Shown here: piece by piece, positions 1 through 64,000 of the stretch
Layout: each line of letters starts with the position of its first letter
How positions within the stretch are numbered: the stretch's first letter is position 1
Source: Patescibacteria group bacterium
Lineage (GTDB): Bacteria > Patescibacteriota > Minisyncoccia > Phycocordibacterales > PALSA-1337
DNA length: 64,000 bases
Direction: 5' to 3'
Assembly (NCBI GenBank): GCA_024654575.1
Contig: JANLHG010000014.1
Coordinates: forward strand, 24,745 to 88,744
The notes under the pieces: model-generated
The model's database searches: none
Told to the model about the DNA's origin: nothing
The model's input: the letters and a program-made list of their open reading frames with translations, nothing else
Position numbers and translations under genes: made by a program

Positions 1-400
1 CTAATTCATTAAATGGTCCAACAACAAAAGAATCAAAGGTATATTTAGGATTAAGATTATCGTCTTTGTTTATATAGTAATCTTGTAAAGGTAATTCCCC
101 ATTCCAAGCTTGAGATGAGTAATTTTGTCCAAAATCTTTTTTGTGGGAGTCTTCTTTAGCTATAATATATTCTAAGGCTCGTATTCTACTATCTATATTT
201 CTTAATAATTTTAATATAGTCTGATGGTATTTATTTAAAAGCCAATCTTTAACAAAAGCGTTCGGAACACTCAAATATATTACTCCTTCATCACTTTTTA
301 GTATAAATGTATCTTTAAACCATGTGCTAAAATTAGCTTTAGAAACAGATAATTCTATTTCTACTAAAATAGAATCCCATAATTTATTTAGATCATTCAT
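1..400 (-). CDS. dnaA: Chromosomal replication initiator DnaA, N-terminal part (partial; gene continues beyond window start)
   Basis: Minus-strand ATG at 400 opens MNDLNKLWDSILVEIELSVSKANFSTWF... and the frame reaches position 1 with no stop. The last residues YTFDSFVVGPFNELA match the classical DnaA YTFDNFVVG motif. The gene is missing from the ORF track because it runs off the edge. It lies divergent from rpmH, the usual origin-proximal arrangement. Confidence 0.8.
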   Translation of the reverse strand, partial: MNDLNKLWDSILVEIELSVSKANFSTWFKDTFILKSDEGVIYLSVPNAFVKDWLLNKYHQTILKLLRNIDSRIRALEYIIAKEDSHKKDFGQNYSSQAWNGELPLQDYYINKDDNLNPKYTFDSFVVGPFNEL

Positions 401-495
401 AAGTACAATTTAGTATATACTGCTCCTTTAAAAAAGAAACTTGTGAAAAGTATATAAATTGTTTATAATGTGTGAACAAGTTGTTTATAATAAAA

Positions 496-630
496 ATGTC
501 ATTCACATACAAACCTAAAAAAAGAAAACGAGCAAGAAGTCATGGATTTTTAAAGAGACAAAGAACCATTGGTGGAAAGAGGGTAGTTTCTAGGCGTAGA
601 GCTAAAGGAAGGAGTAGGGTTACCGTATAA
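496..630 (+). CDS. rpmH: 50S ribosomal protein L34
   Basis: Found by reading the sequence, not in the ORF track. It encodes [44 protein letters not shown] (44 aa), a canonical L34, and sits directly upstream of rnpA. Confidence 0.88.
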
Positions 631-633
631 GAT

Positions 634-897
634 ATGTCTTCTTTGTTTTTTACCTTTCGAGTTGTTTCAAAAACATTCAAAAAAGGTCGTAAATACGCAG
701 TTGTTATTTCAAAAAAAATAGAAAAGTCTGCTGTAAAAAGGAATTTACTTAAAAGAAGGATTTTTTCTATTCTTAGAGATAATATACCGGAGTCTTTCAA
801 TGGTGCAATTATTGTTTTTCCCAAAAAAGATAGTAATAAATTATCTTTTTCTGACTTAAAAAAAGAACTTTTGTTAAAACATGTCCTTCCTATATAA
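634..897 (+). CDS. rnpA: Ribonuclease P protein component
   Basis: 87-aa basic protein (KRNLLKRRIF motif) in the conserved rpmH-rnpA-yidC order. Confidence 0.8.
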   Translation: MSSLFFTFRVVSKTFKKGRKYAVVISKKIEKSAVKRNLLKRRIFSILRDNIPESFNGAIIVFPKKDSNKLSFSDLKKELLLKHVLPI

Positions 898-1612
898 TAA
901 CTTTGTTTATGAACCTCTCTATAATGGATTAGTATTTCTTATTAGTATTTTGCCGTGGATAGATGTTGGGGTGGCTGTAGCACTTTTCACTGTTATAGTA
1001 AAATTAATATTGTTCCCTCTTTCTTACCGCTCTGTTAAAACACAGGTGAATATGAAAAAGATAGAACCTGAGTTAAACGCTATAAAATTAAAATTTCAAG
1101 ATAAACAAGAACAAGCTAGACAGGTTATGGCTCTCTATAAAGAAAAAAAGGTTAATCCATTTTCAGGTTTTTTTCTTATTTTAATTCAAATTCCTATAAT
1201 TTTTGCCCTTTATTCAATATTTTTACATTCTGGTCTGCCTAGTATAAATATTGATATGTTGTATTCTTTTGTGAAAGCTCCTATTTCTGTTGATATGAAT
1301 TTTTTAGGTTTAATTGATATAGCTAAAAAGAGTATTATTCTTTCTTTATTAGCTGGTATTACACAGTTTTTCCAAATAAAATTTTCTATGCCTAAACCTG
1401 CTATAACTCCTAATAATTCAACGGCTTCTTTTAAAAATGACCTTGCGCGAAGTATGAGTTTCCAGATGCGTTATGTAATGCCTATTATAGTATTTTTTAT
1501 CTCCTATAGTATTTCAGCGGCGATTGCTATCTATTGGTCTGTTAGTAATCTATTTATGATTGGTCAAGAGATATATGTGAGAAGAAAGATAAAAAAACAA
1601 CCCTCTAATTAA
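881..1612 (+). CDS. yidC: Membrane protein insertase YidC/Oxa1 (short form)
   Basis: 243 aa with multiple TM segments and conserved-looking YidC core sequence (LFPLSYRSVKTQVNMKKIEPELNAIKLKF...). It overlaps the rnpA stop. Confidence 0.85.
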   Translation: MSFLYNNFVYEPLYNGLVFLISILPWIDVGVAVALFTVIVKLILFPLSYRSVKTQVNMKKIEPELNAIKLKFQDKQEQARQVMALYKEKKVNPFSGFFLILIQIPIIFALYSIFLHSGLPSINIDMLYSFVKAPISVDMNFLGLIDIAKKSIILSLLAGITQFFQIKFSMPKPAITPNNSTASFKNDLARSMSFQMRYVMPIIVFFISYSISAAIAIYWSVSNLFMIGQEIYVRRKIKKQPSN

Positions 1613-2864
1613 CTTCTAGTCCCCACAACGTCAAATCATTCTTATTTATAAAAATAAGATAGTTATCTTTTTCATCAAGTGAAAGATTTATTGCATCTAT
1701 TTCTTGATTAGTAAGGTCTTTTAATTTTGCTAATTGTGTCAGTTCCCCATTTAGAGTATTAAGTTTCCAGATATCATCACTAAAATGCACCTTACCTTTA
1801 TACCAATCATCTGGATATTCGGCAGTTTTTGAAGATGTTGGATTAGCACAATAAATATCAGTTTTTACAAAATTTCCCCAAACACATTTTTCTGGGAAGG
1901 TTTTTAATAGAAGAGCTTCTTTTTCACCAGTTTTTACATCATAAAGCTGTAGGCTAAAATCATTTTGATTAGATTGACTATAAAGTATCTTATTTCCATC
2001 ACTATTAGCTAAAGTTGTTAGTCCTCTAATTTCTCCGATAGCTTTACTATAGTTACCGGTTTTTGTATTTAAAAAATAGGCATAACCAGAACTTTCTGCT
2101 GAGGGTTTGGTTGTGATGAGTATTTCACTGTCACTAAACCACTGTGTTAACCAGTTTTTAAAAGGAGAACTAAATATTTCTGTCTTTTGTGTTCCGTCTG
2201 CTTTAGAAATAATTCCATTTATTCCATTGCTATTTTCTTGAGTATAGAACATAAAATCTTTTTTAGGAGAAATACTGATTTGTTTTATGTCTTTTGGTAA
2301 AAAATTTCCAGTAACTGTTGTTTGCATGACGTTAATTAATGCAGTGGAGGTTGCGTTTTTTATAGGGATTATTTTTCCATAATAGCTTTCAATATAACTT
2401 TCGTCATCATTGGCGTATCTTATTACGAAGGAATTATTGTTTACCCATAAAGCTTCGTATATTTTAGGTATGGTTATGTTTGATATTCTAGTTTGATTTA
2501 AAGAATCGCTAACCGCTTGATAGATGTGTCCCGTTCCCCGCTCTGTGTAACGAATAGCTGTGGTACTTCCATTCCCTGTTGAAAAAGCTATAGCTCCCGC
2601 TGTTGGAACGATAGAAATCTGTCGGAGTTTTGGAACAGAAGTGCCGTTTGCTGTTTGGTAATTATCAGAATTATTAGCTGTTCCGTTTTCAGAAGAACTT
2701 ACTGAGTTTCCATTTCCGAATGGAAAGATATTTTTTGTGGTGCTAGCTATTTTTTCAGGTGTGGGTGTTACTCCTTTGTTTAAATAATAATAGATAAAAC
2801 TAAGGAATCCTCCCAGTATGATGATTGCCAATATGATTATTAAAAATACACTTTTTTTAGACAT
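1605..2864 (-). CDS. Hypothetical membrane-anchored extracytoplasmic protein (last gene of the T4SS-like operon)
   Basis: N-terminal TM helix (FLIIILAIIILGGFLSFIYYYL) followed by a Ser/Thr/Asn-rich region and a large domain with no recognisable motif. Its stop is convergent with yidC. Confidence 0.4.
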   Translation of the reverse strand: MSKKSVFLIIILAIIILGGFLSFIYYYLNKGVTPTPEKIASTTKNIFPFGNGNSVSSSENGTANNSDNYQTANGTSVPKLRQISIVPTAGAIAFSTGNGSTTAIRYTERGTGHIYQAVSDSLNQTRISNITIPKIYEALWVNNNSFVIRYANDDESYIESYYGKIIPIKNATSTALINVMQTTVTGNFLPKDIKQISISPKKDFMFYTQENSNGINGIISKADGTQKTEIFSSPFKNWLTQWFSDSEILITTKPSAESSGYAYFLNTKTGNYSKAIGEIRGLTTLANSDGNKILYSQSNQNDFSLQLYDVKTGEKEALLLKTFPEKCVWGNFVKTDIYCANPTSSKTAEYPDDWYKGKVHFSDDIWKLNTLNGELTQLAKLKDLTNQEIDAINLSLDEKDNYLIFINKNDLTLWGLEVN

Positions 2865-2872
2865 TATTTTAT

Positions 2873-3622
2873 TTAATGAAAACTGCTATCTAAAGAAGAT
2901 TGAGTCTTTTCTGTTTCAAGTTGTTGCCTATTTTGTATTGATTGGTCTATATCTATTCCCGCTTGTCGTGCTTCGGTTCTAATTTGGTCTGCTTCTTTTG
3001 TAAAACCTTCTAACATTAATTTATCAGCTGCAGTGCGAGATTCTATACTAATTTGTATTTTAAGTGTTGTAGCTTTTGAATAGTCTTTATTTTTTATAGC
3101 TTCTATTGCTGCTATTTTGTTATTACCGATTTTCCCTATATTTATTCCTAAATCACGAGTAGCTTGAGCTTGTTTTTCTAGAATTGCTTTAATTTCCGGA
3201 TCTTTTTCTAATAATGCTTGTCTTTCTAAATTTTCTGCATTAAGTCGTTCGATTTTTATTTGATCATTTAATGCTTTTTGTAAGTTTATTGCTTCCGAAG
3301 GAGGGTCTATTTTTATAGTAAGTTTATCAATTTCTAGATTTGAAAAATCAACCAGTTTTGGATTTATAGTATAAAGCAAAAGCCAAGCGCTGAGAGTCAA
3401 AAGAAGTCCTAATATCGCGTCCCATATCCTTTTTTTACCGTCTAATTTCATAGCTGGTATCCCAGACAGCATATATTCTAACCCCCCCCAAACAATCATA
3501 AGAATAGCAAAAGCAATAGCTATACCAATGCTAATTTTAAATATTGCACTCAGATAGGTAGATAAATCTGTAACAATGTTGTCTTTTATGAAAGGTAATG
3601 GTGCTAAAAGTTGATAATCCAT
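2873..3622 (-). CDS. Hypothetical protein with two TM segments plus a C-terminal coiled-coil (possible VirB2/pilin-like or VirB8/VirB10-like component)
   Basis: Two hydrophobic helices (ISIGIAIAFAILMIVWGG and ILGLLLTLSAWLLLY) followed by a charged heptad-rich tail. Operon context only; no motif-level identification. Confidence 0.35.
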   Translation of the reverse strand: MDYQLLAPLPFIKDNIVTDLSTYLSAIFKISIGIAIAFAILMIVWGGLEYMLSGIPAMKLDGKKRIWDAILGLLLTLSAWLLLYTINPKLVDFSNLEIDKLTIKIDPPSEAINLQKALNDQIKIERLNAENLERQALLEKDPEIKAILEKQAQATRDLGINIGKIGNNKIAAIEAIKNKDYSKATTLKIQISIESRTAADKLMLEGFTKEADQIRTEARQAGIDIDQSIQNRQQLETEKTQSSLDSSFH

Positions 3623-3626
3623 TTTA

Positions 3627-4319
3627 TTATTTTACTCCAAAATTAACTTTAAAATTAAATCTTGTTTTCTGAAAAAAATCTACGGTATTATTTACAACCA
3701 AAGAAATATCAGAACTACCAACAGTATCCCCTTCATGTCTTAAGATAATACTTCTATCAGTGTTGTCTGCAACATTCCCATTATTTATACTCCACTCATA
3801 TTCTAAATTATTTTTACCTGTTACATCTGTAGAGAAAAAATATGGTGATGCTAATAATACTATTTCGTCTTTAGAAAGAGCCAACGGTGAAGTTATGGCT
3901 TTATTATATAATATTCCGTAGAGAGGATCATCTTCATATATTATTGGTTCGGGATTTCTTGCTGATAGAGTGATGTCTTTTGTTGCTTTTAAACCATCTT
4001 CTGCGGTACTCACTTCTACTTCAATGGTAGTTGGTTTTGATAGAACCGTACCTTTGAAAGTATAACTATCTTTCCCGAGACCAGATAAACTTCCTAAAAC
4101 TTTGTAGTCCTGTTTCCAAGTGTATATCAAATTATTTGATTTAATACTCGGTACGGCTACAACTGTCACTGTTGATTGGGTGGTGTACAGAGCTTTTCCT
4201 TTATAAAAAGGTGGTGTGTAGGTATTTGTTTGCCAAAGTAAATCTACATAATTTGCTGTTTGAGCATATGTAGGTAAAGCTATTATAAGTAACAAAAAAA
4301 GAGAAATAATTCTATACAT
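3627..4319 (-). CDS. Hypothetical secreted protein (signal peptide)
   Basis: N-terminal signal-like sequence MYRIISLFLLLIIALPTYAQ, Thr/Ser-rich. No identifiable domain. Confidence 0.4.
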   Translation of the reverse strand: MYRIISLFLLLIIALPTYAQTANYVDLLWQTNTYTPPFYKGKALYTTQSTVTVVAVPSIKSNNLIYTWKQDYKVLGSLSGLGKDSYTFKGTVLSKPTTIEVEVSTAEDGLKATKDITLSARNPEPIIYEDDPLYGILYNKAITSPLALSKDEIVLLASPYFFSTDVTGKNNLEYEWSINNGNVADNTDRSIILRHEGDTVGSSDISLVVNNTVDFFQKTRFNFKVNFGVK

Positions 4320-4333
4320 TACAACCTATTTTA

Positions 4334-4639
4334 TCATAGTTTCTCCTCAGCTCTAACACTCATCCATGTGTATATCACGTCTCCAGACCAAGCGGGTAAG
4401 GCGTCGAGTAATGGAATTTCTTCTATTAGGAATGATAAACAGAGAGCCAAAATTCTATTTTTACTAAGTTTTACTCCTCGCATTAAAAAATAAAGCACCA
4501 AAGACATACCCATTACAATATCAATAAGGCGATTAGGTACAAGAAAAGGTGTAAGAAATACTTGTATTGTATCAACAGTAGCTGTGGCCCCAAGTACTAA
4601 CCCCCATTCCACATTTCCTATTTTTGATTTATTAGCCAT
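4334..4639 (-). CDS. Small integral membrane protein
   Basis: 101 aa with about 3 hydrophobic helices. Its start overlaps the VirB4-like stop by 8 nt. Confidence 0.35.
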   Translation of the reverse strand: MANKSKIGNVEWGLVLGATATVDTIQVFLTPFLVPNRLIDIVMGMSLVLYFLMRGVKLSKNRILALCLSFLIEEIPLLDALPAWSGDVIYTWMSVRAEEKL

Positions 4640-6446
4640 TTGATGCTAGTTCTTGTTTAGCTTTTTTAATTTCCAAAATTTGAGAAGGATTGGTAGTAAT
4701 GATTTGGTCCTCAGTGTAAGAAGCGATAATTTTAATAGCCACGTGTTTTAATCCCACGAAGAATATCCCCTCACCTATATCTGATTCAAGGAGTAGATAC
4801 TTTTCTTCGTCTGTCAGATTAAATGTTCTTTGGATGTTATCTATTGATGACGGTGACTGTTTTAGAAGAATTTGAATTGAAGAGTTGGTTATAATAGGTA
4901 ATCCGTAAGGTGATTTTAGAAAATCATCTACGTCCTGTGTGATGGTTGCAAGTCCTAGGTAATATTTTCTCCCTCTTTTCGCTAATCCAAGGAGGAAAGA
5001 TGCTGTATCTTCAGATTTCATCATCCACCACGCTTCATCAATCACTAAAAGGCGTTTTTTAAGATTTTTACGAATAGCATTCCAAATATAATGAGTAACA
5101 ATATACATCGCCACTGGTTTTAATTCGTCTTCCATATCTCGTAATGAAAAAACAATAAATTTTTTATTGATATCAACATTAGTTGGACGGTTAATGAAGC
5201 CAGACCAAGTTCCTTTTGTATATTTTGAAAGTCGTTGCACAAGCGATTCGGCACCTTCCATTCCAGCTAGTACCAATTCAAAATCCGACATAAGTGGCGG
5301 TTCTACATTAGCAAAATCTGATTCAGGAGAGATATCTTTAAGTGCGTATGTTTCAGTTATGGCTCTATCAATAATTGCATCTTCTTCTTGTGAAAGTCCT
5401 CCGAGCATAATTCTAAAAAGTCCCACAAGGTTGATTATGTTTGAACGAAGGACATCGGCCGATGATTCATCTTCTCTAGCTACAGGCAAATCAAACGGAT
5501 TGATATGATGTTCGGAATTAAGAGAAATATTAAAATATTTTCCTCCAGTGGCCTCTGCCATATACTCGTATTCTTTTTCTGGGTCAATAACAATAACTTC
5601 TGTATCAAACATAAGAGTTCGTAGAATTTCTAGTTTAGTAGCATATGATTTTCCAGCTCCAGCTTTGGCAAAAGTCACAGAATTGTAGTTTTCTAAAAGA
5701 AATCGGTCAAAAAGCACTAAACTTGAATTATGACGATTAATACCATATAAAATTCCCTTATCTGAAGTCAAGTCAAAAGAAACGAAAGGAAATATTGAAG
5801 ATAACGGCGATGAATTGAGTTTTGAGTGAACACTTAATTCATCTGTGGCTATAGGGAGGACACTTTTATATCCCTGTTCCTGTTGAAATAGAGCTGGTTT
5901 TAGATAGACAAGTTTTGCTTCAAGTATTGATTTAATTTCCGATTCAATTTTATCTAATTCCCCATCGCTATCTCCGTATAGAGTAATATAAACACCAACA
6001 TCAAAAATCTTTTCCTGCGCTTGCATAAGATTATCTCGCAAACTTTCAAGATCTCTGTATGCTGTGTCGAGCATTGGGTCTCTCACTAATCCCTTTTCTT
6101 CTCTCACATTAATCTGACTTTGTACTTCTGCCACCTTTTTCTGAAATTGACGAAGGACTTTTGCTGTTTCAACAGGATGAATAAAAATTGAAATATTAAA
6201 TACCTTATCTAAATTGATAATTGGAGCGAACCATGAATCGGAAAGATATCGTGGGTATGAGATAACGAAAAATGTTCTAGCTATTTTTTCTCCTAAATTT
6301 ATTTCTTTTGGTGTTATTTTAAGAGCAGATGGTGCAATAATATCTTTCAATTCCAAAACACCCGCCTCATATATTTCTTGAGGTAAAATAGAAGTTATTT
6401 GAGGTGCTTCTTCCTTTTTTCCAAAAATTTTATTTAAAAATGACAT
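4632..6446 (-). CDS. VirB4/TrbE/CagE-family type IV secretion ATPase (C-terminal ATPase portion)
   Basis: Walker A FAKAGAGKSYATK and the family-typical Walker B LLVIDEAWWMM (DEAW). Size and motif spacing fit VirB4. Confidence 0.75.
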   Translation of the reverse strand: MSFLNKIFGKKEEAPQITSILPQEIYEAGVLELKDIIAPSALKITPKEINLGEKIARTFFVISYPRYLSDSWFAPIINLDKVFNISIFIHPVETAKVLRQFQKKVAEVQSQINVREEKGLVRDPMLDTAYRDLESLRDNLMQAQEKIFDVGVYITLYGDSDGELDKIESEIKSILEAKLVYLKPALFQQEQGYKSVLPIATDELSVHSKLNSSPLSSIFPFVSFDLTSDKGILYGINRHNSSLVLFDRFLLENYNSVTFAKAGAGKSYATKLEILRTLMFDTEVIVIDPEKEYEYMAEATGGKYFNISLNSEHHINPFDLPVAREDESSADVLRSNIINLVGLFRIMLGGLSQEEDAIIDRAITETYALKDISPESDFANVEPPLMSDFELVLAGMEGAESLVQRLSKYTKGTWSGFINRPTNVDINKKFIVFSLRDMEDELKPVAMYIVTHYIWNAIRKNLKKRLLVIDEAWWMMKSEDTASFLLGLAKRGRKYYLGLATITQDVDDFLKSPYGLPIITNSSIQILLKQSPSSIDNIQRTFNLTDEEKYLLLESDIGEGIFFVGLKHVAIKIIASYTEDQIITTNPSQILEIKKAKQELASNG

Positions 6447-6447
6447 A

Positions 6448-7092
6448 TTAATTTACTTGAATTGGTTTTTCTAAATCACCAGGATTAAAGATTTTATAAA
6501 ATAGTTCAACGATTTCTTCTGTTCCTAACTGAACTACTCTTACTCCACATCGTACTAGCCCCTGTTCCACTACCGACATTCTTTGTTCAAGTTGACTTCT
6601 ATTTTCTTCAAAATCTTCCACTTTTTCTTTGGCCATGTCTTTAGAATCAGTTTTTTTACCAAATACATTCCCGATGACACTTTTTTTACCCTGTAAAACA
6701 GATGGAGAATAAGGAATTACTATAAAAAAACTTTTCGTCATAATATTTGAGCTTTCTGTAAAGGCCTTTATAAATTCAATATATTCTCGCGTTTGAATTT
6801 TCATCAGTTCCCCCACTTGTTCTTTGTAACGGTCCTCTAAAAGGGCTATATATGGTCGTATATCTAGTTTTTTTGATTGAACTACTATTTGCACAGAAAA
6901 ATCTAACGAGTTTAGAAAATTTTGAAATTGAAAAATTATAGAATTTTGTTCATCTGCTGATTTTAGAGCAAAATTCAAAGACGAAGCCATTATAATGGAA
7001 CGCATTGAGCCATCCTTAAGGACTACAATTCCGTCACGCACTTCTTTAATTGGAACGAAATCTTGTGTGGTTTTTGATGATGTGCTTGCCAT
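6448..7092 (-). CDS. Hypothetical protein, possibly the detached N-terminal domain of the VirB4-like ATPase
   Basis: Its stop codon (6448-6450) is 1 nt from the ATG of the 604-aa ATPase gene. The two products sum to about 818 aa, the usual VirB4 length. The protein has no Walker motifs. Confidence 0.35.
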   Translation of the reverse strand: MASTSSKTTQDFVPIKEVRDGIVVLKDGSMRSIIMASSLNFALKSADEQNSIIFQFQNFLNSLDFSVQIVVQSKKLDIRPYIALLEDRYKEQVGELMKIQTREYIEFIKAFTESSNIMTKSFFIVIPYSPSVLQGKKSVIGNVFGKKTDSKDMAKEKVEDFEENRSQLEQRMSVVEQGLVRCGVRVVQLGTEEIVELFYKIFNPGDLEKPIQVN

Positions 7093-7101
7093 TTGTTTTT
7101 A

Positions 7102-7545
7102 TTATACCTTATTTTTCTTAGACTCGTTGTACATTTCTTTTACTCCGGGTGTAGAAACTTCATTTATATCTAAACTCCACGTCAGATCTTTTAATTTGCT
7201 ATCTGAAAGTTTTGGTATGAAAACAGATGGTTGTGAGGCCTCGTCTTTTTTATGGACAATTTTTCTATCTTCCTTTTTCCATATGTATAATTTATTTCCC
7301 AGTGCATATTTTACTGCTGATTCAACAATTGAAATGAACGGTTTGCTATTTATTTTATAAAAAGCTAAGGCCAGTGAAAATCCAATCACTATCGCTATGA
7401 TAGGCAATGCAATGTAAATGTATAAAATAGCGTAAATTATATAAGATAGACCCGCTCCCCCAGCAAGATAAATGAACTGTTTTAGAGTCAATGGTCCGAA
7501 TATTTTATCTTCTATTTCTATAAATTGTGGTACTTGAAATTTCAT
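7102..7545 (-). CDS. Small two-TM membrane protein, VirB3/PrgI-like by position
   Basis: 147 aa with two adjacent TM helices (LAGGAGLSYIIYAILYIYIALPIIAIVIGFSLALAFY), located just upstream of the VirB4-like genes as VirB3-like proteins are in Gram-positive-type T4SS. Confidence 0.4.
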   Translation of the reverse strand: MKFQVPQFIEIEDKIFGPLTLKQFIYLAGGAGLSYIIYAILYIYIALPIIAIVIGFSLALAFYKINSKPFISIVESAVKYALGNKLYIWKKEDRKIVHKKDEASQPSVFIPKLSDSKLKDLTWSLDINEVSTPGVKEMYNESKKNKV

Positions 7546-7556
7546 AAATTAGATTA

Positions 7557-8126
7557 TTATATTTTATTAATAGGTTCACGATATGGGTCTACTTTGTACT
7601 CTTTTTTCGTTACAGGTGCAGCAAGTATGCTATCTATTTTTTTCAAATATGCAGGTCCTTCAACTTTATTAGGAGCAGGCAATTCATTTCTAGTATCAAT
7701 AATGGCTTCCACTTTCTTTTCTTCTTTTTTCACTTCAAATGATTCTTCTCTAGCCAAAACTGGATTTTCTATCTCATCAAGAATTTGTTCTTTGGAAATG
7801 GGTTCTTCAGAGTTATTATCTTGCATAAAATGACGAACTGATAATAATATTTTTTCATTTGCCTCTGATGCAATTTTTTCTGCGTCTGATCTAGATATTT
7901 CAAGCCTATTCTCAATATTTTTTATGTAATCATTTGGTTTTGTAATACCCAACATCAGTAATCTTGTTTCGCTATCTAATTCTCCAATTTGGTCTATATG
8001 TAAATTAAATTCTTTTCCAATTTCAATTAGATTTTCATACACTTTAGGTGAAGTGATCGCTTTTTGGAATTCTTCAGGCAGATTTTTTAATGTTGTTTTT
8101 GTATCCATATTTTTGTTTAATACCAT
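7557..8126 (-). CDS. Hypothetical cytoplasmic acidic protein
   Basis: 189 aa with no TM segment and no motif. Placed here by operon context only. Confidence 0.35.
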   Translation of the reverse strand: MVLNKNMDTKTTLKNLPEEFQKAITSPKVYENLIEIGKEFNLHIDQIGELDSETRLLMLGITKPNDYIKNIENRLEISRSDAEKIASEANEKILLSVRHFMQDNNSEEPISKEQILDEIENPVLAREESFEVKKEEKKVEAIIDTRNELPAPNKVEGPAYLKKIDSILAAPVTKKEYKVDPYREPINKI

Positions 8127-9940
8127 ATACCTCGTGCCCCTGGACTATTTACATAACCGTATGCACTGTGGCCGACAGGAATCAATGTCGCTAACGCTCG
8201 TCTATCTGCAAAAGCAAGGTCTTCCATATCTTTAACTTGAGATGTTTTAAGATGAGATACTACGATGGGGTTTGTAAAGTTAGGAGTTCCTAAACTAACA
8301 ATTTCTTTTCCGGTCATTTTTGAAATAATATTTTTTACTGTAGTTGAGTCACCGCTGCCGATAGCATTAATAAGTAATTGTCTTTTGGCATTTTTAATTG
8401 TAATTTTATCTGCTTCTGATCTTTCACCTTTTTCTATTTCATCTAATTCTCCTTTACCTAAATGCTGGGTGACTAATGGATTGGTAATTGTTTTGGTGTC
8501 TAGTTGTGCTTTTTCTTTAGTACTCATTTTATCTAGAGCATCTTTTACTGCAGTTGCGTTACCGGTAGCCATCGCCACTTTTAGATCTTTAACTCTGTCA
8601 ATGATGCGTTGTTTTGTGGCAACATCTTTTCCTTGCTTAACGCTATCAATTCTTGATTTTGAACTTCCAAATTTAGCACTAGCTAATGCTCCTGTGCTTA
8701 TTTGACGAAGAGATCGTCCGGCAACACTATTCCCAAATGATGTATTTTCAAGTGCTTTGTCTAATGAATGACCAACTCTACCAACCGTATTCCTTCCCAC
8801 AAATCCCTGACCCATTTTTCTTAATGATTGCCCCCACCCCTTTAGTGTACTTGCTCCCTGAACTCCTAGTTTATCAGCAATAATTAAACCAGCGATTAAG
8901 AAAATAATAACTATTAGAAAATTGAGAATAACCACCACCGAACTAGCTCCTGTTCCAGCTCCGCCTGAGAATGCTTGATTGAATGTAGGGCTGACATCAG
9001 ACCCGCCATTTAAAACCTTTTTGAAAGTCGGGTCACTTAAGATTCTTATACCTATGTAAGTGACTAAAAGATAGGCAGGTGCGAATATAGCTTGTTTATG
9101 AAGAGTACTCCACCATTGGTCAGCATAAGACTTTGTTCCCGGTAATACTCCGCTTACATAAGCTAGTGGAGAAAGAGCCATAAGAATAATGAGAACGACT
9201 ATGCGAATAGCAAAAAGAACTGCTGCGGCGAAAAATACGAAAGCAGCTACAAGCATTACGATTGAACCCATAATTGTGGTTGTAAAGATGTGTTTATTAT
9301 CAATACCAGTAGGTGCTCCTCCAGCGAGTTGAGTTGGTTGATTGTAATCTAAAGTGGTTTGGATCCATAGTTGTTGCATAAAGACATCTGAAAGACAGCC
9401 ATCAGCACATTCTTCAGCATTAGGTGTCATTGCATTGTAGAATTGTAGAGCTACTATGTTTGATGCATCAATAATTATCTTGGTGAAGAATAAACTGAAG
9501 TTTATAAGAAGTCCTGCAATGACAATATTGACCAACAGTTTTTTTGTGCCCAGTCCGTCAAGTCCTAAAATCATTGAAATAGCTTGATAGATGATAAGGA
9601 AAATGAAAAACATTGTGGCAAAATCCCGCACTGTTTTCCAAGCGAGAGTAATAGCTGGTATTTGTGCTACTAATGTGGAAATATTTAGTGTCCATTTGAG
9701 AGAATAATTTAGAAGAATACCAGCAATCCATAATACTTTACTAACAAGAGTCATAATGACATTTCCAATTATTCCAGAAGCATTTTCTATGGCACTTTTC
9801 CCGATATCACCTATAGTAAACCAATCACCAATTCCAGCGTAAGTAATTTGTGGAAAAATAATAGTATAATTGGCTACTAGAATAAAGAGAACTATGAAAA
9901 TGTATATTAGTATTTTTTTCATCGTATTAATAGCTGACAT
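8117..9940 (-). CDS. VirB6/TrbL-like polytopic membrane protein with a repeated hydrophilic C-terminal tail
   Basis: Signal peptide followed by at least 6 TM helices over about 380 aa, then a hydrophilic tail. The tail contains two copies of a roughly 45-aa repeat (...TAVKDALDKMSTKEKAQLDTKTITNPLVTQHL / ...TTVKNIISKMTGKEIVSLGTPNFTNPIVVSHL). Confidence 0.5.
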   Translation of the reverse strand: MSAINTMKKILIYIFIVLFILVANYTIIFPQITYAGIGDWFTIGDIGKSAIENASGIIGNVIMTLVSKVLWIAGILLNYSLKWTLNISTLVAQIPAITLAWKTVRDFATMFFIFLIIYQAISMILGLDGLGTKKLLVNIVIAGLLINFSLFFTKIIIDASNIVALQFYNAMTPNAEECADGCLSDVFMQQLWIQTTLDYNQPTQLAGGAPTGIDNKHIFTTTIMGSIVMLVAAFVFFAAAVLFAIRIVVLIILMALSPLAYVSGVLPGTKSYADQWWSTLHKQAIFAPAYLLVTYIGIRILSDPTFKKVLNGGSDVSPTFNQAFSGGAGTGASSVVVILNFLIVIIFLIAGLIIADKLGVQGASTLKGWGQSLRKMGQGFVGRNTVGRVGHSLDKALENTSFGNSVAGRSLRQISTGALASAKFGSSKSRIDSVKQGKDVATKQRIIDRVKDLKVAMATGNATAVKDALDKMSTKEKAQLDTKTITNPLVTQHLGKGELDEIEKGERSEADKITIKNAKRQLLINAIGSGDSTTVKNIISKMTGKEIVSLGTPNFTNPIVVSHLKTSQVKDMEDLAFADRRALATLIPVGHSAYGYVNSPGARGIWY

Positions 9941-11505
9941 TGTTGCAGTTTTATATTTGCTTGGCTTTCAAGAACGGCCATTTTTGTAATAATATCATCT
10001 CTGTCTACTTCTGAATTTACCACTGCTGTAGTATCGTGAAGAATTTGATTTTGAATAATATTTTGGTAATCAGAAGTGGGTGTCACAGTATCATTTACAG
10101 TTTTGGCATTGTTTATCAGAGTTTTAGTATTGTTTAATTTTATAAGATTATCATTTGAATCAGAAACATCTTTAAGTAAAGGCTCTGCTAAAGGAGTGAT
10201 GGATTGGGCAATCATATCCCCTATTTCAACTATTTGAGCTTGAGTGAATGCTGTAGAAGATTTTTGTTGGTAACAACTCTGAGCACTGACTAGAAGATTT
10301 TTTGCTTTTATAACCGCTGAAAGCGAAGCGTTCTTATTTTGGTTGTAAGTTGTTTCTTCTTTTATTGAAGCATCAATGCCTTTAATGGATTCTGTTTTTA
10401 TATTTTGTAAAGCTTGAATATCTTCAGGGCTTTGTTGTTGAGATATTTTATTTATATATGAGGTGCTGTCAAAACTTCCTGACCCGCTTGTACCTTTTAA
10501 TCCGCTTCCTCCAGTAATTACCGTTTTGATTAATTGAGCAAAAAGGGCGTTCACAATTTCATTAAATTCATCAGCTAGTTCAAGTTGTCTAACTCCAGAC
10601 CCTAAAACGTTTTCTAATCCGCTTTCTATGACCGTACCTGGAGTTTGAATTTCGCAATGTTCTTCTGCTACATACCCTTCACCTGTGCCCTCAAAAGATC
10701 GCTCTGGTCCAGTATATGTTCCTTCTCCTGTTCCCTGATCTGGTCGCTCTTCAGTATTTTCACGGCCGGTTTTTTTACAAGACTTCCATGAAAGAAATCC
10801 TTTACCCCAATCAATTTCTGATTTTCGTGCTGCTTGTTTATTAGCAATTCTTAACGAAAGTTCTTCTTCTGCTAAAAGAGAAGCACCGATGTAATTATTT
10901 TGTGGTTCTTGAGTTAATGAAAGCCAATTTCCCCAACCGCCATTGCTAAAGTTGCCTTTTATAAAACTATTATTAAACCCATTTCCTGCATTTGTGGCAT
11001 TATTTACAATATCAGTAAACGTACAAGTAATTTTTTGTTTAAAAGGACGATATCTAAAAGCTAAAGCGATACGAATATCTATACTAAAAGGTTTACAAAG
11101 AAAATTAAGGTCAGACGAACCCTCTATAAACTTCCCTATCTCTTGGTCAGCTATGTCTACAAACATTCCTGCTGGGTCGGTAACGAAAGATGGGTTGCCG
11201 TCAAAGCCAGAGTTTATCCAGTTGACTATACTCGTGGTCATCTGACGAATAATAGCTTTAGCAATGTACCACGCGATGCCGTCCAAAACGGTTTCTTTGT
11301 ATTGCAAAGCATATTGATAAATATTTGAAGTGACACTTTTAGTTGCCGTTATGGTATTTTGGATAAGATTAGTGGGGTCAAATGTAATGTCTCCTATACC
11401 AAACAAAGCTTCACTTTTTTTAGGATATGATAAAAAAGTAGTAGGAATAACGAGAGAAATTACAAGTATGAAGCTTATTATTTTTTTATTTAATAAATTA
11501 AACAT
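9919..11505 (-). CDS. Hypothetical secreted protein (signal peptide; Gly/Thr-rich central region; N/Q/S/T-rich C-terminus)
   Basis: N-terminal hydrophobic segment KKIISFILVISLVIPTTFLSY. No catalytic motif recognised. Confidence 0.4.
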   Translation of the reverse strand: MFNLLNKKIISFILVISLVIPTTFLSYPKKSEALFGIGDITFDPTNLIQNTITATKSVTSNIYQYALQYKETVLDGIAWYIAKAIIRQMTTSIVNWINSGFDGNPSFVTDPAGMFVDIADQEIGKFIEGSSDLNFLCKPFSIDIRIALAFRYRPFKQKITCTFTDIVNNATNAGNGFNNSFIKGNFSNGGWGNWLSLTQEPQNNYIGASLLAEEELSLRIANKQAARKSEIDWGKGFLSWKSCKKTGRENTEERPDQGTGEGTYTGPERSFEGTGEGYVAEEHCEIQTPGTVIESGLENVLGSGVRQLELADEFNEIVNALFAQLIKTVITGGSGLKGTSGSGSFDSTSYINKISQQQSPEDIQALQNIKTESIKGIDASIKEETTYNQNKNASLSAVIKAKNLLVSAQSCYQQKSSTAFTQAQIVEIGDMIAQSITPLAEPLLKDVSDSNDNLIKLNNTKTLINNAKTVNDTVTPTSDYQNIIQNQILHDTTAVVNSEVDRDDIITKMAVLESQANIKLQQCQLLIR

Positions 11506-11514
11506 GATTTTTTA

Positions 11515-12495
11515 TCATTGACTCGATACTCGTCCGAAAACATATCCCTCATCACTTGGTAAAAACGGTATTTTTTGTTGTACGACAAAATTTTTCAAAT
11601 CTTCCAGTGTTTGAGCGAAAAGAGGTAGAATATCGCCGTAGTGACCAAAACCTTTTAGAGAAAAAAGAGGGTCTGAGTACATCGTTCTCATTGACTTAAT
11701 GGTCGATATCATATCGCTTAAACTATTTAGTAAAGCAATTTGAACATTAACAGCACTTGGAGGCACTTTTATTTTTAAAGAATATGAAAGGATATCGCTG
11801 TAACTTTTAATCAATGGGTCAAGTTCTTTTATTTCATCTGGATTATTATGTAACATACTGTCTTGTGCAATAATCGCCGGATCTTTGCTTGAGATTGAAT
11901 AAGTCATAAGTATATGTGCCATTTCATTGGCGTATTGTTTAATAGATGATTCATTATCGGTACTTAATTGCAAATCTTTTTTACTATAAATACCTGTATT
12001 AACGTCAAGGTTTTGATTTTGTAAAATGTTTTGTACTAAACCAGTTTGATTATTGATATCCATTGGAACCCCACCCTGTTTCATAGTCATATATTTACTG
12101 AAGATACTTCTAGCAAATTTATCTGTTTCGGATAAATTAGATTGAGAGACTCCTGTATTTTTTGGTTCTAAAGGATGATCAGCCAAACTATCGTTTGGTC
12201 CAGGAATGGTTGGGTTTCTTCCCTCTTTTACTTCTTGACCATCGGGTATCTTATCTCCGTCAGAGTCCTGATTATGTAAGTCAGTTTTCCAGAGTGTCTC
12301 TTCCCAATCTTTCAATCCATCATTGTCAGAATCTTTATTAGCTAGTTCATTAAAAGTTTTTTCATTTGCAGTTATTGTTGCTAGTGAGTCAATTTTTTGA
12401 GGAATATTATTATAATGAACCAACACAAAAATCCCTCCGAGAACAAATGTAGAGGTAATAAAAACAATACCAATTTTTTTGTGGCTTATAATCAA
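11515..12495 (-). CDS. Membrane-anchored protein with thrombospondin-type-3-like Ca-binding DxDxDG repeats
   Basis: N-terminal TM helix followed by DSDNDGLKDWEE and DSDGDKIPDGQE motifs. First gene of the operon. Confidence 0.4.
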   Translation of the reverse strand: MIISHKKIGIVFITSTFVLGGIFVLVHYNNIPQKIDSLATITANEKTFNELANKDSDNDGLKDWEETLWKTDLHNQDSDGDKIPDGQEVKEGRNPTIPGPNDSLADHPLEPKNTGVSQSNLSETDKFARSIFSKYMTMKQGGVPMDINNQTGLVQNILQNQNLDVNTGIYSKKDLQLSTDNESSIKQYANEMAHILMTYSISSKDPAIIAQDSMLHNNPDEIKELDPLIKSYSDILSYSLKIKVPPSAVNVQIALLNSLSDMISTIKSMRTMYSDPLFSLKGFGHYGDILPLFAQTLEDLKNFVVQQKIPFLPSDEGYVFGRVSSQ

Positions 12496-12542
12496 AATAT
12501 TTTTTGGTTCTACTCTCTATTATAGCAAGTAAACTGTGGATT

Positions 12543-13340
12543 TTATGTGGATAAGATGTTGAAAGTAATATCTTTCCACTGAGCTAATGTTATAGTTTCT
12601 GCTCGAGCTGTTAAAGGAATTAAAAGTTTATCAAAAATATTGACAATTTTTTGTTTTTCTGTGATTTTTTCCAAATTATTTACTAAAAATTTTCTTTTGT
12701 GAGCAAATCCAGCTTTGACAACATCAAAAAACCCTTTTTCATCAAAATTATCAAAAAACTTTTTGGAAATATCATCAATAAGTAAAATTGCGGAATCAAC
12801 TCTCGGGATAGGAGAAAAAAATTTAGCTTTTATGGTATTGATGTATTTGGGATTTCCGTATGCTTTGACACTTATTGATAAAATACTTTCCTTTCCATCC
12901 TTTGAACATATTCTTTGAGCTACTTCTTTTTGCACCATAAGCACCATAAGTTTTGGTTGAATATTATTTGTAAGAAATTGGCGAATTACCTCACCTGTTA
13001 TGTAATATGGGATGTTTGCTACAAGCTTGTAACATGAAGTATGAAGCATGAAGCGTGAAGGATTAAATTCAAGAATATCGGCGTTTACAAATTCAAATTT
13101 ACCTTGAGTAATGAAATCAGCAAATTTTTCTTTAAGAAAATTGGTCAATCTATCATCTTTTTCAACAGCAACTACCTTCGCACCAGTTTGAAGTAATTGT
13201 TCGGTTAAAATGCCTTTACCAGGCCCTATTTCTAGGATTGTATCATTGGAGATTACACCTCCAGCTGATATTATTTCACGAACTGCCCCTTTAGATTTAA
13301 GGAAGTTTTGTCCTAAAGATTTTTTTGAATGAAATTGCAT
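12543..13340 (-). CDS. ksgA: 16S rRNA (adenine1518/1519-N6)-dimethyltransferase
   Basis: SLGQNFL signature and the LEIGPGKGILT SAM-binding motif. Confidence 0.85.
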   Translation of the reverse strand: MQFHSKKSLGQNFLKSKGAVREIISAGGVISNDTILEIGPGKGILTEQLLQTGAKVVAVEKDDRLTNFLKEKFADFITQGKFEFVNADILEFNPSRFMLHTSCYKLVANIPYYITGEVIRQFLTNNIQPKLMVLMVQKEVAQRICSKDGKESILSISVKAYGNPKYINTIKAKFFSPIPRVDSAILLIDDISKKFFDNFDEKGFFDVVKAGFAHKRKFLVNNLEKITEKQKIVNIFDKLLIPLTARAETITLAQWKDITFNILST

Positions 13341-13341
13341 A

Positions 13342-15267
13342 TTAGAAATCTATAAAAATTGCTTTGACACCTGTTTGTACGGAAGAATTTGTTTGGTCAG
13401 TATCTAATAATTCTTCATCAATATCGCTTATGAATTGTGACATAGTATTTGCTTTTTTTGAACCAAAAATAGTACGCATATGTGCATAAGTAAGATATAT
13501 TTTTTTTCTTGCTCTAGTAAGAGCAACATAAAATAATCTTCGCTCTTCTTCTGCCTCTTCATCATTTACTTCGCTTTCATTAAATTTTTTATGAGGGAAA
13601 AGGTCTTCTTCAAGTCCAACAATAAATACATGGTCAAATTCTAGTCCTTTTGCACTATGCACAGTCATTAATTTTACAGCTTCTTGATTTTTTTCCAACT
13701 CGTCTTGGTCTGACGCCAGTGCTGCGTCTTCTAGAAGTTTTTCCATTCCATCACCAAGGGGTAATAAGTCATATTTTGTAGCGAGTGTTACCAATTCTCT
13801 TATGTTTTCGAGTCTTTCCTGATCTTCTTCGGTTCCATTTTTTAAAATTTTTTCTAAACCACTTTCTTGAAGAATAAATTTAATAATTTCTGATGGTTTA
13901 TTTTTTAAAACCATTTCTTTTATTTTTAGTAATAACATTCTAAAGTCGGTAATTCTTTGTCTCATTGCACCGGTTAATTCAGTTTCTTTTCCTGATAAGA
14001 TTTTGAGCAAACTTACTTTTCCAATTCCTCGAGGAGGTACATTTATAATTCTTCTTATATCCACTAAACTCTCTGGATTAAGTCCTGCTCGAACGAAAGA
14101 GAGTATATCTTTTATTTCTTTTCTTTCAAAAAATCTTGTTCCCAAAATTTGATAAGGCACGTTTTTAGAGAGGAACAATTCTTCAAGTGCTCGTGACTGA
14201 AAATTGGCTCTGTAGAGCACTGCAATCTCTTTTGGTGATATATTACTTGCTATCAAATCTCTACTAGTATCTGCAACAAAGCGTGCTTCCTCTATTTCAT
14301 CATATCCAGCATAGACAGTCACTTTTTCTCCCTCTTCATTTTCAGTGAATAATCTTTTTTCTCTTCGCATAGTATTTTTTTCAATGATGCGGTTTGCTAC
14401 TGTTAAAATAGTTTGTGTTGAGCGGTAATTTTGTTCAAGTAAAATAACTTTTGCATTCGGGTAATCTTTTTCAAAGTTTAGTATATTTTCTATAGTAGCT
14501 CCTCTCCAGCTATAAATCATTTGATCAATATCTCCAACACAACAAATATTTTTATGTTTTTCAGATAAAAGTGTAGCTATTTCATATTGTGTTTTGTTAG
14601 TATCTTGATATTCATCTATGTGAATGTATTGCCAAATATTTTGGTAGTATTCTCTAACTTCTTTATTATTTTTTAATAAAAAAGCAGTTTTAACTAATAA
14701 ATCGTCAAAATCTAAAGCATTTTCTTTTTTTAAAATCATTTCATATCGTTTCCATATATCTGAAACAACTTTTGTGAAATATCCTTTATTTTTATCTTGA
14801 TATTGTTCCAGACTTATCATATCTCCTTTATTGCGAGATATGATGCTTATAATTTTAGCTGGTTCGTATTGTTTAGGGTCTAATCCTGCTTCTTCTAAAG
14901 CGTCTTTAATAGCTCGTTTGGAGTCATTTTTATCATAAATAGTAAAATTTCTAATTATTCCTAATATTCGTGAATTTTCTTTTAATATATGAACACCTAG
15001 AGAGTGAAAGGTGCTCATAAAGGGTTTTTCTTGATTATTGATCTCTAAAAGTTTGTCAACTCTTTCCCTCATTTCTTTAGCTGCCTTGTTTGTAAAAGTA
15101 ATGGCCAAAATTGACCTCGGGTCTATTCCACTATTGATTAAATTCAAAATTCTATGTGTAATAGTTTTTGTCTTTCCAGCTCCCGCTCCTGCAATGATTA
15201 AAAGAGGTCCATTTTTATGCATTACCGCCTCTTTCTGCTCTTTGTTAAGCCCTTTTGTGTGATCCAT
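13342..15267 (-). CDS. pcrA: UvrD/PcrA-family ATP-dependent DNA helicase
   Basis: Walker A AGAGAGKTKTITHR and UvrD-like motifs throughout 641 aa. Confidence 0.85.
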   Translation of the reverse strand: MDHTKGLNKEQKEAVMHKNGPLLIIAGAGAGKTKTITHRILNLINSGIDPRSILAITFTNKAAKEMRERVDKLLEINNQEKPFMSTFHSLGVHILKENSRILGIIRNFTIYDKNDSKRAIKDALEEAGLDPKQYEPAKIISIISRNKGDMISLEQYQDKNKGYFTKVVSDIWKRYEMILKKENALDFDDLLVKTAFLLKNNKEVREYYQNIWQYIHIDEYQDTNKTQYEIATLLSEKHKNICCVGDIDQMIYSWRGATIENILNFEKDYPNAKVILLEQNYRSTQTILTVANRIIEKNTMRREKRLFTENEEGEKVTVYAGYDEIEEARFVADTSRDLIASNISPKEIAVLYRANFQSRALEELFLSKNVPYQILGTRFFERKEIKDILSFVRAGLNPESLVDIRRIINVPPRGIGKVSLLKILSGKETELTGAMRQRITDFRMLLLKIKEMVLKNKPSEIIKFILQESGLEKILKNGTEEDQERLENIRELVTLATKYDLLPLGDGMEKLLEDAALASDQDELEKNQEAVKLMTVHSAKGLEFDHVFIVGLEEDLFPHKKFNESEVNDEEAEEERRLFYVALTRARKKIYLTYAHMRTIFGSKKANTMSQFISDIDEELLDTDQTNSSVQTGVKAIFIDF

Positions 15268-15498
15268 AGTATTACTATATCATGGATAAATTTTTTCTTT
15301 ATTTTTGTCCACTTTAGCTAGGTTGACTTTTAAATACCTATAGGTATTATAGAAGTTATCACAGTTAATTCCGATTAAAATGGCTTTGTTAAGCCATTTG
15401 TTTCTGAAAAGGTAGTTAATAACCGATTTAGGCTTATTTTAAAAAAAATAAAAGATTTTATCGCTAAATACGGACATAAGCAGGCACAAAAAGTTGTT

Positions 15499-16476
15499 TT
15501 GCTTTTGTTGATTATGATAGTTCCTTTTCAAGTTCAGGCAGGTTTTTTGTCTTTTGTTTCTGGTTTTTTTGGTAATACTAAAGTAGAAGCGGATACTACA
15601 AATGAGCCAAACTCTCAGAATATGGCTTTGCTTCACGCTGCTATAAATACAGATCCAAATCTTTCTAAAGGTACAAGTGAGATTGTTATTGTTGGAGGTA
15701 GTGCTCTTTTATCTGAAAATGGACCTCTAGGAACAACTGCTGACATACAGGAAGAACATATCAATACTCAAATTAGTGTTTACGTGGTCAGAGAAGGTGA
15801 TTCTTTAAGTAGAATCGCCCAACTTTTTAATGTGTCTGTTAATACTATTTTGTGGGCGAATGATTTACCTACAGGATCAAATATCCAACCAGGACAGACA
15901 TTGGTTATTCTTCCGGTCTCAGGTATTAAATATGCGGTTAAAAAAGGTGACACAATTGAGTCTATAGCTAAAAAATATAAAGCAGATGTTGACGACGTGT
16001 TAAGTTATAACGGTTTTGCTAAAAATACTCAGTTAGAAATAGGTAATGAATTGATTATTCCTGATGGCGAGATAGCTTCAGTTACCAAGAATGTAGTATC
16101 AAAAAAATCTAAAAGCAGTCTGCCTGGTTATTCAGGATATTATATGCGTCCGATTACTGGTGGGTATAGAACACAAGGAATTCATGGTTATAATGGCGTA
16201 GATCTTGCTGATTCAATTGGTACACCTGTTTTTGCAGCTGCAGATGGTATAGTCATTATAAGTAAATCAGGTGGTTGGAATGGTAGTTATGGAAGTTATA
16301 TAGTAATCTCACATCCGAATGTTACTCAAACACTGTATGCACACTTAAGCGGTAATATTGTGTCAGTTGGCGATTCTGTAAAGAAGGGTCAACTTATAGG
16401 ACTGGTAGGTTCAACAGGTCGTTCTACAGGTCCTCATGTTCACTTTGAAATTCGTGGAGCAGTTAATCCTTTTTAA
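15499..16476 (+). CDS. LysM-domain peptidoglycan M23 metalloendopeptidase
   Basis: Signal peptide, two LysM-like segments (EGDSLSRIAQLF..., KGDTIESIAKKY...), and an M23 core (GVDLADSIGTPVFAAADG ... HVHFEIR). Confidence 0.8.
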   Translation: MLLLIMIVPFQVQAGFLSFVSGFFGNTKVEADTTNEPNSQNMALLHAAINTDPNLSKGTSEIVIVGGSALLSENGPLGTTADIQEEHINTQISVYVVREGDSLSRIAQLFNVSVNTILWANDLPTGSNIQPGQTLVILPVSGIKYAVKKGDTIESIAKKYKADVDDVLSYNGFAKNTQLEIGNELIIPDGEIASVTKNVVSKKSKSSLPGYSGYYMRPITGGYRTQGIHGYNGVDLADSIGTPVFAAADGIVIISKSGGWNGSYGSYIVISHPNVTQTLYAHLSGNIVSVGDSVKKGQLIGLVGSTGRSTGPHVHFEIRGAVNPF

Positions 16477-17173
16477 TTTTTTTTCCTGACAATTCAATAG
16501 ATTTGATAACAAGAGTATCCATAGCATCTACAAAATATTCTGGAAGATTACAATTTTTTTTGAAGTAAGACAGCTCTGTACATCCAATTATGATTATATT
16601 ACATCCTTTTTCTTTTAATTCATCAGCTACTTTCATAAAATCTTTTATATCACCCTTCCCTTCTTTTTTTATTCCGTTGTAAATTATGTCCATTAAAACT
16701 TCTTGATTTTTTTCTGATGGGGTAATTGTTTCTATATTATATTTTTTACATTCATTTTCGTATATTTTTGAATTTATAGTTCCATCTGTGGCCATTATTC
16801 CTATCTTTTTTATTTCTGTGTAATTTTGTGTGGCATATTTTAGGCTTTCTTCTATCATATTTATTATTCGTATTTTTGTTTGGGATTGTATTTCATGATA
16901 AAAAAAATGAGCAGTATTGCATGGTATAGCTACTATTTCTACACCTATTTTTTCTAATATCTCCAAATCTTTTTTAATTTGTGAAATAAATGGTTCATAT
17001 TCTTTTGATTCTATAGCTGTAGTTCTATCAGAAATACTACTATGATTTAGTATGACTAAGTCTAAATGTTCTTGATCCGATGAAGTATCTGTTTTTTCTA
17101 CTATTCTAGTAAAAAAATCAGCAGTTGCTTCTGGTCCCATCCCCCCAATTATTCCTAATTTATAGTTAGACAT
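16463..17173 (-). CDS. Asp/Glu-racemase-family protein (aspartate racemase-like)
   Basis: The N-terminus LGIIGGMGPEATADFF and a second Cys-region (IIGCTELS) are typical of aspartate racemase. Confidence 0.7.
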   Translation of the reverse strand: MSNYKLGIIGGMGPEATADFFTRIVEKTDTSSDQEHLDLVILNHSSISDRTTAIESKEYEPFISQIKKDLEILEKIGVEIVAIPCNTAHFFYHEIQSQTKIRIINMIEESLKYATQNYTEIKKIGIMATDGTINSKIYENECKKYNIETITPSEKNQEVLMDIIYNGIKKEGKGDIKDFMKVADELKEKGCNIIIIGCTELSYFKKNCNLPEYFVDAMDTLVIKSIELSGKKIKKD

Positions 17174-18377
17174 AGTATTTTTTATATTTAATAAAGTGAC
17201 TCAAATGTGATTTTAATAAGTATAACAATCTTTTTACTTTATAATCATTTTTATAAAATAATGGATTTATAAAATCTTTTTTTTGTATAAGTAATTTCAT
17301 TTCGTTTTTTAATTCTTGAGGTTTTACATACTTGAATGCTACTTTTATCGGAACAACAAGCCATAATTTTTTGTTTTTAACTACGGTAAACTCAAGCTCT
17401 TTGTTGTAAATGTAGTCATCTACTAGATATTTTGCTAAATTATACCCTGCTCCAGTAACATAAAAATTACTTCTACCCTGTCTTAAATTTATTTCAAATA
17501 TTTTATATTTACCATCTCTGGTGTCGTATTTAATATCAAAGTTTGAAAAGCCATAGAAATCTATGTCTTCTAAAAACTTTTTTATTTTGTTTATAAGTTC
17601 ATCATTAATTTCATTTATGATGACGGCGTGATTTCCTAATCCGTGAGGTGTGTGTTCTTCAAGGAGAACATGTCCTAACGCCATAAGTTTAACTTTTTTA
17701 TTTTTATCAGAATAACAAGTCATAACATGCATATATGTATCATCTCCGGGTATGTAATCTTGTATTATTAATGTATCTTTATATCCAGCGTTATAAATTT
17801 CTTTCAAAACTTTATTTAGTAGTTCATGATTGTTTAATTTGTAAACTTTCTTTTGGCTAGTAAAAGAATTGTTCCAGTATTCAACGCTGTTAGATGGTTT
17901 TACAATGACAGGAAAGTTAAATGGTAAAGTGAAATTTTCTCCCATTTCTTTTTTATGTATAAAAGTTTTTGGGTAATCAATATTGTGTTTTTGACATATT
18001 TCATAAAATTTCTCTTTTTTTATGAGTTTTTCCATTATTTCATAGTCAATATATGGAATAATAAAATTATTAGGAAGTTTATATTTATTTTTACTTATTA
18101 AACTAACATAATTATCTCCACAACCAATTAGTATAAGTTTTTTATTTTTATTTTTTAATGATATTTCGTTCATTATTCTCATAAAACAATCATCTTCGTC
18201 TATCGTCTCTATTGCTGTGAAGTCTATGATTTTGCTGTTATAGCTAGGTCCGTTGCTATATTTTCCTATTACCATTGATTTTATTGAGTATTCTTCATGA
18301 AACGCTCTAGCCATACTGTAAGTATTGATATCACTACCAAGTAATACTGGTATAAAATTTAATTTTTTTATTATCAT
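17166..18377 (-). CDS. ATP-grasp-fold carboxylate-amine ligase (D-aspartate-ligase-like by context)
   Basis: 403 aa with an ATP-grasp-like C-terminal ExN motif (FEINLRQGRS). It overlaps both neighbours by 4-8 nt, indicating translational coupling. Confidence 0.5.
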   Translation of the reverse strand: MIIKKLNFIPVLLGSDINTYSMARAFHEEYSIKSMVIGKYSNGPSYNSKIIDFTAIETIDEDDCFMRIMNEISLKNKNKKLILIGCGDNYVSLISKNKYKLPNNFIIPYIDYEIMEKLIKKEKFYEICQKHNIDYPKTFIHKKEMGENFTLPFNFPVIVKPSNSVEYWNNSFTSQKKVYKLNNHELLNKVLKEIYNAGYKDTLIIQDYIPGDDTYMHVMTCYSDKNKKVKLMALGHVLLEEHTPHGLGNHAVIINEINDELINKIKKFLEDIDFYGFSNFDIKYDTRDGKYKIFEINLRQGRSNFYVTGAGYNLAKYLVDDYIYNKELEFTVVKNKKLWLVVPIKVAFKYVKPQELKNEMKLLIQKKDFINPLFYKNDYKVKRLLYLLKSHLSHFIKYKKYYV

Positions 18378-20218
18378 CGTTTTATGAAAAATTCCTCATA
18401 CCACACCAAAAATGTGAATATTGCCCATATTTTTCTTGAGTTATTTTTTCCCTTTCGGTGTTCATCTAACAATCTCAGTATTTTTGTTTTATTAAAGTAT
18501 TTTTCAGCAATTTCAGATAGAAAGTGTTTTTTTATAATATTATAGTATTTATCTTCCCGCAACCATTCAACTAATGGTAAAGGGAAAGCCATTTTTTTTC
18601 TATCAGCACTAATTTTGTTAATTTCTTTACCAGCTGCTTCTCGTAAAGCTAATTTGGTATTTTTTTTGTTTACTTTATATTCAACAGGTATCGTGCTTGC
18701 AAGTTTAAATATTTCAATATCTAAAAATGGCACTCTTAGTTCTAATGAATTTGCCATACTCATTTTATCGGCCTTTAACAATATTTCTTGAACCATCCAA
18801 AAATGAATATCTATATATTGCATTTTGGTTATGTCGTCATTATTTTTTACTTTATCGTAAAAAGGTTTAACATAATCTTGAGGAGATTTTGATTTATACT
18901 TATTTTTTAGTACGTTTCCTCTTTCTTTTTCATTGAATAGATTACTATTTCCAATATACCTTTCTTCAATTGTTTTACTTCCCCTTATTATAAAATTTTT
19001 TCCTTTGAAATAAGGTAATGGTTTAACTAGTAAAGCTAGAAATTTTCTTATTGATAAAGGCAATTTTTGGTAATTTTTTAAAGACAATGGTTCTTGGTAG
19101 ACATTGTAACCACCAAACATTTCGTCAGCTCCCTCTCCAGATAAAACAACTTTTACATCTTTTGAAGCTAATTGAGAAACGAAATATAATAAATTTGCAC
19201 TTGGGTTCGCCAAGGGCTCATCAAGATGGTATTGCACGTTTCCAACATTAGAAAAATATTCTTCAGAAGATACTATTTTTGAATAATTTTGGACACTTAT
19301 TTCTTGAGCAAATTTTTTTGCATCATTTGATTCATCGTATAATTTATCATCAAAACCTATTGAATATGTCCGTATTTTTTCTGATTTTGATAGTTCGTAT
19401 GTTACATAACTAGAATCTACTCCACTTGATAAAAAAGTTCCAACCTCCACATCACTTATTTTGTGAGCAGTTACTGATTCGGTAACGGAATTTGAAATAT
19501 GGTCTACAAAATAATCCATATTTTTATCATTTTCTATATTAAATTCTGGTGTAAAATATCGAATTATTTTTAATTCCCCACCTGATGGTGTGTTTCTGTA
19601 TTCAAAATAATGGGCGGGTGGTAATTTATAAACATTTTTGAAAAAAGTCTCATTTCCAGGAACGCAACTAAATGTCAAATAATCTGGTAGTTTTTCTTCA
19701 AATAATTCTTTTTTGAAATCAGGATGAGATAAAAAACCCTTTATTTCTGAGCCAAACATAAAAGTTGAGCCCATTTTTGTGTAATAAAAAGGTTTAATTC
19801 CGAAGAAATCTCTAGCTCCAAATATTTTTTTTTCTTTGTTATCCCAAATTACAAAAGAAAACATTCCCCTTAACTTGCAGAGTAAATTTACACCATACTC
19901 TTCATATCCATGAATTAACACTTCAGAGTCACTTTCTGTGCTAAAAACATGACCTTTTTTGATTAATTCTTGTTTTAAAAATCTATAATTGTATATTTCT
20001 CCGTTAAAAACCAAAACCTTTGTTTTGTCTTCATTAAACATTGGCTGAGAGCCGTTTTTTAAATCAATTATACTTAATCTTCTAAACCCTAGAGATATTT
20101 TATCGTCAATATAAGTATCTTCTGAATCTGGTCCCCTATGAGAAATAGCCTTCAACATGTTTGATAGCACGTTTTTATTATCTTTAGTAGTTCCTGTGTA
20201 TCCTACAAAGCCACACAT
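18374..20218 (-). CDS. asnB: Asparagine synthetase (glutamine-hydrolysing), class II amidotransferase
   Basis: MCGFVGY N-terminal nucleophile start. The ORF-track start MHM is a TTG read as Met two codons upstream, and the true start is the ATG giving Met-Cys. It also has the SGGVDSS PP-loop. Confidence 0.8.
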   Translation of the reverse strand: MCGFVGYTGTTKDNKNVLSNMLKAISHRGPDSEDTYIDDKISLGFRRLSIIDLKNGSQPMFNEDKTKVLVFNGEIYNYRFLKQELIKKGHVFSTESDSEVLIHGYEEYGVNLLCKLRGMFSFVIWDNKEKKIFGARDFFGIKPFYYTKMGSTFMFGSEIKGFLSHPDFKKELFEEKLPDYLTFSCVPGNETFFKNVYKLPPAHYFEYRNTPSGGELKIIRYFTPEFNIENDKNMDYFVDHISNSVTESVTAHKISDVEVGTFLSSGVDSSYVTYELSKSEKIRTYSIGFDDKLYDESNDAKKFAQEISVQNYSKIVSSEEYFSNVGNVQYHLDEPLANPSANLLYFVSQLASKDVKVVLSGEGADEMFGGYNVYQEPLSLKNYQKLPLSIRKFLALLVKPLPYFKGKNFIIRGSKTIEERYIGNSNLFNEKERGNVLKNKYKSKSPQDYVKPFYDKVKNNDDITKMQYIDIHFWMVQEILLKADKMSMANSLELRVPFLDIEIFKLASTIPVEYKVNKKNTKLALREAAGKEINKISADRKKMAFPLPLVEWLREDKYYNIIKKHFLSEIAEKYFNKTKILRLLDEHRKGKNNSRKIWAIFTFLVWYEEFFIKR

Positions 20219-20239
20219 ATGCAATGGAGTATAGCATAT

Positions 20240-20752
20240 TTACACATTAAACCCGATTGACTTTGAAGACTTTGATGGTGTTGCAAGTAATTGTTTAATT
20301 GCATCAAAGACGATACGGAATTGTTGGTCATATTTTTTCTCTAATTTTTCAATCTGTTCTCGAAGTTCTTTGTTTGAAGCGATAAGTTCTCGTATTTTGG
20401 TAAAAGTTCTAATAATTTGAATGTTTACTTGAATTGCGCGTTCGCTGTTTAAAACACTAGAAAGCATAGCGATTCCTTGCTCTGTAAAAGCATAAGGTAA
20501 TTTTCTTAATCCCATTTTATCTGAATTGGAAGTCACAAAATGTGACTTCCAATTCTTAAATTCTTTTAACGACAATTGAAACATAAAGTCAGTTGGAAAT
20601 CTCGCAATGTTTCTTTTTACCGCTTGATTAAGTTTTTTGGTTTCAACTCCGTAAAGTTTAGATAAATCTCTATCAAGCATTACTTTTTTGCCTTTTATAA
20701 AAAAGATTTTATTTTCTATTCTATCTTGAGGTAGTAATACTAGAGATTTCAT
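20240..20752 (-). CDS. ORF6N/KilA-N-like DNA-binding domain protein
   Basis: KGKKVMLDRDLSKLYGVETKKLNQAVKRNIARFPTDFMFQL matches the ORF6N signature. Confidence 0.6.
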   Translation of the reverse strand: MKSLVLLPQDRIENKIFFIKGKKVMLDRDLSKLYGVETKKLNQAVKRNIARFPTDFMFQLSLKEFKNWKSHFVTSNSDKMGLRKLPYAFTEQGIAMLSSVLNSERAIQVNIQIIRTFTKIRELIASNKELREQIEKLEKKYDQQFRIVFDAIKQLLATPSKSSKSIGFNV

Positions 20753-20754
20753 AA

Positions 20755-22317
20755 CTAATTATTAATCTGCTTTGGTCGATATTGTAATGCCTCAGCAATG
20801 TGAGATATTTCAACGTGTTCTTTTTTTGCTAAATCAGCTATGGTGCGAGCTAATTTTATAACACGATGATACGCACGGGCGGAAAGTCCTAATTTTGTCG
20901 CTGAAGCATTCAGTATATCTTTTACATTTTCTGATAAAGGTACCAGTTTTTCCAATTCTCGAGCATTCATCTGACTATTATTAGTAATTTTTCTTTTTAT
21001 ATTTTTGAAACGATTTTCTTGAATTTGCCTAGCTTTTAGAACACGTTCTTTTATTAAATTAGTTTTTTCTCCAACATTTTTAATATCTGATAGTTTTTTG
21101 TGGTCAATTGATCCAACTTCAATCCATAAATCAATACGGTCAATAATTGGGCCAGATATTTTTCGTTGATATCGTGTAAGATTAGATGGTGTACAGGTGC
21201 ATTCCTTATCTTTTACTCCATGATTACCGCAAGGGCAAGGATTCATAGTTGCGATTAAAATAAAATCAGCGGGAAAATGAGCTGAACCTTTAACTCGCGA
21301 AATACTTATGGTTTTATCTTCTAAAGGTTGTCTTAGAGCTTCAATAACTCTTCTGTCAAACTCTGGGAATTCGTCTAAAAAAAGTACTCCTCTGTGGGCT
21401 AAGGTTATTTCTCCTGGTCTTGGTACTGTTCCACCTCCAACTAAAGCGGTATATGAAGCTGTATGATGCGGGGACCGTAGAGGAGGTTCAATAACTAAAT
21501 CATCTACCAATACTCCCGCCACTGAATGTATAGCGGTAGTTTCTAGTATTTCATCAAAACTAAGTGGAGGAAGAATATGACAAAACGCTTTAGCAAGCAT
21601 AGTTTTTCCTGTACCTGGTGGACCATACATCGCTATATTGTGTCCTCCAGCAGCAGCAATTTCTAATCCCCTTTTAGCTGTTTCTTGTCCTTTAATATCG
21701 GAAAAATCAATATTTAATTCTCTATCTTTGTAGTGTATTTGTGTTCGAGGTTGTATTTGTAAAGATATTTTTTGACGAATACTATTATCCTCCATCCTTT
21801 TTTCATTTAAATGATGAATAACATCTATTAAAGTACTAGCTCCGTAGATGGTGATATTTTCAATTAAGGCTGCTTCGCTGGTATTTTCTTTTGGTAAAAA
21901 TATTTCGGTAAATCCACGTTTTTTAGCTTCTTCTACTAACGGAAGAACTCCATCTATGCGACGCAATTCCCCATTAAGTGATAATTCACCTAAAAATATT
22001 TTCTTTTCAGGATTAAATCTTATTTCATTAGAAGCTAATAAGTAGGCTATGGCAATTCCTAGATCAAAACTTGCTCCTTCTTTTTTGATATCAGCTGGAG
22101 CTAGTGATACTACAACTTTTTGATTTTTACTTTTAGGTGAAGCATATCCAGAGTTTTTCACTGCAGCTGATATTCTATCTCTAGCTTCTTCAACACCTTT
22201 ATCGGGAAGTCCTACTATGGAAAAAGCATGAAGTCCTTTAGATAAATCTACTTCAATGGAAACGATATATGCCTTGAGGAGTGTTGTTTGTGCAGTGTAT
22301 ACTTTTGCGAAGCTCAT
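20755..22317 (-). CDS. comM: YifB/ComM-family Mg-chelatase-like AAA+ ATPase
   Basis: Walker A GPPGTGKTMLA, arginine finger and a Cys-rich segment (CPCGNHG...CTC), all typical of ComM. Confidence 0.8.
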   Translation of the reverse strand: MSFAKVYTAQTTLLKAYIVSIEVDLSKGLHAFSIVGLPDKGVEEARDRISAAVKNSGYASPKSKNQKVVVSLAPADIKKEGASFDLGIAIAYLLASNEIRFNPEKKIFLGELSLNGELRRIDGVLPLVEEAKKRGFTEIFLPKENTSEAALIENITIYGASTLIDVIHHLNEKRMEDNSIRQKISLQIQPRTQIHYKDRELNIDFSDIKGQETAKRGLEIAAAGGHNIAMYGPPGTGKTMLAKAFCHILPPLSFDEILETTAIHSVAGVLVDDLVIEPPLRSPHHTASYTALVGGGTVPRPGEITLAHRGVLFLDEFPEFDRRVIEALRQPLEDKTISISRVKGSAHFPADFILIATMNPCPCGNHGVKDKECTCTPSNLTRYQRKISGPIIDRIDLWIEVGSIDHKKLSDIKNVGEKTNLIKERVLKARQIQENRFKNIKRKITNNSQMNARELEKLVPLSENVKDILNASATKLGLSARAYHRVIKLARTIADLAKKEHVEISHIAEALQYRPKQINN

Positions 22318-22320
22318 TTT

Positions 22321-22698
22321 TTAGTGTTTCATATCAGCTATACAAGTAACTGCTGCTGGGTTGGCATCTAAACGCTCAATTTCTATCTGTTTTCCGCACT
22401 TTTCGCATATTCCATACTTATTGTCAGTAATTTTTTGTAAAGCTACCTTTATTTCGTTGAAACGTATCTCAAGTTCTTTCAAAATAGCACTATTGTCTTC
22501 GTAGGCCTCAATATTGTCAGCTGTTATATTTTCATCAGCATCATCTTCTTTATCTTTTGGTGGATTCGCTTCCCAATCGGCAGGATTAGAAGGATTTATA
22601 TGTCCAACACTCTTTAATTCGTCTGTAACGATTTTTAATTCATTTTCGAGTAACTTTTTGTATTTATTAGTGTCTATTTCTATCATAAGAACAATCAT
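22321..22698 (-). CDS. DksA/TraR-family C4 zinc-finger protein
   Basis: C-terminal CEKCGKQIEIERLDANPAAVTCIADMKH. Confidence 0.55.
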   Translation of the reverse strand: MIVLMIEIDTNKYKKLLENELKIVTDELKSVGHINPSNPADWEANPPKDKEDDADENITADNIEAYEDNSAILKELEIRFNEIKVALQKITDNKYGICEKCGKQIEIERLDANPAAVTCIADMKH

Positions 22699-22728
22699 AA
22701 CAGATGATAATCCAAATGCAAATGTGGT

Positions 22729-23598
22729 TTATTGTACAAATTTTTTATTTGTAATTCTATTCAATATTTCTTTGAGAGTGAACTCATTAGTGGTTATCAA
22801 GAGAGTTTCTTTATCAAGAAAGGTATAAAGAAGGGTGATACGGTCATATTGGTTGGTAAGGGCACGTACATCTTTATTCTTAATAACTAAGTCTATAAAA
22901 GGTTTACTTGTTGCTAGGATGTCTGGGGTTGGTTGAGCTGTGGTGGAAAATATTACGCTCAGATCGTTTGCTAATGTAGCTTCCCACTTCAACATTCCAG
23001 CAAAAGCACTTTGATATAGATTAGTTTTAAAAATAATAAAAGGATTATTTCCATTAAAACTATGTATACCAAACATAAAATCTGGCTCAAGAGTTCGTAC
23101 ATACTGGTCTGGAGCGTCTGTTTGTAAGAGTGATAAGAATTCTTGTGCTGATATTAATTTTTTTGCATCTCCTTCTCCTTTAGTTATATAAAGATTGGCG
23201 ATTGAATTCTCAGGAATTGAGAGATTGTTCGTTTCAGAGTTTATTGTTTCAATAGTCACTTCTTTGTCAATATCTGAAACTATTATATTTGGTACTACAG
23301 TTTTATTTATTACGATAACTTTTGATTTTGGAACGTAATAAAATTCATAAATTGCGTATAGTCCACTCACTACAAGTATTAAACTTATGAAAAACAAAGA
23401 TATATTTTTTAATAAAGGAGAGGGTGGAATTGGTGATGTTAAATCATTTTTTTCTTTTTTAATTTTTTCTGCTATAGCTATTTTTGTCACGGATACATTT
23501 TTACTTTTAATAGTATCAGCAACATCGCTTTCATATGTGCGAAGAGGTCTCTGGAAAGGATAACTTACATTTTTTTCTTCTATTTTTTGTTCATCCAT
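22729..23598 (-). CDS. Hypothetical single-pass membrane protein
   Basis: Central TM helix ISLFFISLILVVSGLYAIY. No motif. Confidence 0.35.
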   Translation of the reverse strand: MDEQKIEEKNVSYPFQRPLRTYESDVADTIKSKNVSVTKIAIAEKIKKEKNDLTSPIPPSPLLKNISLFFISLILVVSGLYAIYEFYYVPKSKVIVINKTVVPNIIVSDIDKEVTIETINSETNNLSIPENSIANLYITKGEGDAKKLISAQEFLSLLQTDAPDQYVRTLEPDFMFGIHSFNGNNPFIIFKTNLYQSAFAGMLKWEATLANDLSVIFSTTAQPTPDILATSKPFIDLVIKNKDVRALTNQYDRITLLYTFLDKETLLITTNEFTLKEILNRITNKKFVQ

Positions 23599-25438
23599 AT
23601 GATTTATATTTTTGAAGCAATTTTGCGATCTCTTCTAATGCTCGTTTAGCATTACCGTTTTTACCAGTAATAAGCATTGTACCGTCTTTTTCAATATCTA
23701 TTGATTCTGCTCCACTTTTTTCTTTAATTCCGTTTATAACTTTTCCTCCAGGACCTATAATAAAACCTATCTGCTCAACTTTTATCTTTACATTTATAAT
23801 TTCTGGAGCTTTTGGAGAAATTGTTTTTCGTACCTCAGGAATTTCCTTCAAAATAACATCAATAATTTTTTGTCTGGCAATTTTAGCTTTTTCGAGTGCT
23901 TCTGGAAAAATATGTAAAGGAATTCCATCTACTTTTACATCCATTTGGATAGCGGTAATACCATCTTTTGTTCCAGCAACTTTAAAATCCATATCTCCAT
24001 AATGATCTTCTGGTCCTTGAATATCTGTAAGTATTTTATATTCTTTCTCATTTCTCATCATAAGTCCAGAAGCAATACCTGCTACTGCTTTTTTAATCGG
24101 TACTCCCCCGTCCATTAGGGCTAAAGTTGAAGCACAGACGGAACCCATTGATGTTGAACCATTTGATGAAAGTGCCTCTGATACTATGCGTATAGTATAA
24201 GGGAATTTATCTTTGTCGGGTAATATTGGCTCAAGAGCTTTTTCTGCAAGAGCTCCGTGACCAATCATTCGTCTGTTTGTCCCGCCCGTTTTTCCAGTTT
24301 CTCCTGTAGAAAATGGTGGAAAATTATAATGATGCATAAATCTTTTTTTATGTTGTCCTTCTATTCCTTCAATAATTTGTGAATCTTCTGGACCTCCAAG
24401 TGTTAATGCTGAAAGGATATGAGTCTGACCACGATAAAATATCCCTGAACCATGAAGTATTGGTGAAATACCACCTGCTTGAGCGTAAAGAGGTCTTATT
24501 TCGTCTATTCCTCTTCCATCTACACGTTTGTTTTCGTTAATTGCTAGATTGTGAACGATTTTATCCACATTTTCATCAAAGTAATTTTCAGTTAAATATT
24601 TATTTTCATCTGGTAATTTATCTTTCACTAATTTAAGCCATTGATCTTTAAGTAAATCGATATTTTCAAGATTTATCTGAATGTTTTCTTTGAAAAGATT
24701 GATAATTTCTTGAGATATCTCTGGTTTTGTTATTTTAATTTTTTCTTTTCCAATTTCTAAAATAATCTTTTTTTGAAAATCTTGTATTTTTTCAAGTTCT
24801 TCCGAAGCGAATATTAAAGCTTCATTTATTATATTTTCTTGAGTTTCATTTCCACCAAGTTCTATCATGTTTATTTTTTTATCTTTTCCGCATGCTATCA
24901 ATTCAAATTCGGAGTTTAAATTTTCTCTGTACGAAAATGTTGGATTAATTATTAAATCATTAATTTCTTTTAATTTACCTATACGAATAGCACTGACAGG
25001 TCCATTCCAAGGAATATCTGAAGTACCAAGAGCTAATGAAACTCCTATTACAGACAAGATGTCTGGGTCGTCTTCATCAAGTGATAAAACTGTGATTATA
25101 GCTTGTACCTCATTTCTTATCCACTGATCAAAAAGTGGTCTTATTGTACGATCAACAATTCGGCCAGATAATATAGCGAGGTCGGAAGGTTTCCCTTCTC
25201 TTCGAACAAACCTACTGCCTAAAATTTGCCCTGATGCATAAAATTTTTCCTCATAATCAACAGTTAAGGGAAAGAAATCTCCTCCTTCTCTAGTTTCTTT
25301 TGATATAACAACCGTGGCGAGTATGACGGTATTCCCATATGTTACTAAGACAGAGCCATTTGCTTGTTCCGCTAAATCATTAAATTCTGCTGTTAATACT
25401 TTTCCCCCAATTTCAATAGAAAAGACTTTCTTTTTCAT
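23591..25438 (-). CDS. pnp: Polyribonucleotide nucleotidyltransferase (PNPase), apparently without a C-terminal S1 domain
   Basis: Two RNase PH-like cores and a C-terminal KH (IGFIIGPGGKVINGI). At 615 aa it is shorter than typical PNPase. Confidence 0.8.
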   Translation of the reverse strand: MKKKVFSIEIGGKVLTAEFNDLAEQANGSVLVTYGNTVILATVVISKETREGGDFFPLTVDYEEKFYASGQILGSRFVRREGKPSDLAILSGRIVDRTIRPLFDQWIRNEVQAIITVLSLDEDDPDILSVIGVSLALGTSDIPWNGPVSAIRIGKLKEINDLIINPTFSYRENLNSEFELIACGKDKKINMIELGGNETQENIINEALIFASEELEKIQDFQKKIILEIGKEKIKITKPEISQEIINLFKENIQINLENIDLLKDQWLKLVKDKLPDENKYLTENYFDENVDKIVHNLAINENKRVDGRGIDEIRPLYAQAGGISPILHGSGIFYRGQTHILSALTLGGPEDSQIIEGIEGQHKKRFMHHYNFPPFSTGETGKTGGTNRRMIGHGALAEKALEPILPDKDKFPYTIRIVSEALSSNGSTSMGSVCASTLALMDGGVPIKKAVAGIASGLMMRNEKEYKILTDIQGPEDHYGDMDFKVAGTKDGITAIQMDVKVDGIPLHIFPEALEKAKIARQKIIDVILKEIPEVRKTISPKAPEIINVKIKVEQIGFIIGPGGKVINGIKEKSGAESIDIEKDGTMLITGKNGNAKRALEEIAKLLQKYKSYG

Positions 25439-25471
25439 AATGCTATAAGTGTAGCATAAAAAAATAAGAAA

Positions 25472-26017
25472 TTATTCCACTATTTTTACTTTTCGTTCTC
25501 TTTGTTGAGTACCACCCAGTAGATATTTTCTAGGATTATTATCAAGGTCAATGAAATCGTCGGCTGCTTCTATGAGTTTTGATGAAGTTGATTTACCAAA
25601 AGAAATAACTTCCACCTGACAACCTTCGTTTATTTTTAAATATTCTACAAGAGGTATAAAATCGCCGTCACCCGTAATTAAAATCACCGTATCAAGCTTT
25701 GGAGCTAATTTTATGGCATCAACTGCTAGTCCTACATCCCAATCAGCTTTTTTTGAGCCACTAGAGAAAATTTGTAAGTTTTTTGTTTTTGTTTCAATAC
25801 CCATCTTAAGAAGAGCTTCAAAAAATGCTTTTTCATCCCCTGCTTCAGTGGTAATTACATAAGCTACTGCACGAATTAACGCTCTTCCAGCTACAGCATC
25901 TTTAACTATTTGACCAAAATTTACTCGAGCGTTATATAAATTTCTTGCACAATGATAAAGGTTTTGAGTGTCTATAAAAATTCCTACTCTCTGCTCCTTA
26001 TGTTTAATGACTGACAT
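25472..26017 (-). CDS. NYN/LabA-like domain protein
   Basis: VGIFIDTQNLY ... ITGDGDF is the NYN/LabA signature. Inserted between rpsO and pnp. Confidence 0.65.
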   Translation of the reverse strand: MSVIKHKEQRVGIFIDTQNLYHCARNLYNARVNFGQIVKDAVAGRALIRAVAYVITTEAGDEKAFFEALLKMGIETKTKNLQIFSSGSKKADWDVGLAVDAIKLAPKLDTVILITGDGDFIPLVEYLKINEGCQVEVISFGKSTSSKLIEAADDFIDLDNNPRKYLLGGTQQRERKVKIVE

Positions 26018-26020
26018 TTA

Positions 26021-26290
26021 TTATTTTTGTTTAAGTTCAAGTTTTTTAGTAATAGCCATGTATCTTTTTGGATTTTTCTTTTTTAAATATTTTAAATGAG
26101 TTTGTCGGTTAGCAACCATAGACAATAATCCACGTCTAGAATGATTATCTTTTGCGTGTTTTTTAAGATGTTTTGAAAGTTCGTCGATTTGTTTTGTAAG
26201 TATAGAAATCTGCACTTCTGGAGAGCCAGTATCTTTGGGATGAATGGCTACTTCCTTCATAACTCTCTGTTTTTTTAATTTTGTTAACAT
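26021..26290 (-). CDS. rpsO: 30S ribosomal protein S15
   Basis: 89-aa canonical S15 (GSPEVQISILTKQIDELSKHLKKHAKDNHSRRGLL). Confidence 0.88.
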   Translation of the reverse strand: MLTKLKKQRVMKEVAIHPKDTGSPEVQISILTKQIDELSKHLKKHAKDNHSRRGLLSMVANRQTHLKYLKKKNPKRYMAITKKLELKQK

Positions 26291-26351
26291 TGCCTAATTA
26301 CATTAGCACGAAAGGTTAATAAATGCAAATTGCTTGTGATATAATAATCTT

Positions 26352-27242
26352 ATGTCGCACAATATCTTAGACTTAAAAATGCAGTTTTTGGAATACGTAG
26401 AAATTGAAAAAGGTCGTAGTTTGAACACTATACGCAATTATGATCATTATTTAACTCGTTTTATAGAATATTCTAAAATATCTCAACCAAAACAAATCAA
26501 TGAAAATCTCATTAGAGACTACAGATTATGGTTAAATAGGCAGAAAGGAGAAGAAAGTTTTTTGAAGAAAAAAACTCAAAATTATTATCTAATCGCTCTT
26601 CGTTCTTTTTTAAAGTATTTAACTAGACGCGGTATAGTATCTCTTTCTTCTGAGTATATTGAGTTAGCAAAAGTCCCGGAACGATCGCTTGACCTTATAT
26701 CTATGGATGAATTATCTAGACTGATGAAAGCAACAGATGGCGATGACTTAAAAAGCTTGCGAGATAAGGCCATATTGGAATTATTATTTTCTACAGGATT
26801 ACGAGTATCGGAATTATGTTCTTTACCTAGAGAATTAAACTTAAAATCAGATGAAATATCTATTCGTGGTAAGGGGGAAAAAGTTAGGGTAGTTTTTTTA
26901 TCAGATGATGCTAAGCAATCTGTTAAAAAATATCTTGATAAAAGAAAAGATATGGATGACGCTCTTTTTGTTCAAATGAGAACAGCTTCTAGGCTTACTT
27001 CTCGTTCAATTGAGAGAATTATAAAATATTACGCAATTAAGGCTGGAATTTCAAAAAAAGTTACACCCCACATTATTCGTCACAGTTTTGCTACTGACTT
27101 ACTTAGAAATGGTGCTGATTTACGTTCAGTTCAAATGCTTTTAGGTCATGCTAATATAGGGACAACTCAAATTTACACCCATATTACCGATAAAGAATTA
27201 CGAAATGTGCATAAGAAATTTCACAATAAGTCTTCTACTTGA
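26352..27242 (+). CDS. Tyrosine site-specific recombinase XerC/XerD-like
   Basis: C-terminal catalytic box HIIRHSFATDLLRNGADLRSVQMLLGHANIGTTQIYTH. Confidence 0.8.
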   Translation: MSHNILDLKMQFLEYVEIEKGRSLNTIRNYDHYLTRFIEYSKISQPKQINENLIRDYRLWLNRQKGEESFLKKKTQNYYLIALRSFLKYLTRRGIVSLSSEYIELAKVPERSLDLISMDELSRLMKATDGDDLKSLRDKAILELLFSTGLRVSELCSLPRELNLKSDEISIRGKGEKVRVVFLSDDAKQSVKKYLDKRKDMDDALFVQMRTASRLTSRSIERIIKYYAIKAGISKKVTPHIIRHSFATDLLRNGADLRSVQMLLGHANIGTTQIYTHITDKELRNVHKKFHNKSST

Positions 27243-27787
27243 CCCACGAGACCTGTTGCCTCTCCTTGAAAACCAGTAACATTACCAATTAAACCACTGA
27301 CATCTCCTTCTATATTGGTTACAGTTCCATTGATATTACTTATATCTCCCTTTAAGTCGGTCACATTTCCTTCAATATTCTCAACATTTCCCTTTATATT
27401 ACTTATATTTCCCATAAGATCACTAACATCTCCACTAATATTAGAAACATCTCCCCTTATATCGGTTACACTTCCAGTTATATTACTAACATTCCCTACT
27501 ATTCCAGATAAGTCACCTGTAATTTTAGTTATATCGCCTTTTATATTAGTTAAATCTCCACGAATATGAGTTACATCTCCACTAGTATTAGAAACATCTC
27601 CTAATATCCCAGATATATCACCTTTAATTTTACTCGTATCTCCAGTAATTTTGTGCATACTGACATCTCCATAAATATTAGTCACATTTCCTCTTAAATA
27701 TTTAAAATCACCCCAAATGTTGTTATGAAGCCCAGTTACATACTCAGTATTCTTTTTTGTGTGTTCACGAATGTATGAAATAGTCAT
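27221..27787 (-). CDS. Heptapeptide-repeat protein (about 23 tandem 7-aa units, consensus I-x-G-D/N-V/I-S/T-x)
   Basis: 21-bp periodicity is visible in the DNA from about 27260 to 27700. The 188-aa ORF has no signal peptide. Its 3' end is convergent with xerC and overlaps it by 22 nt. Confidence 0.45.
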   Translation of the reverse strand: MTISYIREHTKKNTEYVTGLHNNIWGDFKYLRGNVTNIYGDVSMHKITGDTSKIKGDISGILGDVSNTSGDVTHIRGDLTNIKGDITKITGDLSGIVGNVSNITGSVTDIRGDVSNISGDVSDLMGNISNIKGNVENIEGNVTDLKGDISNINGTVTNIEGDVSGLIGNVTGFQGEATGLVGQVEDLL

Positions 27788-27802
27788 GATATGATTATAT
27801 CA

Positions 27803-28601
<799 letters not shown>

Positions 28602-28874
28602 GTTATCCACAGAATGTCCTTTACATGTCTTTTATGACGAGTATAATAAAGGACAGATTAGTGAGATTTTGTAACCGAGGCAAAAATCACACAGTGTTCT
28701 TTGAGATCTTGTAGTTCTCTCTTAGGAAAACCATTGTATTTTTTGAGTTTGGGAAACATTTTTCTTCACTATTTTATTTTTTTGAGATATATTGTTTTCT
28801 CTTCCTCTAATCATCAAAAGGTTATTCCTCTATAAAACCGCTTATTTGCACACTTAACCTCGCAAATCGGCGGT

Positions 28875-30374
28875 TTATTTTACCCAATACTTTTTTCTTA
28901 TTTCTTCAACTTTTTCAGTTTCAGCTTCATCTTTCTTATCTTTTCCTTTTTTCCCTAATTTTTTTAGTTCTATATCTGGTAGTTTCATAAGTTCCTTAGC
29001 CCTTTTTTCTAAATATTCTATTGTATTAAGAGATGAATTTTCTAATATTTCTTCAAGTAAAGCGTTTAGAATGTAACCCACTTTAGGTCCAGGAGTTACA
29101 TGTGTAACGTCCATGGTAGTCTTTCCGTCTATTTTTAACATTCCCACAGATATAGGGTCTGTTAAAGCTTCCTCAATCATAGATTTGTATTTTCTGAGAC
29201 GATAAGGGTCTTCTTTAGGTCTTCCTGTACCAATTCTGTCGCAGATCCGTAAGTTCATAAGGTCCCAGATGTTTTCACGCGAAACATTAACTATCATTCT
29301 TCTTACAGCAGATAAGGTAATTTGTTCAGTATCACTAAAAAACATATGCCAACGTACTAATTTCGTTACTTTTTCAATAGTTTTTTTAGGAAATGATAGT
29401 CTAGATAGTATTATTTTTGTTACACGTGAACTAACTACATCATGACCGTAAAATGTCCACTCCTTCTTATCTTCTGCCCATCTTCTTGTTTCTGGTTTTG
29501 AAATATCGTGTAACAAAGCTGCTAAACGTATTTCAAGAGGCCATTTTTTATCTGCAGAATGTTGAAGAGAACGAAGTAAATGTTCCCAAACATCATAAGA
29601 ATGAGCTTGATTTTGTTCAACCCCTATAGTTTTTTCTAATTCTGGAATAATATATCTTAAAATACCTAATTTTTGGGCTGTCTGCACTGTTTCCATTGGT
29701 CTATCGGACATAATGATGCGAATGAATTCATCTCGTATTCTTTCCTTTGCGATATTTTCTAAAAGACAAATATTGTCCTTTATAGCTTTTTGAGTATCTA
29801 GTTCTATTGAGAATTCTAACTCAGCATGTAGTCTTAATGCTCTTAGCATACGAAGAGCATCTTCATTAAAACGATCATTTGGCTTCCCTACTGTTTTAAT
29901 AATTTTATTTTTTATATCAGACTGCCCATCAAATAGATCAATGATTTCATATTCATCATTTTTTATTTGCCTTAATGCTATAGCATTAATTGTAAAATCT
30001 CTTCGTTTTAAGTCATTTTCAAGATTATCACTGAAGCTAACTGAGTCTGGACGTCTAAAATCAGAATAAACACCCTCAAGTCTGTATGGTGTAACTTCAA
30101 TAATTTTTAAAGTTTCATTTTCAGTACTTTCATTAACAACACCAACTGTTCCATAGGTATTTTCATAGAATGTTTTTGGGAACAATTTAATTATTTCCTC
30201 TGGTTTTGCGTTTGTTGTAATATCCCAATCTTTAGGATTTCTATTTAAAAGTAAATCTCTAGTACAACCACCAATTATATAAGCTTCAAAACCAGCTTTT
30301 TCAAGTGTTGAGGTCACATTACTCACTTCTTCAGGAATTTTAAAGCCAAATGTCTTTTTTGAGCCTTTAATCAT
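28875..30374 (-). CDS. cca: CCA-adding tRNA nucleotidyltransferase with an HD domain
   Basis: GGCTRDLLL nucleotidyltransferase motif and a downstream HD region. Confidence 0.75.
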   Translation of the reverse strand: MIKGSKKTFGFKIPEEVSNVTSTLEKAGFEAYIIGGCTRDLLLNRNPKDWDITTNAKPEEIIKLFPKTFYENTYGTVGVVNESTENETLKIIEVTPYRLEGVYSDFRRPDSVSFSDNLENDLKRRDFTINAIALRQIKNDEYEIIDLFDGQSDIKNKIIKTVGKPNDRFNEDALRMLRALRLHAELEFSIELDTQKAIKDNICLLENIAKERIRDEFIRIIMSDRPMETVQTAQKLGILRYIIPELEKTIGVEQNQAHSYDVWEHLLRSLQHSADKKWPLEIRLAALLHDISKPETRRWAEDKKEWTFYGHDVVSSRVTKIILSRLSFPKKTIEKVTKLVRWHMFFSDTEQITLSAVRRMIVNVSRENIWDLMNLRICDRIGTGRPKEDPYRLRKYKSMIEEALTDPISVGMLKIDGKTTMDVTHVTPGPKVGYILNALLEEILENSSLNTIEYLEKRAKELMKLPDIELKKLGKKGKDKKDEAETEKVEEIRKKYWVK

Positions 30375-30437
30375 ATAATAATTGTATTACACCTTTTGAT
30401 TTTTGACTAATATAAGTTATGATATTAAGGACGCAAT

Positions 30438-30509
30438 GCACCCATAGTGAAATGGATATCATACCGGTCTTCGGAACCGTTGTTCCAGGTTCGAATCCTG
30501 GTGGGTGCA
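30438..30509 (+). tRNA. tRNA-Arg (anticodon TCG)
   Basis: Cloverleaf folded by hand: acceptor GCACCCA/TGGGTGC, anticodon loop CTTCGGA, T-arm CCAGG-TTCGAAT-CCTGG. There is one C:U mismatch at 27:43. Confidence 0.75.
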
Positions 30510-30511
30510 CT

Positions 30512-30582
30512 GCGGGTATGGTTTAGTGGTAGAACACGTCCTTGCCAAGGATGAGACGGGAGTTCGATTCTCCCTACCCGCA
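30512..30582 (+). tRNA. tRNA-Gly (anticodon GCC)
   Basis: Acceptor GCGGGTA/TACCCGC, anticodon loop TTGCCAA, T-loop TTCGATT. Confidence 0.88.
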
Positions 30583-30680
30583 CAGACAAAAATGTCCACA
30601 AAAGTGGATAACTATGTGGACAGTGTGTATAAAGGACATAAAAATAGAGTTTTTGTCTTATAAAATGTCTTATTGATAAT

Positions 30681-31073
30681 ATGTTTCACGTGAAAAATAT
30701 AGTAGGAAAGACTGGTGAGGATATAGCTTGTACGTTTCTTATGAAACAAGGATTTAGTATAATTGAAAGAAATTACTTAAAGAAGTGGGGAGAGATTGAT
30801 ATTATTGGATTAAAAGAGGGAACACTACATTTTTTTGAAGTGAAGACAGTCTCTAGAGATTTGAATGTTACATATGAAACAAACGATTCATATAGAGCAG
30901 AGGATAATATTCATTTATGGAAAGTAAAACGATTAAAAAGGGTAATTCAAACTTATTTATCTAGTGATGGTGTTAAATATGGAGATAATTGGCAATTTAA
31001 TATTATTACAGTTTTATTGGACACAGTTCATAATCTTAATAAAGTAGATCTTTGGGAAGATGTAATTTTGTAA
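30681..31073 (+). CDS. YraN-family (UPF0102) endonuclease-like protein
   Basis: N-terminal GEDIACTFLMKQGFSIIERNY...EIDII pattern. 130 aa. Confidence 0.6.
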   Translation: MFHVKNIVGKTGEDIACTFLMKQGFSIIERNYLKKWGEIDIIGLKEGTLHFFEVKTVSRDLNVTYETNDSYRAEDNIHLWKVKRLKRVIQTYLSSDGVKYGDNWQFNIITVLLDTVHNLNKVDLWEDVIL

Positions 31074-31109
31074 AAGACATTACAGTGTGTTAATATTTGG
31101 AAGTTATAT

Positions 31110-31182
31110 CGGAGTGTGGTGTAACGGTTAACATTCCTGTTTTGGGAACAGGCGACTCAGGGTTCGAATCCCTGCACTCCGA
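31110..31182 (+). tRNA. tRNA-Pro (anticodon TGG)
   Basis: Acceptor CGGAGTG/CACTCCG, anticodon stem CCTGT/ACAGG with loop TTTGGGA, T-arm CAGGG-TTCGAAT-CCCTG. Confidence 0.88.
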
Positions 31183-31198
31183 CAGATAAAAATATCTT

Positions 31199-31501
31199 AT
31201 GGCAAAGAGTTTTATACGTACAATAGAAGATTTTACTTGTAAACATTGTAAAATAATAGTAAAAGGGGATGGGTATACGAATCATTGTCCTGATTGCCTT
31301 TGGAGTATGCATGTAGATGTAAATCCTGGAGATAGACTTCATGATTGTGGGGGATTGATGAAACCAATATTGCTAGATAAAAAGGGTGATATCTATGTTA
31401 TAAGCCACAAATGTGAGATTTGTGGTTTTATTCGAAACAACAAAATAGGGAACAATGATAATTTTGAATTGGCTATTGCAATTTCTAATGGAAGTGTATA
31501 A
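31199..31501 (+). CDS. RNHCP-domain zinc-ribbon protein
   Basis: CKHC ... TNHCPDC ... CEIC cysteine pattern. Confidence 0.6.
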   Translation: MAKSFIRTIEDFTCKHCKIIVKGDGYTNHCPDCLWSMHVDVNPGDRLHDCGGLMKPILLDKKGDIYVISHKCEICGFIRNNKIGNNDNFELAIAISNGSV

Positions 31502-31632
31502 TTATGTTGTTAGTTTTAATACCTCGGTCAATTGAAACTAGCACTTTATCATTTAATTTAAAATTGTATGGAAACATGCGAAAAATGTGGAAAGCCCGCA
31601 GATAAATGTGAGTGTGAATAGTTTCTAATAAT

Positions 31633-31664
31633 AAAACTCCCCATTGTGGGGAGTTTTATTATTT
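31633..31664 (+). terminator. Rho-independent terminator
   Basis: Perfect hairpin AAAACTCCCCA-TTG-TGGGGAGTTTT followed by ATTATTT. Confidence 0.7.
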
Positions 31665-31681
31665 GCTATAGTTTTGTTATC

Positions 31682-31752
31682 GCGGGATTAGTTTAGTGGT
31701 AAAACAACAGTTTTCCAAACTGTGGTCGGGAGTTCGATTCCCCCATCCCGCA
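31682..31752 (+). tRNA. tRNA-Gly (anticodon TCC)
   Basis: Acceptor GCGGGAT/ATCCCGC, anticodon stem ACAGT/ACTGT with loop TTTCCAA. There is one A:C mismatch in the T-stem. Confidence 0.85.
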
Positions 31753-31761
31753 CATAATATT

Positions 31762-32034
31762 TTATTTTACTGCGTCTTTTAGTGCTTTTGCGGCTCGAAA
31801 CTTAGGTACTTTCATAGCTGGAACGCTTATAGCTTCACCAGTTCGAGGATTTCTTGCTTCTCGAGCGGCTCGCATTTTTACTGAAAATATACCAATTCCA
31901 GCTATCGATACTTCTTCTCCTCTCTTCAAAGTATCAATTATTGAACTAACTACTTTTTCAACTGCTTGCTCGGCTTGAACTTTTGTTCCGCCGATAACTG
32001 TGTGCACTGCTTCTATTATTCCTTGTTTATTCAT
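31762..32034 (-). CDS. hup: HU/IHF-family DNA-binding protein
   Basis: 90 aa with RNPRTGE and the beta-arm signature. Confidence 0.88.
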   Translation of the reverse strand: MNKQGIIEAVHTVIGGTKVQAEQAVEKVVSSIIDTLKRGEEVSIAGIGIFSVKMRAAREARNPRTGEAISVPAMKVPKFRAAKALKDAVK

Positions 32035-32103
32035 AAATATATTTACTTTACGCTAATAAAAAATTATGGTCTTAACCTCTAGACCATTATATCTCAAGCC
32101 ATT

Positions 32104-32937
32104 TTATGACGCAAGCGGTTGTTTTGGTATATCTTTATCTAACCTTTTTGCCTCCGCCCAAGCTAGCTCATAAATCTTTTTCATCGCATCTGCTATCTCG
32201 GCACTTTCAATAATCACACCAAGCTTTTCTTTCCATGAAGCGATCATAACTTTGTTGTCGTAAATGTTTATCTCAGGTGAAAAATAATATTTATCTGGTG
32301 GTACGAATGCGATTTCTCTTTTTTCTTCTATATTATGTGTTCCACGTTCTTCTCCTGTAGGTGTTTTAGGTACGATTGCACGAATCGCAATACCTTTTTC
32401 TGCACGCCTCTTGTAGTAGGCGGGGAAGTAGTTTGGAAGTCCTTTGTGCATATCATCTACATTTGCGTATGCTCGAATCGCTTCGCTTGATGTGAGCGTA
32501 TCTTCATACACGTGCTTCAATCCATCGCTTCCTTCATAAAATTTTATCTTTGGTCTATTTTGACCAGCTTCTACAGATCGAAGTTGAGGAATTAATAATT
32601 CGGCTTTTTTGATTTGTTCATTTGTATCATCAATCTTATTTTTTAAATATTTAACAATAGCCTCTGGGGGTTCAACAGAATATTCAGATTTAGGCTCTTT
32701 ACCTGATATGTTAACTAAACCTTTATTAAATAGAGTATCCAGAATATCGTAGCCAGTAGTACGATTAATACCAGCTTTTCTAGAGATTTGAGATACTGTC
32801 CCGTGACCAAGTTCTAAAAGTCCAATATAAACATCGGCTTCTTTGTTACTTAATTCAAAAGATTGAAGAGTTAGTTTAAGTTCTTTATTACTTTCATTCA
32901 TATTTGTAAGTATATACATAAACAATTTATGTGTCAA
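32104..32937 (-). CDS. TrmB-family transcriptional regulator
   Basis: N-terminal wHTH (LSNKEADVYIGLLELGHGTVSQISRKAGINRTTGYDILDTL). Confidence 0.6.
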   Translation of the reverse strand: MTHKLFMYILTNMNESNKELKLTLQSFELSNKEADVYIGLLELGHGTVSQISRKAGINRTTGYDILDTLFNKGLVNISGKEPKSEYSVEPPEAIVKYLKNKIDDTNEQIKKAELLIPQLRSVEAGQNRPKIKFYEGSDGLKHVYEDTLTSSEAIRAYANVDDMHKGLPNYFPAYYKRRAEKGIAIRAIVPKTPTGEERGTHNIEEKREIAFVPPDKYYFSPEINIYDNKVMIASWKEKLGVIIESAEIADAMKKIYELAWAEAKRLDKDIPKQPLAS

Positions 32938-33018
32938 TTATTTTCCACAAAAATATGTTGACAAGATAACATATATTGTTATATATGATTATACTAGCTA
33001 TTTACTTGACGAAATATA

Positions 33019-33047
33019 TTGACAATATCTATCCACTATGCTATACT
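33019..33047 (+). promoter_or_regulatory. Consensus sigma70-type promoter (TTGACA, 17 bp spacer, TATACT)
   Basis: Exact -35 and near-exact -10 spaced 17 bp. A second TTGACA/TATATA pair lies at 32958..32985. Palindromic AACATATATTGTT-like elements sit in the divergent trmB-like regulator's control region. Confidence 0.5.
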
Positions 33048-33151
33048 TATCTTCAGATCATCAGGAAGTAGGGCATAAAGCCAGTTCTGCTAACACTAGG
33101 ATATAGAAGATCAAAACGATCTTCTAATACTTACCAGATGAATACTGTTCT

Positions 33152-33613
33152 ATGAAAATTCTAATCGTCGAAGACAATATTGCGGAACTCGCTCGTGCCG
33201 TCAAAATCGCTACGGAAATGGGGTTCGAAGTAGTTACTGCTACGGATGCATCTGTTGGATCAAAAATGGTCTGCAAAGATGTGTGGAATCAGACCACCAA
33301 TGAGACCACTTATACTCCACTCGTAGATGGAGTCGTGACAGACATATTCATGCCGTACTTCGAAAAAGAAGATTGGAGGCACAATTCGGACAGTCCTTGT
33401 GGAGTCATGGTGGCGATGGCTGCAAAAGCGGCGGGTTTACCGTGTTGCTTTTGCACGGGAGGGTACCATCACGGGGCGAAATTCCAGTGGATTCAGACAA
33501 TGGGAAGATATATCAATATCGGCATGGTCGATTCCGGTTCTGGCGAAGAGATGGATGCCCCCAAGAAATGGAAAGAAGCTCTGGAGAATGTGAAAAGCAG
33601 TATAATCTGCTAA
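33152..33613 (+). CDS. Atypical CheY-like receiver-domain protein with a Cys-rich segment, on a GC-rich islet
   Basis: MKILIVEDN start and a VVTDIFMPY phospho-acceptor-like motif, but a non-canonical T/K region and a PCCFCTGGYHHG cluster. Local GC is about 47% against about 30% for its flanks. Confidence 0.45.
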   Translation: MKILIVEDNIAELARAVKIATEMGFEVVTATDASVGSKMVCKDVWNQTTNETTYTPLVDGVVTDIFMPYFEKEDWRHNSDSPCGVMVAMAAKAAGLPCCFCTGGYHHGAKFQWIQTMGRYINIGMVDSGSGEEMDAPKKWKEALENVKSSIIC

Positions 33614-33759
33614 AGACAATGGAGATATGCCTATCACAAACTCTAACCTCATGCAGAAATGCATGGGGTTTTTATATGTTACATATTTTAATATGAAGAA
33701 GGATTTTGATGGGTGGAATAAAAAAAGAAAAAATTGAACAAGCTTTTGTTATAAAATCG

Positions 33760-33783
33760 AAACCCCGCTGTAAAGCGGGGTTT
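33760..33783. terminator. Bidirectional rho-independent terminator
   Basis: Hairpin AAACCCCGC-TGTAAA-GCGGGGTTT between the convergent rny and receiver-like genes. Confidence 0.7.
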
Positions 33784-33830
33784 CTCGGAGGCCGAAGCCA
33801 CTGTGTACTTATACACTAGCATATTGTTAA

Positions 33831-35360
33831 TTATCGTGCAACTTCAACTGCACGCATTTCGCGGATGACATTGACTTTGATTTCGCCTGGATATTTTAGA
33901 TCATTTTCTATTTTTACAGCAATTTCGTGTGCCATTGTCTTGGCTTCAAGGTCGGTTACTTGTTCTGGAGTGACAAAAATTCTTATTTCTCGTCCTGCTT
34001 GTAGGGCATATGATTTTTCAACACCTTTAAAAGAATTAGCTATTGCTTCCAAATCCTCAAGTCGTTTTAGATAATTTTCAATAGAATCTCGTCTCGCTCC
34101 CGGTCTTGCTCCTGATATAGAGTCAGCAGTTTGTACAATGATTGATTCAATCGTCTCATAAGGATATTCCTCATGATGTGCTTGCATGGCTTTGATGATT
34201 TCTTCATTTGTACCGAATTTTTGTAATATTCTGCGACCTATTTCTACGTGAGTACCTGCAACTTCGTGGTCTACAGACTTACCTATGTCATGGAGTAGGG
34301 CACCAGCTTTTGCTGTAGAAACGTTTGCTCCAAGCTCTTCAGCAATCATTCCGGCAATATGAGCCATTTCTATTGAATGTTGAAGAACATTTTGTCCATA
34401 ACTTGTTCTAAAGTGAAGTCGGCCCAAAATAGCCATAACTCTTGGATCAAGGTTGAATATACCGCATTCATAAGCAGCTTGTTCACCTTTTTCTTTAATT
34501 ATCTTATTAATATCTAATTGAGCTTTTTCGACAATTTTTTCAATTTTAACTGGTTGAATTCTTCCGTCTTTAATGAGTTCTTCAAGTGCCATTTTGGCTA
34601 CCTGTCTTCTAACAGGGTCAAAAGAGGAGATAGTGATTGCTCCTGGAGTATCATCTACGATTACTTCAACCCCAGTTACTCGCTCAAAAGCCTTTATGTT
34701 TCGGCCCTCTTTTCCTATGATTTTTCCTTTTATTTCATCATTTGGAATAGTAACGCTTGTTGACATAATGTCTGAAGCGACAGAACTGGCGAGACGTTGA
34801 ATAGAGGTACTTAATATATTTTTAGCTTTATTCTCTAATCTTTCAGTTCCGGATGTTTCTATTTTTCTAATTCTAGAAAGAATGTCGTCTTCAAATTTTT
34901 GCTCTATTAAGGTAAATAACTCTTGTTTTGCTTCTTCTTCTGTAAGTTGGGTAATTTTTTCGAGGGATTCTTTTCTTTCTAATTCAAGTTTATCAGCTCT
35001 TTCTCTAATTTCCTTTATTTCAATGATTTTTGTCTTGATATTTTCTACTTCTGAGTCAATATCTACTTGTCTTTTATCTAGAAGGTCTTCTTTTTTTATT
35101 AGTCTATTCTCTGTTTGTTTCGTTTTTTCTTCTTTTTCCTTTATTTCTTTTCGTATTTCCTGCATTGTTTCTGTGGCCTTTTTTTCTGCTTCAGCTGTTA
35201 TTTTCTTTGCATCTTCTTTAGCTTCTAGCATCATTTGCTTTATTTCTAGCTCCATTGAGCCTTTTTTACCTAAAGAAATGATAAGACGCAAGAAATAACC
35301 AATCGCAACACCAGCTAGGCCCGCAGCACTTGCGAGAAGCAATATTACTTTTAGTGACAT
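33831..35360 (-). CDS. rny: Ribonuclease Y
   Basis: N-terminal TM helix, coiled-coil, KH (GKEGRNIKAFERVTGVEVIVDD) and HD (LHDIGK...H) domains. Confidence 0.88.
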   Translation of the reverse strand: MSLKVILLLASAAGLAGVAIGYFLRLIISLGKKGSMELEIKQMMLEAKEDAKKITAEAEKKATETMQEIRKEIKEKEEKTKQTENRLIKKEDLLDKRQVDIDSEVENIKTKIIEIKEIRERADKLELERKESLEKITQLTEEEAKQELFTLIEQKFEDDILSRIRKIETSGTERLENKAKNILSTSIQRLASSVASDIMSTSVTIPNDEIKGKIIGKEGRNIKAFERVTGVEVIVDDTPGAITISSFDPVRRQVAKMALEELIKDGRIQPVKIEKIVEKAQLDINKIIKEKGEQAAYECGIFNLDPRVMAILGRLHFRTSYGQNVLQHSIEMAHIAGMIAEELGANVSTAKAGALLHDIGKSVDHEVAGTHVEIGRRILQKFGTNEEIIKAMQAHHEEYPYETIESIIVQTADSISGARPGARRDSIENYLKRLEDLEAIANSFKGVEKSYALQAGREIRIFVTPEQVTDLEAKTMAHEIAVKIENDLKYPGEIKVNVIREMRAVEVAR

Positions 35361-35378
35361 AAGTTTAAGTGTTAATTT

Positions 35379-35951
35379 TTAAAGTACTTTATCGATAATA
35401 CCATATTTCTTTGCTTCTTCTGTATCCATAAAGAAATCCCGATCAACGTCTTTCTCTATTTTTGATACAGGTTGCCCCGTATTTTTTGCTAGTATTTTAT
35501 TCAAAACTTCGCGATTTTTTAGTATTCTTTTAGCACTTATCTCTATATCGGAAGCTTGTCCTTCAGCACCGCCTAAAGGTTGATGAATCATAACTTCAGC
35601 ATTAGGAAGAGCAAATCTCTTACCTTTTTTTCCAGCAGATAGAATTACCGCCCCCATAGAAGCAGCGAGTCCTACGCAGACAGTAGAGACATCATTTTTA
35701 ATATGATTCATAGTGTCAACTATGGCAAGTCCAGAAGTCACCATTCCACCAGGCGAATTAACGTAAAGCCAAATATCCTTTTTGGGATCTTCGGATTGTA
35801 AAAATAATAATTGGGCTATAACTATATTTGCAGAATCGTCATCTATAGGTCCTCCTAGAAAAATAATATTTTCTCTAAGTAGTCGCGAATATATATCATA
35901 TGCTCGCTCGCCGAATTGTGATTTTTCAATAACGGTAGGAATTAAGTTCAT
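35379..35951 (-). CDS. clpP: ATP-dependent Clp protease proteolytic subunit
   Basis: [17 protein letters not shown], and the catalytic Ser and His context is conserved. Confidence 0.9.
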
Positions 35952-36036
35952 AATATTATTGCAATTTAAATTTTAATAAGCTACATTATTAAAATACCAT
36001 ATTTATTTAATAGTAGCAATATGGTACATTGTTTGT

Positions 36037-36744
36037 ATGAAAATTCATAGATTTTTTGTTGAAGAAAAATTAAATAATAAAAAAGAATTTGAAACGAGTA
36101 ATGTTGAATTTATTCATCAATGGAAAAATGTCTTTAGATTGAAAGTAGGGGATAAAGTAATTTTGTTAGACAATAGCGGTTTTGAATTTTATGGAACAAT
36201 ATCTTTACTCTCAAAAAACAAAGCAATTATTTTTATTGATGAAATTAAAGAAAATATTAAACCAAAAAAATTAAAAGAATATGAAGTCCATCTTTATATT
36301 TCGTTAATTAAAAAAAATAACTTTGAATTAGTGTTAGAAAAAGGAACTGAACTTGGAGTTACATGTTTCATCCCAATTATTTCTGATAGAAGTGAAAATA
36401 AAAATTTTAATATGGAACGCGCTCAAAAAATTATTAAAGAAGCTAGTGAACAAAGTGAGCGAGGTTTTCTTCCCACTCTTGAAAATGTCACTAACCTTAA
36501 TAATCAGTTATTGAGTGACAAAGATATTTCTTTTTTTGCCTTTCATCTTTTTGGAGAAAAATATAATTCAAATAATTTTATGAATAAAAAAAAGATTGGA
36601 ATTATTGTAGGTCCTGAAGGTGGATGGACAGATAGGGAACTTGATTTTTTTAAGACAAAAAAAATTCCAATTATCTCTCTTGGTTCACAAACGCTTCGTT
36701 CGGAAACAGCTTCTATTGCCGTTTCATCGTTACTTCTACTTTAA
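36037..36744 (+). CDS. rsmE: 16S rRNA (uracil1498-N3)-methyltransferase RsmE-like
   Basis: MKIHRFFVEE start and a C-terminal SPOUT-like segment (GPEGGWTDRELDFF). Confidence 0.7.
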   Translation: MKIHRFFVEEKLNNKKEFETSNVEFIHQWKNVFRLKVGDKVILLDNSGFEFYGTISLLSKNKAIIFIDEIKENIKPKKLKEYEVHLYISLIKKNNFELVLEKGTELGVTCFIPIISDRSENKNFNMERAQKIIKEASEQSERGFLPTLENVTNLNNQLLSDKDISFFAFHLFGEKYNSNNFMNKKKIGIIVGPEGGWTDRELDFFKTKKIPIISLGSQTLRSETASIAVSSLLLL

Positions 36745-36746
36745 AA

Positions 36747-37547
36747 TTATTTTTCGGTGTTTTGTGAAACAGGTGAAGCACCCAGTAATTTCAACACTTT
36801 TTCATTAATGATAGCCATTTCAACATAATCTTTAACTCGCTCAGGATTAGCTTCTTTATATTGAGACATGATATTTTCAATCTCTTTTTCCATCTCTTCT
36901 TTTGGTGCCTCTATCTTTTCTTCGACTGCTATTTTATTTAAAATAAGCTGAGTTTTTACTTTTTTCTCAGCATTCACCATCCAATCGTTTTTAATTTCTT
37001 CTTCACTTTTTTTAACGTGTTCTAAATATTTTTCAAGTGTTCCGCCGTTGCGAATAATTTCTATTTTAAATAATTCTAACATTCTACTAAGTTCATTTTC
37101 TACTAAAACTTTAGGTATTTCCATTTCCGTTTCTTTCACAATTGTTTCTAGTAAAGAAGAGTCAACTGTCATAGCTTTATAGTCTGGTAATTTTATTTCA
37201 GGCATTACTGCAACATTGATAACAAAACCTAGAGGATTGTTTGGTGCAAGTTTAGTAAAAGAAACGTTTGGCCTAGAGATGGGAATAATTTTATTATCAT
37301 AAACAATTTTTGGATAAGCATTAGCAATCGCTAATTCAGCCATTTCTCCAAGAATAGTTATTTCACTAACATGTTTTTCTAAAACTTTTTCAGGAATATA
37401 ACCTTCACGAAAACCATCTATTTTTACATGTTCACCTAAATGTTTTAAAACTTTTTTCTTATGGATTATTAATTCTTCAAATGGAATGTCACCTTTAATT
37501 TCCACTTCTGAATGAGGTAGTTTTTTAATTGTTAGATTTGTATACAT
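36747..37547 (-). CDS. tig: Trigger-factor-like chaperone lacking the PPIase domain
   Basis: Ribosome-binding signature IDGFREGYIP (GFRxGxxP). At 266 aa there is no room for the FKBP domain. Confidence 0.5.
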   Translation of the reverse strand: MYTNLTIKKLPHSEVEIKGDIPFEELIIHKKKVLKHLGEHVKIDGFREGYIPEKVLEKHVSEITILGEMAELAIANAYPKIVYDNKIIPISRPNVSFTKLAPNNPLGFVINVAVMPEIKLPDYKAMTVDSSLLETIVKETEMEIPKVLVENELSRMLELFKIEIIRNGGTLEKYLEHVKKSEEEIKNDWMVNAEKKVKTQLILNKIAVEEKIEAPKEEMEKEIENIMSQYKEANPERVKDYVEMAIINEKVLKLLGASPVSQNTEK

Positions 37548-37549
37548 TT

Positions 37550-37759
37550 TTATATTTCCATTTTTAAATCTTCTTCAATGGATTTAAGGTCATCCGCTGG
37601 AGTAGTATTTTCAATATTATTTTGTTTTTGTGTTTTTTTATTTAATAGATTTGCCCAAAAATAAAGACCACCGAGAGATATCACAGTGATAATAATAATT
37701 GACCCTATAAGCGGACCAACTGCGTTTTCTTTTTGAGATTCATTATTGATATCGTTCAT
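37550..37759 (-). CDS. Small single-TM protein
   Basis: 69 aa with TM helix LIGSIIIITVISLGGLYFWANLL. Confidence 0.3.
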   Translation of the reverse strand: MNDINNESQKENAVGPLIGSIIIITVISLGGLYFWANLLNKKTQKQNNIENTTPADDLKSIEEDLKMEI

Positions 37760-37761
37760 AT

Positions 37762-38169
37762 TTAATGAATAGTTTCATTTATTAATTGAAGTGTTTTGCC
37801 GAGGGAATCGTGAATAAATATTAAACTTTCTGTTGATATTGGAGTTGTTGTTGAAATATTTTCTTTTGCTAAAGATAATTCCTTTTTAGCTTCTGACAAA
37901 TCTATTCCAATAATTTCTATTTTTTTTATTCTAGAATCAATGCGTTCGGCGATATCTTCCATTCTTAATTTTGTTTGTTTTTCTATTATTTCATTTCTAA
38001 TATTTTTATTAATTTCCTTATTTTCTTTTTTCTCATCAATTTTCTTGATTATAATTTTAAAAGGGTTTAAGAAAAAACTAACAAAAGAAACCTCTTCGGC
38101 GTACACATAGTGTCCGCTAGAAAAAAACATTAACATTCCCAATATAATGGCTAGGGCTTTGTTTTTCAT
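37762..38169 (-). CDS. Hypothetical secreted protein
   Basis: Signal peptide MKNKALAIILGMLMFFSSGHYVYA followed by a Lys/Glu-rich helical region. Confidence 0.3.
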   Translation of the reverse strand: MKNKALAIILGMLMFFSSGHYVYAEEVSFVSFFLNPFKIIIKKIDEKKENKEINKNIRNEIIEKQTKLRMEDIAERIDSRIKKIEIIGIDLSEAKKELSLAKENISTTTPISTESLIFIHDSLGKTLQLINETIH

Positions 38170-38190
38170 TGCATTATAATATCACAAAAA

Positions 38191-38757
38191 TTATTTTTTA
38201 CTAGGTTTATCTTTATACATCTTAACTCCTCTTTGAAACACTTCTTGAGCTGATTTTTTATCTCGAAAATCATTTATTTTGACTTCCTTATTTTGGATTT
38301 TTTTGTATGTTGAATAAAAGTGTTCAATTTCCTTGATAGTGTGAGGATTGATATCTTTTAAATCCTGCACGTTGTCCCATCGTGGGTCATCAATAGGTAC
38401 GGCAATAATTTTTTCGTCATTTTCTATACCGTCTACCATATCCATTACCGCTAAAGGACGAACGCGTACTAAAACTCCAGGATGAAGTGGATGAGTAGTT
38501 AAAACTATAACGTCAAGAGCATCTCCATCATCCCATAGTGTTTGGGGGATAAAACCATAATCAAAAGGAAACTCTTGTGTGGTATGAGTCACTCTATCGA
38601 GAGCAATAATACCCGTTTCTTTATCTATCTCATATTTATTTTTGGAACCTTTGTTTATTTCAATAATAGTATTAATCCTGTCCGCAGTTCCCGGACTTAT
38701 GTTGTGTAGTAAGTTCATGTAAGTATTTTTTATTTTGATTGAATATCGATTTTCCAA
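38191..38757 (-). CDS. ppa: Inorganic pyrophosphatase (family I)
   Basis: DGDALDVIVL and the EIDK...YE acidic signature. Confidence 0.85.
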   Translation of the reverse strand: MENRYSIKIKNTYMNLLHNISPGTADRINTIIEINKGSKNKYEIDKETGIIALDRVTHTTQEFPFDYGFIPQTLWDDGDALDVIVLTTHPLHPGVLVRVRPLAVMDMVDGIENDEKIIAVPIDDPRWDNVQDLKDINPHTIKEIEHFYSTYKKIQNKEVKINDFRDKKSAQEVFQRGVKMYKDKPSKK

Positions 38758-39836
38758 CCGGTTAATTTTGCAGCAAGTCTAACATTTTGTCCTCCTTTAC
38801 CTATAGCAAGAGATTGTTGATCTTCTGATACAATCACATTTGCTTTATTTTCTTCTTTATTTAATTCAACACTTATTATTTTTGCAGGGGATAGAGAGTC
38901 CTCTATGAATTTTACTGGATCTTCGGACCATTCTATGATGTCAATTTTTTCTCCACCTAGTTCACTCATTACTGTAGAAACTCGTACACCTCGTTGGCCA
39001 ACCATTGAACCGATTGGGTCAATATGACTATCATTTGATTTAACAGCTATTTTAGAACGAGAGCCAGCTTCTCTTGCTGTAGCTTTTATTTCTACAGTAC
39101 CAGATGCTATTTCTGGTGTTTCTATTTCAAACAATTTAGCAAGAAATTTAGGGTGAGAGCGTGAAAGACGAAGCATTATTCCTTTAGGGCTATCTTCTAC
39201 GGCATAAAGATATGCGCGTATTCGTTCTCCTTGTTTATATCGTTCTCCTGGAATTTGTTCTTCATAAGGAAGAATTCCAGTAGTACGACCTAAATCAATA
39301 AATATGTTTCCTCTTTCTATCCGTTGAACAGTTCCTGTTATAATTTCACCTTCACGTTTATCATATTCTGCTAGTACAGATACTTTTTCTGCTTCTCTAA
39401 TCTTTTGAATAATAACTTGTTTTGCTGTTTGAGCAGCGATTCTGCCGTAACTTTCTTTTTGTTCAAGAGGAAAAACTATCTCATCATCAATTTTGACATC
39501 TTTCTTTATCTTTTTAGCATCTTCAATAAGGATGTGGTGTTCGGGATTAAAACGGACTTTGATATTTTCTTCATCAGTATTGGCAATATCTTCTTCGAAA
39601 TCTTCATCTTCCATGATGACATTTTTCTTATCAACGACGATTTTTACTTGATAAAACTCTGTTTTACCAGAATTAATATCAAATTCGGCTCTAATAATTT
39701 GTCCTCTTTTGCCGTATTCTTTCTTGTAGGCAGTAGCCAGAGCCATTTTAATGGCTTCAAGTATTTTTTCTTTTGGAATACCTCGTTCTTCCTCCATTTG
39801 TTGAAGAACAGAATTGATGACTTTTAAATCAAACAT
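38730..39836 (-). CDS. nusA: Transcription termination/antitermination factor NusA
   Basis: N-terminal domain, S1 and tandem KH. Start moved to the ATG at 39836 (MFDLKVINSVLQQMEEERGIPKEKI), downstream of the track's upstream alternative start. Confidence 0.85.
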   Translation of the reverse strand: MFDLKVINSVLQQMEEERGIPKEKILEAIKMALATAYKKEYGKRGQIIRAEFDINSGKTEFYQVKIVVDKKNVIMEDEDFEEDIANTDEENIKVRFNPEHHILIEDAKKIKKDVKIDDEIVFPLEQKESYGRIAAQTAKQVIIQKIREAEKVSVLAEYDKREGEIITGTVQRIERGNIFIDLGRTTGILPYEEQIPGERYKQGERIRAYLYAVEDSPKGIMLRLSRSHPKFLAKLFEIETPEIASGTVEIKATAREAGSRSKIAVKSNDSHIDPIGSMVGQRGVRVSTVMSELGGEKIDIIEWSEDPVKFIEDSLSPAKIISVELNKEENKANVIVSEDQQSLAIGKGGQNVRLAAKLTGWKIDIQSK

Positions 39837-39939
39837 ATTGTTATAATTATATACTATTTTTATAATATTTTCTAAAAAAATAGCTCGCCACAAGGCGAAC
39901 TACAGAATGGGTATAGTATATGGGATAGGGTGCAAAAAG

Positions 39940-41214
39940 TCAAGTTTTTTTGAGTTCTTCGCGGACGACTACACGGTCGTCCCATTGGATAATTTTAGAG
40001 CCTATAATCATAGATTGCTCGCTACCTTTACCTGTAATCAAGACAATATCGCCTGTGGTAGCTAGTGAAAGAGCTTTTTTAATACCTTCTCGTCTATCTT
40101 CTATAGTAAAAAGATTTTGATTTCTTATTTTTCCATGATTTTCAGCAACTTTGGCAATATCTTCTATAATTTCTATTGGGTCATCATCATATGGGTCAAC
40201 ATTTGAAACAATGACATAATCTGCAAATTTTCCAGCTAATTCACCCATTGCAGGTCGTTTAGCTTTATCTCTTCCACCTCCTTCGGCACCAAGGAGAAGA
40301 ATAATGCGACCGCCCATAGCTTTTGCTGTTTGTAAAAGCAAGCTCATGGATTGTTTTTCGTGTGCGTAATCAACAAATACTGTAAATGTCTGACCGCAAT
40401 CAATTTTTTCCATTCTGCCTGGGATAATAGTTAAGGAAGAAAGGCCTTTTTGGATAGCGGAAGTTGGGAGGTTGAGGGCACGAGCGACAGCGAGCGCGCC
40501 TAAAGCGTTGTATACATTAAAAATACCCGGAATTGAAAGTGAAAAACTATCATTATTTACTTTAAAAGTGGTTTTTTGTTGAATTATTTCAACATTTTCG
40601 GCTTTAAAATCTGATGGAGAGTTTAAACTAAAAGTTAGCTTATTTTTAGCTGGATTATTTAAATAGTATGAGGAATGTTCACTGTCCGCATTAACTATGA
40701 TAGTTTTAGCTTTTTTAAATATAATTCCTTTGGTTTCTTTATATTTCTCAAAACTTCCACCGTGAGAGGGGAGATGCTCAGGGTAAAGGTTTGTAAAAAT
40801 AGCGATATCTATTGAAAGGCCTTTCTGACGGTTTAATTTAATTCCCTCTGAAGTTATCTCAACTACAACATGAGTACATCCCGCCTTTTTCATTTCTAAA
40901 AGTGTTTTTTGAAATAAAAATGGTCCGGGCATCGTCATATGATAAGTGTTCATCTTTTCTTGGTTATCAATACGAATATTAGCTGTACCAATCAATCCTG
41001 TTTTTATACCACTAGCATTAAGTACAGACCAGATATAATTTGCAGTTGATGTTTTACCTTTTGTACCAGTAATACCTATCACAACCATATTTTTAGAAGG
41101 GTATCCGTATACGAAAGAGGCGACGTATATCCAAATCAAATGCCAGAAAGGTTGGAGAGCCTTAAATAATTTTGTCGGAATAATTTTTCTACCAATTGCA
41201 AATAGTTTTTTCAT
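39940..41214 (-). CDS. Mur-ligase-family protein (MurE-like UDP-MurNAc-peptide ligase with a shortened N-terminus)
   Basis: GITGTKGKTST P-loop, FVDYAHEK, GAEGGGRDKAKRPAMG and GKGSE...QWDDR motifs, in the same order as MurE/MurF. Confidence 0.6.
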   Translation of the reverse strand: MKKLFAIGRKIIPTKLFKALQPFWHLIWIYVASFVYGYPSKNMVVIGITGTKGKTSTANYIWSVLNASGIKTGLIGTANIRIDNQEKMNTYHMTMPGPFLFQKTLLEMKKAGCTHVVVEITSEGIKLNRQKGLSIDIAIFTNLYPEHLPSHGGSFEKYKETKGIIFKKAKTIIVNADSEHSSYYLNNPAKNKLTFSLNSPSDFKAENVEIIQQKTTFKVNNDSFSLSIPGIFNVYNALGALAVARALNLPTSAIQKGLSSLTIIPGRMEKIDCGQTFTVFVDYAHEKQSMSLLLQTAKAMGGRIILLLGAEGGGRDKAKRPAMGELAGKFADYVIVSNVDPYDDDPIEIIEDIAKVAENHGKIRNQNLFTIEDRREGIKKALSLATTGDIVLITGKGSEQSMIIGSKIIQWDDRVVVREELKKT

Positions 41215-41215
41215 A

Positions 41216-41776
41216 TTATTTTCCTAAAATTTTCAATCCCGCTTTTATTTTTTTACCCACATCTGTAATTTCTTTGGGGATATTTTTTAAAACTTCTCTG
41301 ACCGTAGATTGTGAGTAGCCGAGAGATATAAGGGCTTCCATTGCATCAGTTTCTTGTTGAATTGGAATATTATCACTTTCAAATGAACCGATTTTATTTT
41401 TAAGTTCTAATACTATTTTATCAGCATTCTTTTTACCAATTCCTGAAACCTTTGTTAAGTGAGAAGTATCTCCGGACGCAATAGCGTTGCGAATGGTATT
41501 AATTGATGCGACATTTAAAATACCTAAAGCTGTCTTAGGTCCAATTCCCGAAATGGTAATTAAAAGTTCAAAGAAACTGAGTTCATCAATGGAAATAAAA
41601 CCATATAAATCAAGAGCATTTTCACGAACTGACAAGTGAGTCCAGATAGAAACTTTATTTTTTAGTTTATTAATAGTATCGATAGTAGCGAAAATCTTGT
41701 AACCGACACCGTTAGTATCTATAACTACGAATCGCAAATCTTTATGGATTACCTTTCCTTTGACATGAGAAATCAT
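41216..41776 (-). CDS. ruvA: Holliday junction ATP-dependent DNA helicase RuvA
   Basis: MISHVKGKV start, GVGYKIF and a HhH pair (ISGIGPKTA / VSGIGKKNA). Confidence 0.85.
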   Translation of the reverse strand: MISHVKGKVIHKDLRFVVIDTNGVGYKIFATIDTINKLKNKVSIWTHLSVRENALDLYGFISIDELSFFELLITISGIGPKTALGILNVASINTIRNAIASGDTSHLTKVSGIGKKNADKIVLELKNKIGSFESDNIPIQQETDAMEALISLGYSQSTVREVLKNIPKEITDVGKKIKAGLKILGK

Positions 41777-41830
41777 ATACTAATCATATATCATGAAGCT
41801 TGAAACATGAAGCGTTTGCTTTTTTAATAA

Positions 41831-42124
41831 ATGTCTGTTACGATAACCAAACATAAAAAAATGCCAATAACATCATCAGCAAAAAAAGCCTTAAGAGCTT
41901 CAAAAACAAAAAGAGTATACAATCTTCGTATTAAAGCGAATGTTGATAGTTCAATTAAAGAATTAAAAAAATTGGTTGTTAAAAAAGATAAAGTTGGCGC
42001 TATGAAACTGATGCCTGCGGTATACAAAGCTCTAGATAAAGCAGCTAAAAAGAATTATATAAAAGATAATAATGCTTCTCGTCTAAAATCTCGTATTTCA
42101 GCGATGGTTAAAAAAATCGCCTAA
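41831..42124 (+). CDS. rpsT: 30S ribosomal protein S20
   Basis: 97 aa with Lys/Ala-rich helices and the SAKKALRASKTKR motif. Confidence 0.85.
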   Translation: MSVTITKHKKMPITSSAKKALRASKTKRVYNLRIKANVDSSIKELKKLVVKKDKVGAMKLMPAVYKALDKAAKKNYIKDNNASRLKSRISAMVKKIA

Positions 42125-42196
42125 GCTCTCATCGTTCAATGGATAGGACATAACTTTGCGGAAGTTAAAATGTAGGTTCGATTCCTACTGGGAGCA
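42125..42196 (+). tRNA. tRNA-Arg (anticodon GCG)
   Basis: Acceptor GCTCTCA/TGGGAGC, anticodon stem TAACT/AGTTA with loop TTGCGGA. D-loop and T-arm are identical to tRNA-Arg(TCT) at 46378. Confidence 0.8.
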
Positions 42197-42206
42197 CAAC
42201 TAGCGT

Positions 42207-42665
42207 TTAAAACCCTAATTTTTCCATAATCTTTTGACTTAAAGGCTCAATATGTTCTTCTTCAGAAAGATATGCAAGTAATACATCACGGACAATATCA
42301 CTATCAGTTATTTCGTCTATAGGAATTATGATAAAAGGTGCTAAAAGTTTTTTTGATTTAAAAATTATTTTGTGTTCATGTTCATCAATCCAAAATGACT
42401 CTAAAGTATTGAATGGGTAAATAAAATTATTAGCAGAAACTCCTCTATCACTTATTTCGCAGGAAAGAGTTTGGGGTTTTTTTGCTGAGACTAAACAAAG
42501 AGCAAAAGCAGAAATGACTGTAAAAATAGCAAAAAGGATATTGTTAAAAATGACAGAAGTAGTAGCAATAGAAATTGTAATAATTCCCACTGCCCAATAC
42601 CAATCAGAGTTTTTTCTAATATGTTGATGCTCAAGTACGCTCCATTCTAGTTGAGTCTGTGCCAT
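42207..42665 (-). CDS. Hypothetical two-TM membrane protein
   Basis: 152 aa with two adjacent TM helices near the N-terminus. Confidence 0.35.
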   Translation of the reverse strand: MAQTQLEWSVLEHQHIRKNSDWYWAVGIITISIATTSVIFNNILFAIFTVISAFALCLVSAKKPQTLSCEISDRGVSANNFIYPFNTLESFWIDEHEHKIIFKSKKLLAPFIIIPIDEITDSDIVRDVLLAYLSEEEHIEPLSQKIMEKLGF

Positions 42666-42753
42666 GTATATATTTTAACATATAACATTAAAAAGATACT
42701 ATATTAAATAAGTTGAAATATATTTAAAAATATGACATTATTTCAAAGTATAG

Positions 42754-42840
42754 GGATGGGTGCCAGAGTGGTCTAATGGAACAGTCTTGAAAACTGTCGC
42801 CTTCGCAAGGGGGCCGTGAGTTCGAATCTCACCCCATCCG
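42754..42840 (+). tRNA. tRNA-Ser (anticodon TGA), long variable arm
   Basis: Acceptor GGATGGG/CCCATCC with discriminator G, anticodon stem ACAGT/ACTGT with loop CTTGAAA, 87 nt. Confidence 0.8.
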
Positions 42841-42841
42841 C

Positions 42842-43225
42842 ATGAAACTTCTTGGAATTGATTATGGTTCAAAAAGAGTGGGAATAGCGCTTTCTGATGA
42901 TGGTGGAAAGTTTGCTATTCCCTTTATTGTTTTAGATAATTCTAAAAAATTAACAGAAGACATTGTAGGTATTGCTAAAAAAAATGGAGTACAAGAAATA
43001 GTACTTGGAGAATCAAAAAATTATAAAGGAGAAGCCAATGTTATTCTTGAAGATAGTTTAAAATTAAAGGAAGAAATTGAGAAGAGTGGTTTTTTGGTCT
43101 ATCTTGAACCAGAGTTTATGACTTCAGTTGCGGCAGAGAGATTTCAGGGAAAGAATGATATGCTTGATGCTTCAGCAGCAGCGCTTATATTACAAAGTTT
43201 TTTAGATAAAAAGAAAAACAAATGA
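42842..43225 (+). CDS. ruvX: Holliday junction resolvase-like RuvX/YqgF
   Basis: MKLLGIDYGSKRVGIALSD. Confidence 0.8.
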   Translation: MKLLGIDYGSKRVGIALSDDGGKFAIPFIVLDNSKKLTEDIVGIAKKNGVQEIVLGESKNYKGEANVILEDSLKLKEEIEKSGFLVYLEPEFMTSVAAERFQGKNDMLDASAAALILQSFLDKKKNK

Positions 43226-43551
43226 TTACATATGATGATTTTCAAAAAGTAGAAATATGTGTTGGAAAAATTTTATCAGCTGAAAAGATTCCAGATACGG
43301 ATAAGCTTTTAAAACTTTCAGTAGATTTTTCTGAAGAAAAACCACGCCAGATTGTCTCTGGTATTTCTATGTATTTTCCAGACCTCCAAAATTTAATAGG
43401 AAAAAAATGTTTGTTTGTTATAAATCTTGAACCGCGTATAATTAAAGGTGTTGAATCTAATGGTATGCTTTTTGCGTTATCAACCTTGGATGGAAATTTT
43501 TCTTTACTCGAACCAAATGATTCCATTCCAGTTGGAACTAAAGCAAAATAA
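43222..43551 (+). CDS. tRNA-binding (CsaA/EMAP-type OB-fold) protein
   Basis: FQKVEICVGKILSAEKIPDTDKLLKLSVDFSEEKPRQIVSGI is typical of the Trbp111/CsaA domain. Confidence 0.65.
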   Translation: MITYDDFQKVEICVGKILSAEKIPDTDKLLKLSVDFSEEKPRQIVSGISMYFPDLQNLIGKKCLFVINLEPRIIKGVESNGMLFALSTLDGNFSLLEPNDSIPVGTKAK

Positions 43552-43552
43552 T

Positions 43553-44146
43553 ATGGAAAATCTTTTAGATCCTATTTTTATAATCAAAACTCTCGGTATT
43601 TTAGGTGTTTTTGCGATTATTTTCGCAGAAACTGGACTGTTTTTTGGTTTTTTTCTCCCAGGAGACTCTCTTTTGTTTACAGCTGGTTTTTTGGCATCAC
43701 AGGGATATTTAAGTATCGCTTTGTTGGTAGGAGGAAGTGCTTTATTCGCTATTGTCGGCGATAGTGTCGGGTATGCTTTTGGTAAAAAAACTGGTCCTGC
43801 TATTTTTAATAAAGAAAATTCAAGATTTTTTAATAAACATCATATTGAAAGAGCTAAAGTTTTTTATGAAAAACATGGTAGAAAGACTATTATTTTGGCT
43901 CGCTTCGTGCCTATTGTTAGAACTTTCGCTCCAATTATAGCTGGAGTAGGGGAAATGGAATATCGGACATTTTTATTTTTCAACATTATTGGTGGAGTTC
44001 TTTGGACGTTTGGTTTAAGTTTTCTAGGTTATTGGTTGGGTAATACTATACCAAATGTGGACCAGTATTTACTTCCCATAATTCTTGTTATCATTTTTTT
44101 GTCACTTATTCCCATCATTATCGAATTTTTAAAAAAGAAAGTGTAG
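43553..44146 (+). CDS. DedA/TVP38-family membrane protein
   Basis: LPGDSLLFTAGFLAS and RFVPIVRTFAPIIAGVGEM motifs. Start set to the ATG at 43553, directly after the upstream stop. Confidence 0.7.
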   Translation: MENLLDPIFIIKTLGILGVFAIIFAETGLFFGFFLPGDSLLFTAGFLASQGYLSIALLVGGSALFAIVGDSVGYAFGKKTGPAIFNKENSRFFNKHHIERAKVFYEKHGRKTIILARFVPIVRTFAPIIAGVGEMEYRTFLFFNIIGGVLWTFGLSFLGYWLGNTIPNVDQYLLPIILVIIFLSLIPIIIEFLKKKV

Positions 44147-44167
44147 TATAATAAAGTCACTTTCATT

Positions 44168-45010
44168 ATGTTTTTAAAGAGTTTTTTTAATTTTTTTCCA
44201 CCACCCAAATTTCTACGTATGCCTTACGTCGGTCTTTATGTATCTGATGAGGCTATTCGATTTGTGGAACTTATAAGAAATAGAAAAGATTTTAAGCTTG
44301 GTCGCTATGGAGAAAAAATTTTATATCCCGGAATAGTTCAATCTGGATATATAAACGACGTTAATGCCCTTACAAAAAGTTTAAAAGAATTAAAAAAAGA
44401 ATTTAATTTGTATTTTGTGAGCGTTGCATTACCTGAAGAAAAAGCCTATTTGTTTAAAATGGATGTTCCTAATATTGATGAAAAAGAAATTCGCACAAAT
44501 ATTGAATTTCATTTAGCAGAAAATGTTCCAATTTCACCAGACCAAACAATCTTTGATTATGAAGCAACTGGAGATAATAAAATAATTGTTTCTGCTTTGC
44601 CTAGTAAGGTCGTTAACACTTATTTAGATGTTTTTGTAGAAGCAGGACTTTGCCCTGTTGGATTTAAAACTGAAGGACAAGCGTTAGTAAAGGCCTTTAT
44701 AAAAAAAGAAGATTTAGGTACTTATATCATTATTAATGCTGAGGAGAAAAAAACTGGTATATTTATAGTTAGTGAAGGGGTTGTGCGTTTTTCATCAACA
44801 ATTATAGGTGATGAGAGTGTAGTAAAAAATGAAGTTGATAAAGTTAGAAATTATTGGGATACACATGACGAAAAAAATAAGAAAATAGAAAAAGTTATTA
44901 TTCCTAGTAGTCCTTGGGTCAATGCCTTTAACTTAGACAAATATATTCCACCCATTGAATCTAGTAGGGCATTAAAATATGCTGTACCCATAGGACTAAC
45001 TTTAGATTAA
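44168..45010 (+). CDS. pilM: Type IV pilus assembly protein PilM-like (actin-fold ATPase-like)
   Basis: Size and sequence pattern fit PilM, and PilN/PilO-like genes follow. Confidence 0.55.
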   Translation: MFLKSFFNFFPPPKFLRMPYVGLYVSDEAIRFVELIRNRKDFKLGRYGEKILYPGIVQSGYINDVNALTKSLKELKKEFNLYFVSVALPEEKAYLFKMDVPNIDEKEIRTNIEFHLAENVPISPDQTIFDYEATGDNKIIVSALPSKVVNTYLDVFVEAGLCPVGFKTEGQALVKAFIKKEDLGTYIIINAEEKKTGIFIVSEGVVRFSSTIIGDESVVKNEVDKVRNYWDTHDEKNKKIEKVIIPSSPWVNAFNLDKYIPPIESSRALKYAVPIGLTLD

Positions 45011-45018
45011 AAATACAA

Positions 45019-45567
45019 ATGTTTAATTTACTTCCAGAAAAATATAAAAAAAGATTAGAAAATGAGTATAATATTCGTTTGGCTATTGTAGTTTTTGTTC
45101 TTATTTTTTTAATTACTCTCATTTCTGTCGCTTTTCTTACACCCTCATATCTATTATCTAAAACCAAAGAAACTGAGGTTGAAAATCGTTTAGCTACTAT
45201 TAAAAATCAAGCTCCAGACCAGACAAGTGTTGAACTTAATGCTGTTTTGTTACAAACAAAAAAAGAACTTTCTGTTTTAGCGCCAACTAGCAATATTTCT
45301 TTTTTGGAATCTATTAAAAAAATTTTAGCCAGAAAAATACCAAATATAACCATAATTGGTCTAACTATAATTGAAAACGGCTCCATTTGGAAAACATCAA
45401 TATCAGGTGTTGCTTCCAATAGAGATACTTTAATTTCCTTTAAAAAGTCACTAGAAAGTGAACAATCGTTTAGTGGAGTTGATTTGCCGATTTCTGATCT
45501 TGCTAGAAATAAAGACATTCCTTTTACCATTACAGTTAGTGGAGCGTTAAAAAACAATGAAAAATAA
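45019..45567 (+). CDS. PilN-like single-TM pilus assembly protein
   Basis: N-terminal conserved-looking LLPEKYKKR followed by a TM helix. Confidence 0.45.
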   Translation: MFNLLPEKYKKRLENEYNIRLAIVVFVLIFLITLISVAFLTPSYLLSKTKETEVENRLATIKNQAPDQTSVELNAVLLQTKKELSVLAPTSNISFLESIKKILARKIPNITIIGLTIIENGSIWKTSISGVASNRDTLISFKKSLESEQSFSGVDLPISDLARNKDIPFTITVSGALKNNEK

Positions 45568-46093
45568 TAATAAAAATTTAGTAATTCTTGTTTCATTGAT
45601 TTTACTCAGTGTCATCGCGATTATTTCGTATGTTATTTTATATTTAGATATAAATAAAAAAAATGAAAATATAGCTAATATTTCTCAAAGTATTAACAAT
45701 TTATATGAAATAAGTAGTACCCGAGTTTCTTTGGAAAATATTGTAACCAATACTGCCGAAAATAGACAAAAAATATTAGGTTATTTTGTAGAAAAAGACG
45801 GAACAGCAAAGTTTTTAGAGTCAATAGAAGATCTGGCGAAAGAACATTCTCTTGTTTTTAATGTTAAGTCAGTTGGTATAGCTGATATAGCAAAAAATAA
45901 TGCTTCAACTTCTATCGCTCTTATTGACCTTCAGATTGAAACTAAAGGTTCTTGGAATGATATAATGAATTTTTATTCACTATTGGAAACTCTTCCATAC
46001 AAGACAAAGTTTTCAATGATTCAATTAGAAAAAGATGATGTCGCCCCAAGATGGAATGGAGTCGTATCCTTTAATGTGGCAATTTTAAAATAA
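45557..46093 (+). CDS. PilO-like single-TM pilus assembly protein
   Basis: TM helix followed by a periplasmic domain, overlapping pilN by 11 nt. Confidence 0.4.
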   Translation: MKNNNKNLVILVSLILLSVIAIISYVILYLDINKKNENIANISQSINNLYEISSTRVSLENIVTNTAENRQKILGYFVEKDGTAKFLESIEDLAKEHSLVFNVKSVGIADIAKNNASTSIALIDLQIETKGSWNDIMNFYSLLETLPYKTKFSMIQLEKDDVAPRWNGVVSFNVAILK

Positions 46094-46097
46094 AAAT

Positions 46098-46361
46098 ATG
46101 AACAATAATTCATGCAGAGATTGGTTAATTATTATAATTTCTTCCGCGATTGTTTTGATAATATTTATTTTATTAAGTTGGAATGTATTCAATCATGTAA
46201 ATGATAGCGGATACTCAGATATTACTAATCAAAATGAATTGAGTGCTAAATTACTTGACCAAAAAACCCTTCAAGGTGTTGTAGATAATTTTTCTATGAA
46301 AAAATTAAACTTTGACGAACTACGCAAAAATCCTTTACGCTTTGAAGATCCATCAATATAA
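46098..46361 (+). CDS. Small single-TM protein (PilP-position)
   Basis: 87 aa with TM helix LIIIISSAIVLIIFILLSW. Confidence 0.3.
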   Translation: MNNNSCRDWLIIIISSAIVLIIFILLSWNVFNHVNDSGYSDITNQNELSAKLLDQKTLQGVVDNFSMKKLNFDELRKNPLRFEDPSI

Positions 46362-46377
46362 TATATATTATAGTTAC

Positions 46378-46449
46378 GCTCCCGTAGTTCAATGGATAGA
46401 ACAGAGCTCTTCTAAGGCTTTGATGTAGGTTCGATTCCTACCGGGAGCA
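46378..46449 (+). tRNA. tRNA-Arg (anticodon TCT)
   Basis: Acceptor GCTCCCG/CGGGAGC, anticodon loop CTTCTAA, T-arm GTAGG-TTCGATT-CCTAC. Confidence 0.82.
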
Positions 46450-46542
46450 CCGAAATAGATATCCACCTTTACTTGTTTTTTGTTATGATATAATAAAACG
46501 AAGGTTAAGATAAGTTAATTATTAGAATTAATAAATATTAAT

Positions 46543-46761
46543 ATGAAAATGCATGCAATTACATTCATACTGCTTATAATCGGTGGTTTGAATTGGTTAT
46601 TAGTAGGACTTTTTAAATGGGATATTGGGGTTTGGTTCGGTGGACAAGATAATGGAATTTCAAGATTGATTTACATACTTGTCGGTCTTTCAGCTCTTTA
46701 TGAGCTTTTCACTCACAAGAGATGTTGCAAAAACTGCAATTCTGCTCCGCAAACAATGTAA
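46543..46761 (+). CDS. DUF378-family small membrane protein
   Basis: GGLNWLLVGLF...LIYILVGLSALYEL signature. Confidence 0.55.
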   Translation: MKMHAITFILLIIGGLNWLLVGLFKWDIGVWFGGQDNGISRLIYILVGLSALYELFTHKRCCKNCNSAPQTM

Positions 46762-46777
46762 TTTAAAACTTTAGAGA

Positions 46778-46816
46778 AAAAACACCTTTCACAAATTTGT
46801 GAAAGGTGTTTTTTTG
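46778..46816 (+). terminator. Rho-independent terminator
   Basis: Palindrome CACCTTTCACAAA/TTTGTGAAAGGTG followed by TTTTTTT. Confidence 0.7.
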
Positions 46817-46925
46817 TTGGTGCCTCTATTGTACCAAGTTAGAACCTATTTTCAAAATCGGTTCCGCGCGGGCTTCTGGATTTTGTTTTTGGCGAGGCGG
46901 GCTATAATTTAAACAGTTAAAACTA

Positions 46926-47669
46926 CTATTTGAATTTAAAGGTTGAAAGAATTTTACTGTAAAATTCTATGTCAGATGTTGTTAGTGTTGGAGCTTGAAA
47001 TATTTCTGGGTCCGAATTGATATCAATTTTGCTTTTTATTGTTAAGGCCACTAGATGACGGTTAACCAAGAGATAGGTTGTAACCGTCTGAGCGCTAGAC
47101 TCCGGATTATATATTACATTTTGCTTCCGCTGAATCGCCGGTAGACCATCAACTATAATATTCTGTTTTGATAAAACCCTTGGACCTCCTTCACCGACTG
47201 TATTACCTACAGCGTCCATGTCAGCAAGAGTTTTTTCTAAAGAAAATTCTGATCTTTCTGGATGAATGAATATTTCGAATTGATATTTATTATTTGAAAA
47301 AAATCTCCAAATTTCAGGGTTAGCACTTCGAGGCTCGAAATCTGAAAGCAGCTTAAATTCATACGTCACTTCATTGAATGAATCTTTAATCGTTTTCCAA
47401 TTTGCGGTTTCACTTTTTGGTGCAGCAACTTGCGGTGTTTGAGTATTTATCTGTTGTTGAACTTGATTTGCTTGTGGTTGATAATTATTTTCTTCTGTAT
47501 TTGAAGAAGGAGCTGGTGTTTTTGTTGCGTAGTAGACAACACCGCCGCCGACAGCCAAAGCGGCAATTATCGCTACTATTACACCTATCCCTATAAAACC
47601 TTTATTATATTTCATAAAATTAGTAATGACTAAGTTAGAATGACCTTTAATAATAAAATTCAATATCAC
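46926..47669 (-). CDS. Hypothetical membrane-anchored protein with a Gln-rich linker
   Basis: TM helix GFIGIGVIVAIIAALAVGGGVVYYA followed by a Q/N-rich low-complexity region. Confidence 0.35.
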   Translation of the reverse strand: MILNFIIKGHSNLVITNFMKYNKGFIGIGVIVAIIAALAVGGGVVYYATKTPAPSSNTEENNYQPQANQVQQQINTQTPQVAAPKSETANWKTIKDSFNEVTYEFKLLSDFEPRSANPEIWRFFSNNKYQFEIFIHPERSEFSLEKTLADMDAVGNTVGEGGPRVLSKQNIIVDGLPAIQRKQNVIYNPESSAQTVTTYLLVNRHLVALTIKSKIDINSDPEIFQAPTLTTSDIEFYSKILSTFKFK

Positions 47670-47780
47670 TGGTTACTATATCACAATTTACCTTAAAAAC
47701 GAACAGCCAAGCCATTTCTGGCAGAAAGGGCATTTTTCCTTGACTTCTTTTGTTGTTCATATATACTTACAGAGTCCTTA

Positions 47781-47810
47781 GAAAACGCCGGCCTGTACGG
47801 CGTTTTCCTT
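47781..47810. terminator. Rho-independent terminator hairpin
   Basis: GAAAACGCCG-GCCTGTA-CGGCGTTTTC. Confidence 0.65.
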
Positions 47811-47821
47811 TGCCTAAATAG

Positions 47822-48268
47822 CTACTTATTGTCTAGTTTAATTCGCTTTTTCCAATCATCAAGTTCAAGATATAAAACTTTTCCTGGATACTTTGCTAGT
47901 AAATTTCTGAGTTTTGTGGAAAATCGTGACGTTGCATATCGTGGACCAACTTTGTTTTTCTTCGCGCTTGATACAAGATATACCTTTGTCCCGTTTTGCA
48001 CCACTCGTTCAATAAGTAATTCAAAATCTCCTTCGCAATTACACTTCCAAGAATTTCCCATATTTACTTTTGGGTAATTTCCGTGTTGCATTTTGGACAA
48101 TTGGTGCTTAAAATCCTGTCTTCGTTTTTGTATGTGAAAAATTATTTTATCATTTTTGATCTTTTTAATCCATCTGCCCGCCTCCACTAAAACAGAAATC
48201 CAAAAGTCCGCGCGGATTCCTCCCCAGACCCCTGCCTCCGCAACGCCCACTCCTTGGTTGGTTCTCAA
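47822..48268 (-). CDS. Hypothetical protein (GC-rich 5' portion; true start uncertain)
   Basis: 148-aa ORF. The N-terminal 35 codons lie in a locally GC-rich stretch (48160..48268) beside tRNA-Val, and the C-terminal two thirds are AT-rich and lysine-rich. Confidence 0.3.
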   Translation of the reverse strand: MRTNQGVGVAEAGVWGGIRADFWISVLVEAGRWIKKIKNDKIIFHIQKRRQDFKHQLSKMQHGNYPKVNMGNSWKCNCEGDFELLIERVVQNGTKVYLVSSAKKNKVGPRYATSRFSTKLRNLLAKYPGKVLYLELDDWKKRIKLDNK

Positions 48269-48284
48269 CCGCTAAGTTCCATTT

Positions 48285-48360
48285 TGGTGCGGGATGCAGG
48301 ACTCGAACCTGCGACCTTCTCAGTGTAAATGAGTTGCTCTACCAACTGAGCTAATCCCGC
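48285..48360 (-). tRNA. tRNA-Val (anticodon TAC), CCA encoded
   Basis: The reverse complement gives GCGGGAT...anticodon loop TTTACAC...T-arm GCAGG-TTCGAGT-CCTGC...ATCCCGC-A-CCA. Confidence 0.85.
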
Positions 48361-48438
48361 ATTATTTTTGTTTTTAAAAACATACTCACAATAAACTATT
48401 TTTACTTATTTTTCAACTCTGATACAATATAATCTTAT

Positions 48439-49122
48439 ATGGAACAAAAAATCCCTCAATGCATAGGTATCATTATGGACGGTAATAGGAGATGGGCAAA
48501 AGAGAAAGGACTGCCCACATTTGCAGGACATAAAGCTGGTTATGATAAACTCAAAGAAACTGTAAGATGGGCTAAAGGTGTTGGTATAAAACATATTATC
48601 GCCTATGCTTTTTCTACTGAAAACTGGAAACGTCCTAAAGAAGAAGTGGGTTATCTTATGGACTTACTTCGTTTTTTTGTCAAAAATGAGATTGAAGAAT
48701 TAAAAAAAGAGAATGTTCATGTGAGATTCATAGGAGAATTAGAAAGATTACCAGAAGATATAAGAAAAGGAATTATAGAAATTGAGGAAAAAACAAAAAA
48801 TGGCACTTTGACCCTAGCTGTGGCTGTATCTTATGGAGCAAGAAACGAAATCGTGAATGCTTTAAAAAGAATAGTGCGAGAAAATAAGGTTGATGAAATT
48901 ACGGAAGAAAATTTTGATGATTTTCTTTGGACTAGTAGTATACCAAATCCTGATTTAGTAATAAGAACAAGTGGGGAACAGCGTTTATCAAACTTTTTGT
49001 TGTGGCAAGTAGCATATAGTGAACTATTTTTTACAAAAACTTATTGGCCAAATTTTAGTCAGGAAGAATTTTTAAAAATAATTGAACAATTTTCAAATAG
49101 AGAGCGAAGAAACGGAAAATAG
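48439..49122 (+). CDS. uppS: Undecaprenyl-diphosphate synthase (cis-prenyltransferase)
   Basis: IMDGNRRWA and FSTENWKRP signatures. Confidence 0.9.
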   Translation: MEQKIPQCIGIIMDGNRRWAKEKGLPTFAGHKAGYDKLKETVRWAKGVGIKHIIAYAFSTENWKRPKEEVGYLMDLLRFFVKNEIEELKKENVHVRFIGELERLPEDIRKGIIEIEEKTKNGTLTLAVAVSYGARNEIVNALKRIVRENKVDEITEENFDDFLWTSSIPNPDLVIRTSGEQRLSNFLLWQVAYSELFFTKTYWPNFSQEEFLKIIEQFSNRERRNGK

Positions 49123-49123
49123 T

Positions 49124-49843
49124 ATGCAAATTCCTATTTTATATGAAGATAATGATTACGTGGCAATAAATAAGCCATCGGGACTTGTCGTGCATGCTGA
49201 CGGGCGATCAGATAATTACACACTTACTGATTGGATTTTGGAAAAATATCCAGAGATAAAAGATGTTGGCGAACCCATCGTCACTACCGACGGGAAAATT
49301 ATTAATCGCCCAGGTATTGTACACAGAATTGATAGAGAAACATCGGGTGTCCTTATAATCGCAAAAAATAAGAAAGCTCATCAATATTTAAAGGAACAAT
49401 TTCAAAATAGAGAAGTGCAAAAAAAATATAATGCTTTTGTTTATGGAGAGCTTAAAGATGAGGATGGAATAATAAGTCGTCCGATTGGTCGTAGTAAAAA
49501 TGATTTTAGACTTTGGTCTGCACAACGAGGTGCTAGGGGATTAATGAGGGAAGCAGAGACCTATTATACGGTACTTAATAAAGGTGATGGATTTTCTTAT
49601 ATAGAAGTGCTACCTAAAACAGGCAGAACACACCAAATCAGAGTTCACTTCAAAGCAATTCACTATCCGGTTGTTTGTGACCGCCTGTATGCTCCAAAAA
49701 GGCCTTGTGGGCTAGGTTTTAGTCGTTTAGCGTTACATGCTTCAAAAATATCTTTTACCAACATAGAGGGTAAAAAAATCGTAATAGAAGCTCCTCTCCC
49801 TGAAGATTTCTCTAACGCTATTGCGAATATGAAATCATTATGA
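49124..49843 (+). CDS. RluA-family pseudouridine synthase
   Basis: [16 protein letters not shown] catalytic motif. Start set to the ATG at 49124, directly after the uppS stop. Confidence 0.8.
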
Positions 49844-49859
49844 TAGATTAGTTTTACTT

Positions 49860-50288
49860 ATGGAAACACGAAAAGTCATTTCACCTGTTAACATAGAAGA
49901 GCGAAAAAAAATAGAACTCAGCTCTGGAGATACAGTTCGGGTGTGGCAAAAAATCAAAGAAGGTGAAAAAACTAGACTTCAAGCTTTTGAAGGGTTAGTT
50001 CTTGCAAGAAAACATGGTTCTGAGTCAGGTGCTACTTTTATTGTTCGAAGAGTGATAGATGGTGTTGGGGTGGAAAGAATTTTTCCATTATATTCTCCTA
50101 TGATAGATAAGATTGAGATATTGAGACGGTCAAAAGTGCGTCGTTCAAAACTATATTATATTAGAGAAAAAGCTACAAAAGAGATTCGTCACAATATGCG
50201 AAAATTACTTAAACGTAGCTCAGATGAAAAAACAGATACGAAACATGCAGTTGTGGAAACTGAAAAAGTTGAAGAAACAGTGATATAA
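49860..50288 (+). CDS. rplS: 50S ribosomal protein L19 (with a C-terminal extension)
   Basis: [25 protein letters not shown] matches the L19 core. Confidence 0.88.
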
Positions 50289-50315
50289 TAACTATTATTA
50301 GTAATAATAGTTATT

Positions 50316-51110
50316 ATGATAAATATCTCTCTACAGCAAATTATTAATCTCAAAGGTAAAACAGCGATCGTTACTGGTGGAGCTATGGGTATCGGGTTTG
50401 GTATCGCTACTCGTTTAGCAGAAGCTGGAGCAAATGTTGTTATAGCTGATTTAAATGAGGAAGCAGGCAATAAAGCGATAAAAGAATTAAATGACAAAGG
50501 TTTTATATCAGCTTTTGTCAAAACAGATGTTTCTGATGAACAAAGCGTAAAAACAGCCACTGATTTTGCGATAAAAACATATGAAGGTGTTGATATTCTT
50601 GTTAACAATGCTGGTATTTATCCTGTCATTCCTGTCATGCAAATGAAACTCTCTGATTTTGAAAGAATTATTGCTATTAATTTGAAAAGTGTTTTTTTGT
50701 TTACAAAAGCAATTTCTGAAGTAATGATAAAACAAAAAAGAGGAGGTAAAATTATCAATATCACTTCAATTGATGCTCTTCATCCTTCGGGTGTGGGACT
50801 TGCAGTGTATGATGCTTCCAAACATGGTTTATGGGGATTTACCAAAAACACAGCATTAGAACTTGCTCCACATAACATTCAAGTGAATGCACTTGCTCCC
50901 GGGAGTATAAATACCCCAGGTTCTGGTAGTGGTATGCCAGTGACACCAGAAATTGAAGCAATCAAAAAGAGGTTTATTGAAAGAATTCCGATGAAACGTA
51001 ACGGTGAGCCAGATGATATCGGAAAAGTGGCTTTATTTCTAGCTTCAGACCTTTCTAGTTATATGACTGGTTCACAGGTTGTTGTGGATGGAGGAGTTTT
51101 GCTTTCGTAA
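50316..51110 (+). CDS. SDR-family oxidoreductase (FabG-like)
   Basis: TGGAMGIG Rossmann motif, NNAG and YxxxK. Confidence 0.8.
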   Translation: MINISLQQIINLKGKTAIVTGGAMGIGFGIATRLAEAGANVVIADLNEEAGNKAIKELNDKGFISAFVKTDVSDEQSVKTATDFAIKTYEGVDILVNNAGIYPVIPVMQMKLSDFERIIAINLKSVFLFTKAISEVMIKQKRGGKIINITSIDALHPSGVGLAVYDASKHGLWGFTKNTALELAPHNIQVNALAPGSINTPGSGSGMPVTPEIEAIKKRFIERIPMKRNGEPDDIGKVALFLASDLSSYMTGSQVVVDGGVLLS

Positions 51111-51186
51111 TCGTGAAAATGATGTTTTTTAAGTAGTTTTTCACGATTATGTTGACAAAATCGTGAAAATAACTATACTTACTTAT
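51111..51186 (+). promoter_or_regulatory. Fic promoter with operator-like TCGTGAAAA repeats
   Basis: A 9-bp inverted repeat TCGTGAAAA (51111-51119) / TTTTCACGA (51138-51146) plus a third direct copy at 51161-51169. That copy lies between the TTGACA -35 (51152-51157) and the TATACT -10 (51174-51179). The -10 ends 7 nt before the ATG at 51187. Confidence 0.5.
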
Positions 51187-52071
51187 ATGGCAAAGATATC
51201 AGCGGTATTTAATAAAATAAGTTTACTTAGGGAAAGATATTATAAAGCATTAATAGGAAAAGATGCACTTATTAAACTTATCTCCGAAACCGAAGCCGTT
51301 GATCAAGTATATAACTCAAATGCTATAGAAAACAGTACACTTACTCTCGAGGAGACAGAAAAAATACTTCTTCAGATTGATTTGGATAGATTTATCACTG
51401 AGCGAGAAATTTTTGAAGCAAAAAATCTTGCACGAGTAGTATCGTATATAGATAAAAGAGCTAAAGAACAAGAATTAACTCTTGATGTAATTTTGTCACT
51501 TCATAAAATGTTGATTTCAAACATTCGAGATGATGTTGCTGGAAGATTTAGAAAAGATAACGAATATGTTCGTGTTGGAAATCATATTGCTTCTAATCCG
51601 AAGGAGATAATAAGTCGTCTCGAAAAAATGTTGACGGAATACAATTTTACAATTAATGAAAATATCATCAAGCGTATATCAAAATTACATCTTGTTTTTG
51701 AGTATATCCACCCGTTTATTGATGGAAATGGTCGAATTGGGCGAGTCATTAACAATTATTTATTGATACGAGAAGGGTTCGTTCCAATAAATATAAAATT
51801 TATTGATAGAAAAATGTATTACGAAGCTTTTAAAGAGTTTGATGAAAAAGATAGCACTACTATTATGGAAGGAATCGTTGGGAAAGCACTTACGAATAGT
51901 TATCATAAGAGATTGGCGTATTTAGAAGATAAAACAATAATTACACTAATTGATTATGCAAAGAATAATAATTTTTCTCATTCTAACCTTATCAATAAAG
52001 CTAATAGACAAACCATAGAAGCCTTTTTAGAGAAAGGTGTTTGGAAAATAGGTGTTATGGATAAAAAATAA
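51187..52071 (+). CDS. Fic-family protein (AMPylase-type; class-II-like inhibitory motif present)
   Basis: Canonical HPFIDGNGRIGR Fic motif and an upstream SNAIEN ((S/T)xxxE(G/N)) motif. Start moved from the GTG at 51163 to the ATG at 51187, because the predicted -10 sits inside the GTG-extended ORF. Confidence 0.75.
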   Translation: MAKISAVFNKISLLRERYYKALIGKDALIKLISETEAVDQVYNSNAIENSTLTLEETEKILLQIDLDRFITEREIFEAKNLARVVSYIDKRAKEQELTLDVILSLHKMLISNIRDDVAGRFRKDNEYVRVGNHIASNPKEIISRLEKMLTEYNFTINENIIKRISKLHLVFEYIHPFIDGNGRIGRVINNYLLIREGFVPINIKFIDRKMYYEAFKEFDEKDSTTIMEGIVGKALTNSYHKRLAYLEDKTIITLIDYAKNNNFSHSNLINKANRQTIEAFLEKGVWKIGVMDKK

Positions 52072-52082
52072 TCATTTTATTT

Positions 52083-52598
52083 ATGCTTTATACAAGAAAA
52101 GGGGATACAGGTACAACCCGCCTCGTCGGCGGGCAGGCAAGGATTTCTAAATCATCAGCGACTACTGAGGCACTTGGTTCTCTTGATGAAATTAATTCAT
52201 TTCTAGGTATTTTAAAAGTGAAATCAGATATACCTGTTAGTAAAATAATTCACAATGTTCAACAAAAACTTTTTATAATACAGGCCGAAGTTGCTGGTGC
52301 TAAAAAAACTATAGAAAAAAAACATCTAAAAGAGATTGAAAAAATCATAGATTCAGCAGAAAAAGAATTACCACCAATTAAAACTTTCTTTATTTCTGGT
52401 GGGACGGAATTGGCAGCGACTTTTGATGTGGCAAGGACGATTGCTCGTAGGGCGGAACGAAGAGTGATCGGCTCGGAAGCGAAAGTTGGTATTCATACAT
52501 TAGCTTATCTTAATCGTCTTTCAAGTTTACTCTATGCGTTGGCTAGATTAACTAACCATAAATATGGTATAACTGAAGAGTCCCCCGCGTATAAATAA
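52083..52598 (+). CDS. PduO-type ATP:cob(I)alamin adenosyltransferase-family protein
   Basis: YTRKGDTGTTRL...LGSLDEINS N-terminal signature. Confidence 0.7.
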   Translation: MLYTRKGDTGTTRLVGGQARISKSSATTEALGSLDEINSFLGILKVKSDIPVSKIIHNVQQKLFIIQAEVAGAKKTIEKKHLKEIEKIIDSAEKELPPIKTFFISGGTELAATFDVARTIARRAERRVIGSEAKVGIHTLAYLNRLSSLLYALARLTNHKYGITEESPAYK

Positions 52599-52599
52599 T

Positions 52600-52675
52600 G
52601 GTGGCTATAGTGTAATGGTTAGCACTAGAGTTTGTGGAACTCTCAGTTCGGGTTCAAATCCCGATAGTCACCCCA
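52600..52675 (+). tRNA. tRNA-His (anticodon GTG) with encoded G-1 and CCA
   Basis: Extra 5' G pairing with discriminator C, anticodon stem AGAGT/ACTCT with loop TTGTGGA, T-arm TCGGG-TTCAAAT-CCCGA, 3' CCA in the genome. Confidence 0.85.
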
Positions 52676-54262
52676 TTCAAGAATAAGTTGAGCGAAAGCC
52701 ATATTTCGTGCCTCAACAGTAAGGTTTTTGTCCAGTTCCAGCCGTTTATACTTTTTTTCTAACTCAGGATACGCTTTTTCTATTGGAACAAACCATTCGT
52801 TTGGTGTTATATGGATTTTTTTGTCTTTCACTAAAAAGTTCTGACCAAGTGCTGAAAATATTTCTCTTTTTTTATTAAGATCTCCAAGAAGAAACTCTTT
52901 GCGTGCATAACAAGAGAAATTAAATGTTTTTTCAGTAAGTTCCAGCCATTTTTCTGCCCTACTCTCTGTTTCTCTTAAGTTTGTTTTGAGTTTCACTATT
53001 TTTGTTGTGAGCTCATCTCTCTCTTTTATGAATGTTTCATCATCAATAAGTTCTCGATATCTCATTTTGGTGAGTGTATCTAGCTCTTTTTGAGTATTTA
53101 CAAGTGTTCTATGTTGGTTTTCATATATCTTAGTCCGTTCCTCAATTTCTTTATCGTTGTTTCGGTTGAGTATTTCAAGAGCCCACTCTTGAAACTTTGG
53201 CATGATAGTATATCGTTCAAGTTCAATATCAATCTGATCTTCAAGTTCTTTTAGTGTCATTGGATTTTTCTGATCGCATTTCACCTCTTTTTTCTTTCTG
53301 GTGCAGTTGTAATATACATAAGTTTTTAGTTTTCCAGTACTTTTTATTATTTTTGTTTTTTCGCTCGCTGTATACATTGAATTACATATTTTGCATCGCA
53401 TAAGTCCTGTATAAGCAAAATTATGTGTCTGTGCTCGTGGTTTACCGTTTCTACCGAGAATGATTTGCACTCGATCATATTCTTCAAGAGTGATCATTGA
53501 TTTATGGTTGCCTTTATAAACTCTTCCAGCCCACATAAACATTCCTGTATAGAAGATATTAGTGAATAATTTATAAATAACACTACTTGCAATTTCAACA
53601 CCTCCATCTCGTTTTGTTTTTGGTGTGCGAAAGCCCCACTCTTTATTTGCGATTTCTCGTATTTGTGGAGGTGTGTAATTTCCAGTAAGCATTATGTTCC
53701 ACATTTTTCGGACCAGATGAAATCGTTCTTTGTCTTCAATGATTGTATGTTCGAGTTTATCATTCAAATATCCTAAAGGAGCACGAGAGGGAAGCCATCC
53801 TCGATCTGCTTTTCCTTCCATACCTCGTTTACTGTTTTTTCGTAGGTCTATAATGAACTGATTTGCCATTCCGCTTTCGACATTAAATAAAAGAACATTG
53901 TCATCAGGTAGATACTGACGATCTATGCTTTGTATACATTTCAAAGCACCCTGTTGAAGCATCCAGCTTAATGTTCCACTATCAATAGGGTTTCGTGATA
54001 GACGATTGATTTGCCAGCATAGAATACCTTGAGCCTCTCCTTTTTCAATTCGTTCAAGCATATTGGTGAAGACGGGGCGACAATATGGTTTCTTTGCAGT
54101 TTTTGCTTCAGTAAGTATTTCTTTAATTGAAATGTTTAGATTGTTTGCTAGATCTTTGAGGCGACTTATTTGGTCCTCAATTGATTGGACCTGTCTATCC
54201 TCACTCTCTGATGATTTGCGAGCGTAGAGAAAATATGTAATTTTGTTAGTTTCGTTTTTCAT
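52643..54262 (-). CDS. Large serine recombinase (integrase)
   Basis: N-terminal resolvase catalytic domain (YARKSSESEDRQVQSIEDQ with the Ser nucleophile, and RLSR), a recombinase domain, and a Cys-rich zinc ribbon (CKICNS...CTRKKK..C). Start set to the ATG at 54262. Its last 11 codons overlap the 3' half of tRNA-His. Confidence 0.8.
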   Translation of the reverse strand: MKNETNKITYFLYARKSSESEDRQVQSIEDQISRLKDLANNLNISIKEILTEAKTAKKPYCRPVFTNMLERIEKGEAQGILCWQINRLSRNPIDSGTLSWMLQQGALKCIQSIDRQYLPDDNVLLFNVESGMANQFIIDLRKNSKRGMEGKADRGWLPSRAPLGYLNDKLEHTIIEDKERFHLVRKMWNIMLTGNYTPPQIREIANKEWGFRTPKTKRDGGVEIASSVIYKLFTNIFYTGMFMWAGRVYKGNHKSMITLEEYDRVQIILGRNGKPRAQTHNFAYTGLMRCKICNSMYTASEKTKIIKSTGKLKTYVYYNCTRKKKEVKCDQKNPMTLKELEDQIDIELERYTIMPKFQEWALEILNRNNDKEIEERTKIYENQHRTLVNTQKELDTLTKMRYRELIDDETFIKERDELTTKIVKLKTNLRETESRAEKWLELTEKTFNFSCYARKEFLLGDLNKKREIFSALGQNFLVKDKKIHITPNEWFVPIEKAYPELEKKYKRLELDKNLTVEARNMAFAQLILEWGDYRDLNPN

Positions 54263-54406
54263 ATAAAAACCCCAAAGGGACGGTCTGGTACCCCAACTCA
54301 CTTGCTCCGAAGAGTAGCCTCATTGGCAAACCGCCCCTTTAGGGCAACGAGGCAATAAAAAGCTCCTCGGATTAATGCTGTGAAATTAGGGTACTTATAT
54401 ATCATA

Positions 54407-55030
54407 TCATTTTTTCTTAATATTATCTAATCGGTTTTCCCAATTTATCAACATCATTCCATAATTCTGTTCAAATTTTTCATTCAACCTCATTAGTCGC
54501 TTGTATTTTCTTGTGGGCTTACCTTTGTAGTAATATCGCTTGATTTCCTTTTCTGCTTTTTCTAAGTCTAGAATTGATATTCCATTCCATCTATATTTTC
54601 CTCCCACCATTTGCTTAGAATAAGCTATGTTTCCACAGTGTCGGCAACCGAACCATTTACCGATGCTGAAAATCACACCCACTCGTCGTCCACAATATAT
54701 TTCATTTTTATAAAGAGGACAGATAAACCAGTATCTTTTCCCCCCATATCGGCATGGAGTAGTAGTAAGTTCAATTTTATAATCTATATCATCTTTTCCC
54801 CCAGAATATTTGTTTGTGTTTGTATATCTCAAATTTATATAAGCTCTTTCTTCGGAGGTGTCACAGCCATCTTTAATTACAGAGAAACTTATACTGTTTT
54901 TATTTTTGCTGTATCCATAGGTCCAAGTGATACCACCACACTTATAACTGCAATCTTTATCCAGATAACCATATTTTTTGAGCCAGAAGATACTTAAGCT
55001 GTTAGATTGTTCTGCGATTGGTTTAGACAT
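54407..55030 (-). CDS. Hypothetical Cys-rich (zinc-ribbon-like) protein
   Basis: CSYKCGG ... CRYGGKRYWFICP ... CGRRVG...CRHCGN cysteine pairs. No family recognised. Confidence 0.35.
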   Translation of the reverse strand: MSKPIAEQSNSLSIFWLKKYGYLDKDCSYKCGGITWTYGYSKNKNSISFSVIKDGCDTSEERAYINLRYTNTNKYSGGKDDIDYKIELTTTPCRYGGKRYWFICPLYKNEIYCGRRVGVIFSIGKWFGCRHCGNIAYSKQMVGGKYRWNGISILDLEKAEKEIKRYYYKGKPTRKYKRLMRLNEKFEQNYGMMLINWENRLDNIKKK

Positions 55031-55318
55031 TTTATTTTTGCAAACTAGCCGAAATCATTAGAGATTAATAGCTATTTTTTGGTATTTTATCATCATTTTA
55101 TGTTGAAAATAAAGGGTTTTTTTACTTATTCAATTATTTCATGTTTTTTCTGTTATTTTACGAAACAAATCCGTTTTTATTCTTTTGAAATATCTACATC
55201 TACGACTGCCAAGTTTGGCGTTCTCACGATTTGTCTCAATTTGTTTTTGTGATGTCTCAGTCATAGCATTTATACTGTTATTCATACTGTTTAGCAGTAT
55301 GAGATAGTTTTTATAATG

Positions 55319-57502
55319 TTAAAAATCTATTTCCTCCATAGTAATTTCATTGCTTTCTTGATCAGTGTTTTTTACCTCACCCTCTATTTCACTATTCTTT
55401 GCTTCACCAGAAAGTTGATACAGGGAGGAGGGGAAAATCATCATCTTGCGTTTATCGTTCGGGTCTTGTTCCTGTACGATAAGCCCAGCCGTTTCAAGCA
55501 TCGGGAGTATCTGCTGGCGAAGTTGATGACCATCCAACATCCTTCCATAAACTGCAAAGTGTTTTTCAAGAACCTCTTGGCGTGAAAGACCGAGCTTGCC
55601 TGTAAGTTCTTCAAATGTTTCATTTCTGCTGTTATTTTTTGCTTCCCACGCTGGCAAAATAACTTCTTTGTAGAGATTATAGATGTAGGGTGGTAGGTTT
55701 AATTCTTGGCTCACAGATATTTTATCCCAGAGCTTGAAGGCATCGTTTACATCATTTTTGTTCGCCGTAATCGTGGATCCGTCTCGTTCACGCCACCAGA
55801 CATTGAGCATAGCGAACGACTTGATAAGTGATAACAAGCGTTTGATATCTCGCTGATGTCGTGGTTTGAGTGTTTTATTTTTGTTTAAAAACCTCTCGCT
55901 AATTTTTTCTGGCGATACGATGTTTATTTCCTTAATGTTCTCTAGTTTGATAGCACGAATACGCTCTTTGAGTAATGCTCGGTCTGGGTTTTCTTCAAGC
56001 CAACTTACAAAACTCTCGCTGTCCGCCTCTTTGCGTATTATTGCACTAATACCTTGTTGTATTTTATCTTGACTAACCTCTGGAGAAAGAAGCAGAAATC
56101 TTGTTGCTTCCTGTTCATCTATACGAAGCCCAGCTGTGCAGAAAATAACTGACGGATATCCACGCAGAAGAATGTTTTTTGTTTTAGTTCCATTTTTCTG
56201 TGTTTTGTCTGTAATTTTAATTGCAATCTCTTTTTTGTCGTGAGAGAGAAGGGGTCGTAGTCGTGCCAGAAGTTCATTATGTGGCTGGTCCAGAAAAATA
56301 AGTATCTTGTGTGAAAGGTCAACTAAGTAGCTGTTTTTATCTTTGTCATATTGTCCAACATCGTGGAAGAACGCCGTAGGGGAGCAGTAAGCAATCTCCA
56401 TCACATCGTCTTGTGGAAACAAGCGTGCAATTTCTGTGGGGATATAACTTTTACCAGTAGATGATGGTGCATTGTAGCTGATATTGAATTGTGAGCTTTC
56501 GGTATAGGCAGAAAGCTCGCACAGGAATGTCGCCAGCTTATTCTCGGCATCGTATTTGATGGTAAGTCCGAGCGTATCAAGGAGCTGTGTTGAACTCATG
56601 GGAGCGAATTGTGTGATATCAATTTTCTCTGGATACGGCTTTGCGTATTTGCCGAACAAATCGTCTACAGATCCGTTGAGTTTTATAAAATAATCCGTGA
56701 TGTCTCCAGCTTCACCAACCTCTTCTGGCAGAGTAATGATGTGTATCTCACACCCAATACTTTCCAATATTTTTGCTACTCGTTCAGACCCTTTTCTTCC
56801 AGCATCATCTTTATCAAAACAGATATATATTTTATTATCTTTTCTTATCTTTTCTACCCACTCGTCTTTGAATGTCATAGCTCCGTGAGTAGAGGTTATT
56901 GTAGGTACATTTTTGGAAAGAAGAAGTAATCTGTCTAGTTCACCTTCGCAGATTACAAGTGAAATGCTAGGTTTTGTTAGGTTATCCCAGTCATAGAGCT
57001 GTGCCTCGGCTCCTTTAGGATATGTTATTTTATCGTTACCAAAAACAGGATCCATTCTTAATTTGAAAAACGAATAATTGCCGTATATATCCTTGATTGG
57101 GATAGTAATCCACGACTTGCGATAAAATTGTCCATAGCCAAGCTTATAGGCGTCTATGACGGCATCAGTGAGCCCTCGCTTGCGTAGATACTCTCGTATA
57201 TGTGGTGGTAATTCTTGATGACATTTTTCCACTAATTCTGTATTAAAAGTGTTTATCTTGCGTGATTTTGGTTCTGTATCGCCGAAGTATTTTGCTAATG
57301 TGATGAGATTACCTTTTTCACCACATTTTTTACAATCATATTGTCCCGTATCGATACTAAAATATAAATGTGCTTCGTTGCCTTTGCTGTCCCTATCGCA
57401 ATCATTGAAAAAGCATTTGACGATAAGTTCTTTGCCACTCTCACGAAAGGGGATACCTTTCCCGATTAGATATTCTTTAATTGTAATATTTGTTAGGTTC
57501 AT
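55319..57502 (-). CDS. Phage/plasmid P4-like primase-helicase (CHC2 zinc-binding + TOPRIM primase + P-loop NTPase)
   Basis: CHC2-like CFFNDCDRDSKGNEAHLYFSIDTGQYDCKKCGE, TOPRIM (LVICEGELD ... DKDDAGRKG), and Walker A APSSTGKS in the C-terminal half. Confidence 0.65.
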   Translation of the reverse strand: MNLTNITIKEYLIGKGIPFRESGKELIVKCFFNDCDRDSKGNEAHLYFSIDTGQYDCKKCGEKGNLITLAKYFGDTEPKSRKINTFNTELVEKCHQELPPHIREYLRKRGLTDAVIDAYKLGYGQFYRKSWITIPIKDIYGNYSFFKLRMDPVFGNDKITYPKGAEAQLYDWDNLTKPSISLVICEGELDRLLLLSKNVPTITSTHGAMTFKDEWVEKIRKDNKIYICFDKDDAGRKGSERVAKILESIGCEIHIITLPEEVGEAGDITDYFIKLNGSVDDLFGKYAKPYPEKIDITQFAPMSSTQLLDTLGLTIKYDAENKLATFLCELSAYTESSQFNISYNAPSSTGKSYIPTEIARLFPQDDVMEIAYCSPTAFFHDVGQYDKDKNSYLVDLSHKILIFLDQPHNELLARLRPLLSHDKKEIAIKITDKTQKNGTKTKNILLRGYPSVIFCTAGLRIDEQEATRFLLLSPEVSQDKIQQGISAIIRKEADSESFVSWLEENPDRALLKERIRAIKLENIKEINIVSPEKISERFLNKNKTLKPRHQRDIKRLLSLIKSFAMLNVWWRERDGSTITANKNDVNDAFKLWDKISVSQELNLPPYIYNLYKEVILPAWEAKNNSRNETFEELTGKLGLSRQEVLEKHFAVYGRMLDGHQLRQQILPMLETAGLIVQEQDPNDKRKMMIFPSSLYQLSGEAKNSEIEGEVKNTDQESNEITMEEIDF

Positions 57503-57729
57503 ATATTTGTAATTCTTTTTTGTAATAATGATAATGTTTCTTGTCTATGTTTTTGAATTAACTCATACTCTTTCTCAGTCATGGGCTTATAGACGACAGA
57601 CATCAACTGCAAGAGTTTAACGCCTTTCTCATAGGCATCCTCTCGGCTGATTTTCATTCCGAACTCGCTTTTATAGAGAGCTTGAAACTTCAAAATGTCT
57701 TCGTCTAAAATGATCATGGCTATTTTCAA
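57499..57729 (-). CDS. Hypothetical small protein
   Basis: 76-aa helical protein whose start overlaps the primase stop by 4 nt. Confidence 0.3.
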   Translation of the reverse strand: MKIAMIILDEDILKFQALYKSEFGMKISREDAYEKGVKLLQLMSVVYKPMTEKEYELIQKHRQETLSLLQKRITNI

Positions 57730-58022
57730 GAGCTGAAAATTTGATTTTTCAGTCGCTTAATCTGGTTGAAGTAAGTTTGGGCATCAACCGATGTTTTAAA
57801 ATCCCAAAAGTCTTTTATGGTTTCATCTATCCCACTACTCTTTTTTACAATGAATAAAACTTTGTTTCTTACTGCTTTATCTAAACCTGACAATTCAAAA
57901 TTTTGACAAAGCAAAAATGCCACGAGCGAAATATCGTAGCTATAAAAATAGTTTGTTGTGTCGTCGAAAGGCAGATAAGTATATTCCTCTGGGTGAACAC
58001 TTTTTTGTGTTTTTTTAGTCAT
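57726..58022 (-). CDS. Hypothetical small protein (DUF5659-like pattern)
   Basis: A YDISLVAFLLCQNFEL central segment resembles phage-associated DUF5659. Weak. Confidence 0.3.
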   Translation of the reverse strand: MTKKTQKSVHPEEYTYLPFDDTTNYFYSYDISLVAFLLCQNFELSGLDKAVRNKVLFIVKKSSGIDETIKDFWDFKTSVDAQTYFNQIKRLKNQIFSS

Positions 58023-58142
58023 ATAATTTTGTTAATTTAATTTGTTAAAACGACCTAATAGATTTTTTGAAAAACAAAAAACCATACTAGTTGCAGTATG
58101 GACTTTAAGAGAATTCGTATGAGAATTTTGGACTAAACTGGA

Positions 58143-58715
58143 CTACTCTGGACTATTTTTTGTATGAGCTAATTCTAATTCCTTAAAAAATAAAAGAATT
58201 TTTACACCAGCTTTTTCTAAATCATTTTTAATGATCTCGTCTCCTCTATAAATTAAAGTATCCTTACCTCTTTTGTAGAAAAATGCTTTGAGGATTTCTC
58301 CCTTAAAACCAAGTCCATTCAAAATTTTAATAAAACTTTTATTTTTAACCCGATTTTGAGTAGATAAATTACCAAACTTTGATGGTAATTCATTTCTATT
58401 TATTTTTGTGTGTGGAGCTTGAGAACAAACATACTCAAAAAATTCGAGATTACTTCCAACGGCATGTGGTTTTCCTATAAGATATTCATTAACCCATATC
58501 TCTCGGTCTTTTATTAAAAGTTTAAACTTATTTGTAATTGAATTTACTGTTGGTTTTTTATTAATTAATTCTCTAAAACTTGCCTCATGTTCTTTACTCG
58601 TTGATAGGTCCAAAACTCTTGCCCTGTACGCTAGATATTTTGTCTCAAAATCGTCTGGTAATTCTATATATAAATCAGTAGCCATAAAATTACATATAAT
58701 CTGGAAGAAAATCAA
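58143..58715 (-). CDS. Hypothetical protein
   Basis: 190 aa with no motif. Overlaps the upstream gene by 26 nt. Confidence 0.3.
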   Translation of the reverse strand: MIFFQIICNFMATDLYIELPDDFETKYLAYRARVLDLSTSKEHEASFRELINKKPTVNSITNKFKLLIKDREIWVNEYLIGKPHAVGSNLEFFEYVCSQAPHTKINRNELPSKFGNLSTQNRVKNKSFIKILNGLGFKGEILKAFFYKRGKDTLIYRGDEIIKNDLEKAGVKILLFFKELELAHTKNSPE

Positions 58716-59217
58716 ATCTATCTATCAAACCTTCTTTTTTAAGACTAAGGAGAAAATTTTCAAATTGAGGAAAGTCATCAATACCAAATTCTCTTATCCA
58801 GCTCCAATATTTTGATTGAGAAATTGTATACCTGTTTTTATTAGGATATATATCCCATTCATCTTTTAATTTTTTAAGAATGTAGAGTTTTTTTGAGTCA
58901 ACCTTACTTAGTCCTTCTAATCTATTTTCAAATTCAGTTATTTCATTTATTTGTTTTTGTCTTTGTTTGTGGGCTTTTATATCCGAATTTTTTACCTTTT
59001 CTTCTTCTGTTATTCTTATAGTCAACGGTGTTTCGTCAAATTTAGCGAAACATATAGGTCTTCCTGTTCGTTTTTCTGCTTCTTGAATTTGTTCATCTAT
59101 CTCTTTCAGTTCTTTTGGGTAGGGAGATCCAATACCCATTTGAAATCTACGAGTGGCTACACTTTCAATTTCTTTTTTTTGTTCGATTAAATTTAATAAG
59201 ATTTCTTCTGGGGTCAT
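58690..59217 (-). CDS. Hypothetical protein
   Basis: 175-aa charged, helical protein with no motif. Confidence 0.3.
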   Translation of the reverse strand: MTPEEILLNLIEQKKEIESVATRRFQMGIGSPYPKELKEIDEQIQEAEKRTGRPICFAKFDETPLTIRITEEEKVKNSDIKAHKQRQKQINEITEFENRLEGLSKVDSKKLYILKKLKDEWDIYPNKNRYTISQSKYWSWIREFGIDDFPQFENFLLSLKKEGLIDRFDFLPDYM

Positions 59218-59277
59218 TGTAATTGTAATTTATTCTAACTTTACTCTTTTTTACATTTTTTTCAAGCACGAAAAAAC

Positions 59278-59302
59278 AAAGCATGAGTATGCTTTTTTTT
59301 AA
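59278..59302 (-). terminator. Rho-independent terminator downstream of the XRE gene
   Basis: AAGCAT-GAGT-ATGCTT hairpin flanked by A-run and T-run. Confidence 0.5.
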
Positions 59303-59311
59303 GATAAAATC

Positions 59312-59533
59312 CTAGAAATTAAACAATTCGTTTAATTCAACACCGAGAGCTTTTGCAAGTTTCTCTATATTTTCAAGAGAGACATTTCTCTCTCCACGCT
59401 CTACGCCACCTATGTAACTTCGGTCCAAACCAGTCTTGAAAGATAGACTCATCTGGGAAGTTATACCTTTCTCAAGACGGAGATTTCTAATTCTATTACC
59501 AAACCTTTTGAGTATGTTACTTCCTTTAGTCAT
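59312..59533 (-). CDS. XRE-family helix-turn-helix transcriptional regulator
   Basis: IRNLRLEKGITSQMSLSFKTGLDRSYIGGVERGERNVSLENIEKLAKALGVELNELF. Confidence 0.7.
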   Translation of the reverse strand: MTKGSNILKRFGNRIRNLRLEKGITSQMSLSFKTGLDRSYIGGVERGERNVSLENIEKLAKALGVELNELFNF

Positions 59534-59641
59534 TTATAAAGCATAGTGCTGATGAGGACTATAATGCGACGGACTATGAGTACCACTGTTTTTGTGGTAG
59601 ATTATTGCTTATAGGTACTTATAGTCATCATTGTTCTGTTT

Positions 59642-61441
59642 ATGTCTCAAAAATTACAATTACAATCAAAACAATTTCAAAAAGTTGAGCAAGCGAAAGG
59701 TCGCCCACTTCTACAGTGGGTAGGCAAGAAGCCACTTGAAAGTGTGCAATTTTATCCTGCACAGGAGACCGAGGTGTACGGCGACAAAGGTACAAAGGAT
59801 TTCAATAAGATGTTTTGGGGTGATAACTTGCAGGTTCTCTCGCACCTCTTGAAAGAGTATCGTGGCAAGATTGATTTGATATACATTGACCCTCCGTTTG
59901 ATAGTAAGGCGGACTATGTTCGCAAAGTAAAAATACGAGGTGAAAAAATTGAAGGAACTGGACAGGGGATATTTGAAGAAAAGCAATACACTGACATCTG
60001 GGAGAGAGATGAGTTTTTGCAATTTATATACGAAAGATTGCTTTTAATGAAAGAGTTACTTTCTGATAAGGGAGTTATCTATCTTCATTGTGATTGGCAC
60101 AAAAGTGGCTATTTGAGATTGATTATGGATGAAGTATTCGGTGAAGATAATTTTAGAAATGAAATAATTTGGCACTACTTCGTATCGGGTAAGTATCCAA
60201 GTGAGTTTGCAAAAGACCACGACAATATATATGTATACTCAAAAAATAAAGATGTAACATTTAATTACGAAAAACAAGTAGATAAATCTTTGTATTATGA
60301 AAAGTATTTCAATAAGCAAATTGTTACAGGAAAAGACGGCAAAGAGTATTATGAATATAACGGAGAATTAAGAACATTTGAAAAACAAGTTTCTGAAACT
60401 TGGAATATGAATAAGATTAAAAGAGATGGTAAAGAGATAGTTGGTTATCCAACGCAGAAACCAGAGGAACTGTTAGAGAGAATAATAAGGACATCTTCAA
60501 ATGAAGGTGATGTAATAGCAGATTTCTTTATGGGCTCGGGGACTACCCAAGTGGTAGCACAGAAGCTCGGGCGTAGATGGATAGGGTGCGACATCAATCT
60601 CGGAGCTGTTCAGACAGCCACCAAGCGTCTCAATCAAATCATCATTGACCAGCAAGAAGAAAAGGCGAAAGGCTTCAATGGCTCACTCGGCTTCAAGGTG
60701 CTCAATGTGAATGACTACGATGTATTCAAAAATGAGCTTGAGGCGAAAGAAATCGTTATGGAGATGTATGGGGTTGAGCCAGTTAAGCGTATCTATTTTG
60801 ATGGTGTTATGGATAAGAACTTCGTGAAGGTTATGCCACTCAATCGTGTTCTCAACAAGATGGACATCCGCACCATGCTCAAGAGCGTTGGCGATAAACT
60901 AGATAGCTTCACAGTGAAAGCCAAGTCAAAGGCAGGAGAGGCGGTCTATGAAGAAGGTGTGCTGGTCATCTGCTCGGGCATGGAGCTAGATGTGGTGGAC
61001 TTCATCAAGAAAGAGAATAAGACGGGTGTGAAAATAGAGGTCCGAGACATTCTGACTGACAAGAAAAATCTTATCTTCAAGAAAAAACCAGAGGCAAAGA
61101 TTATCGTGAAAGCAGAAGACAAAAAACTCACTGTTGAGCTCAAGGATTTCTATTCGCCGATACTGATGCGAAAGTTGGAGATTGAGAATGAAAAAGTGCT
61201 CAAGAAAGAGAACAAGGCGAAGGTGGGCGACTTCAAGCAAATCATTGATAGTGTAGCGATAGATGTGGACTATAACGGCAAGCTGTTCAATGCCGAAGTG
61301 ATGGACCTGCCAGATAAGAAAGAGGTCATCAAAGCCAAGTATTCGTGGGAGTATCCGAAGAAAGGCAAGAATACTGTGGCAATAAAGATAGTGGATGTGC
61401 TCGGCGAAGAATACTTTGAAACCTTTGAAGTAAACGCATAA
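59642..61441 (+). CDS. mod: Type III restriction-modification system methyltransferase (Mod), beta-class N6-adenine/N4-cytosine MTase
   Basis: Motif IV DLIYIDPPFDS precedes motif I IADFFMGSGTT (the beta-class order), and a target-recognition region lies between them. A Res-like helicase-nuclease gene follows 5 nt downstream. Confidence 0.72.
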   Translation: MSQKLQLQSKQFQKVEQAKGRPLLQWVGKKPLESVQFYPAQETEVYGDKGTKDFNKMFWGDNLQVLSHLLKEYRGKIDLIYIDPPFDSKADYVRKVKIRGEKIEGTGQGIFEEKQYTDIWERDEFLQFIYERLLLMKELLSDKGVIYLHCDWHKSGYLRLIMDEVFGEDNFRNEIIWHYFVSGKYPSEFAKDHDNIYVYSKNKDVTFNYEKQVDKSLYYEKYFNKQIVTGKDGKEYYEYNGELRTFEKQVSETWNMNKIKRDGKEIVGYPTQKPEELLERIIRTSSNEGDVIADFFMGSGTTQVVAQKLGRRWIGCDINLGAVQTATKRLNQIIIDQQEEKAKGFNGSLGFKVLNVNDYDVFKNELEAKEIVMEMYGVEPVKRIYFDGVMDKNFVKVMPLNRVLNKMDIRTMLKSVGDKLDSFTVKAKSKAGEAVYEEGVLVICSGMELDVVDFIKKENKTGVKIEVRDILTDKKNLIFKKKPEAKIIVKAEDKKLTVELKDFYSPILMRKLEIENEKVLKKENKAKVGDFKQIIDSVAIDVDYNGKLFNAEVMDLPDKKEVIKAKYSWEYPKKGKNTVAIKIVDVLGEEYFETFEVNA

Positions 61442-61446
61442 TGCTA

Positions 61447-64000
61447 TGGATACTCTATTTCTACAAAACATCCAGAAGCAGGTTGAAAAGTGGCGTGCTG
61501 ATGGCTATAAGGGCGTGCATAAAGAGACCGAGAACATACTGTCGCATATAAGGCGTGTAGCTTTCCTACATGAGCCACAAGTAGAAGCACTGGAGACCTA
61601 TATCTATCTCAAGGAAGTAGTGGGTAATAAGCCATCCGTGGAGCTATTCCGACAAGCATTTGAAAGCGAGCTTGAGCTTATTCGTGCCCTCGGTATCTCT
61701 GAAAAGGAGGCGACTGAACTCGCCTATGACAAAAAGAAAAAAGAAAAGATACAAGCAATCCTTGATGAGAAGTTCGGGACCTCGGACTATGTAAATCAAG
61801 TCTATGCTCTCACTATGGGCTCGGGCAAGACCATCTTGATGGCAGTGATGATGCTCTACGACTTCGTGCTTTCGTTCTATCACAAAGATGATGGACGCTT
61901 CGCAAAGAACGCTCTAGTCTTCGCTCCCGACACCACAATTATTGAGAGCTTGAAAGAAATCAAGACCTTTGACTACTCACGAGTACTCCCGAAAGAATAC
62001 GAGAATATCATCTTGAACATCAAATATCACTACCTTGAAAGCACTGACACCTCCCTTGCTCCGAACGGGAACTACAATGTCATCGTCTCTAATTCACAGA
62101 AGATAATCTTGAAGACGAGGAATGAAAGTGGCGATGCTACCAAGCGTTTGTTTGGCGATAAGAATGAGCTCGGCAGACGAGAGGTTGAAAACATGCGATT
62201 GCAAGCAATACGACAGCTCGGCTCACTCCAGATTTTCGTGGATGAAGCCCATCACTCATACGGCAAGACGCTTGAAGGCACCTTGAAGAAAACACGCCAG
62301 ACGATTGATTATTTGCACAAGCATACTCCGCTTATTTCTGTGGTAAACCTCACGGGAACTCCGTATGTGAACAACAATATGATTTCCGATGTTGTGTATC
62401 ACTTCGGTCTCAAGCAGGGCATAGAGAAAGGTATTTTGAAGCAGGTCCGCATACTGGATTACGGCGTGGTTCGGTCCCAGAAGTTTCTTGAGGAAGTGAT
62501 TGATACTTTCGTTTCTGAATACGGCACGAAGCGACTGGAAGGGCGATTGCCGAAGATAGCTTTTTACGCATCAAACATTGATGATTTGCGAAACGACTTG
62601 AAGCCAAAGCTGGAGCGTGTGCTCATTGAGCGTAATATACTGCCGAGCACCATTCTTGAATACCATACACGGGCGGAAGAAAATGCCGATGACTTCAAAC
62701 AGCTTGATACCGCAGAAAGCAAAAAGCAGTTCGTGTTGCTCGTGGGTAAGGGCACCGAAGGGTGGAATTGCCGTTCACTTGTCTCTGTAGCTTTATATAG
62801 GAAGCCAAAGAGCACTATCCTCGTGCTTCAATCAACGACACGATGTCTCCGAGCCATTGGCGACAATTCTACTCGTGCACATATATTCCTTTCAAAAGAG
62901 AACTACAAGATACTTGATAAAGAGCTCAAGAATAACTTTGCTTCAAGCATCAGTGAGTTGAATGCACAGGACCAAAAAATGGTGGAGCATACGCTAGAGG
63001 TGCAGAAACGGAAAACCATCAAGGTTAAAAAGGTGCTCAAAGAGATTTTGTCGGTGCAGGAGGCGAACGCCGATAGCATCAAGATTGATTTCAAGGAGTT
63101 CAGTCCAGAGAAGTATCAGTCATTCGTGAGCGAGGGAGGCATCTTTCTTGGAGACGAAGGCACGGCTGGATATAGTGAAGCTCGGGCGGTCCGAAAGATA
63201 GAAGACAAGAACACTTTTACTTTCTACGAGATAGCGGAGGTCATCAATCGCTATACGCATTTGCCATGTGTTGTCATTGATAGCATCATTTCTGGCAGTG
63301 GTAAGAAGCGTGATGAGTTCGTAAAGATGGCAAACGATAATATCGCACTCGTGCCGTTCGTGGTGCAAGAAATCCTCAAGAGTGCCTATAAGTATGAAGA
63401 AAAGACCGAGACAGTTGAAGAAGAACTTGAGCTCACAAAACTCTTTCCGTTCAAAATCTCTGTCCAGCAAAGCAGAGATACTCTTGTAGTGTATAAGGAT
63501 ATAGAGGAGAGTATGAGTGGTAAAAGTCGTATTGGCTTCAATATAAATCCCTATGCTTTTGACAGTAGCGATGAAAAAGACCTTTTCAGATATTTGCGAG
63601 GCGTGCTTGATAAGGAGGAGACTATAAAGGATGTTTACTTCACAGGTGCTCGTGTTTGTGCTGACCCGAACAGAAATGATTTTTATTTTGAATATAGGGA
63701 CCCACAGAACGAACATAAAACAGCTCGTTATTTTCCAGATTTTCTTATTGAGACTTCAAATGAACGTTTTTTTGTTATTGAGACGAAAGGTGGGGAAGAA
63801 GAAGCCAACTACGAAGCAAATAAGAAATCCTACAATGGCAAGTTGGAAAACCTCACAAACGATATACTCGCAAAAGAAATCGGTTTCAATGATTTTCAGA
63901 GCATAAACAAGAACTTTGAATATCGCATCATTTTTAATGCCTCGCTCCAACGTGAACGGGTGCGATTGTTTGAGAAGTTAAAAGATATTAAGAGTAAGGG
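61447..64000 (+). CDS. res: Type III restriction enzyme Res subunit (SF2 DEAH helicase + PD-(D/E)xK nuclease), 3'-partial
   Basis: Not in the ORF track. ATG at 61447, and the frame stays open to the window end (more than 851 codons). Walker A LTMGSGKTIL, DEAH box IFVDEAHHSYGKT, and a C-terminal PD...ExK (YFPDFLIETSNERFFVIETKG). The many short minus-strand ORFs listed for 61644..63950 are its shadows. Confidence 0.72.

Follow-up and report, generated by a model that had tools for sequence, protein, structure and literature searches.

An origin-proximal, chromosomally fixed type IV secretion-like operon with a VirB4 motor in two open reading frames in a Paceibacteria genome

Patescibacteria possess a clade of type IV secretion systems (T4SSs) that is derived from the MPF-FATA type, lacks a relaxase, and is sited near dnaA, dnaN, rnpA, ksgA, and rpmH, with TrsD, PrgI, VirB6, and VirB2-like genes as neighbours of virB4 (Quinonero-Coronel et al. 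2025, Microb Genom, PMC12102498). In Southlakia epibionticum the T4SS comprises SEML1_0006-0019, lies 5-24 kb from the genome start, and has the core order VirB6, a further gene, PrgI, the 293-aa SEML1_0009, VirB4, and an exported Ig-like protein, together with PF18895 pilins (Wang et al. 2023, Cell, PMC10633639). The same study found the cluster to be essential for epibiotic growth by Tn-seq, a result that applies to Southlakia only, which belongs to the class Saccharimonadia, unlike the Paceibacteria considered here, and has different accessory genes. The 2025 survey places a TrsD homologue next to the Southlakia VirB4 (PMC12102498); we take this to be SEML1_0009, which occupies the TrsD position.

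We analysed a window of 64 kb, the whole stretch of DNA available to us, from the genome of an ultra-small Patescibacteria member (Paceibacteria/Parcubacteria). Eleven tightly packed minus-strand genes fill positions 1605-12495 between yidC and ksgA, as the original prediction had described, with its ORF coordinates reproduced exactly and spacings of -22 to +14 nt. The features of the region are as follows.

2-400, minus strand: 5' end of dnaA (DnaA N-terminus), at the left edge of the window (DnaA_N, E=1.9e-16)
495-630, plus strand: rpmH (L34), read by eye
634-897, plus strand: rnpA (RnpA), an origin-region marker
881-1612, plus strand: yidC (YidC; Pfam 60KD_IMP, E=1.1e-43)
1605-2864, minus strand: 419-aa N-terminally anchored protein, TM segment at residues 6-24
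2873-3622, minus strand: VirB2-like T4SS pilin-domain protein (Pfam T4SS_pilin, PF18895)
3627-4319, minus strand: 230-aa secreted protein with two tandem Ig-like beta repeats of ~100 aa each
4334-4639, minus strand: 101-aa small membrane protein with 2-3 hydrophobic segments; its gene shares 8 nt with the end of virB4
4632-6446, minus strand: VirB4 ATPase, C-terminal 604-aa part (linker and P-loop motor domain)
6448-7092, minus strand: detached VirB4 N-terminal domain (TrsD/TraC-like), 214 aa, soluble
7102-7545, minus strand: PrgI/VirB3-like two-TM hairpin protein, 147 aa (Pfam PrgI)
7557-8126, minus strand: 189-aa acidic soluble protein, between virB6 and prgI
8117-9940, minus strand: VirB6/TrbL-like polytopic membrane protein, 607 aa (Pfam TrbL, marginal)
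9919-11505, minus strand: 528-aa secreted or N-terminally anchored protein, directly upstream of virB6
11515-12495, minus strand: 326-aa N-terminally anchored protein with thrombospondin type 3 (TSP3) repeats
12543-13340, minus strand: ksgA (KsgA; RrnaAD, E=2.8e-51)
13342-15267, minus strand: pcrA/uvrD (PcrA/UvrD; Pfam)
15499-16476, plus strand: LysM-LysM-M23 peptidase, a divergent neighbour (Pfam Peptidase_M23, E=1.2e-29; LysM, E=1.8e-25)

The locus is origin-proximal in the sense that dnaA, rpmH, rnpA, and yidC adjoin it, and full dnaA and dnaN genes stand at the equivalent place in two related loci (L001 and L081). Upstream, ksgA and pcrA/uvrD run in the same direction as the operon, with gaps of 47 nt and 1 nt, and are probably conserved housekeeping neighbours rather than parts of the machine. 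The LysM-LysM-M23 peptidase gene occupies the equivalent position in six related loci (L001, L005, L007, L011, L081, and L082), and is an uncertain candidate for a VirB1-like cell-wall remodelling enzyme; LysM/M23-containing VirB1 candidates associated with virB4 are reported for Paceibacteria in the 2025 survey (PMC12102498).

The 604-aa protein had been proposed as a VirB4-family ATPase, and profile searches bear this out. Its Walker A motif reads AKAGAGKS and its Walker B motif VIDEAWW, and it scores 372.8 bits against a cut-off of 325 (E=3.3e-111) with NCBIfam NF045971, 'VirB4-like conjugal transfer ATPase, CD1110 family', a Clostridioides VirB4 family, residues 31-569 aligning with profile positions 185-732 of 752; other VirB4 models score far lower (TraC-F 186, VirB4_CagE 120, Bacteroides TraG 65, and CedB 31 bits). 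Pfam P-loop_TraG is also matched (E=4.8e-27), and a profile of the protein matches the Thermoanaerobacter VirB4 domain structure PDB 4AG5 (E=1.2e-47) and, more weakly, TrwK (E=6e-5). Its best plasmid matches are VirB4 genes of Bacillota and Actinomycetota, at only 30-35% identity, and a 783-aa VirB4 from a Clostridium plasmid shares 33% identity with it over residues 210-754.

The part of VirB4 missing from this alignment is encoded by the adjoining 214-aa ORF, whose stop codon lies 1 nt ahead of the virB4 start. The 214-aa protein has the precomputed Pfam family PF26593 ('TraC-like') and the JGI name 'type IV secretory pathway VirB4 component', and it aligns to N-terminal positions of full-length NCBIfam VirB4 models (VirB4_plasma 99-238, E=8e-13; TrsD 11-142, E=9.7e-9; CD1110 2-119; VirB4_CagE 4-168). 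Using hhalign, we placed it on residues 20-193 of the fused 783-aa VirB4 (probability 91.7%, E=7.7e-7). On these alignments, the TrsD-like gene and virB4 each encode one half, in collinear order, of a VirB4 that is split into two ORFs; this point adds to the published description. A separate TrsD gene adjoining VirB4 is also present in the pGO1 subclass (PMC12102498).

Curated models recognise four T4SS parts in the locus, namely the VirB4 ATPase, PrgI/VirB3, a marginal TrbL/VirB6, and a VirB2-like T4SS pilin. The PrgI assignment, anticipated in the original prediction, is well above threshold (E=7.4e-10, 39.7 bits against a Pfam gathering score of 27), with hydrophobic segments at residues 25-54. 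The predicted VirB6/TrbL-like protein, also anticipated, has ~7 TM segments in a TM scan and, at its C-terminus, a hydrophilic domain of ~250 aa that contains an internal repeat, and passes the TrbL gathering score by 0.3 bits (26.2 against 25.9, E=8e-6); TrbL is the sole recurrent family among its orthologues and is matched by eight of 33. The 'minimal' composition of the original prediction understates the system, which includes the split VirB4 and a pilin-domain protein: PF18895 matches the 2873-3622 product at 37.5 bits against 26.6 (E=2.5e-9), and in NCBIfam the Mbov_0395 pilin-like conjugal transfer protein is matched weakly. The pilin domain (residues 18-85) is a TM hairpin with a basic loop and is followed by a charged helical C-terminal extension of ~160 aa. 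No other ORF in the window is pilin-like, and a single pilin gene is likewise present in 65 of the 68 related loci having a match, with protein lengths from 106 to 628 aa. Because this long, variable extension is absent from ordinary VirB2 pilins, a true pilus is not assured. We found no VirB8-like or VirB1-like component among the eleven genes.

Six of the eleven proteins, all envelope or accessory, are left without a family assignment; two more that had been counted as unassigned are the pilin-domain protein and the VirB4 N-terminal domain. The 528-aa protein starts with a hydrophobic segment; its N-terminal domain is conserved and contains Cys, its C-terminal part is a helical bundle, and its invariant residues across 55 homologues include C137, C161, C243, C284, C411, and C523. 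Its AF2 model is confident only at residues 360-528 and has no significant match in the PDB. PF13605/DUF4141 is matched by one orthologue at 1.3e-5 and is precomputed in ~10 of 120 homologues; the protein's own match is not significant (E=0.14). DUF4141 genes adjoin traJ and traG in Bacteroides conjugative transposons, and the MPF-B TraI/DUF4141 proteins share the N-terminal motif with some of the 528-aa orthologues and a gene position beside a VirB6 homologue, although the MPF-B proteins are short and come from diderm systems. The 528-aa protein may thus be a counterpart of TraI, which we regard as a lead rather than a demonstrated homology.

The 326-aa protein, singled out in the original prediction for its DxDxDG repeats, proves to contain bacterial Ca-binding TSP3 repeats (~55-100), with PF18884 present in most homologues and its own match below the gathering score; an extracytoplasmic four-helix-bundle domain follows (~120-320). 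The 419-aa protein is probably an extracytoplasmic beta-propeller, to judge from a weak TolB match of its profile (E=0.1) and a DPPIV_N match of one orthologue (0.003). The 230-aa protein has a signal-peptide-like N-terminus that ends in AQ, and has fewer repeats than most relatives, which carry three (the extra N-terminal repeat is present in 30 of 33 aligned sequences); some orthologues weakly match Ig_3, PKD_3, or BiPBP_C. The 189-aa protein has no TM segments, 37 D/E against 29 K/R, and no family match in Pfam or NCBIfam scans. We found no VirB8-like member among the six.

With four of these proteins surface-exposed and bearing adhesion-type modules (Ig-like repeats, TSP3 repeats, beta-propeller), a pilin-domain gene of a kind that monoderm T4SSs normally lack (PMC12857230), and no nearby coupling protein (T4CP) for substrate recruitment, the locus could encode a VirB4-powered surface filament or adhesion organelle for host attachment that translocates no cargo. 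We consider this unlikely, as the translocon parts VirB6 and VirB3 are retained and conserved, type IV pili already provide adhesion in the phylum (PMC12102498), and the long C-terminal extension of the pilin is ill-suited to a tightly packed filament.

Relatives of the 604-aa VirB4 are present in 531 genomes, and we examined synteny in the best 80, all species-level Paceibacteria. The arrangement is collinear in 79 of the 80, with pcrA/ksgA, the operon, and yidC/rpmH in the same order and dnaA-dnaN on the far side of yidC/rpmH. VirB4 identities among these 80 are 80-90%, somewhat inflated relative to an unbiased sample since the loci were picked as the best VirB4 matches. Median identities are 83% for VirB4, 67% for the TrsD-like protein (range 61-75%), and 57% for PrgI, compared with 50-56% for YidC, KsgA, and PcrA and 28-39% for envelope parts; selection constrains the motor far more tightly than the surface parts. 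The TrsD-like and prgI genes are each detected in 79 of the 80 loci, the 230-aa gene in 75, and the 189-aa gene in 49 (median identity 30%). The 419-aa gene is found in 60 (median identity 35%), many of the remaining loci being too short to reach it, and the 101-aa protein has a recognisable orthologue in only 18 by tblastn, with a small ORF at the same position in L081.

These data bear directly on whether the locus is a decayed integrative conjugative element (ICE) or plasmid remnant whose genes are drifting after loss of the relaxase and coupling protein. The parts do descend from conjugation machinery, and a relaxase and T4CP are locally missing, but gene order and flanks are identical in the 79 genomes and VirB4 is more conserved than adjacent essential genes. 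All eleven ORFs are whole, the Walker motifs are intact, and the G+C content equals that of the flanks, with no compositional anomaly. The locus and its immediate surroundings contain no integrase or att context; recombinase genes come no closer than 14 kb, for one that is XerC/D-like, and 40 kb, for a serine recombinase at tRNA-His, where the sole mobile-element signature starts. Given this synteny and conservation, the remnant reading is effectively refuted and has a negligible chance of being right, and the locus is chromosomally fixed, as originally proposed.

The reported lack of a relaxase and a coupling protein also holds, with neither found in the locus or, using Pfam, among nearly all ORFs longer than ~230 aa in the window, and there is no intergenic space >47 nt within 1605-15267 to accommodate an oriT. 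The absence of a coupling protein is valid for the locus and window and is unlikely to extend genome-wide; in the 2025 survey, 2,918 Patescibacteria genomes had VirD4 homologues, mostly distant from virB4 (PMC12102498).

A T4SS-derived machine for DNA uptake, bringing in DNA for nucleotides or recombination with the help of comM and pilMNO, could also dispense with these components. Helicobacter ComB and archaeal Ced, on which such a reading is modelled, lack both a relaxase and a T4CP. The original prediction raised this role on the strength of comM and pilMNO in the window, and we recovered comM (Mg_chelatase, E=1.4e-89) and pilM (E=1.5e-11), with pilN and pilO identified by position only; furthermore, comF, recG, and radA lie beside the T4SS in class ABY1 (PMC12102498). 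However, comM lies at a distance of 8 kb and pilMNO at 32 kb, both being widespread as housekeeping or type IV pilus genes, and the CedB model scores 30.8 bits against a cut-off of 700, far from the 372.8 bits of the conjugative CD1110 family. In Southlakia, natural transformation needs ComEC, and a comEC deletion abolishes competence while viability is kept (PMC12857230); the T4SS is essential there, so what makes it indispensable is something other than ComEC-dependent DNA uptake. The uptake suggestion thus gained no positive support, and we consider it very unlikely.

Compared with the Paceibacteria arrangement in the 2025 survey, the locus shows no difference in kind: both have a monoderm-type VirB4 with adjoining TrsD-like, PrgI/VirB3, VirB6, and PF18895 pilin genes, no nearby relaxase or T4CP, and a chromosomal position beside dnaA, dnaN, rnpA, ksgA, and rpmH (PMC12102498). 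To that description we add the VirB4 halves, the presence of one pilin gene, variable in its C-terminal extension, in place of an array, and the six unassigned accessory proteins. The Southlakia cluster, which is homologous to this one, shares the origin-proximal position, the core order, the PF18895 pilins, and the lack of a recognisable relaxase or T4CP. It differs in that its pilins number six and stand in tandem on the opposite strand, and in encoding a phage-tail-type lysozyme, a VirB8-fold protein of the NTF2-like kind, and very large proteins of 1000-1100 aa, whereas the present locus has one pilin and instead TSP3, beta-propeller, and Cys-rich proteins. The MPF-FATA conjugative T4SSs of Bacillota (CTn2/CD11xx type, pGO1 Trs, pCF10 Prg, and pCW3 Tcp) share a VirB4 of the CD1110 family, and in the canonical Clostridium plasmid locus PrgI is immediately upstream of VirB4, as here, but with MobC, relaxase, VirD4, and an SLT hydrolase beside the pair. 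Unlike the present locus, these conjugative loci encode MobC, a relaxase, and VirD4 as well as VirB8-fold proteins and a large SLT/CHAP hydrolase, and they lie on mobile elements and lack pilins (PMC12102498), with VirB4 proteins only 30-35% identical to the one here.

The locus is therefore very probably a chromosomally fixed derivative of monoderm (MPF-FATA) conjugation machinery, outside any mobile element, with a predicted role in host-contact exchange. A domesticated apparatus, as the original prediction had it, is also the published conclusion for the lineage (PMC12102498, PMC10633639), and the suggestion that the system is poorly described is accordingly out of date. We propose that a VirB4 hexamer would dock through its TrsD-like domain and VirB3 onto VirB6 at the single cell membrane. 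There it would either extract the pilin-like subunit from the membrane and assemble it, or drive a substrate across the thin wall. Contact with the host would be made by the fast-evolving surface proteins, namely the one with Ig-like repeats, the predicted beta-propeller, the Cys-rich and helical-bundle protein, and the Ca-binding TSP3 and four-helix-bundle protein. With relaxase-less, origin-proximal T4SSs described in 2023 and 2025, the present locus is a typical member of a known, functionally unsolved class, whose role would be contact-dependent exchange with the host cell rather than conjugation, perhaps protein export or another transfer needed for the episymbiotic lifestyle.

Eleven minus-strand ORFs, separated by −22 to +14 nt (overlaps and gaps), occupy positions 1605-12495 with yidC and ksgA as their flanks, just as the original prediction had described them. 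G+C content is low over most of the window (about 0.29-0.36). The locus and its surroundings comprise the following features:

2-400, minus: 5′ end of dnaA (DnaA_N, E=1.9e-16)
Left of the T4SS locus, plus: yidC, rnpA, and rpmH
1605-2864, minus: 419-aa TM-anchored protein, probable beta-propeller (weak TolB and DPPIV_N signals only)
2873-3622, minus: T4SS pilin
3627-4319, minus: 230-aa secreted protein with two Ig-like repeats (three in most relatives)
4334-4639, minus: small membrane protein, 101 aa
4632-6446, minus: VirB4 ATPase, 604 aa
6448-7092, minus: TrsD-like protein, 214 aa
7102-7545, minus: PrgI/VirB3
7557-8126, minus: acidic soluble protein, 189 aa
8117-9940, minus: VirB6-like protein
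9919-11505, minus: 528-aa protein; six cysteines are conserved, and AF2 models a helical bundle at the C-terminus with confidence
11515-12495, minus: 326-aa protein; its thrombospondin type 3 Ca-binding repeats are invariant, and its model shows a four-helix bundle of good quality, not an NTF2/VirB8 fold
12543-15267, minus: ksgA and pcrA/uvrD, right of the locus and co-directional with it (gaps of 47 nt and 1 nt)
15499-16476, plus: LysM-LysM-M23 peptidase, divergent from the gene string and a conserved neighbour

The ksgA and PcrA/UvrD helicase genes continue the nearly gapless T4SS gene string, a position that they keep in related genomes. A scan for promoters and terminators was uninformative, with counts near shuffle expectation.

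The VirB4 family assignment of the 604-aa protein, first proposed from its motifs, is borne out by profile searches. It scores 372.8 bits against NCBIfam NF045971 (VirB4-like conjugal transfer ATPase, CD1110 family; Clostridioides-type; cut-off 325), and in a profile search it matches the Thermoanaerobacter VirB4 domain of known structure (PDB 4AG5, E=1.2e-47) as well as R388 TrwK. Residues G263, G265, K266, S267, D470, and E471 are invariant among 26 orthologues, and both Walker motifs (A and B) are intact in this VirB4-family ATPase, the component that defines the T4SS superfamily. The 214-aa product of the neighbouring gene, unassigned in the original prediction, is in fact a TrsD/TraC-like VirB4 N-terminal domain; the precomputed annotation gives it as Pfam PF26593 ('TraC-like'), its JGI name is VirB4 component, and it matches NCBIfam TrsD with E=9.7e-9, although the score of 35 bits is below the model cut-off of 200. 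It aligns with the N-terminal positions of full-length NCBIfam VirB4 models (2-119 of CD1110, 4-168 of VirB4_CagE, and 11-142 of TrsD), and the 604-aa VirB4 covers positions 185-732 of the CD1110 model. On the fused VirB4 (783 aa) of a Clostridium perfringens plasmid, the TrsD-like family falls on residues 20-193 (hhalign probability 91.7%) and the 604-aa VirB4 on residues 210-754 (33% identity, E=1e-84). Hhalign of the TrsD-like profile against the same genome's 604-aa VirB4 gave no signal, which fits complementary halves rather than paralogues, as the alignments on the fused Clostridium protein show. VirB4 is thus encoded by two collinear ORFs lying 1 nt apart, a TrsD-like N-terminal part and the 604-aa part, and the two-ORF arrangement recurs in 79 of the best 80 related loci.

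Other T4SS components are recognizable near virB4. Two genes upstream of it is the PrgI/VirB3 homologue characteristic of Patescibacteria T4SSs and of MPF-FATA systems, scoring 39.7 bits against Pfam PF12666 (gathering score 27). A VirB6/PrgH-like polytopic membrane protein is present on a marginal score (26.2 bits vs. 25.9 for PF04610, TrbL/VirB6); it has ~7 hydrophobic or TM segments, and 8 of 33 orthologues match TrbL, no other family recurring among them. The ORF at 2873-3622, also listed as unassigned in the original prediction, encodes a T4SS pilin (PF18895, 37.5 bits vs. 26.6), of which there is one copy per locus; a VirB2-like pilin of this family near virB4 marks the Patescibacteria clade against other monoderm T4SSs.

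Profile searches for VirB8, TcpC, and VirB1 models, which had been proposed as a check, gave no match in the eleven genes: neither a VirB8-fold component (NTF2-like; PrgL, TraM, TcpC) in Pfam, NCBIfam, or PDB-profile searches, nor a VirB1-like cell-wall hydrolase in Pfam or NCBIfam. The one TM-anchored VirB8 candidate with a confident model, the 326-aa protein, is a four-helix bundle rather than NTF2. The conserved LysM-M23 peptidase, 3 kb upstream of the locus and on the opposite strand, could be the VirB1-like remodelling partner that is absent from the operon.

The six accessory and envelope proteins have no family assignment. PDB profile searches with the 528-aa and 419-aa families, and with the 214-aa TrsD-like family, returned nothing significant: the matches were coiled-coil noise and a weak hit to TolB. 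For the 528-aa protein, the AF2 model has a mean pLDDT of 63.9, does not resolve the conserved N-terminal domain, and yields only generic helical-bundle matches in a Foldseek search of the PDB (E > 0.01). Some orthologues of this protein carry DUF4141, a domain that in Bacteroides conjugative transposons belongs to a gene beside traJ and traG. The Ig-like protein has two repeats here and in two relatives and three in ~30 others; the family has undergone the loss or gain of one domain.

A genome-collection scan identified 531 VirB4 relatives, and we examined synteny and identity in the best 80, ranked by VirB4 similarity. The nearest relatives of the VirB4 come from MAGs with the labels Paceibacterota, Parcubacteria, Taylorbacteria, Zambryskibacteria, and Campbellbacteria. 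In the synteny check that the original prediction had suggested, gene order and flanks are kept: 79 of these 80 loci are collinear from pcrA/ksgA across all genes of the operon as far as yidC/rpmH, followed by dnaA-dnaN. Sequence identity varies substantially among the components.

Median amino acid identity between window proteins and related loci ranked by VirB4 similarity
VirB4: 83%
TrsD-like: 67%
L34: 61%
PrgI: 57%
PcrA: 56%
YidC: 52%
KsgA: 50%
Envelope and accessory proteins: 28-39%

Constraint on the VirB4 motor is greater than on the adjacent essential genes and the exposed parts are fast-evolving, in loci that were chosen by VirB4 similarity.

The locus had been predicted to lie near neither a relaxase nor a coupling protein, and a Pfam scan of nearly all ORFs longer than about 230 aa in the 64-kb window indeed found no relaxase (MOB) domain and no VirD4/TcpA-type coupling protein. 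There is no room for an oriT inside the gene string, where no gap between genes within 1605-15267 exceeds 47 nt, and we found no integrase with att repeats bounding the T4SS cluster, the flanks being dnaA/rpmH/rnpA/yidC and ksgA/pcrA in 79 of the 80 genomes. The arrangement expected of an ordinary ICE remnant, an adjacent VirD4 and relaxase with att sites or an integrase, was sought in the window and not found, and we reject the ICE-remnant reading on the synteny and conservation of the locus. Of the recombinase genes, the two nearest are a XerC/D-like one at 26.3 kb and, abutting tRNA-His at 52.6 kb, one for a large serine recombinase, which is part of a separate integrated element with these features:

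52601-52675: tRNA-His, abutted by the serine recombinase
52643-54301, minus: large serine recombinase
After the serine recombinase: Toprim/primase-like 727-aa protein and several ORFs without a family match
59642-61441: N6/N4 DNA methyltransferase

The region 52601-64000 has a G+C content of 0.41-0.43, compared with about 0.32 elsewhere, and resembles a mobile element that has integrated, or a prophage-like island, running off the window; a search for its att repeat within the window found none. Two further proteins in otherwise housekeeping stretches are possibly mobile-element-derived or toxin-like: an ORF6N/KilA-N-type DNA-binding protein directly beside comM (20240-22317) and a Fic-domain protein (51163-52071) just before the tRNA-His island. 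A 188-aa protein (27221-27787) consists almost entirely of ~8-aa repeats of the type GD(V/I)(S/T)N(I/T)xG, with Pfam matches only of low-complexity or coiled-coil type.

DnaA boxes in the window are not above chance (19 observed vs. 20.6 expected) and are enriched nowhere, and GC skew tracks gene orientation. Gene orientation and GC/AT skew both flip sign at ~42 kb (~41800-42200). Between 1.6 and 41.8 kb nearly every gene, those of the T4SS operon included, lies on the minus strand, with transcription running towards dnaA. An oriC at dnaA would mean that replication meets 40 kb of genes head-on; the alternative is an origin near 42 kb.

By scores and identities rather than a tree, the VirB4 has its best-scoring model in Bacillota CD1110 and shares 80-90% identity with VirB4 of Paceibacteria/Parcubacteria MAGs. 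Plasmid VirB4 genes in PLSDB reach about 35% identity at most, and the leading matches (30-35%) all come from monoderms (Bacillota, Actinomycetota). Quinonero-Coronel et al. (2025) reported VirB4 in 2,417 of 3,035 Patescibacteria genomes searched, nearly all in one monophyletic clade nested in MPF-FATA, with TrsD, PrgI/VirB3, VirB6, and VirB2-like (PF18895) genes near virB4, relaxases almost absent, and VirD4 homologues in most genomes but usually distant from virB4; the commonest virB4 neighbours in Paceibacteria and Microgenomatia are dnaA, dnaN, rnpA, ksgA, and rpmH (PMC12102498). In gene content and chromosomal neighbours the present locus agrees with this description in every particular. 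Tn-seq showed that epibiotic growth of Southlakia requires a homologous cluster (Wang et al. 2023; PMC10633639). The core genes of that cluster run VirB6, x, PrgI, the uncharacterised 293-aa SEML1_0009 in the TrsD position, VirB4, and an exported Ig-like protein, and like the present locus it has PF18895 pilins. In contrast, a canonical monoderm conjugative locus on a Clostridium plasmid (L083) has MobC, relaxase, VirD4, PrgI, fused VirB4, and an SLT hydrolase, showing what is missing here. The system belongs to a kind already described in 2023 and 2025, to which we add an explicit reading of VirB4 as split, the single extended pilin, the conservation gradient, and the lack of a VirB8 fold among the proteins examined. 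Overall, the interpretation as a domesticated T4SS-like operon is supported.

We propose that VirB3 and the TrsD-like domain would tether a VirB4 hexamer to VirB6 in the single membrane, where the hexamer could power either the extraction and assembly of pilin-like subunits or the passage of a substrate. A role purely as an adhesion filament we regard as unlikely. The fast-evolving surface proteins would form the host-facing part, and the role of the apparatus would be contact-dependent exchange with the host cell, not conjugation. The original prediction also suggested DNA uptake, which finds no positive support: a T4SS-derived uptake machine of the Ced/ComB type is very improbable, with VirB4 scoring 30.8 bits against the CedB-type ATPase model NF041017 (cut-off 700) and the generic VirB matches better explained by monoderm conjugative families than by ComB. 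Moreover, comEC deletion in Southlakia abolishes competence and leaves viability intact, and the T4SS is nevertheless essential (PMC12857230). Contact-dependent exchange could extend, though we think this quite doubtful, to an essential housekeeping-grade conduit, reverse or two-way, drawing in host macromolecules or lipids that the cell cannot make, with the six lineage-specific surface proteins forming a new monoderm host-docking structure and the VirB4 motor permanently split. A motor more conserved than adjacent essential genes, the lack of a nearby relaxase or coupling protein, and the fast-evolving surface parts are compatible with such a reverse or two-way conduit.

Patescibacteria are host-dependent and account for much of the diversity of uncultivated bacteria, and to our knowledge their T4SS is the first in its superfamily for which essentiality to the bacterium carrying it has been demonstrated. 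The locus opens no new question by itself; it is a clean, compact Paceibacteria version of the system, with a split VirB4, one extended pilin, and six envelope proteins without family, and is useful as a reference for structural and genetic work. The identity contrast between the motor (83%) and the surface parts (~30%) marks the proteins that probably face the host.

Follow-up and report, generated by a model that had tools for sequence, protein, structure and literature searches.

The question raised by this locus is whether three adjoining genes of a very small Patescibacteria genome encode a pathway for an amidated D-aspartate side chain of the peptidoglycan. Lactic acid bacteria are known to have such a D-Asp bridge pathway, which to our knowledge has so far been unreported in Patescibacteria (CPR). 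The whole stretch of DNA that was analysed, 64,000 nucleotides in length, is referred to as the window, and the other loci carry L numbers. To judge from homology and gene context, the three-gene cassette most likely produces D-aspartate, couples it to the peptide of the cell wall and then amidates it. As a whole, the cassette is probably a horizontally acquired peptidoglycan side-chain unit, equivalent to RacD, AslA/Aslfm and AsnH of lactic acid bacteria.

Organization of the cassette

ORF listing recovers three minus-strand open reading frames, 16463..17173, 17166..18377 and 18374..20224, exactly where the initial annotation had placed three genes overlapping by 4-8 nt. Both junctions can be read directly. 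The asnB and ATP-grasp genes share the 4-nt overlap ATGA, which contains the asnB stop and the grasp start, and the ATP-grasp and racemase genes overlap by 8 nt (ATGTCTAA), the grasp stop lying within the racemase start. The mechanical asnB frame begins at a TTG codon and encodes 616 aa, but translation almost certainly starts from the ATG at 20218, whose 614-aa product, opening with MCGF, is identical to NCBI MCR4334405.1. All three cassette proteins have exact matches among NCBI entries of a 'Patescibacteria group bacterium' MAG, located on a 183-kb contig. The cassette and its relevant neighbors are the following.

15499..16476, plus strand: M23/LysM peptidoglycan endopeptidase, with Peptidase_M23 and two LysM domains (Pfam); right-hand cassette boundary
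16463..17173, minus strand: PLP-independent aspartate-type racemase, 236 aa, assigned by TIGR00035 and 1JFL
17166..18377, minus strand: ATP-grasp carboxylate-amine ligase of the Asl family, 403 aa, assigned by fold model and homology
18374..20218, minus strand: asnB/asnH-like glutamine-dependent amidotransferase, 614 aa, assigned by Pfam and TIGR01536
20240..20752, minus strand: ORF6N-domain gene (Pfam ORF6N, 117 bits), resident; left-hand cassette boundary
39940..41214, minus strand: MurE, 424 aa (TIGR01085, 332 bits, cut-off 257), of the resident Patescibacteria type

The domain content first proposed, an Asp/Glu-family racemase, an ATP-grasp ligase and an AsnB-type amidotransferase with the MCGF start, is borne out by HMMs, AlphaFold and Foldseek.

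The racemase

The racemase matches Asp_Glu_race with 130 bits and the aspartate racemase model TIGR00035 with 203 bits (cut-off 93). Its best match in the PDB is the aspartate racemase of Pyrococcus horikoshii (1JFL, E=4e-45, about 50% identity), while the best glutamate racemase there reaches E=3e-6. The two catalytic cysteines of PLP-independent aspartate racemases constitute a two-base mechanism, and both are kept: the PCNTAH and GCTE motifs align with Cys82 and Cys194 of the P. horikoshii enzyme, the first position being marked in the alignment by the C82A mutant structure 2DX7. The equivalents of R48 and K164, which we take to be the substrate-carboxylate-binding residues of that enzyme, are kept as well. 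The protein is thus, by homology, of the aspartate-racemase type. The glutamate racemase MurI, the competing identity named in the initial annotation, is ruled out by scores of 48 bits on TIGR00067 (cut-off 146.65) and 39 bits on NF002035 (cut-off 328). The racemase family also holds enzymes with other or broad specificity, and the protein lies above the NCBIfam cysteate-racemase (CuyB) cut-off (199.7 vs 190); this match is not discriminating, because this model gives 185 bits to the characterised L. curvatus RacD.

The ATP-grasp ligase

The middle protein shows only weak HMM matches to an ATP-grasp domain. Pfam and NCBIfam searches gave no model naming its family, and no sequence relatives were detectable in the PDB, even by family-profile search. 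The fold is clear from the AlphaFold model (pLDDT 88.4, pTM 0.87), for which Foldseek gave 473 matches at E<=0.001; the top 50 matches listed are all ATP-grasp enzymes. The best of them is PylC, and BL00235 and RizA, both L-amino-acid ligases, are also among the closest folds. Across 36 family members, three Lactobacillaceae proteins included, the residues K160, Q206, D281, N297 and R299 (E-x-N-x-R region) do not vary.

These three proteins place the ligase. It shares 41.0% identity with the L. curvatus gene directly downstream of racD, 42.3% with the L. crispatus gene directly downstream of asnB and 38.4% with the L. fermentum gene, each at 98% coverage and with E-values from 1e-99 to 1e-110. 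The Lactobacillaceae orthologues are core chromosomal genes, called D-aspartate ligase by JGI ('carboxylate--amine ligase / D-aspartate ligase'). By homology, the protein is a member of the family that includes these racD- or asnB-linked "D-aspartate ligase" orthologues, through which, themselves uncharacterised, its tie to the characterised Aslfm of E. faecium and AslA of L. lactis runs. A grouping with glutathione synthetases or biotin carboxylases, against which the initial annotation had weighed this assignment, was not found. The family comprises 401 clusters at 50% identity (E<=1e-30).

Asl enzymes (EC 6.3.1.12) catalyze the ATP-dependent ligation of D-Asp, not D-Asn, via a beta-aspartyl phosphate onto UDP-MurNAc-pentapeptide. 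Their acceptor is L-Lys or L-Orn at stem position 3, with its side-chain amine free. L. curvatus, L. crispatus and L. fermentum presumably have the D-Asp bridge themselves. The bridge is stated for most lactobacilli (PMC4155827).

The amidotransferase

The third protein matches GATase_7 (150 bits), Asn_synthase (281 bits) and TIGR01536 (507 bits, cut-off 267), and the Cys of its MCGF start provides the N-terminal nucleophile. It is 43% identical to the L. crispatus asnB product encoded beside the asl homologue. AsnB enzymes also produce free asparagine. The proposed function, amidation of peptidoglycan-bound D-Asp as by AsnH, comes from the gene context, that is, the overlap with the ligase gene and the recurrent adjacency of asnB and ligase.

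Homologous loci in Firmicutes

Of the 14 distinct places with flanking sequence, 13 have a closer Firmicute relative of the ligase (59-68% identity) next to MurE, FemAB or MurJ, and in 12 the neighbor is MurE. The arrangements vary around a common core. The order asnB-grasp-racemase-MurE is found in L004/L005 and L021/L022, asnB-grasp-racemase in L023, grasp-racemase-MurE in L007, L008, L009 and L011, grasp-MurE in L006 and L015, MurE-grasp in L010, and MurJ-grasp-x-MurE-FemAB in L001. Ligase and racemase genes are also adjacent in L. curvatus (racD-asl) and at 14 of the Firmicute loci retrieved, and asnB adjoins the ligase gene in L. crispatus and four Firmicute-like loci. In Clostridia-like genomes, the asnB-grasp-racemase order, with 51-73% identity to the cassette, is usually followed by a Lys-type-like MurE; the L-lysine ligase model PRK14022 gives the ligase-linked Firmicute MurE proteins their highest scores, though these stay under its cut-off. 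Two diverged ligase paralogues each occur at L012, L013 and L017, which suggests sub-specialisation inside the family. Along with the aspartate-type racemase and the Asl-family ligase, the peptidoglycan-gene neighbors of the homologues largely support the D-Asp(D-isoAsn) side-chain pathway first proposed, whose biochemical steps we infer.

Probable horizontal acquisition and retention

The cassette resembles Firmicute-like cassettes with identities of 69-73% for asnB, 65-68% for the ligase and 51-58% for the racemase. In a neighbor-joining tree, the window and L002 group together in 200 of 200 bootstraps, join L021, L004 and L023 in 122 of 200 and fall within a Clostridia/Bacilli clade in 143 of 200; the exact sister group is moderately supported (61-72%). 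The cassette has a GC content of 25-29% in the window, whose overall value is 33.5%, and of 27% in L002, whose flanks have 34.8%. The cassette occupies a variable slot between M23/LysM and ORF6N-ComM in an otherwise syntenic backbone of Paceibacteria (Taylorbacteria-like), and relatives sharing the KsgA-UvrD-M23 ... (ORF6N-)ComM-DksA-x-PNPase backbone hold unrelated genes there. From the nesting within a Firmicute clade, the GC content below that of the flanks and the variable slot, the cassette was apparently acquired horizontally from Clostridia-like Firmicutes. The donor-type, Lys-type-like MurE is absent from the transferred cassette.

The window and L002/L003 carry an intact cassette, with the ATGA overlap of asnB and the ligase gene also kept in L002/L003, and L025 carries a racemase fragment at the same junction. 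The dN/dS values are 0.07 for asnB, 0.09 for the ligase and 0.17 for the racemase, similar to those of the housekeeping genes in the flanks; cassette and flanks also have the same dS (about 0.9-1.0). Purifying selection maintains the cassette in at least two Patescibacteria genomes. Horizontal acquisition from Firmicutes is a point absent from the initial annotation.

Resident neighbors and MurE

Both boundaries of the cassette are formed by resident genes. The M23/LysM gene is convergent with the racemase gene and overlaps it by 14 nt, its closest homologues are all from Patescibacteria (Taylorbacteria, Lloydbacteria, Paceibacterota), and it holds the same backbone position in relatives that have no cassette. 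On the other side, the ORF6N gene stops 21 nt before the asnB ATG, and the ORF6N-ComM adjacency is also found in a cassette-less, Taylorbacteria-labelled relative.

The nearby MurE is, on its sequence features, the ordinary short Patescibacteria form. It has no N-terminal domain 1, the alignments shown with PDB MurE beginning at about residue 90-134 of the bacterial enzymes. Its VDPY motif aligns with DNPR/DDPR of PDB MurE; the DAP-binding Arg is absent, and the motif matches no characterised Lys-type motif either. Its 120 closest homologues are Parcubacteria proteins of 411-467 aa, with VDPY in 118. The initial annotation was right that a MurE and an M23/LysM endopeptidase lie near the cassette (TIGR01085, Pfam); both are ordinary resident Patescibacteria genes and do not belong to the system. 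Presumably it is the resident MurE that determines the residue-3 acceptor of the ligase.

Proposed pathway and alternative readings

In the proposed pathway, the racemase, by homology and context, would convert L-Asp to D-Asp. The ligase would activate the beta-carboxyl of D-Asp, as a beta-aspartyl phosphate in the characterised enzymes, and join it to the side-chain amine of the position-3 diamino acid of cytoplasmic UDP-MurNAc-pentapeptide. The AsnB-type amidotransferase may then amidate the free alpha-carboxyl, giving D-isoasparagine. The alpha-amine of D-Asp or D-iAsn would serve as the transpeptidation acceptor, which leads to an A4alpha-like cross-bridge of the diamino acid with D-Asp/D-iAsn.

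An unlikely alternative keeps the role in the wall and changes the chemistry, with another D-amino acid (D-Glu, D-Ser or a sulfonated analogue) being used, or D-Asp being placed on Orn, mDAP or another diamino acid. The VDPY motif of the Patescibacteria MurE, in place of DNPR/DNPA in nearly all of the closest homologues, is consistent with it, as are the CuyB score of the racemase and the diverged pairs of ligase paralogues. The acceptor can also vary within the family, given the L. fermentum homologue and a wall that we take to be Orn-D-Asp. However, the racemase is close to an Asp-specific enzyme with both R48 and K164 kept, the CuyB model scores a characterised RacD similarly, and an AsnB partner is chemically sensible for a dicarboxylic D-amino acid.

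It is quite improbable that only the racemase and the ligase act on the wall, and that AsnB is a housekeeping asparagine synthetase of an auxotrophic small-genome cell, linked by chance or co-transfer. The conserved ATGA overlap in L002/L003 argues against such a chance linkage, and so do the recurrence of the asnB-grasp order in four independent Firmicute-like loci and L. crispatus, and the fact that asnB moved and stayed with the racemase and ligase genes. Moreover, amidation of the D-Asp bridge is known to be the work of AsnH (PMC4155827). What speaks for the housekeeping role is that the protein passes TIGR01536, a generic asparagine synthase equivalog, and that many ligase loci have no adjoining asnB.

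A peptidoglycan-unrelated product, namely a soluble dipeptide or small molecule containing a D-amino acid, made by an L-amino-acid-ligase or PylC-like enzyme, is very improbable. The closest solved folds, PylC (a Lys-N-epsilon-D-Orn ligase), BL00235 and RizA, would fit such a product, as would a ligase family named by no Pfam or NCBIfam model, but these structural matches share only 11-14% identity. The ligase homologues at 59-68% identity, in turn, almost always lie beside MurE, FemAB or MurJ, and the Lactobacillaceae orthologues (38-42%) match the known position of aslA beside racD. That the cassette is an artefact of assembly or binning and stems from a co-occurring Firmicute is scarcely credible. 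A binning error does probably account for a 'Saccharibacteria' homologue (P0055) on a 4.8-kb contig of purely Firmicute-like arrangement, but here typical Patescibacteria genes adjoin the cassette on both sides without intergenic space on a 183-kb contig, the same junctions recur in L002 and L003 (two ENA samples) and in L025 (another MAG), which are independent assemblies, and dS does not differ between cassette and flanks.

Significance

So few Patescibacteria are in culture that the chemistry of their cell envelope has hardly been studied. The D-aspartate side-chain pathway favored here predicts that stem residue 3 of one lineage carries a D-Asp/D-isoAsn side chain, and it suggests that a wall chemotype can be moved between phyla as a compact three-gene unit. 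The locus also draws attention to the Patescibacteria-wide short VDPY MurE, annotated in databases as a DAP ligase without evidence, and to a large D-aspartate ligase family, covered by no Pfam or NCBIfam model and tightly MurE-linked in Clostridia.

A more speculative and rather doubtful extension is that an episymbiotic Patescibacteria lineage switched its peptidoglycan chemotype by capturing a Clostridia-like Firmicute D-Asp/D-isoAsn cassette, plausibly from its host or a close gut neighbor. This would be the first transfer of a wall chemotype into CPR. The wall of the symbiont would become host-like and could resist endopeptidases of the host or of competitors, lysozyme and cationic peptides, or the symbiont could use host-derived precursors, and the short Patescibacteria MurE would install a Lys- or Orn-like residue.

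Comparison with known systems

The best structural match of the ligase, PylC (PDB 4FFL, L-lysine-N-epsilon-(3R)-methyl-D-ornithine ligase; Foldseek E=2e-16), belongs to the ATP-grasp enzymes too and couples the carboxylate of a D-amino acid to lysine at its epsilon-amine, a reaction similar to that proposed for the ligase. PylC, however, acts on free lysine in pyrrolysine biosynthesis. It lies outside the family of the ligase, with which it shares only about 12% identity and no relationship detectable by sequence.

Other AsnB-type enzymes act on the wall as well. The AsnB of B. subtilis and LtsA of Corynebacterium are mDAP-amidating paralogues. AsnB1 of Lactiplantibacillus plantarum is AsnB-type too and amidates the peptidoglycan precursor at a free carboxyl (PMC4155827). 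The substrate of all three is the epsilon-carboxyl of mDAP, whereas the coupling of the cassette asnB to a putative D-Asp ligase gene suggests an AsnH-type reaction.

The D-Asp/D-iAsn bridge has been worked out with racD-aslA/asnH of L. lactis and Aslfm of E. faecium (Veiga 2006, 2009 and Bellais 2006, via PMC4155827 and PMC13631041), and the racD-aslA operon and the amidation by AsnH are described in the same two reviews. An Aslfm and AsnH homologue pair is also invoked for the beta-Asp/isoAsn bridge of Bifidobacterium adolescentis (PMC10829024). Like the systems of L. lactis and E. faecium, the cassette combines three enzyme types, the PLP-independent Asp racemase, the ATP-grasp D-aspartate ligase and the AsnB-type amidotransferase, and it has the racemase-ligase adjacency in common with L. 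lactis. In contrast to lactic acid bacteria, the cassette has its genes arranged as asnB-ligase-racemase in a single translationally coupled unit, and its host is a member of the Patescibacteria, not Gram-positive, with a resident MurE that is no recognised Lys-type enzyme. The Clostridia-like clusters L004 (GCA_964638835.1), L021 and L023 (GCA_964663395.1) have the identical gene order and orientation and a low GC content. Two of these three continue directly into a MurE of 501-502 aa, unlike the Patescibacteria cassette, and all three have intergenic gaps of 7-165 nt where the Patescibacteria genes overlap.

Gene organization of the cassette

The cassette comprises three minus-strand genes in the order asnB, ligase and racemase:

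18374..20224, minus strand: asnB-type amidotransferase, 616 aa from TTG
17166..18377, minus strand: ATP-grasp ligase, 403 aa
16463..17173, minus strand: racemase, 236 aa

The initial annotation described these genes as overlapping by 4-8 nt, and its coordinates are exact: the junction DNA reads ATGA between the asnB stop and the ligase start (4-nt overlap) and ATGTCTAA between the ligase stop and the racemase start (8-nt overlap). The real start of asnB is almost certainly the ATG at 20218, from which the Ntn-amidotransferase N-terminus MCGF results; the product from this ATG has 614 aa and is identical to NCBI MCR4334405.1. The assignment of an AsnB-type amidotransferase with an MCGF start is borne out by its class-II GATase and Asn_synthase domains, with 507 bits on TIGR01536. 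The cassette is part of a long, dense minus-strand run of PNPase, a 289-aa ORF, a DksA-like gene, ComM, ORF6N, asnB, ligase and racemase. The genome is a Patescibacteria MAG, and the encoded proteins are exact matches to 'Patescibacteria group bacterium' entries from a 183-kb contig. A sequence scan of the cassette for promoter and terminator signals of its own gave results at or below shuffle expectation and was uninformative.

Identity of the racemase

The racemase scores 130 bits on Pfam Asp_Glu_race and 203 bits on the aspartate racemase model TIGR00035 (cut-off 93). A glutamate racemase would have spoken against the pathway suggested at first, and this case failed: the MurI equivalog gives 48 bits against a cut-off of 147, and the closest solved structure is the Pyrococcus horikoshii aspartate racemase 1JFL (E=4e-45, ~50% identity over 220 residues), whereas glutamate racemases begin only at E=3e-6. 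In the alignment, both catalytic cysteines (PCNTAH, GCTE) are kept and the equivalents of R48 and K164 are conserved, which in aspartate racemase are presumably the contacts for the substrate carboxylates. Identity to the L. curvatus aspartate racemase RacD is 34%.

A cysteate racemase was also considered, as the protein lies narrowly above the equivalog cut-off of NF052483 (CuyB; 199.7 bits, cut-off 190), and the racemase of L004, a Clostridia-like Firmicute locus, reaches 197.7 bits. This reading was dropped, since the experimentally studied L. curvatus RacD itself reaches 185 bits on this model, and the match is therefore not discriminating. Some aspartate racemases may be wrongly called as cysteate racemases by this model.

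Fold and family of the ligase

ATP-grasp matches of the ligase in the HMM libraries (Pfam, NCBIfam) are sub-threshold. Searches with the single protein or with a 36-sequence profile gave no relative among PDB sequences, and therefore the nearest solved clade was judged by fold alone. The AlphaFold model (pLDDT 88.4, pTM 0.87) has the ATP-grasp fold, and its best Foldseek matches are PylC, L-amino-acid ligases, PurK, carbamoyl-phosphate synthetase and biotin carboxylase, at 10-18% identity throughout. PylC, the top match within this same identity band, joins the carboxylate of D-ornithine to the epsilon-amine of lysine.

The family is large, with >5000 word-sharing homologues and 401 clusters at E<=1e-30 (50%-identity representatives). 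Over 36 members, Lactobacillaceae proteins among them, 20 residues are invariant, including K160, Q206, D281, N297 and R299 in the catalytic core of the ATP-grasp fold. Seven representatives (P0122, P0146, P0184, P0212, P0250, P0253, P0259) are fusions of 627-1235 aa, in which the ligase domain is C-terminal or central.

The link to the D-Asp pathway of lactic acid bacteria runs via Lactobacillaceae genes rather than via the two biochemically characterised D-aspartate ligases, Aslfm (E. faecium) and AslA (L. lactis). A tblastn search of a plasmid collection with the ligase matched three Lactobacillaceae records, whose genes are core chromosomal elsewhere (contigs of ~2 Mb). The window ligase is 41.0% identical to the L. 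curvatus, 42.3% to the L. crispatus and 38.4% to the L. fermentum protein (98% coverage, E 1e-110 to 1e-99). In L. curvatus, aspS is followed by the racemase gene (racD), then 'carboxylate--amine ligase' and bifunctional aspartate aminotransferase, in agreement with the described L. lactis racD-aslA operon (PMC4155827) and with the L. curvatus scheme (PMC13631041). The L. crispatus homologue lies immediately downstream of asnB, whose product is 43% identical to the window AsnB, and the L. fermentum homologue is solitary. It is these genes, together with the JGI automatic name 'D-aspartate ligase', that point to orthology of the window ligase to D-aspartate ligases.

Proposed pathway and its peptidoglycan context

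Gene identities, family placement, genomic context and evolutionary history are observed directly, and their best-supported reading is, with fair probability, the known D-Asp/D-isoAsn bridge pathway, each chemical step of which is predicted from homology and context. The racemase would convert L-Asp to D-Asp, and the ligase would use ATP to couple the D-Asp beta-carboxyl to residue 3 of the nucleotide precursor, at its side-chain amine. AsnB would then amidate the alpha-carboxyl with glutamine to give D-isoAsn, and the new alpha-amine would serve as the transpeptidation acceptor. The reading is least certain on the acceptor residue and the D-amino acid; that either is another one is unlikely. 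Next comes the action of AsnB on the precursor, and that it acts elsewhere is slightly less likely still. A small-molecule role of the ligase, instead of one on the stem peptide, is at odds with the embedding of its closest homologues among peptidoglycan precursor genes.

This embedding is consistent among the nearest non-Patescibacteria homologues (59-68% identity).

Gene order around ligase homologues in the comparison loci
L001 (3.8-Mb genome): MurJ, ligase, small ORF, MurE, FemAB
L004/L005, L021/L022: asnB, ligase, racemase, MurE
L023: asnB, ligase, racemase
L007, L008, L009, L011: ligase, racemase, MurE
L006, L015: ligase, MurE
L010: MurE, ligase
L014: ligase, racemase, asnB

The association with MurE, MurJ and FemAB strongly favours the stem peptide as the substrate of the family. 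For the ligase-linked Firmicute MurE proteins, of 501-505 aa, the top-scoring model is the L-lysine ligase PRK14022, although they stay under its cut-off; they carry EDPG at the position of the DAP-type DNPR. The exact-peptide-word scan of genome contigs returned 12 loci, all from Firmicutes, and does not provide a census of Patescibacteria. In three Bacilli/Erysipelotrichaceae MAGs (L012, L013, L017), two diverged ligase paralogues, 48% and 39% identical to the window ligase, surround one racemase. When the tblastn match is translated onwards up to the next stop, the first copy has ~510 aa, ~110 aa past the usual 400. Such pairs may make two-residue bridges or differ in specificity.

Resident MurE and M23/LysM genes

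The initial annotation noted two nearby wall genes, and both are present:

15499..16476, plus strand: M23/LysM peptidase
39940..41214, minus strand: MurE-like ligase

Co-evolution with the cassette was rejected: the two are part of the usual gene set of Patescibacteria, and M23 occupies the same backbone position where the cassette is absent. The nearest relatives of both proteins are from Parcubacteria/Paceibacterota. The ligase is a real MurE homologue (TIGR01085, 332 bits) and not peculiar to this genome. The 120 proteins closest to it have 411-467 aa, the named ones belonging to Kaiserbacteria, Uhrbacteria, Kuenenbacteria and Paceibacterota. Among the matches listed, its alignments to bacterial MurE proteins in the PDB start only at target residue ~90-134, and it thus lacks the N-terminal (UDP-binding) domain 1.

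The choice between a Lys- and a DAP-type MurE was also raised at the outset. At the DNPR position, whose Arg binds the distal carboxylate of mDAP in the E. coli and M. tuberculosis enzymes, the resident MurE has VDPY, as do 118 of the 120 homologues. Such a motif would fit a residue 3 other than DAP, without identifying Lys. These ~120 Parcubacteria homologues without domain 1 and with VDPY are labelled 'DAP ligase' in databases.

Horizontal acquisition and retention

The window and Firmicute-like cassettes are 69-73% (asnB), 65-68% (ligase) and 51-58% (racemase) identical, and housekeeping proteins compared across phyla are expected to be far less similar. In the NJ tree, the window groups with the Patescibacteria relative L002 (82% identical; bootstrap 200/200). 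This pair joins L021, L004 and L023, exactly the loci of asnB-ligase-racemase order (122/200), within a clade of Clostridia/Bacilli MAGs (143/200); the Lactobacillaceae ligases form a separate clade (200/200). The GC content of the cassette, 25-29%, is lower than the 33.5% of the window; in L002 it is 27%, with 34.8% in the flanks, while the donor-like L004 has 24-25% throughout.

The backbone T4SS-KsgA-UvrD-M23/LysM ... (ORF6N-)ComM-DksA-like-x-PNPase(-NYN-S15-integrase) is kept in more distant Patescibacteria. Between M23/LysM and (ORF6N-)ComM, in place of the cassette, HamA-like and TrmB regulator genes are present in a Taylorbacteria-labelled relative, and TrmB and an NMT1-type ABC transporter in a JGI relative; the cassette therefore occupies a variable slot. 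The slot behaves as an integration hotspot, with no integrase or repeats visible. An ORF6N (KilAC/antirepressor-like DNA-binding) gene lies between comM and asnB (20240..20752, minus strand; spacers of 2 nt and 21 nt), and ORF6N-ComM neighbours also occur in one cassette-less relative.

The cassette is found with identical junctions in two further assemblies, L002 and L003, and in a third, the MAG L025, a contig ends in a racemase C-terminus (70% identity) directly next to M23. Comparison of the window with L002/L003 gives dN/dS values of 0.07 for asnB, 0.09 for the ligase and 0.17 for the racemase, with 0.04-0.19 in resident neighbours and dS of ~0.8-1.0 everywhere, the cassette included. Because dN/dS is low and dS uniform, the cassette is placed in the common ancestor of these genomes, with selection maintaining it. 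Donor-like loci have intergenic gaps of 7-165 nt, whereas the Patescibacteria genes overlap, which indicates compaction after the transfer.

The only other CPR-labelled ligase homologue, from 'Candidatus Saccharibacteria' (L024, GCA_050258965.1), was rejected as a sign of wider spread: its 4.8-kb contig has a Firmicute-like context (ligase-x-MurE(506 aa)-FemAB, almost as in L001) and is probably a binning contaminant.

Other elements in the window

A T4SS-like cluster of Gram-positive type (1605..12495, minus strand), several ORFs of which are without a family match, also precedes KsgA-UvrD-M23 in related Patescibacteria:

2873..3622: T4SS pilin
4632..6446: TraG/VirB4-like P-loop ATPase
7102..7545: PrgI
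8117..9940: TrbL/VirB6

Within 52601..64000, a probable prophage or integrated mobile element, GC climbs from ~33% to 41-43%:

52601..52672: tRNA, adjoining a large serine recombinase (52643..54301, minus strand)
55319..57502, minus strand: primase-like protein
59642..61441, plus strand: DNA adenine methyltransferase

Comparison with known systems

Searches of the Patescibacteria/CPR literature on D-aspartate, aspartate racemase or interpeptide bridges found nothing relevant, and no report of the pathway in Patescibacteria was found in the literature searched. A cluster of the three genes together, and its link to MurE in Clostridia, likewise seem to be undescribed there. The D-Asp pathway itself is already known; what is notable is the apparent cross-phylum transfer of this wall chemotype into a CPR lineage.

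Follow-up and report, generated by a model that had tools for sequence, protein, structure and literature searches.

The question raised by the junction between xerC and xth in this genome is whether the tandem 21-bp repeats lying there encode a protein and, if so, what fold and role that protein has. The window analyzed is a 64,000-nucleotide stretch of a Parcubacteria/Patescibacteria (CPR) genome. The reading that we favor, at a probability of roughly 45%, is that the repeats encode a fixed-length cytoplasmic rod of heptads, leaning slightly toward a coiled coil and serving as a scaffold or binding protein. The features of the locus, in window coordinates, are as follows.

26352..27242, plus strand: xerC-like tyrosine recombinase gene, convergent with the repeat gene, 22-nt overlap (conserved context).
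27221..27787, minus strand: complete CDS of a 188-aa heptad-repeat protein (ORF list, codon-usage score, and orthologue comparison).
27315..27569, plus strand: shadow ORF of 84 aa, not a gene (negative codon-usage score in all plus-strand frames).
27794..27802, minus strand: putative extended -10 promoter element TGATATAAT (same 9-mer at the same distance in orthologous loci L116 and L117).
27804..28601, plus strand: exodeoxyribonuclease III gene (xth), divergent from the repeat gene (conserved context).

The minus-strand heptad ORF is a real, selected gene. Its frame alone had a positive codon-usage score (+56), the other five frames ranging from -30 to -203. Ser at heptad position 6 is encoded by both AGT (7) and TCT (4), and all four Gly codons are used; this codon diversity, together with the codon score, indicates that the minus-strand frame is under selection at the amino-acid level. 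The 84-aa ORF on the plus strand, which the initial annotation had kept in view as a possible product, exists but scores negatively, and its translation, rich in Pro/Leu/Ser/Phe, is what the repeats give when read in antisense. Other elements of that annotation held up, namely a minus-strand heptapeptide-repeat gene with an invariant Gly (borne out by the ORF, codon score, and heptad table), a 21-bp periodicity, units that have diverged in DNA, and a convergent 22-nt overlap with the xerC-like gene, within whose 3' end the stop codon of the repeat gene falls. Inspection of the product, MTISYIREHTKKNTEYV, revealed no visible signal peptide, as had been noted, and no hydrophobic segment. The computed pI of the 188-aa product is 4.65. 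Exact-sequence look-up in public assemblies returned no record of an identical protein.

The protein consists of a short lead and two blocks of heptads, encoded as follows.

27740..27787, minus strand: nonrepetitive N-terminal lead, aa 1-16, MTISYIREHTKKNTEY (conserved in orthologues L116 and L117).
27656..27739, minus strand: heptad block 1, four units, aa 17-44, including the N-cap-like VTGLHNN and IWGDFKY (heptad table).
27650..27655, minus strand: two-residue register skip His45-Lys46 between the heptad blocks (Gly register shifts by 2).
27230..27649, minus strand: heptad block 2, twenty uninterrupted units, aa 47-186, followed by C-terminal Leu-Leu (heptad table and L117 alignment).

Altogether there are 24 heptads of the form [IL]-x-G-[DN]-[VI]-[ST]-x, arranged 4 + 20 around the two-residue skip; tandem repeats had been recognized earlier, with a count of about 23 that the heptad table corrects. 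Residues at the seven positions are I16/L5, variable, G24, D13/N6, V14/I4, S11/T9, and N10/G5/D4, so that Gly is present in 24 of 24 units. DNA identity at lag 21 was 0.535, compared with 0.332 +/- 0.019 (maximum 0.389) in 1000 codon shuffles, and autocorrelation of the protein sequence peaked at multiples of 7. TRF reported periods of 21, 63, and 105 bp, with 61% matches at period 21; the 63- and 105-bp periods were considered as coil lengths and rejected, given unequal block sizes and no super-period at the protein level. Pairwise identity of units by codon position was 0.54/0.67/0.46, or about 55% for the DNA as a whole.

The repeat gene is lineage-specific cargo in a variable junction. Its surroundings follow a conserved order, PNPase-NYN-S15-XerC-Xth-CCA, across 80 related Patescibacteria loci; a xerC-like gene lies upstream of xth in 51 of these, and xth is 69-79% identical across the 80 related loci listed. 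The XerC-Xth gap is only 7-26 bp in 14 related loci and holds unrelated cargo elsewhere. A heptad gene was found at the junction in 0 of the 80 loci, and the repeat gene occupies the same position on two metagenomic contigs (L116 and L117). These comparisons mark the xerC-xth junction of this CPR genome as an accessory-gene hotspot. An origin in a prophage or integrative element, considered on account of the adjacent xerC, was rejected because this xerC is a conserved syntenic core gene. The immediate neighbors are conserved housekeeping genes and are uninformative on function. An Rfam scan of the window returned tRNAs only.

In the 16-nt spacer between the divergent starts of the repeat gene and xth, the 9-mer TGATATAAT ends 6 nt before the ATG, and it is identical and equally spaced from the ATG in all three loci, including that of L117 at 53% GC. 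An element of the -10 type only 6 nt from the ATG predicts a leaderless mRNA. By general sigma-70 promoter geometry, the repeat gene is thus probably expressed as a leaderless transcript from a conserved extended -10 promoter. A generic promoter and terminator scan gave no more sites than shuffled sequences and missed this element, since it is not accompanied by a -35 element and the scan looks for two hexamers.

Comparison with the orthologues bears on the stability of the repeat number. The complete orthologue L117 is 74% identical to the repeat protein and has 24 units, which align unit for unit without a gap (0 indels). pS between the two genes is 0.99, so that synonymous sites are saturated for dS, and dN is 0.19. 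L116, which comes from Hainich-type groundwater, is 92% identical over 63 aa, and the MHK skip is identical in L116 and L117. Heptad positions 2 and 7, which vary among units, are 62-75% conserved between orthologues. An identical set of 24 units without any indel at saturated synonymous divergence argues that this is not a copy-number-variable locus, contrary to the suggestion of a rapidly evolving one; rather, it is an example of a unit number frozen over long divergence. The product is acidic and cytoplasmic, and its length is fixed at 24 structurally equivalent heptads.

Homology searches placed the protein in a family defined here as proteins sharing the heptad G-[DN]-[VIC]-[ST]-x-[LI]-x at E<=1e-8. 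A search with the single protein retrieved 86 homologues, with best scores down to 1e-29, and a subfamily profile retrieved 952 at E<=1e-8, nearly all of them unnamed. The family unit consensus is G100/D65/V65/S71/G59/L55/R30, and one-residue insertions occur in about 5% of units. In the repeat protein, the lead-in motif G.H..[IL].G[DN] is present as VTGLHNNIWGDF, followed by the 24 units with invariant Gly. The N-terminal lead precedes the family N-cap motif VTGLH..IWGDF, is modeled by AlphaFold as a helix at aa 2-18, and has counterparts in two other members (P0001 and P0056). The short phage subfamily A2/A3 carries a C-terminal cap, G[DN]vD.C.[IL]T..[DE]R..G[IV]....L[IV]. The repeat protein has the N-cap only and lacks this C-terminal cap, ending in GLVGQVEDLL straight after the last heptad, which places it in the broad family and outside the capped subfamily.

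The family is large, and neither Pfam nor NCBIfam has a model dedicated to it or an entry that its members share, including in a Pfam scan of 31 homologues. The initial annotation had named two observations that together would count against it, a repeat count identical across strains and a known-family match; the former was seen in L117 and the latter was not found. Literature searches on GDVSGL-type motifs and on heptapeptide repeats in phages returned no description of the family. A passage in PMC2275737 cites Rhizobium PlyA/PlyB glycanases with a 'novel heptapeptide repeat' (Finnie et al. 1998).

Family members on viral contigs were sought by a DNA pattern scan. The examined phage members belong to replication/recombination modules instead of virion modules, with positions between ERF and YqaJ; beside SprT, primase, and helicase; or beside SSB. 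Annotated functions among 61 neighbors of phage members include ERF, ligases, helicase, methylases, and exonuclease, and no head or tail protein was found among the 61. One family member is fused to an AriA/PtuA-type defense ATPase. No meaningful defense-model match came from PADLOC, which gave nothing for the orthologue or P0027 and, for the repeat protein, PbeC at a marginal E 7e-4 (16 bits). A tblastn search with a short capped member against cultured-phage records returned just two uncultured records. Around 1000 unnamed proteins, mostly metagenomic, share a simple, recognizable signature; none has a described function, and the phage members, some in tandem paralogue arrays, lie in the modules just described. 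With this signature and the replication/recombination setting, structural and anti-defense screens have a defined target in the family.

The fold was approached from the spacing of the hydrophobic residues. Position 1 is I/L in 21 of 24 units and position 5 is V/I/L in 20 of 24, and this 3/4 spacing would give a continuous core and an elongated rod. The initial annotation had held that positions 1 and 5 do not fit a coiled-coil a/d pattern; their 4/3 spacing is in fact that of a and d once the register is shifted to a=V5 and d=I1, and the proposed full register would be a=V, d=I/L, f=G, and g=D/N. Its argument against a coiled coil is further undercut by the PDB comparisons. The repeat protein matched gp26 (2.3e-7), 8qox (1.6e-6), and a trimeric autotransporter (TAA) stalk (4e-3) by sequence; the family profile matched gp26 (1e-7), cavin-1 (4e-5), and fibritin (4e-3). 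Every PDB sequence or profile match is a trimeric alpha-helical coiled coil (gp26, cavin-1, fibritin, sigma-1, and the TAA stalk). In a bona fide trimeric autotransporter (P0090), G[DN]VTxLx heptads fill the stalk position after the neck, and they can be aligned with the solved stalk segments of Hia and Ata. A core with beta-branched V/I in both positions reportedly favors trimers, as found by Harbury and colleagues in 1993. We lean slightly toward a rod that would be parallel, probably trimeric, and coiled-coil-like, as in phage fibers and autotransporter stalks. On these alignments, the similarity to solved coiled coils is weak and driven by periodicity.

The composition of the repeats points away from a helix. 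Helix formers make up 19% of the repeat protein versus 36-60% of the matched solved coiled coils, Gly accounts for 17% versus 0-7%, and the mean helix penalty is 0.59 versus 0.41-0.45 kcal/mol per residue. A second Gly occurs in 54-59% of family units. Position 2, which would be exposed, is rich in R/S/T/W/Y with Ala at 0.6%, and conservation extends to five of the seven heptad positions, among them b, f, and g, which would also be exposed. Two runs of monomer AlphaFold2 placed no helix in the repeats (pLDDT 40-77, means 58.5 and 59.1); neither composition nor prediction was thus helix-compatible. The invariant Gly, the turn-rich composition, and these low-confidence nonhelical models make a helical fold doubtful. 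If the protein is nevertheless a trimeric coiled coil with Gly in every heptad, it would extend the known sequence limits of coiled coils and explain the recurrent G-[DN]-V-S-x-L motifs of phage fibers and adhesin stalks.

Two further tests were applied. D/N occupies position g and R/K is frequent at e, and the choice of Asp or Asn at g was uncorrelated with R/K at e' (OR 1.10, p=0.43). Residue matching at position 2 at lags of 2 and 3 heptads equaled that in shuffles (z +0.4 and -0.4), with local decay over distance, and a lag-2 signal was present at position 7 (z +5.5). The lack of a super-period of 2 or 3 heptads at the variable position fits a rod of equivalent heptads. Neither the g-to-e' coupling test nor the solenoid super-period test lent support to the fold it addressed.

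The strongest competitor, which we regard as a serious if somewhat less probable reading, is that the heptads form a nonhelical, turn-rich repeat: a beta-roll or beta-solenoid, a trimeric beta-helix, or a beta-turn spiral. G-[DN] and position 7 (G/N/D) would then be turns and I/V the core, each coil taking up two or three heptads, like those of YadA-like heads or of the ice-binding protein of Lolium, or consecutive turns V-S-G-L and L-R-G-D following one another in a spiral. The beta-solenoid or beta-roll of the initial annotation survives in part: the composition, far outside that of the matched coiled coils, and the two AlphaFold runs keep a nonhelical fold alive, and no solenoid profile matched. 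Turn and beta formers are placed as this reading expects, with D/N directly after the invariant Gly, G54/N10/D9 at position 7 in the family, and a position 2 that favors beta formers and aromatics and nearly excludes Ala, Glu, and Gln. Short family members have discrete, solenoid-like N- and C-caps, modeled at pLDDT 72-82, and one-residue insertions are tolerated. The top Foldseek entries were all beta-solenoids, though nonsignificant: the low-confidence model gave nothing below E=4 in the PDB or below 0.1 in BFVD. Heptad-based beta-rolls do exist, in 3ult and in TAA heads.

Against a nonhelical repeat, the PDB sequence and profile matches included no beta-solenoid, and similarity to 3ult was negligible (E=0.51). 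Pentapeptide, hexapeptide, RTX, and YadA_head models (PF00805, PF00132, PF00353, and PF05658) were absent from Pfam scans (E<=10) of the repeat protein and 31 homologues. Residues 3/4 apart would face opposite sides of a simple beta-strand, no ladder super-period was seen at position 2, and the G[DN]VTxLx heptads of P0090 lie in a coiled-coil part of its stalk. AlphaFold usually models solenoids well, and the repeats reached only pLDDT 40-77. A nonhelical repeat would be a fold absent from solved structures, and a new one that monomer AlphaFold2 does not model with confidence.

A broader proposal, unlikely but worth stating, is that the GDVSGLR heptad forms a fold absent from the PDB and marks an overlooked and very large family of phage early proteins engaged in phage-host conflict, of which the CPR copy would be a fixed-length representative domesticated long ago. 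The fold would be a compact spiral or roll with two tight turns per heptad and an I/V spine, possibly oligomeric. The phage early proteins would diversify through unit number and tandem paralogy, and members would bind, or mimic substrates of, DNA-processing and defense enzymes.

A virion or cell-surface fiber, adhesin, or ice-binding protein, as first suggested for this gene, is very improbable. It has in its favor matches to PHROG 19577 ('minor head protein', 2e-13) and a tail-needle PHROG (1.4e-9), tblastn matches to tail fibers, fibritin, and minor capsid proteins, and the similar heptads of adhesin P0090. However, the phage matches are heptad coiled coils only 23-32% identical to the repeat protein, which indicates shared periodicity and not orthology. 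Of the named profiles, PHROG 19577 (from SPO1-like Bacillus phages) and Baculo_PEP_C of Pfam (PF04513) scored best; the Bacillus phage proteins are only 24-25% identical, and Baculo_PEP_C scored 42.6 bits against a cut-off of 38 for the repeat protein and 31.4, below it, for L117, matching only 1 of 31 homologues. Membership in either was rejected, as both scores stem from heptad periodicity and an AT-rich composition. A signal peptide, an anchor, and a secretion partner are all lacking, the examined phage relatives belong to early/DNA-metabolism modules, and the E value for 3ult speaks against ice binding.

A repeat-containing RiPP precursor, TigB-like and modified by a radical SAM enzyme, is effectively refuted: the NCBIfam RiPP_TigB match (NF047709, 34.8 bits, E 1.2e-8) reaches half the curated cut-off of 70, 188 aa far exceeds the 68-position model, the flanking xerC, xth, S15, NYN, and CCA enzyme genes include no radical SAM gene, peptidase, or exporter, and unit-by-unit conservation bespeaks a folded protein. 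A hypervariable contingency locus or a spurious ORF from a noncoding tandem repeat is scarcely credible despite the tandem 21-bp periodicity, the 5-35 units of family members, and the paralogue arrays in phages, since units only ~55% identical in DNA are poor slippage substrates, the codon evidence reflects selection on amino acids, and for this lineage the gap-free L117 alignment already refutes contingency. The repeat protein is neither a surface fiber nor a contingency locus.

For the favored fixed-length rod, positions 2 and 7, being variable, would offer a binding surface specific to each unit, and with such a surface the protein would serve other macromolecules as a scaffold of defined length or as a binding partner. 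DNA-processing proteins would be the likeliest partners, because of the locations of the phage relatives. It is from this context that we infer a scaffold or binding function.

Among known systems, the closest solved structures are P22 gp26 (4lin/2poh), T4 fibritin (1aa0/1avy), the Hia/Ata stalks (3emo and 3wpo), and cavin-1 HR1 (9eg6/4qkv). The repeat protein resembles trimeric coiled-coil fibers in having V/I at a, L/I at d, frequent G at f, and D/N at g. In the fibers, however, only some heptads contain Gly and Ala/Gln/Glu/Lys abound at exposed positions, whereas in the repeat protein Gly is invariant and Ala is about 1%. Unlike the fibers, it is also small and cytoplasmic, with phage relatives in nonvirion contexts. 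The Lolium perenne ice-binding protein (3ult) has the consensus xxNxVxG with two heptads per coil. It and YadA-like heads share with the repeat protein a seven-residue unit, an invariant Gly whose register aligns, a hydrophobic residue two places ahead of that Gly, and an Asn/Asp/Ser/Thr-rich composition. They are secreted and have one inward hydrophobic residue per heptad, whereas the repeat protein has two at 3/4 spacing, no export signal, and no two-heptad super-period. Pentapeptide (Qnr/MfpA) and hexapeptide left-handed beta-helix proteins are likewise acidic, with short tandem repeats of conserved small or turn residues and aliphatic residues, but their period is 5 or 6 instead of 7, and the repeat protein yielded neither a Pfam match to them nor a confident AlphaFold solenoid. 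Pentapeptide-repeat proteins mimic DNA in acting on DNA-processing enzymes, and a comparable role would suit the phage members, given their DNA-metabolism context.

The repeat gene lies on the minus strand at the xerC-xth junction, and the following features of the window are referred to below.

25472-26017, minus strand, NYN-domain gene flanked by the genes for PNPase and ribosomal protein S15
26352-27242, plus strand, xerC-like gene
27221-27787, minus strand, heptad-repeat ORF of 188 aa (ORF listing), convergent with the xerC-like gene
27804-28601, plus strand, xth
30438-30509, 30512-30582, 31110-31182, and 31682-31752, plus strand, four tRNA genes shortly downstream of the gene for the CCA-adding enzyme

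Rfam hits across the entire window comprised nine tRNAs only.

The ORF had been described initially as a gene of tandem 21-bp units encoding a heptapeptide repeat, and this was confirmed; the initial interpretation was supported in part. DNA identity at a lag of 21 nt was 0.535, compared with 0.332 ± 0.019 in codon shuffles (maximum, 0.389; n = 1,000), with further self-identity peaks at lags of 42, 63, 84, 105, and 126, and Tandem Repeats Finder reported periods of 21, 63, and 105 bp. The protein (pI 4.65) contains 24 heptads, four at aa 17-44 and 20 at aa 47-186, separated by a two-residue skip, His45-Lys46. The consensus is I/L, a variable residue, G (24/24), D/N (19/24), V/I/L (20/24), S/T (20/24), and N/G/D (19/24).

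The plus-strand 84-aa ORF and the 22-nt convergent overlap with xerC were both present, as initially annotated. With neighboring housekeeping genes as the codon-usage reference, only the minus-strand frame had a positive log-likelihood (+56; other frames, -30 to -203). Conserved Ser codons are AGT in seven units and TCT in four, all four Gly codons are in use, and half of the identical-residue pairs between units have differing codons. The codon score and mixed Ser and Gly codons therefore indicate selection on the amino-acid repeat in the minus-strand frame. The plus-strand ORF is its antisense shadow. The start codons of the repeat gene and xth, which are divergent, lie 16 nt apart, and this spacer holds a perfect extended -10 element, TGATATAAT, that ends 6 nt upstream of the repeat-gene ATG. 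The identical 9-mer occurs at the same ATG distance in two orthologous loci, one at 53% GC. Applying standard sigma-70 promoter geometry to this element, we infer that the transcript of the repeat gene would be leaderless.

The window has a GC content of 33.5%, and its Xth is 69-79% identical to Xth in the 80 best-matching loci, mostly Patescibacteria/Parcubacteria MAGs (e.g., Taylorbacteria, Nomurabacteria, and Paceibacterota). The genes keep a conserved order, PNPase-NYN-S15-XerC-Xth-CCA, and 51 of the 80 loci have XerC upstream of Xth. The XerC-Xth gap is only 7-26 bp in 14 loci and reaches 5.4 kb elsewhere among the 80, with unrelated cargo that includes a MazF-like toxin and antitoxin (L032), an XRE-type HTH protein (L010), methyltransferases (L017, L042, and L083), and lipoproteins (L064 and L079). 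In the window, the gap is 561 bp (27243-27803) and is exactly filled by the repeat ORF; none of the 80 Xth-matched loci encodes a heptad-repeat protein. Given the conserved gene order, the variable gap, and this absence, the repeat gene is cargo specific to its lineage, located in a variable xerC-xth hotspot. Across Parcubacteria (loci L007-L086 compared), this junction is a hotspot for accessory genes. Of the 80 loci, 46 retain the NYN-domain gene at 66-83% identity, and on that basis it seems to be a core member of this RNA-turnover cluster in Parcubacteria.

Scanning metagenomes with the non-repetitive lead-in EYVTGLHNNIWGDF, in back-translated form, recovered two contigs carrying orthologs. 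L116 (33% GC) encodes a CCA enzyme 86% identical to that of the window, an xth gene, and the N-terminal 63 aa of the repeat protein (92% identical), with repeat gene and xth divergently arranged as in the window. On L117 (53% GC), a complete ortholog of 193 aa is convergent with a partial xerC (3' part, 81% identical), and the start of xth (87% identical) lies 14 nt away. The repeat proteins of the window and L117 match at 140 of 188 positions (74%) without an indel and share both the 24 units and the skip, even though synonymous sites are saturated (pS 0.99; dN 0.19). This rules out, in this lineage, the earlier suggestion of a rapidly evolving locus; a copy-number-variable or contingency locus was rejected on the same comparison. 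Positions 2 and 7, variable within the protein, changed between orthologs in only 9/24 and 6/24 units, so that every unit has retained an identity of its own. Such a pattern speaks for a protein of defined length that bears a specific surface.

Two further features of these contigs were observed. Between L117 (1,420 bp) and window 26352-27840, the GC content of xerC-repeat-xth differs by 20 points (33% vs 53%), proteins are 75-87% identical, and essentially all synonymous sites are changed, which amounts to a strong shift in composition between CPR lineages that are related. The L116 Xth (1879-2649, minus strand) is only 44% identical to that of the window, except for the first ~13 and last ~12 residues. 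Set against its neighbors (86% for CCA and 92% for the repeat N-terminus), these conserved ends suggest recombination inside the ends of the gene, in which the resident xth was exchanged for a divergent allele.

A single-protein search retrieved 86 relatives (best 1e-29, 50% identity), a short-subfamily profile 952 proteins at E ≤ 1e-8, nearly all unnamed and metagenomic, and an exhaustive profile search 4,932 cluster representatives at E ≤ 1e-3, a set that includes genuine coiled coils. The family consensus (1,625 units) is G100, D65/N25, V65 (C9), S71/T23, G59, L55/I38, and R30/S17/T12/W8. Many members are 90-135 aa long, with a basic N-terminus, 5-10 heptads, the lead-in Y.Y..G....G.H..L.GD, and the C-terminal cap G[DN]vD.C.[IL]T..ER..G[IV]....L[IV], of which the window protein has the lead-in and lacks the cap. 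Member scans found no common Pfam or NCBIfam family: Baculo_PEP_C matched the window protein (42.6; threshold, 38), scored 31.4 for the ortholog, and was absent in others scanned. Most members scanned matched PHROG 19577 ("minor head protein"), and the Bacillus phage proteins behind it are only 24-25% identical. The family motifs appeared in no paper of the literature searched. No dedicated database model or literature was found for this large family. The repeat gene adds a new member, and arguably a new variant, to the heptad-repeat rod proteins.

Cys occupies the core Val position in about 9% of family units. In a G-D-C-S/T-x-L-x variant (L006:5965-6366, MW202691.1; P0088, P0171, and P0190), the replacement occurs in every unit, and a metal- or disulfide-stabilized core is possible. 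Beside P0001 (60% GC), the closest database homolog, contig L120 (1265-1675 and 1-150) encodes a different repeat protein with pentapeptide-like units (GATVKGNLWLTGATVKGNLWLEG...). The two ends of this 1.7-kb contig carry one and the same sequence, raising the possibility of a circular or tandemly assembled element.

On phage-like contigs, members lie between ERF and a YqaJ exonuclease; beside SprT, primase, and helicase genes; near ParB and DNA ligase; or near methylases, upstream of a portal gene. In a complete podovirus genome, a member adjoins SSB. IMG/VR viral contigs of 6-115 kb also carried the repeat in a pattern scan, with unit counts of 5 to 35. On some contigs, two to five paralogs form a tandem array: five adjacent genes at L087:3559-6314 (8-19 units each), three in L004, and two each in L099 and L110. 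The L087 paralogs, on one phage-like contig, all have an MNRILRRI...YHY.NGQ lead-in. Among the 61 immediate neighbors scanned, all functions with an annotation belong to DNA metabolism (ERF, ligases, helicase, methylases, exonuclease, SbcC-like, DnaA_C, and sigma factor), and none is a head or tail protein. Two longer relatives have other architectures. P0097 (784 aa, metagenomic) has heptads at aa ~167-258 fused upstream of an ABC-type ATPase that matches the defense models PARIS AriA (5e-22) and Septu PtuA (1e-16). P0090 (1,157 aa) is a bona fide trimeric autotransporter adhesin (TAA) with ten YadA_stalk matches, head, and anchor; near-identical GDVTTLQ/GNVTTLQ heptads directly follow each neck motif in its stalk segments.

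A cytoplasmic, acidic protein of fixed length with a unit-specific conserved surface and relatives among phage recombination and replication genes suggests, from context, that the repeat protein may act as a scaffold or binding partner of DNA-processing or defense proteins. The surface, adhesin, or ice-binding role proposed at first is contradicted by the absence of head or tail proteins among the 61 neighbors scanned and of similarity to the heptad beta-roll 3ult, the Lolium perenne ice-binding protein. A RiPP precursor reading was contradicted by a specific test.

We conclude that equivalent heptads, with I/V at the core, build an elongated rod. On the fold, the evidence conflicts. For this one-Gly-per-heptad member of the family, we lean slightly toward a coiled-coil-like trimer (probability roughly 0.45), and a novel turn-rich, non-helical repeat is only a little less likely. 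Several observations count against a helix: Gly is invariant in the window protein, and a second Gly occurs in 54-59% of family units; compared with the matched solved structures, helix formers make up 19% (vs 36-60%), Gly 17% (vs 0-7%), and the mean helix penalty is 0.59 (vs 0.41-0.45) kcal/mol. The would-be exposed position 2 is only 0.6% Ala and rich in R/S/T/W/Y, position 7 is G/N/D, and Asp vs Asn at g is uncoupled from Arg/Lys at e'. Two AlphaFold2 runs (31- and 93-sequence alignments) placed no helix in the repeats, at mean pLDDT of 58.5 and 59.1 (repeats, 40-77; short-member caps, 72-82). Other results count against known beta-solenoids, the kind of fold initially guessed: neither profile nor PDB searches matched the window protein or family to them, similarity to 3ult is absent, and the heptads show no ladder periodicity.

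A further set of observations favors an alpha-helical, probably trimeric, coiled coil. The initial annotation had argued against a coiled coil through a register error: positions 5 and 1 are spaced 3/4, as a and d. The absence of a multi-heptad super-period in the heptads also counts for this reading, and beta-branched residues at both core positions favor trimers. In P0090, the G[DN]VTTLQ units begin right after the neck motif DAVNGSQLYATN, a site that we take to be the start of the coiled-coil stalk in TAA architecture, and they align with solved Hia and Ata stalk segments. All PDB matches of the window protein and family profile are trimeric coiled coils, namely P22 gp26, cavin-1 HR1, T4 fibritin, reovirus sigma-1, a TAA stalk, and an archaeal stalk protein.
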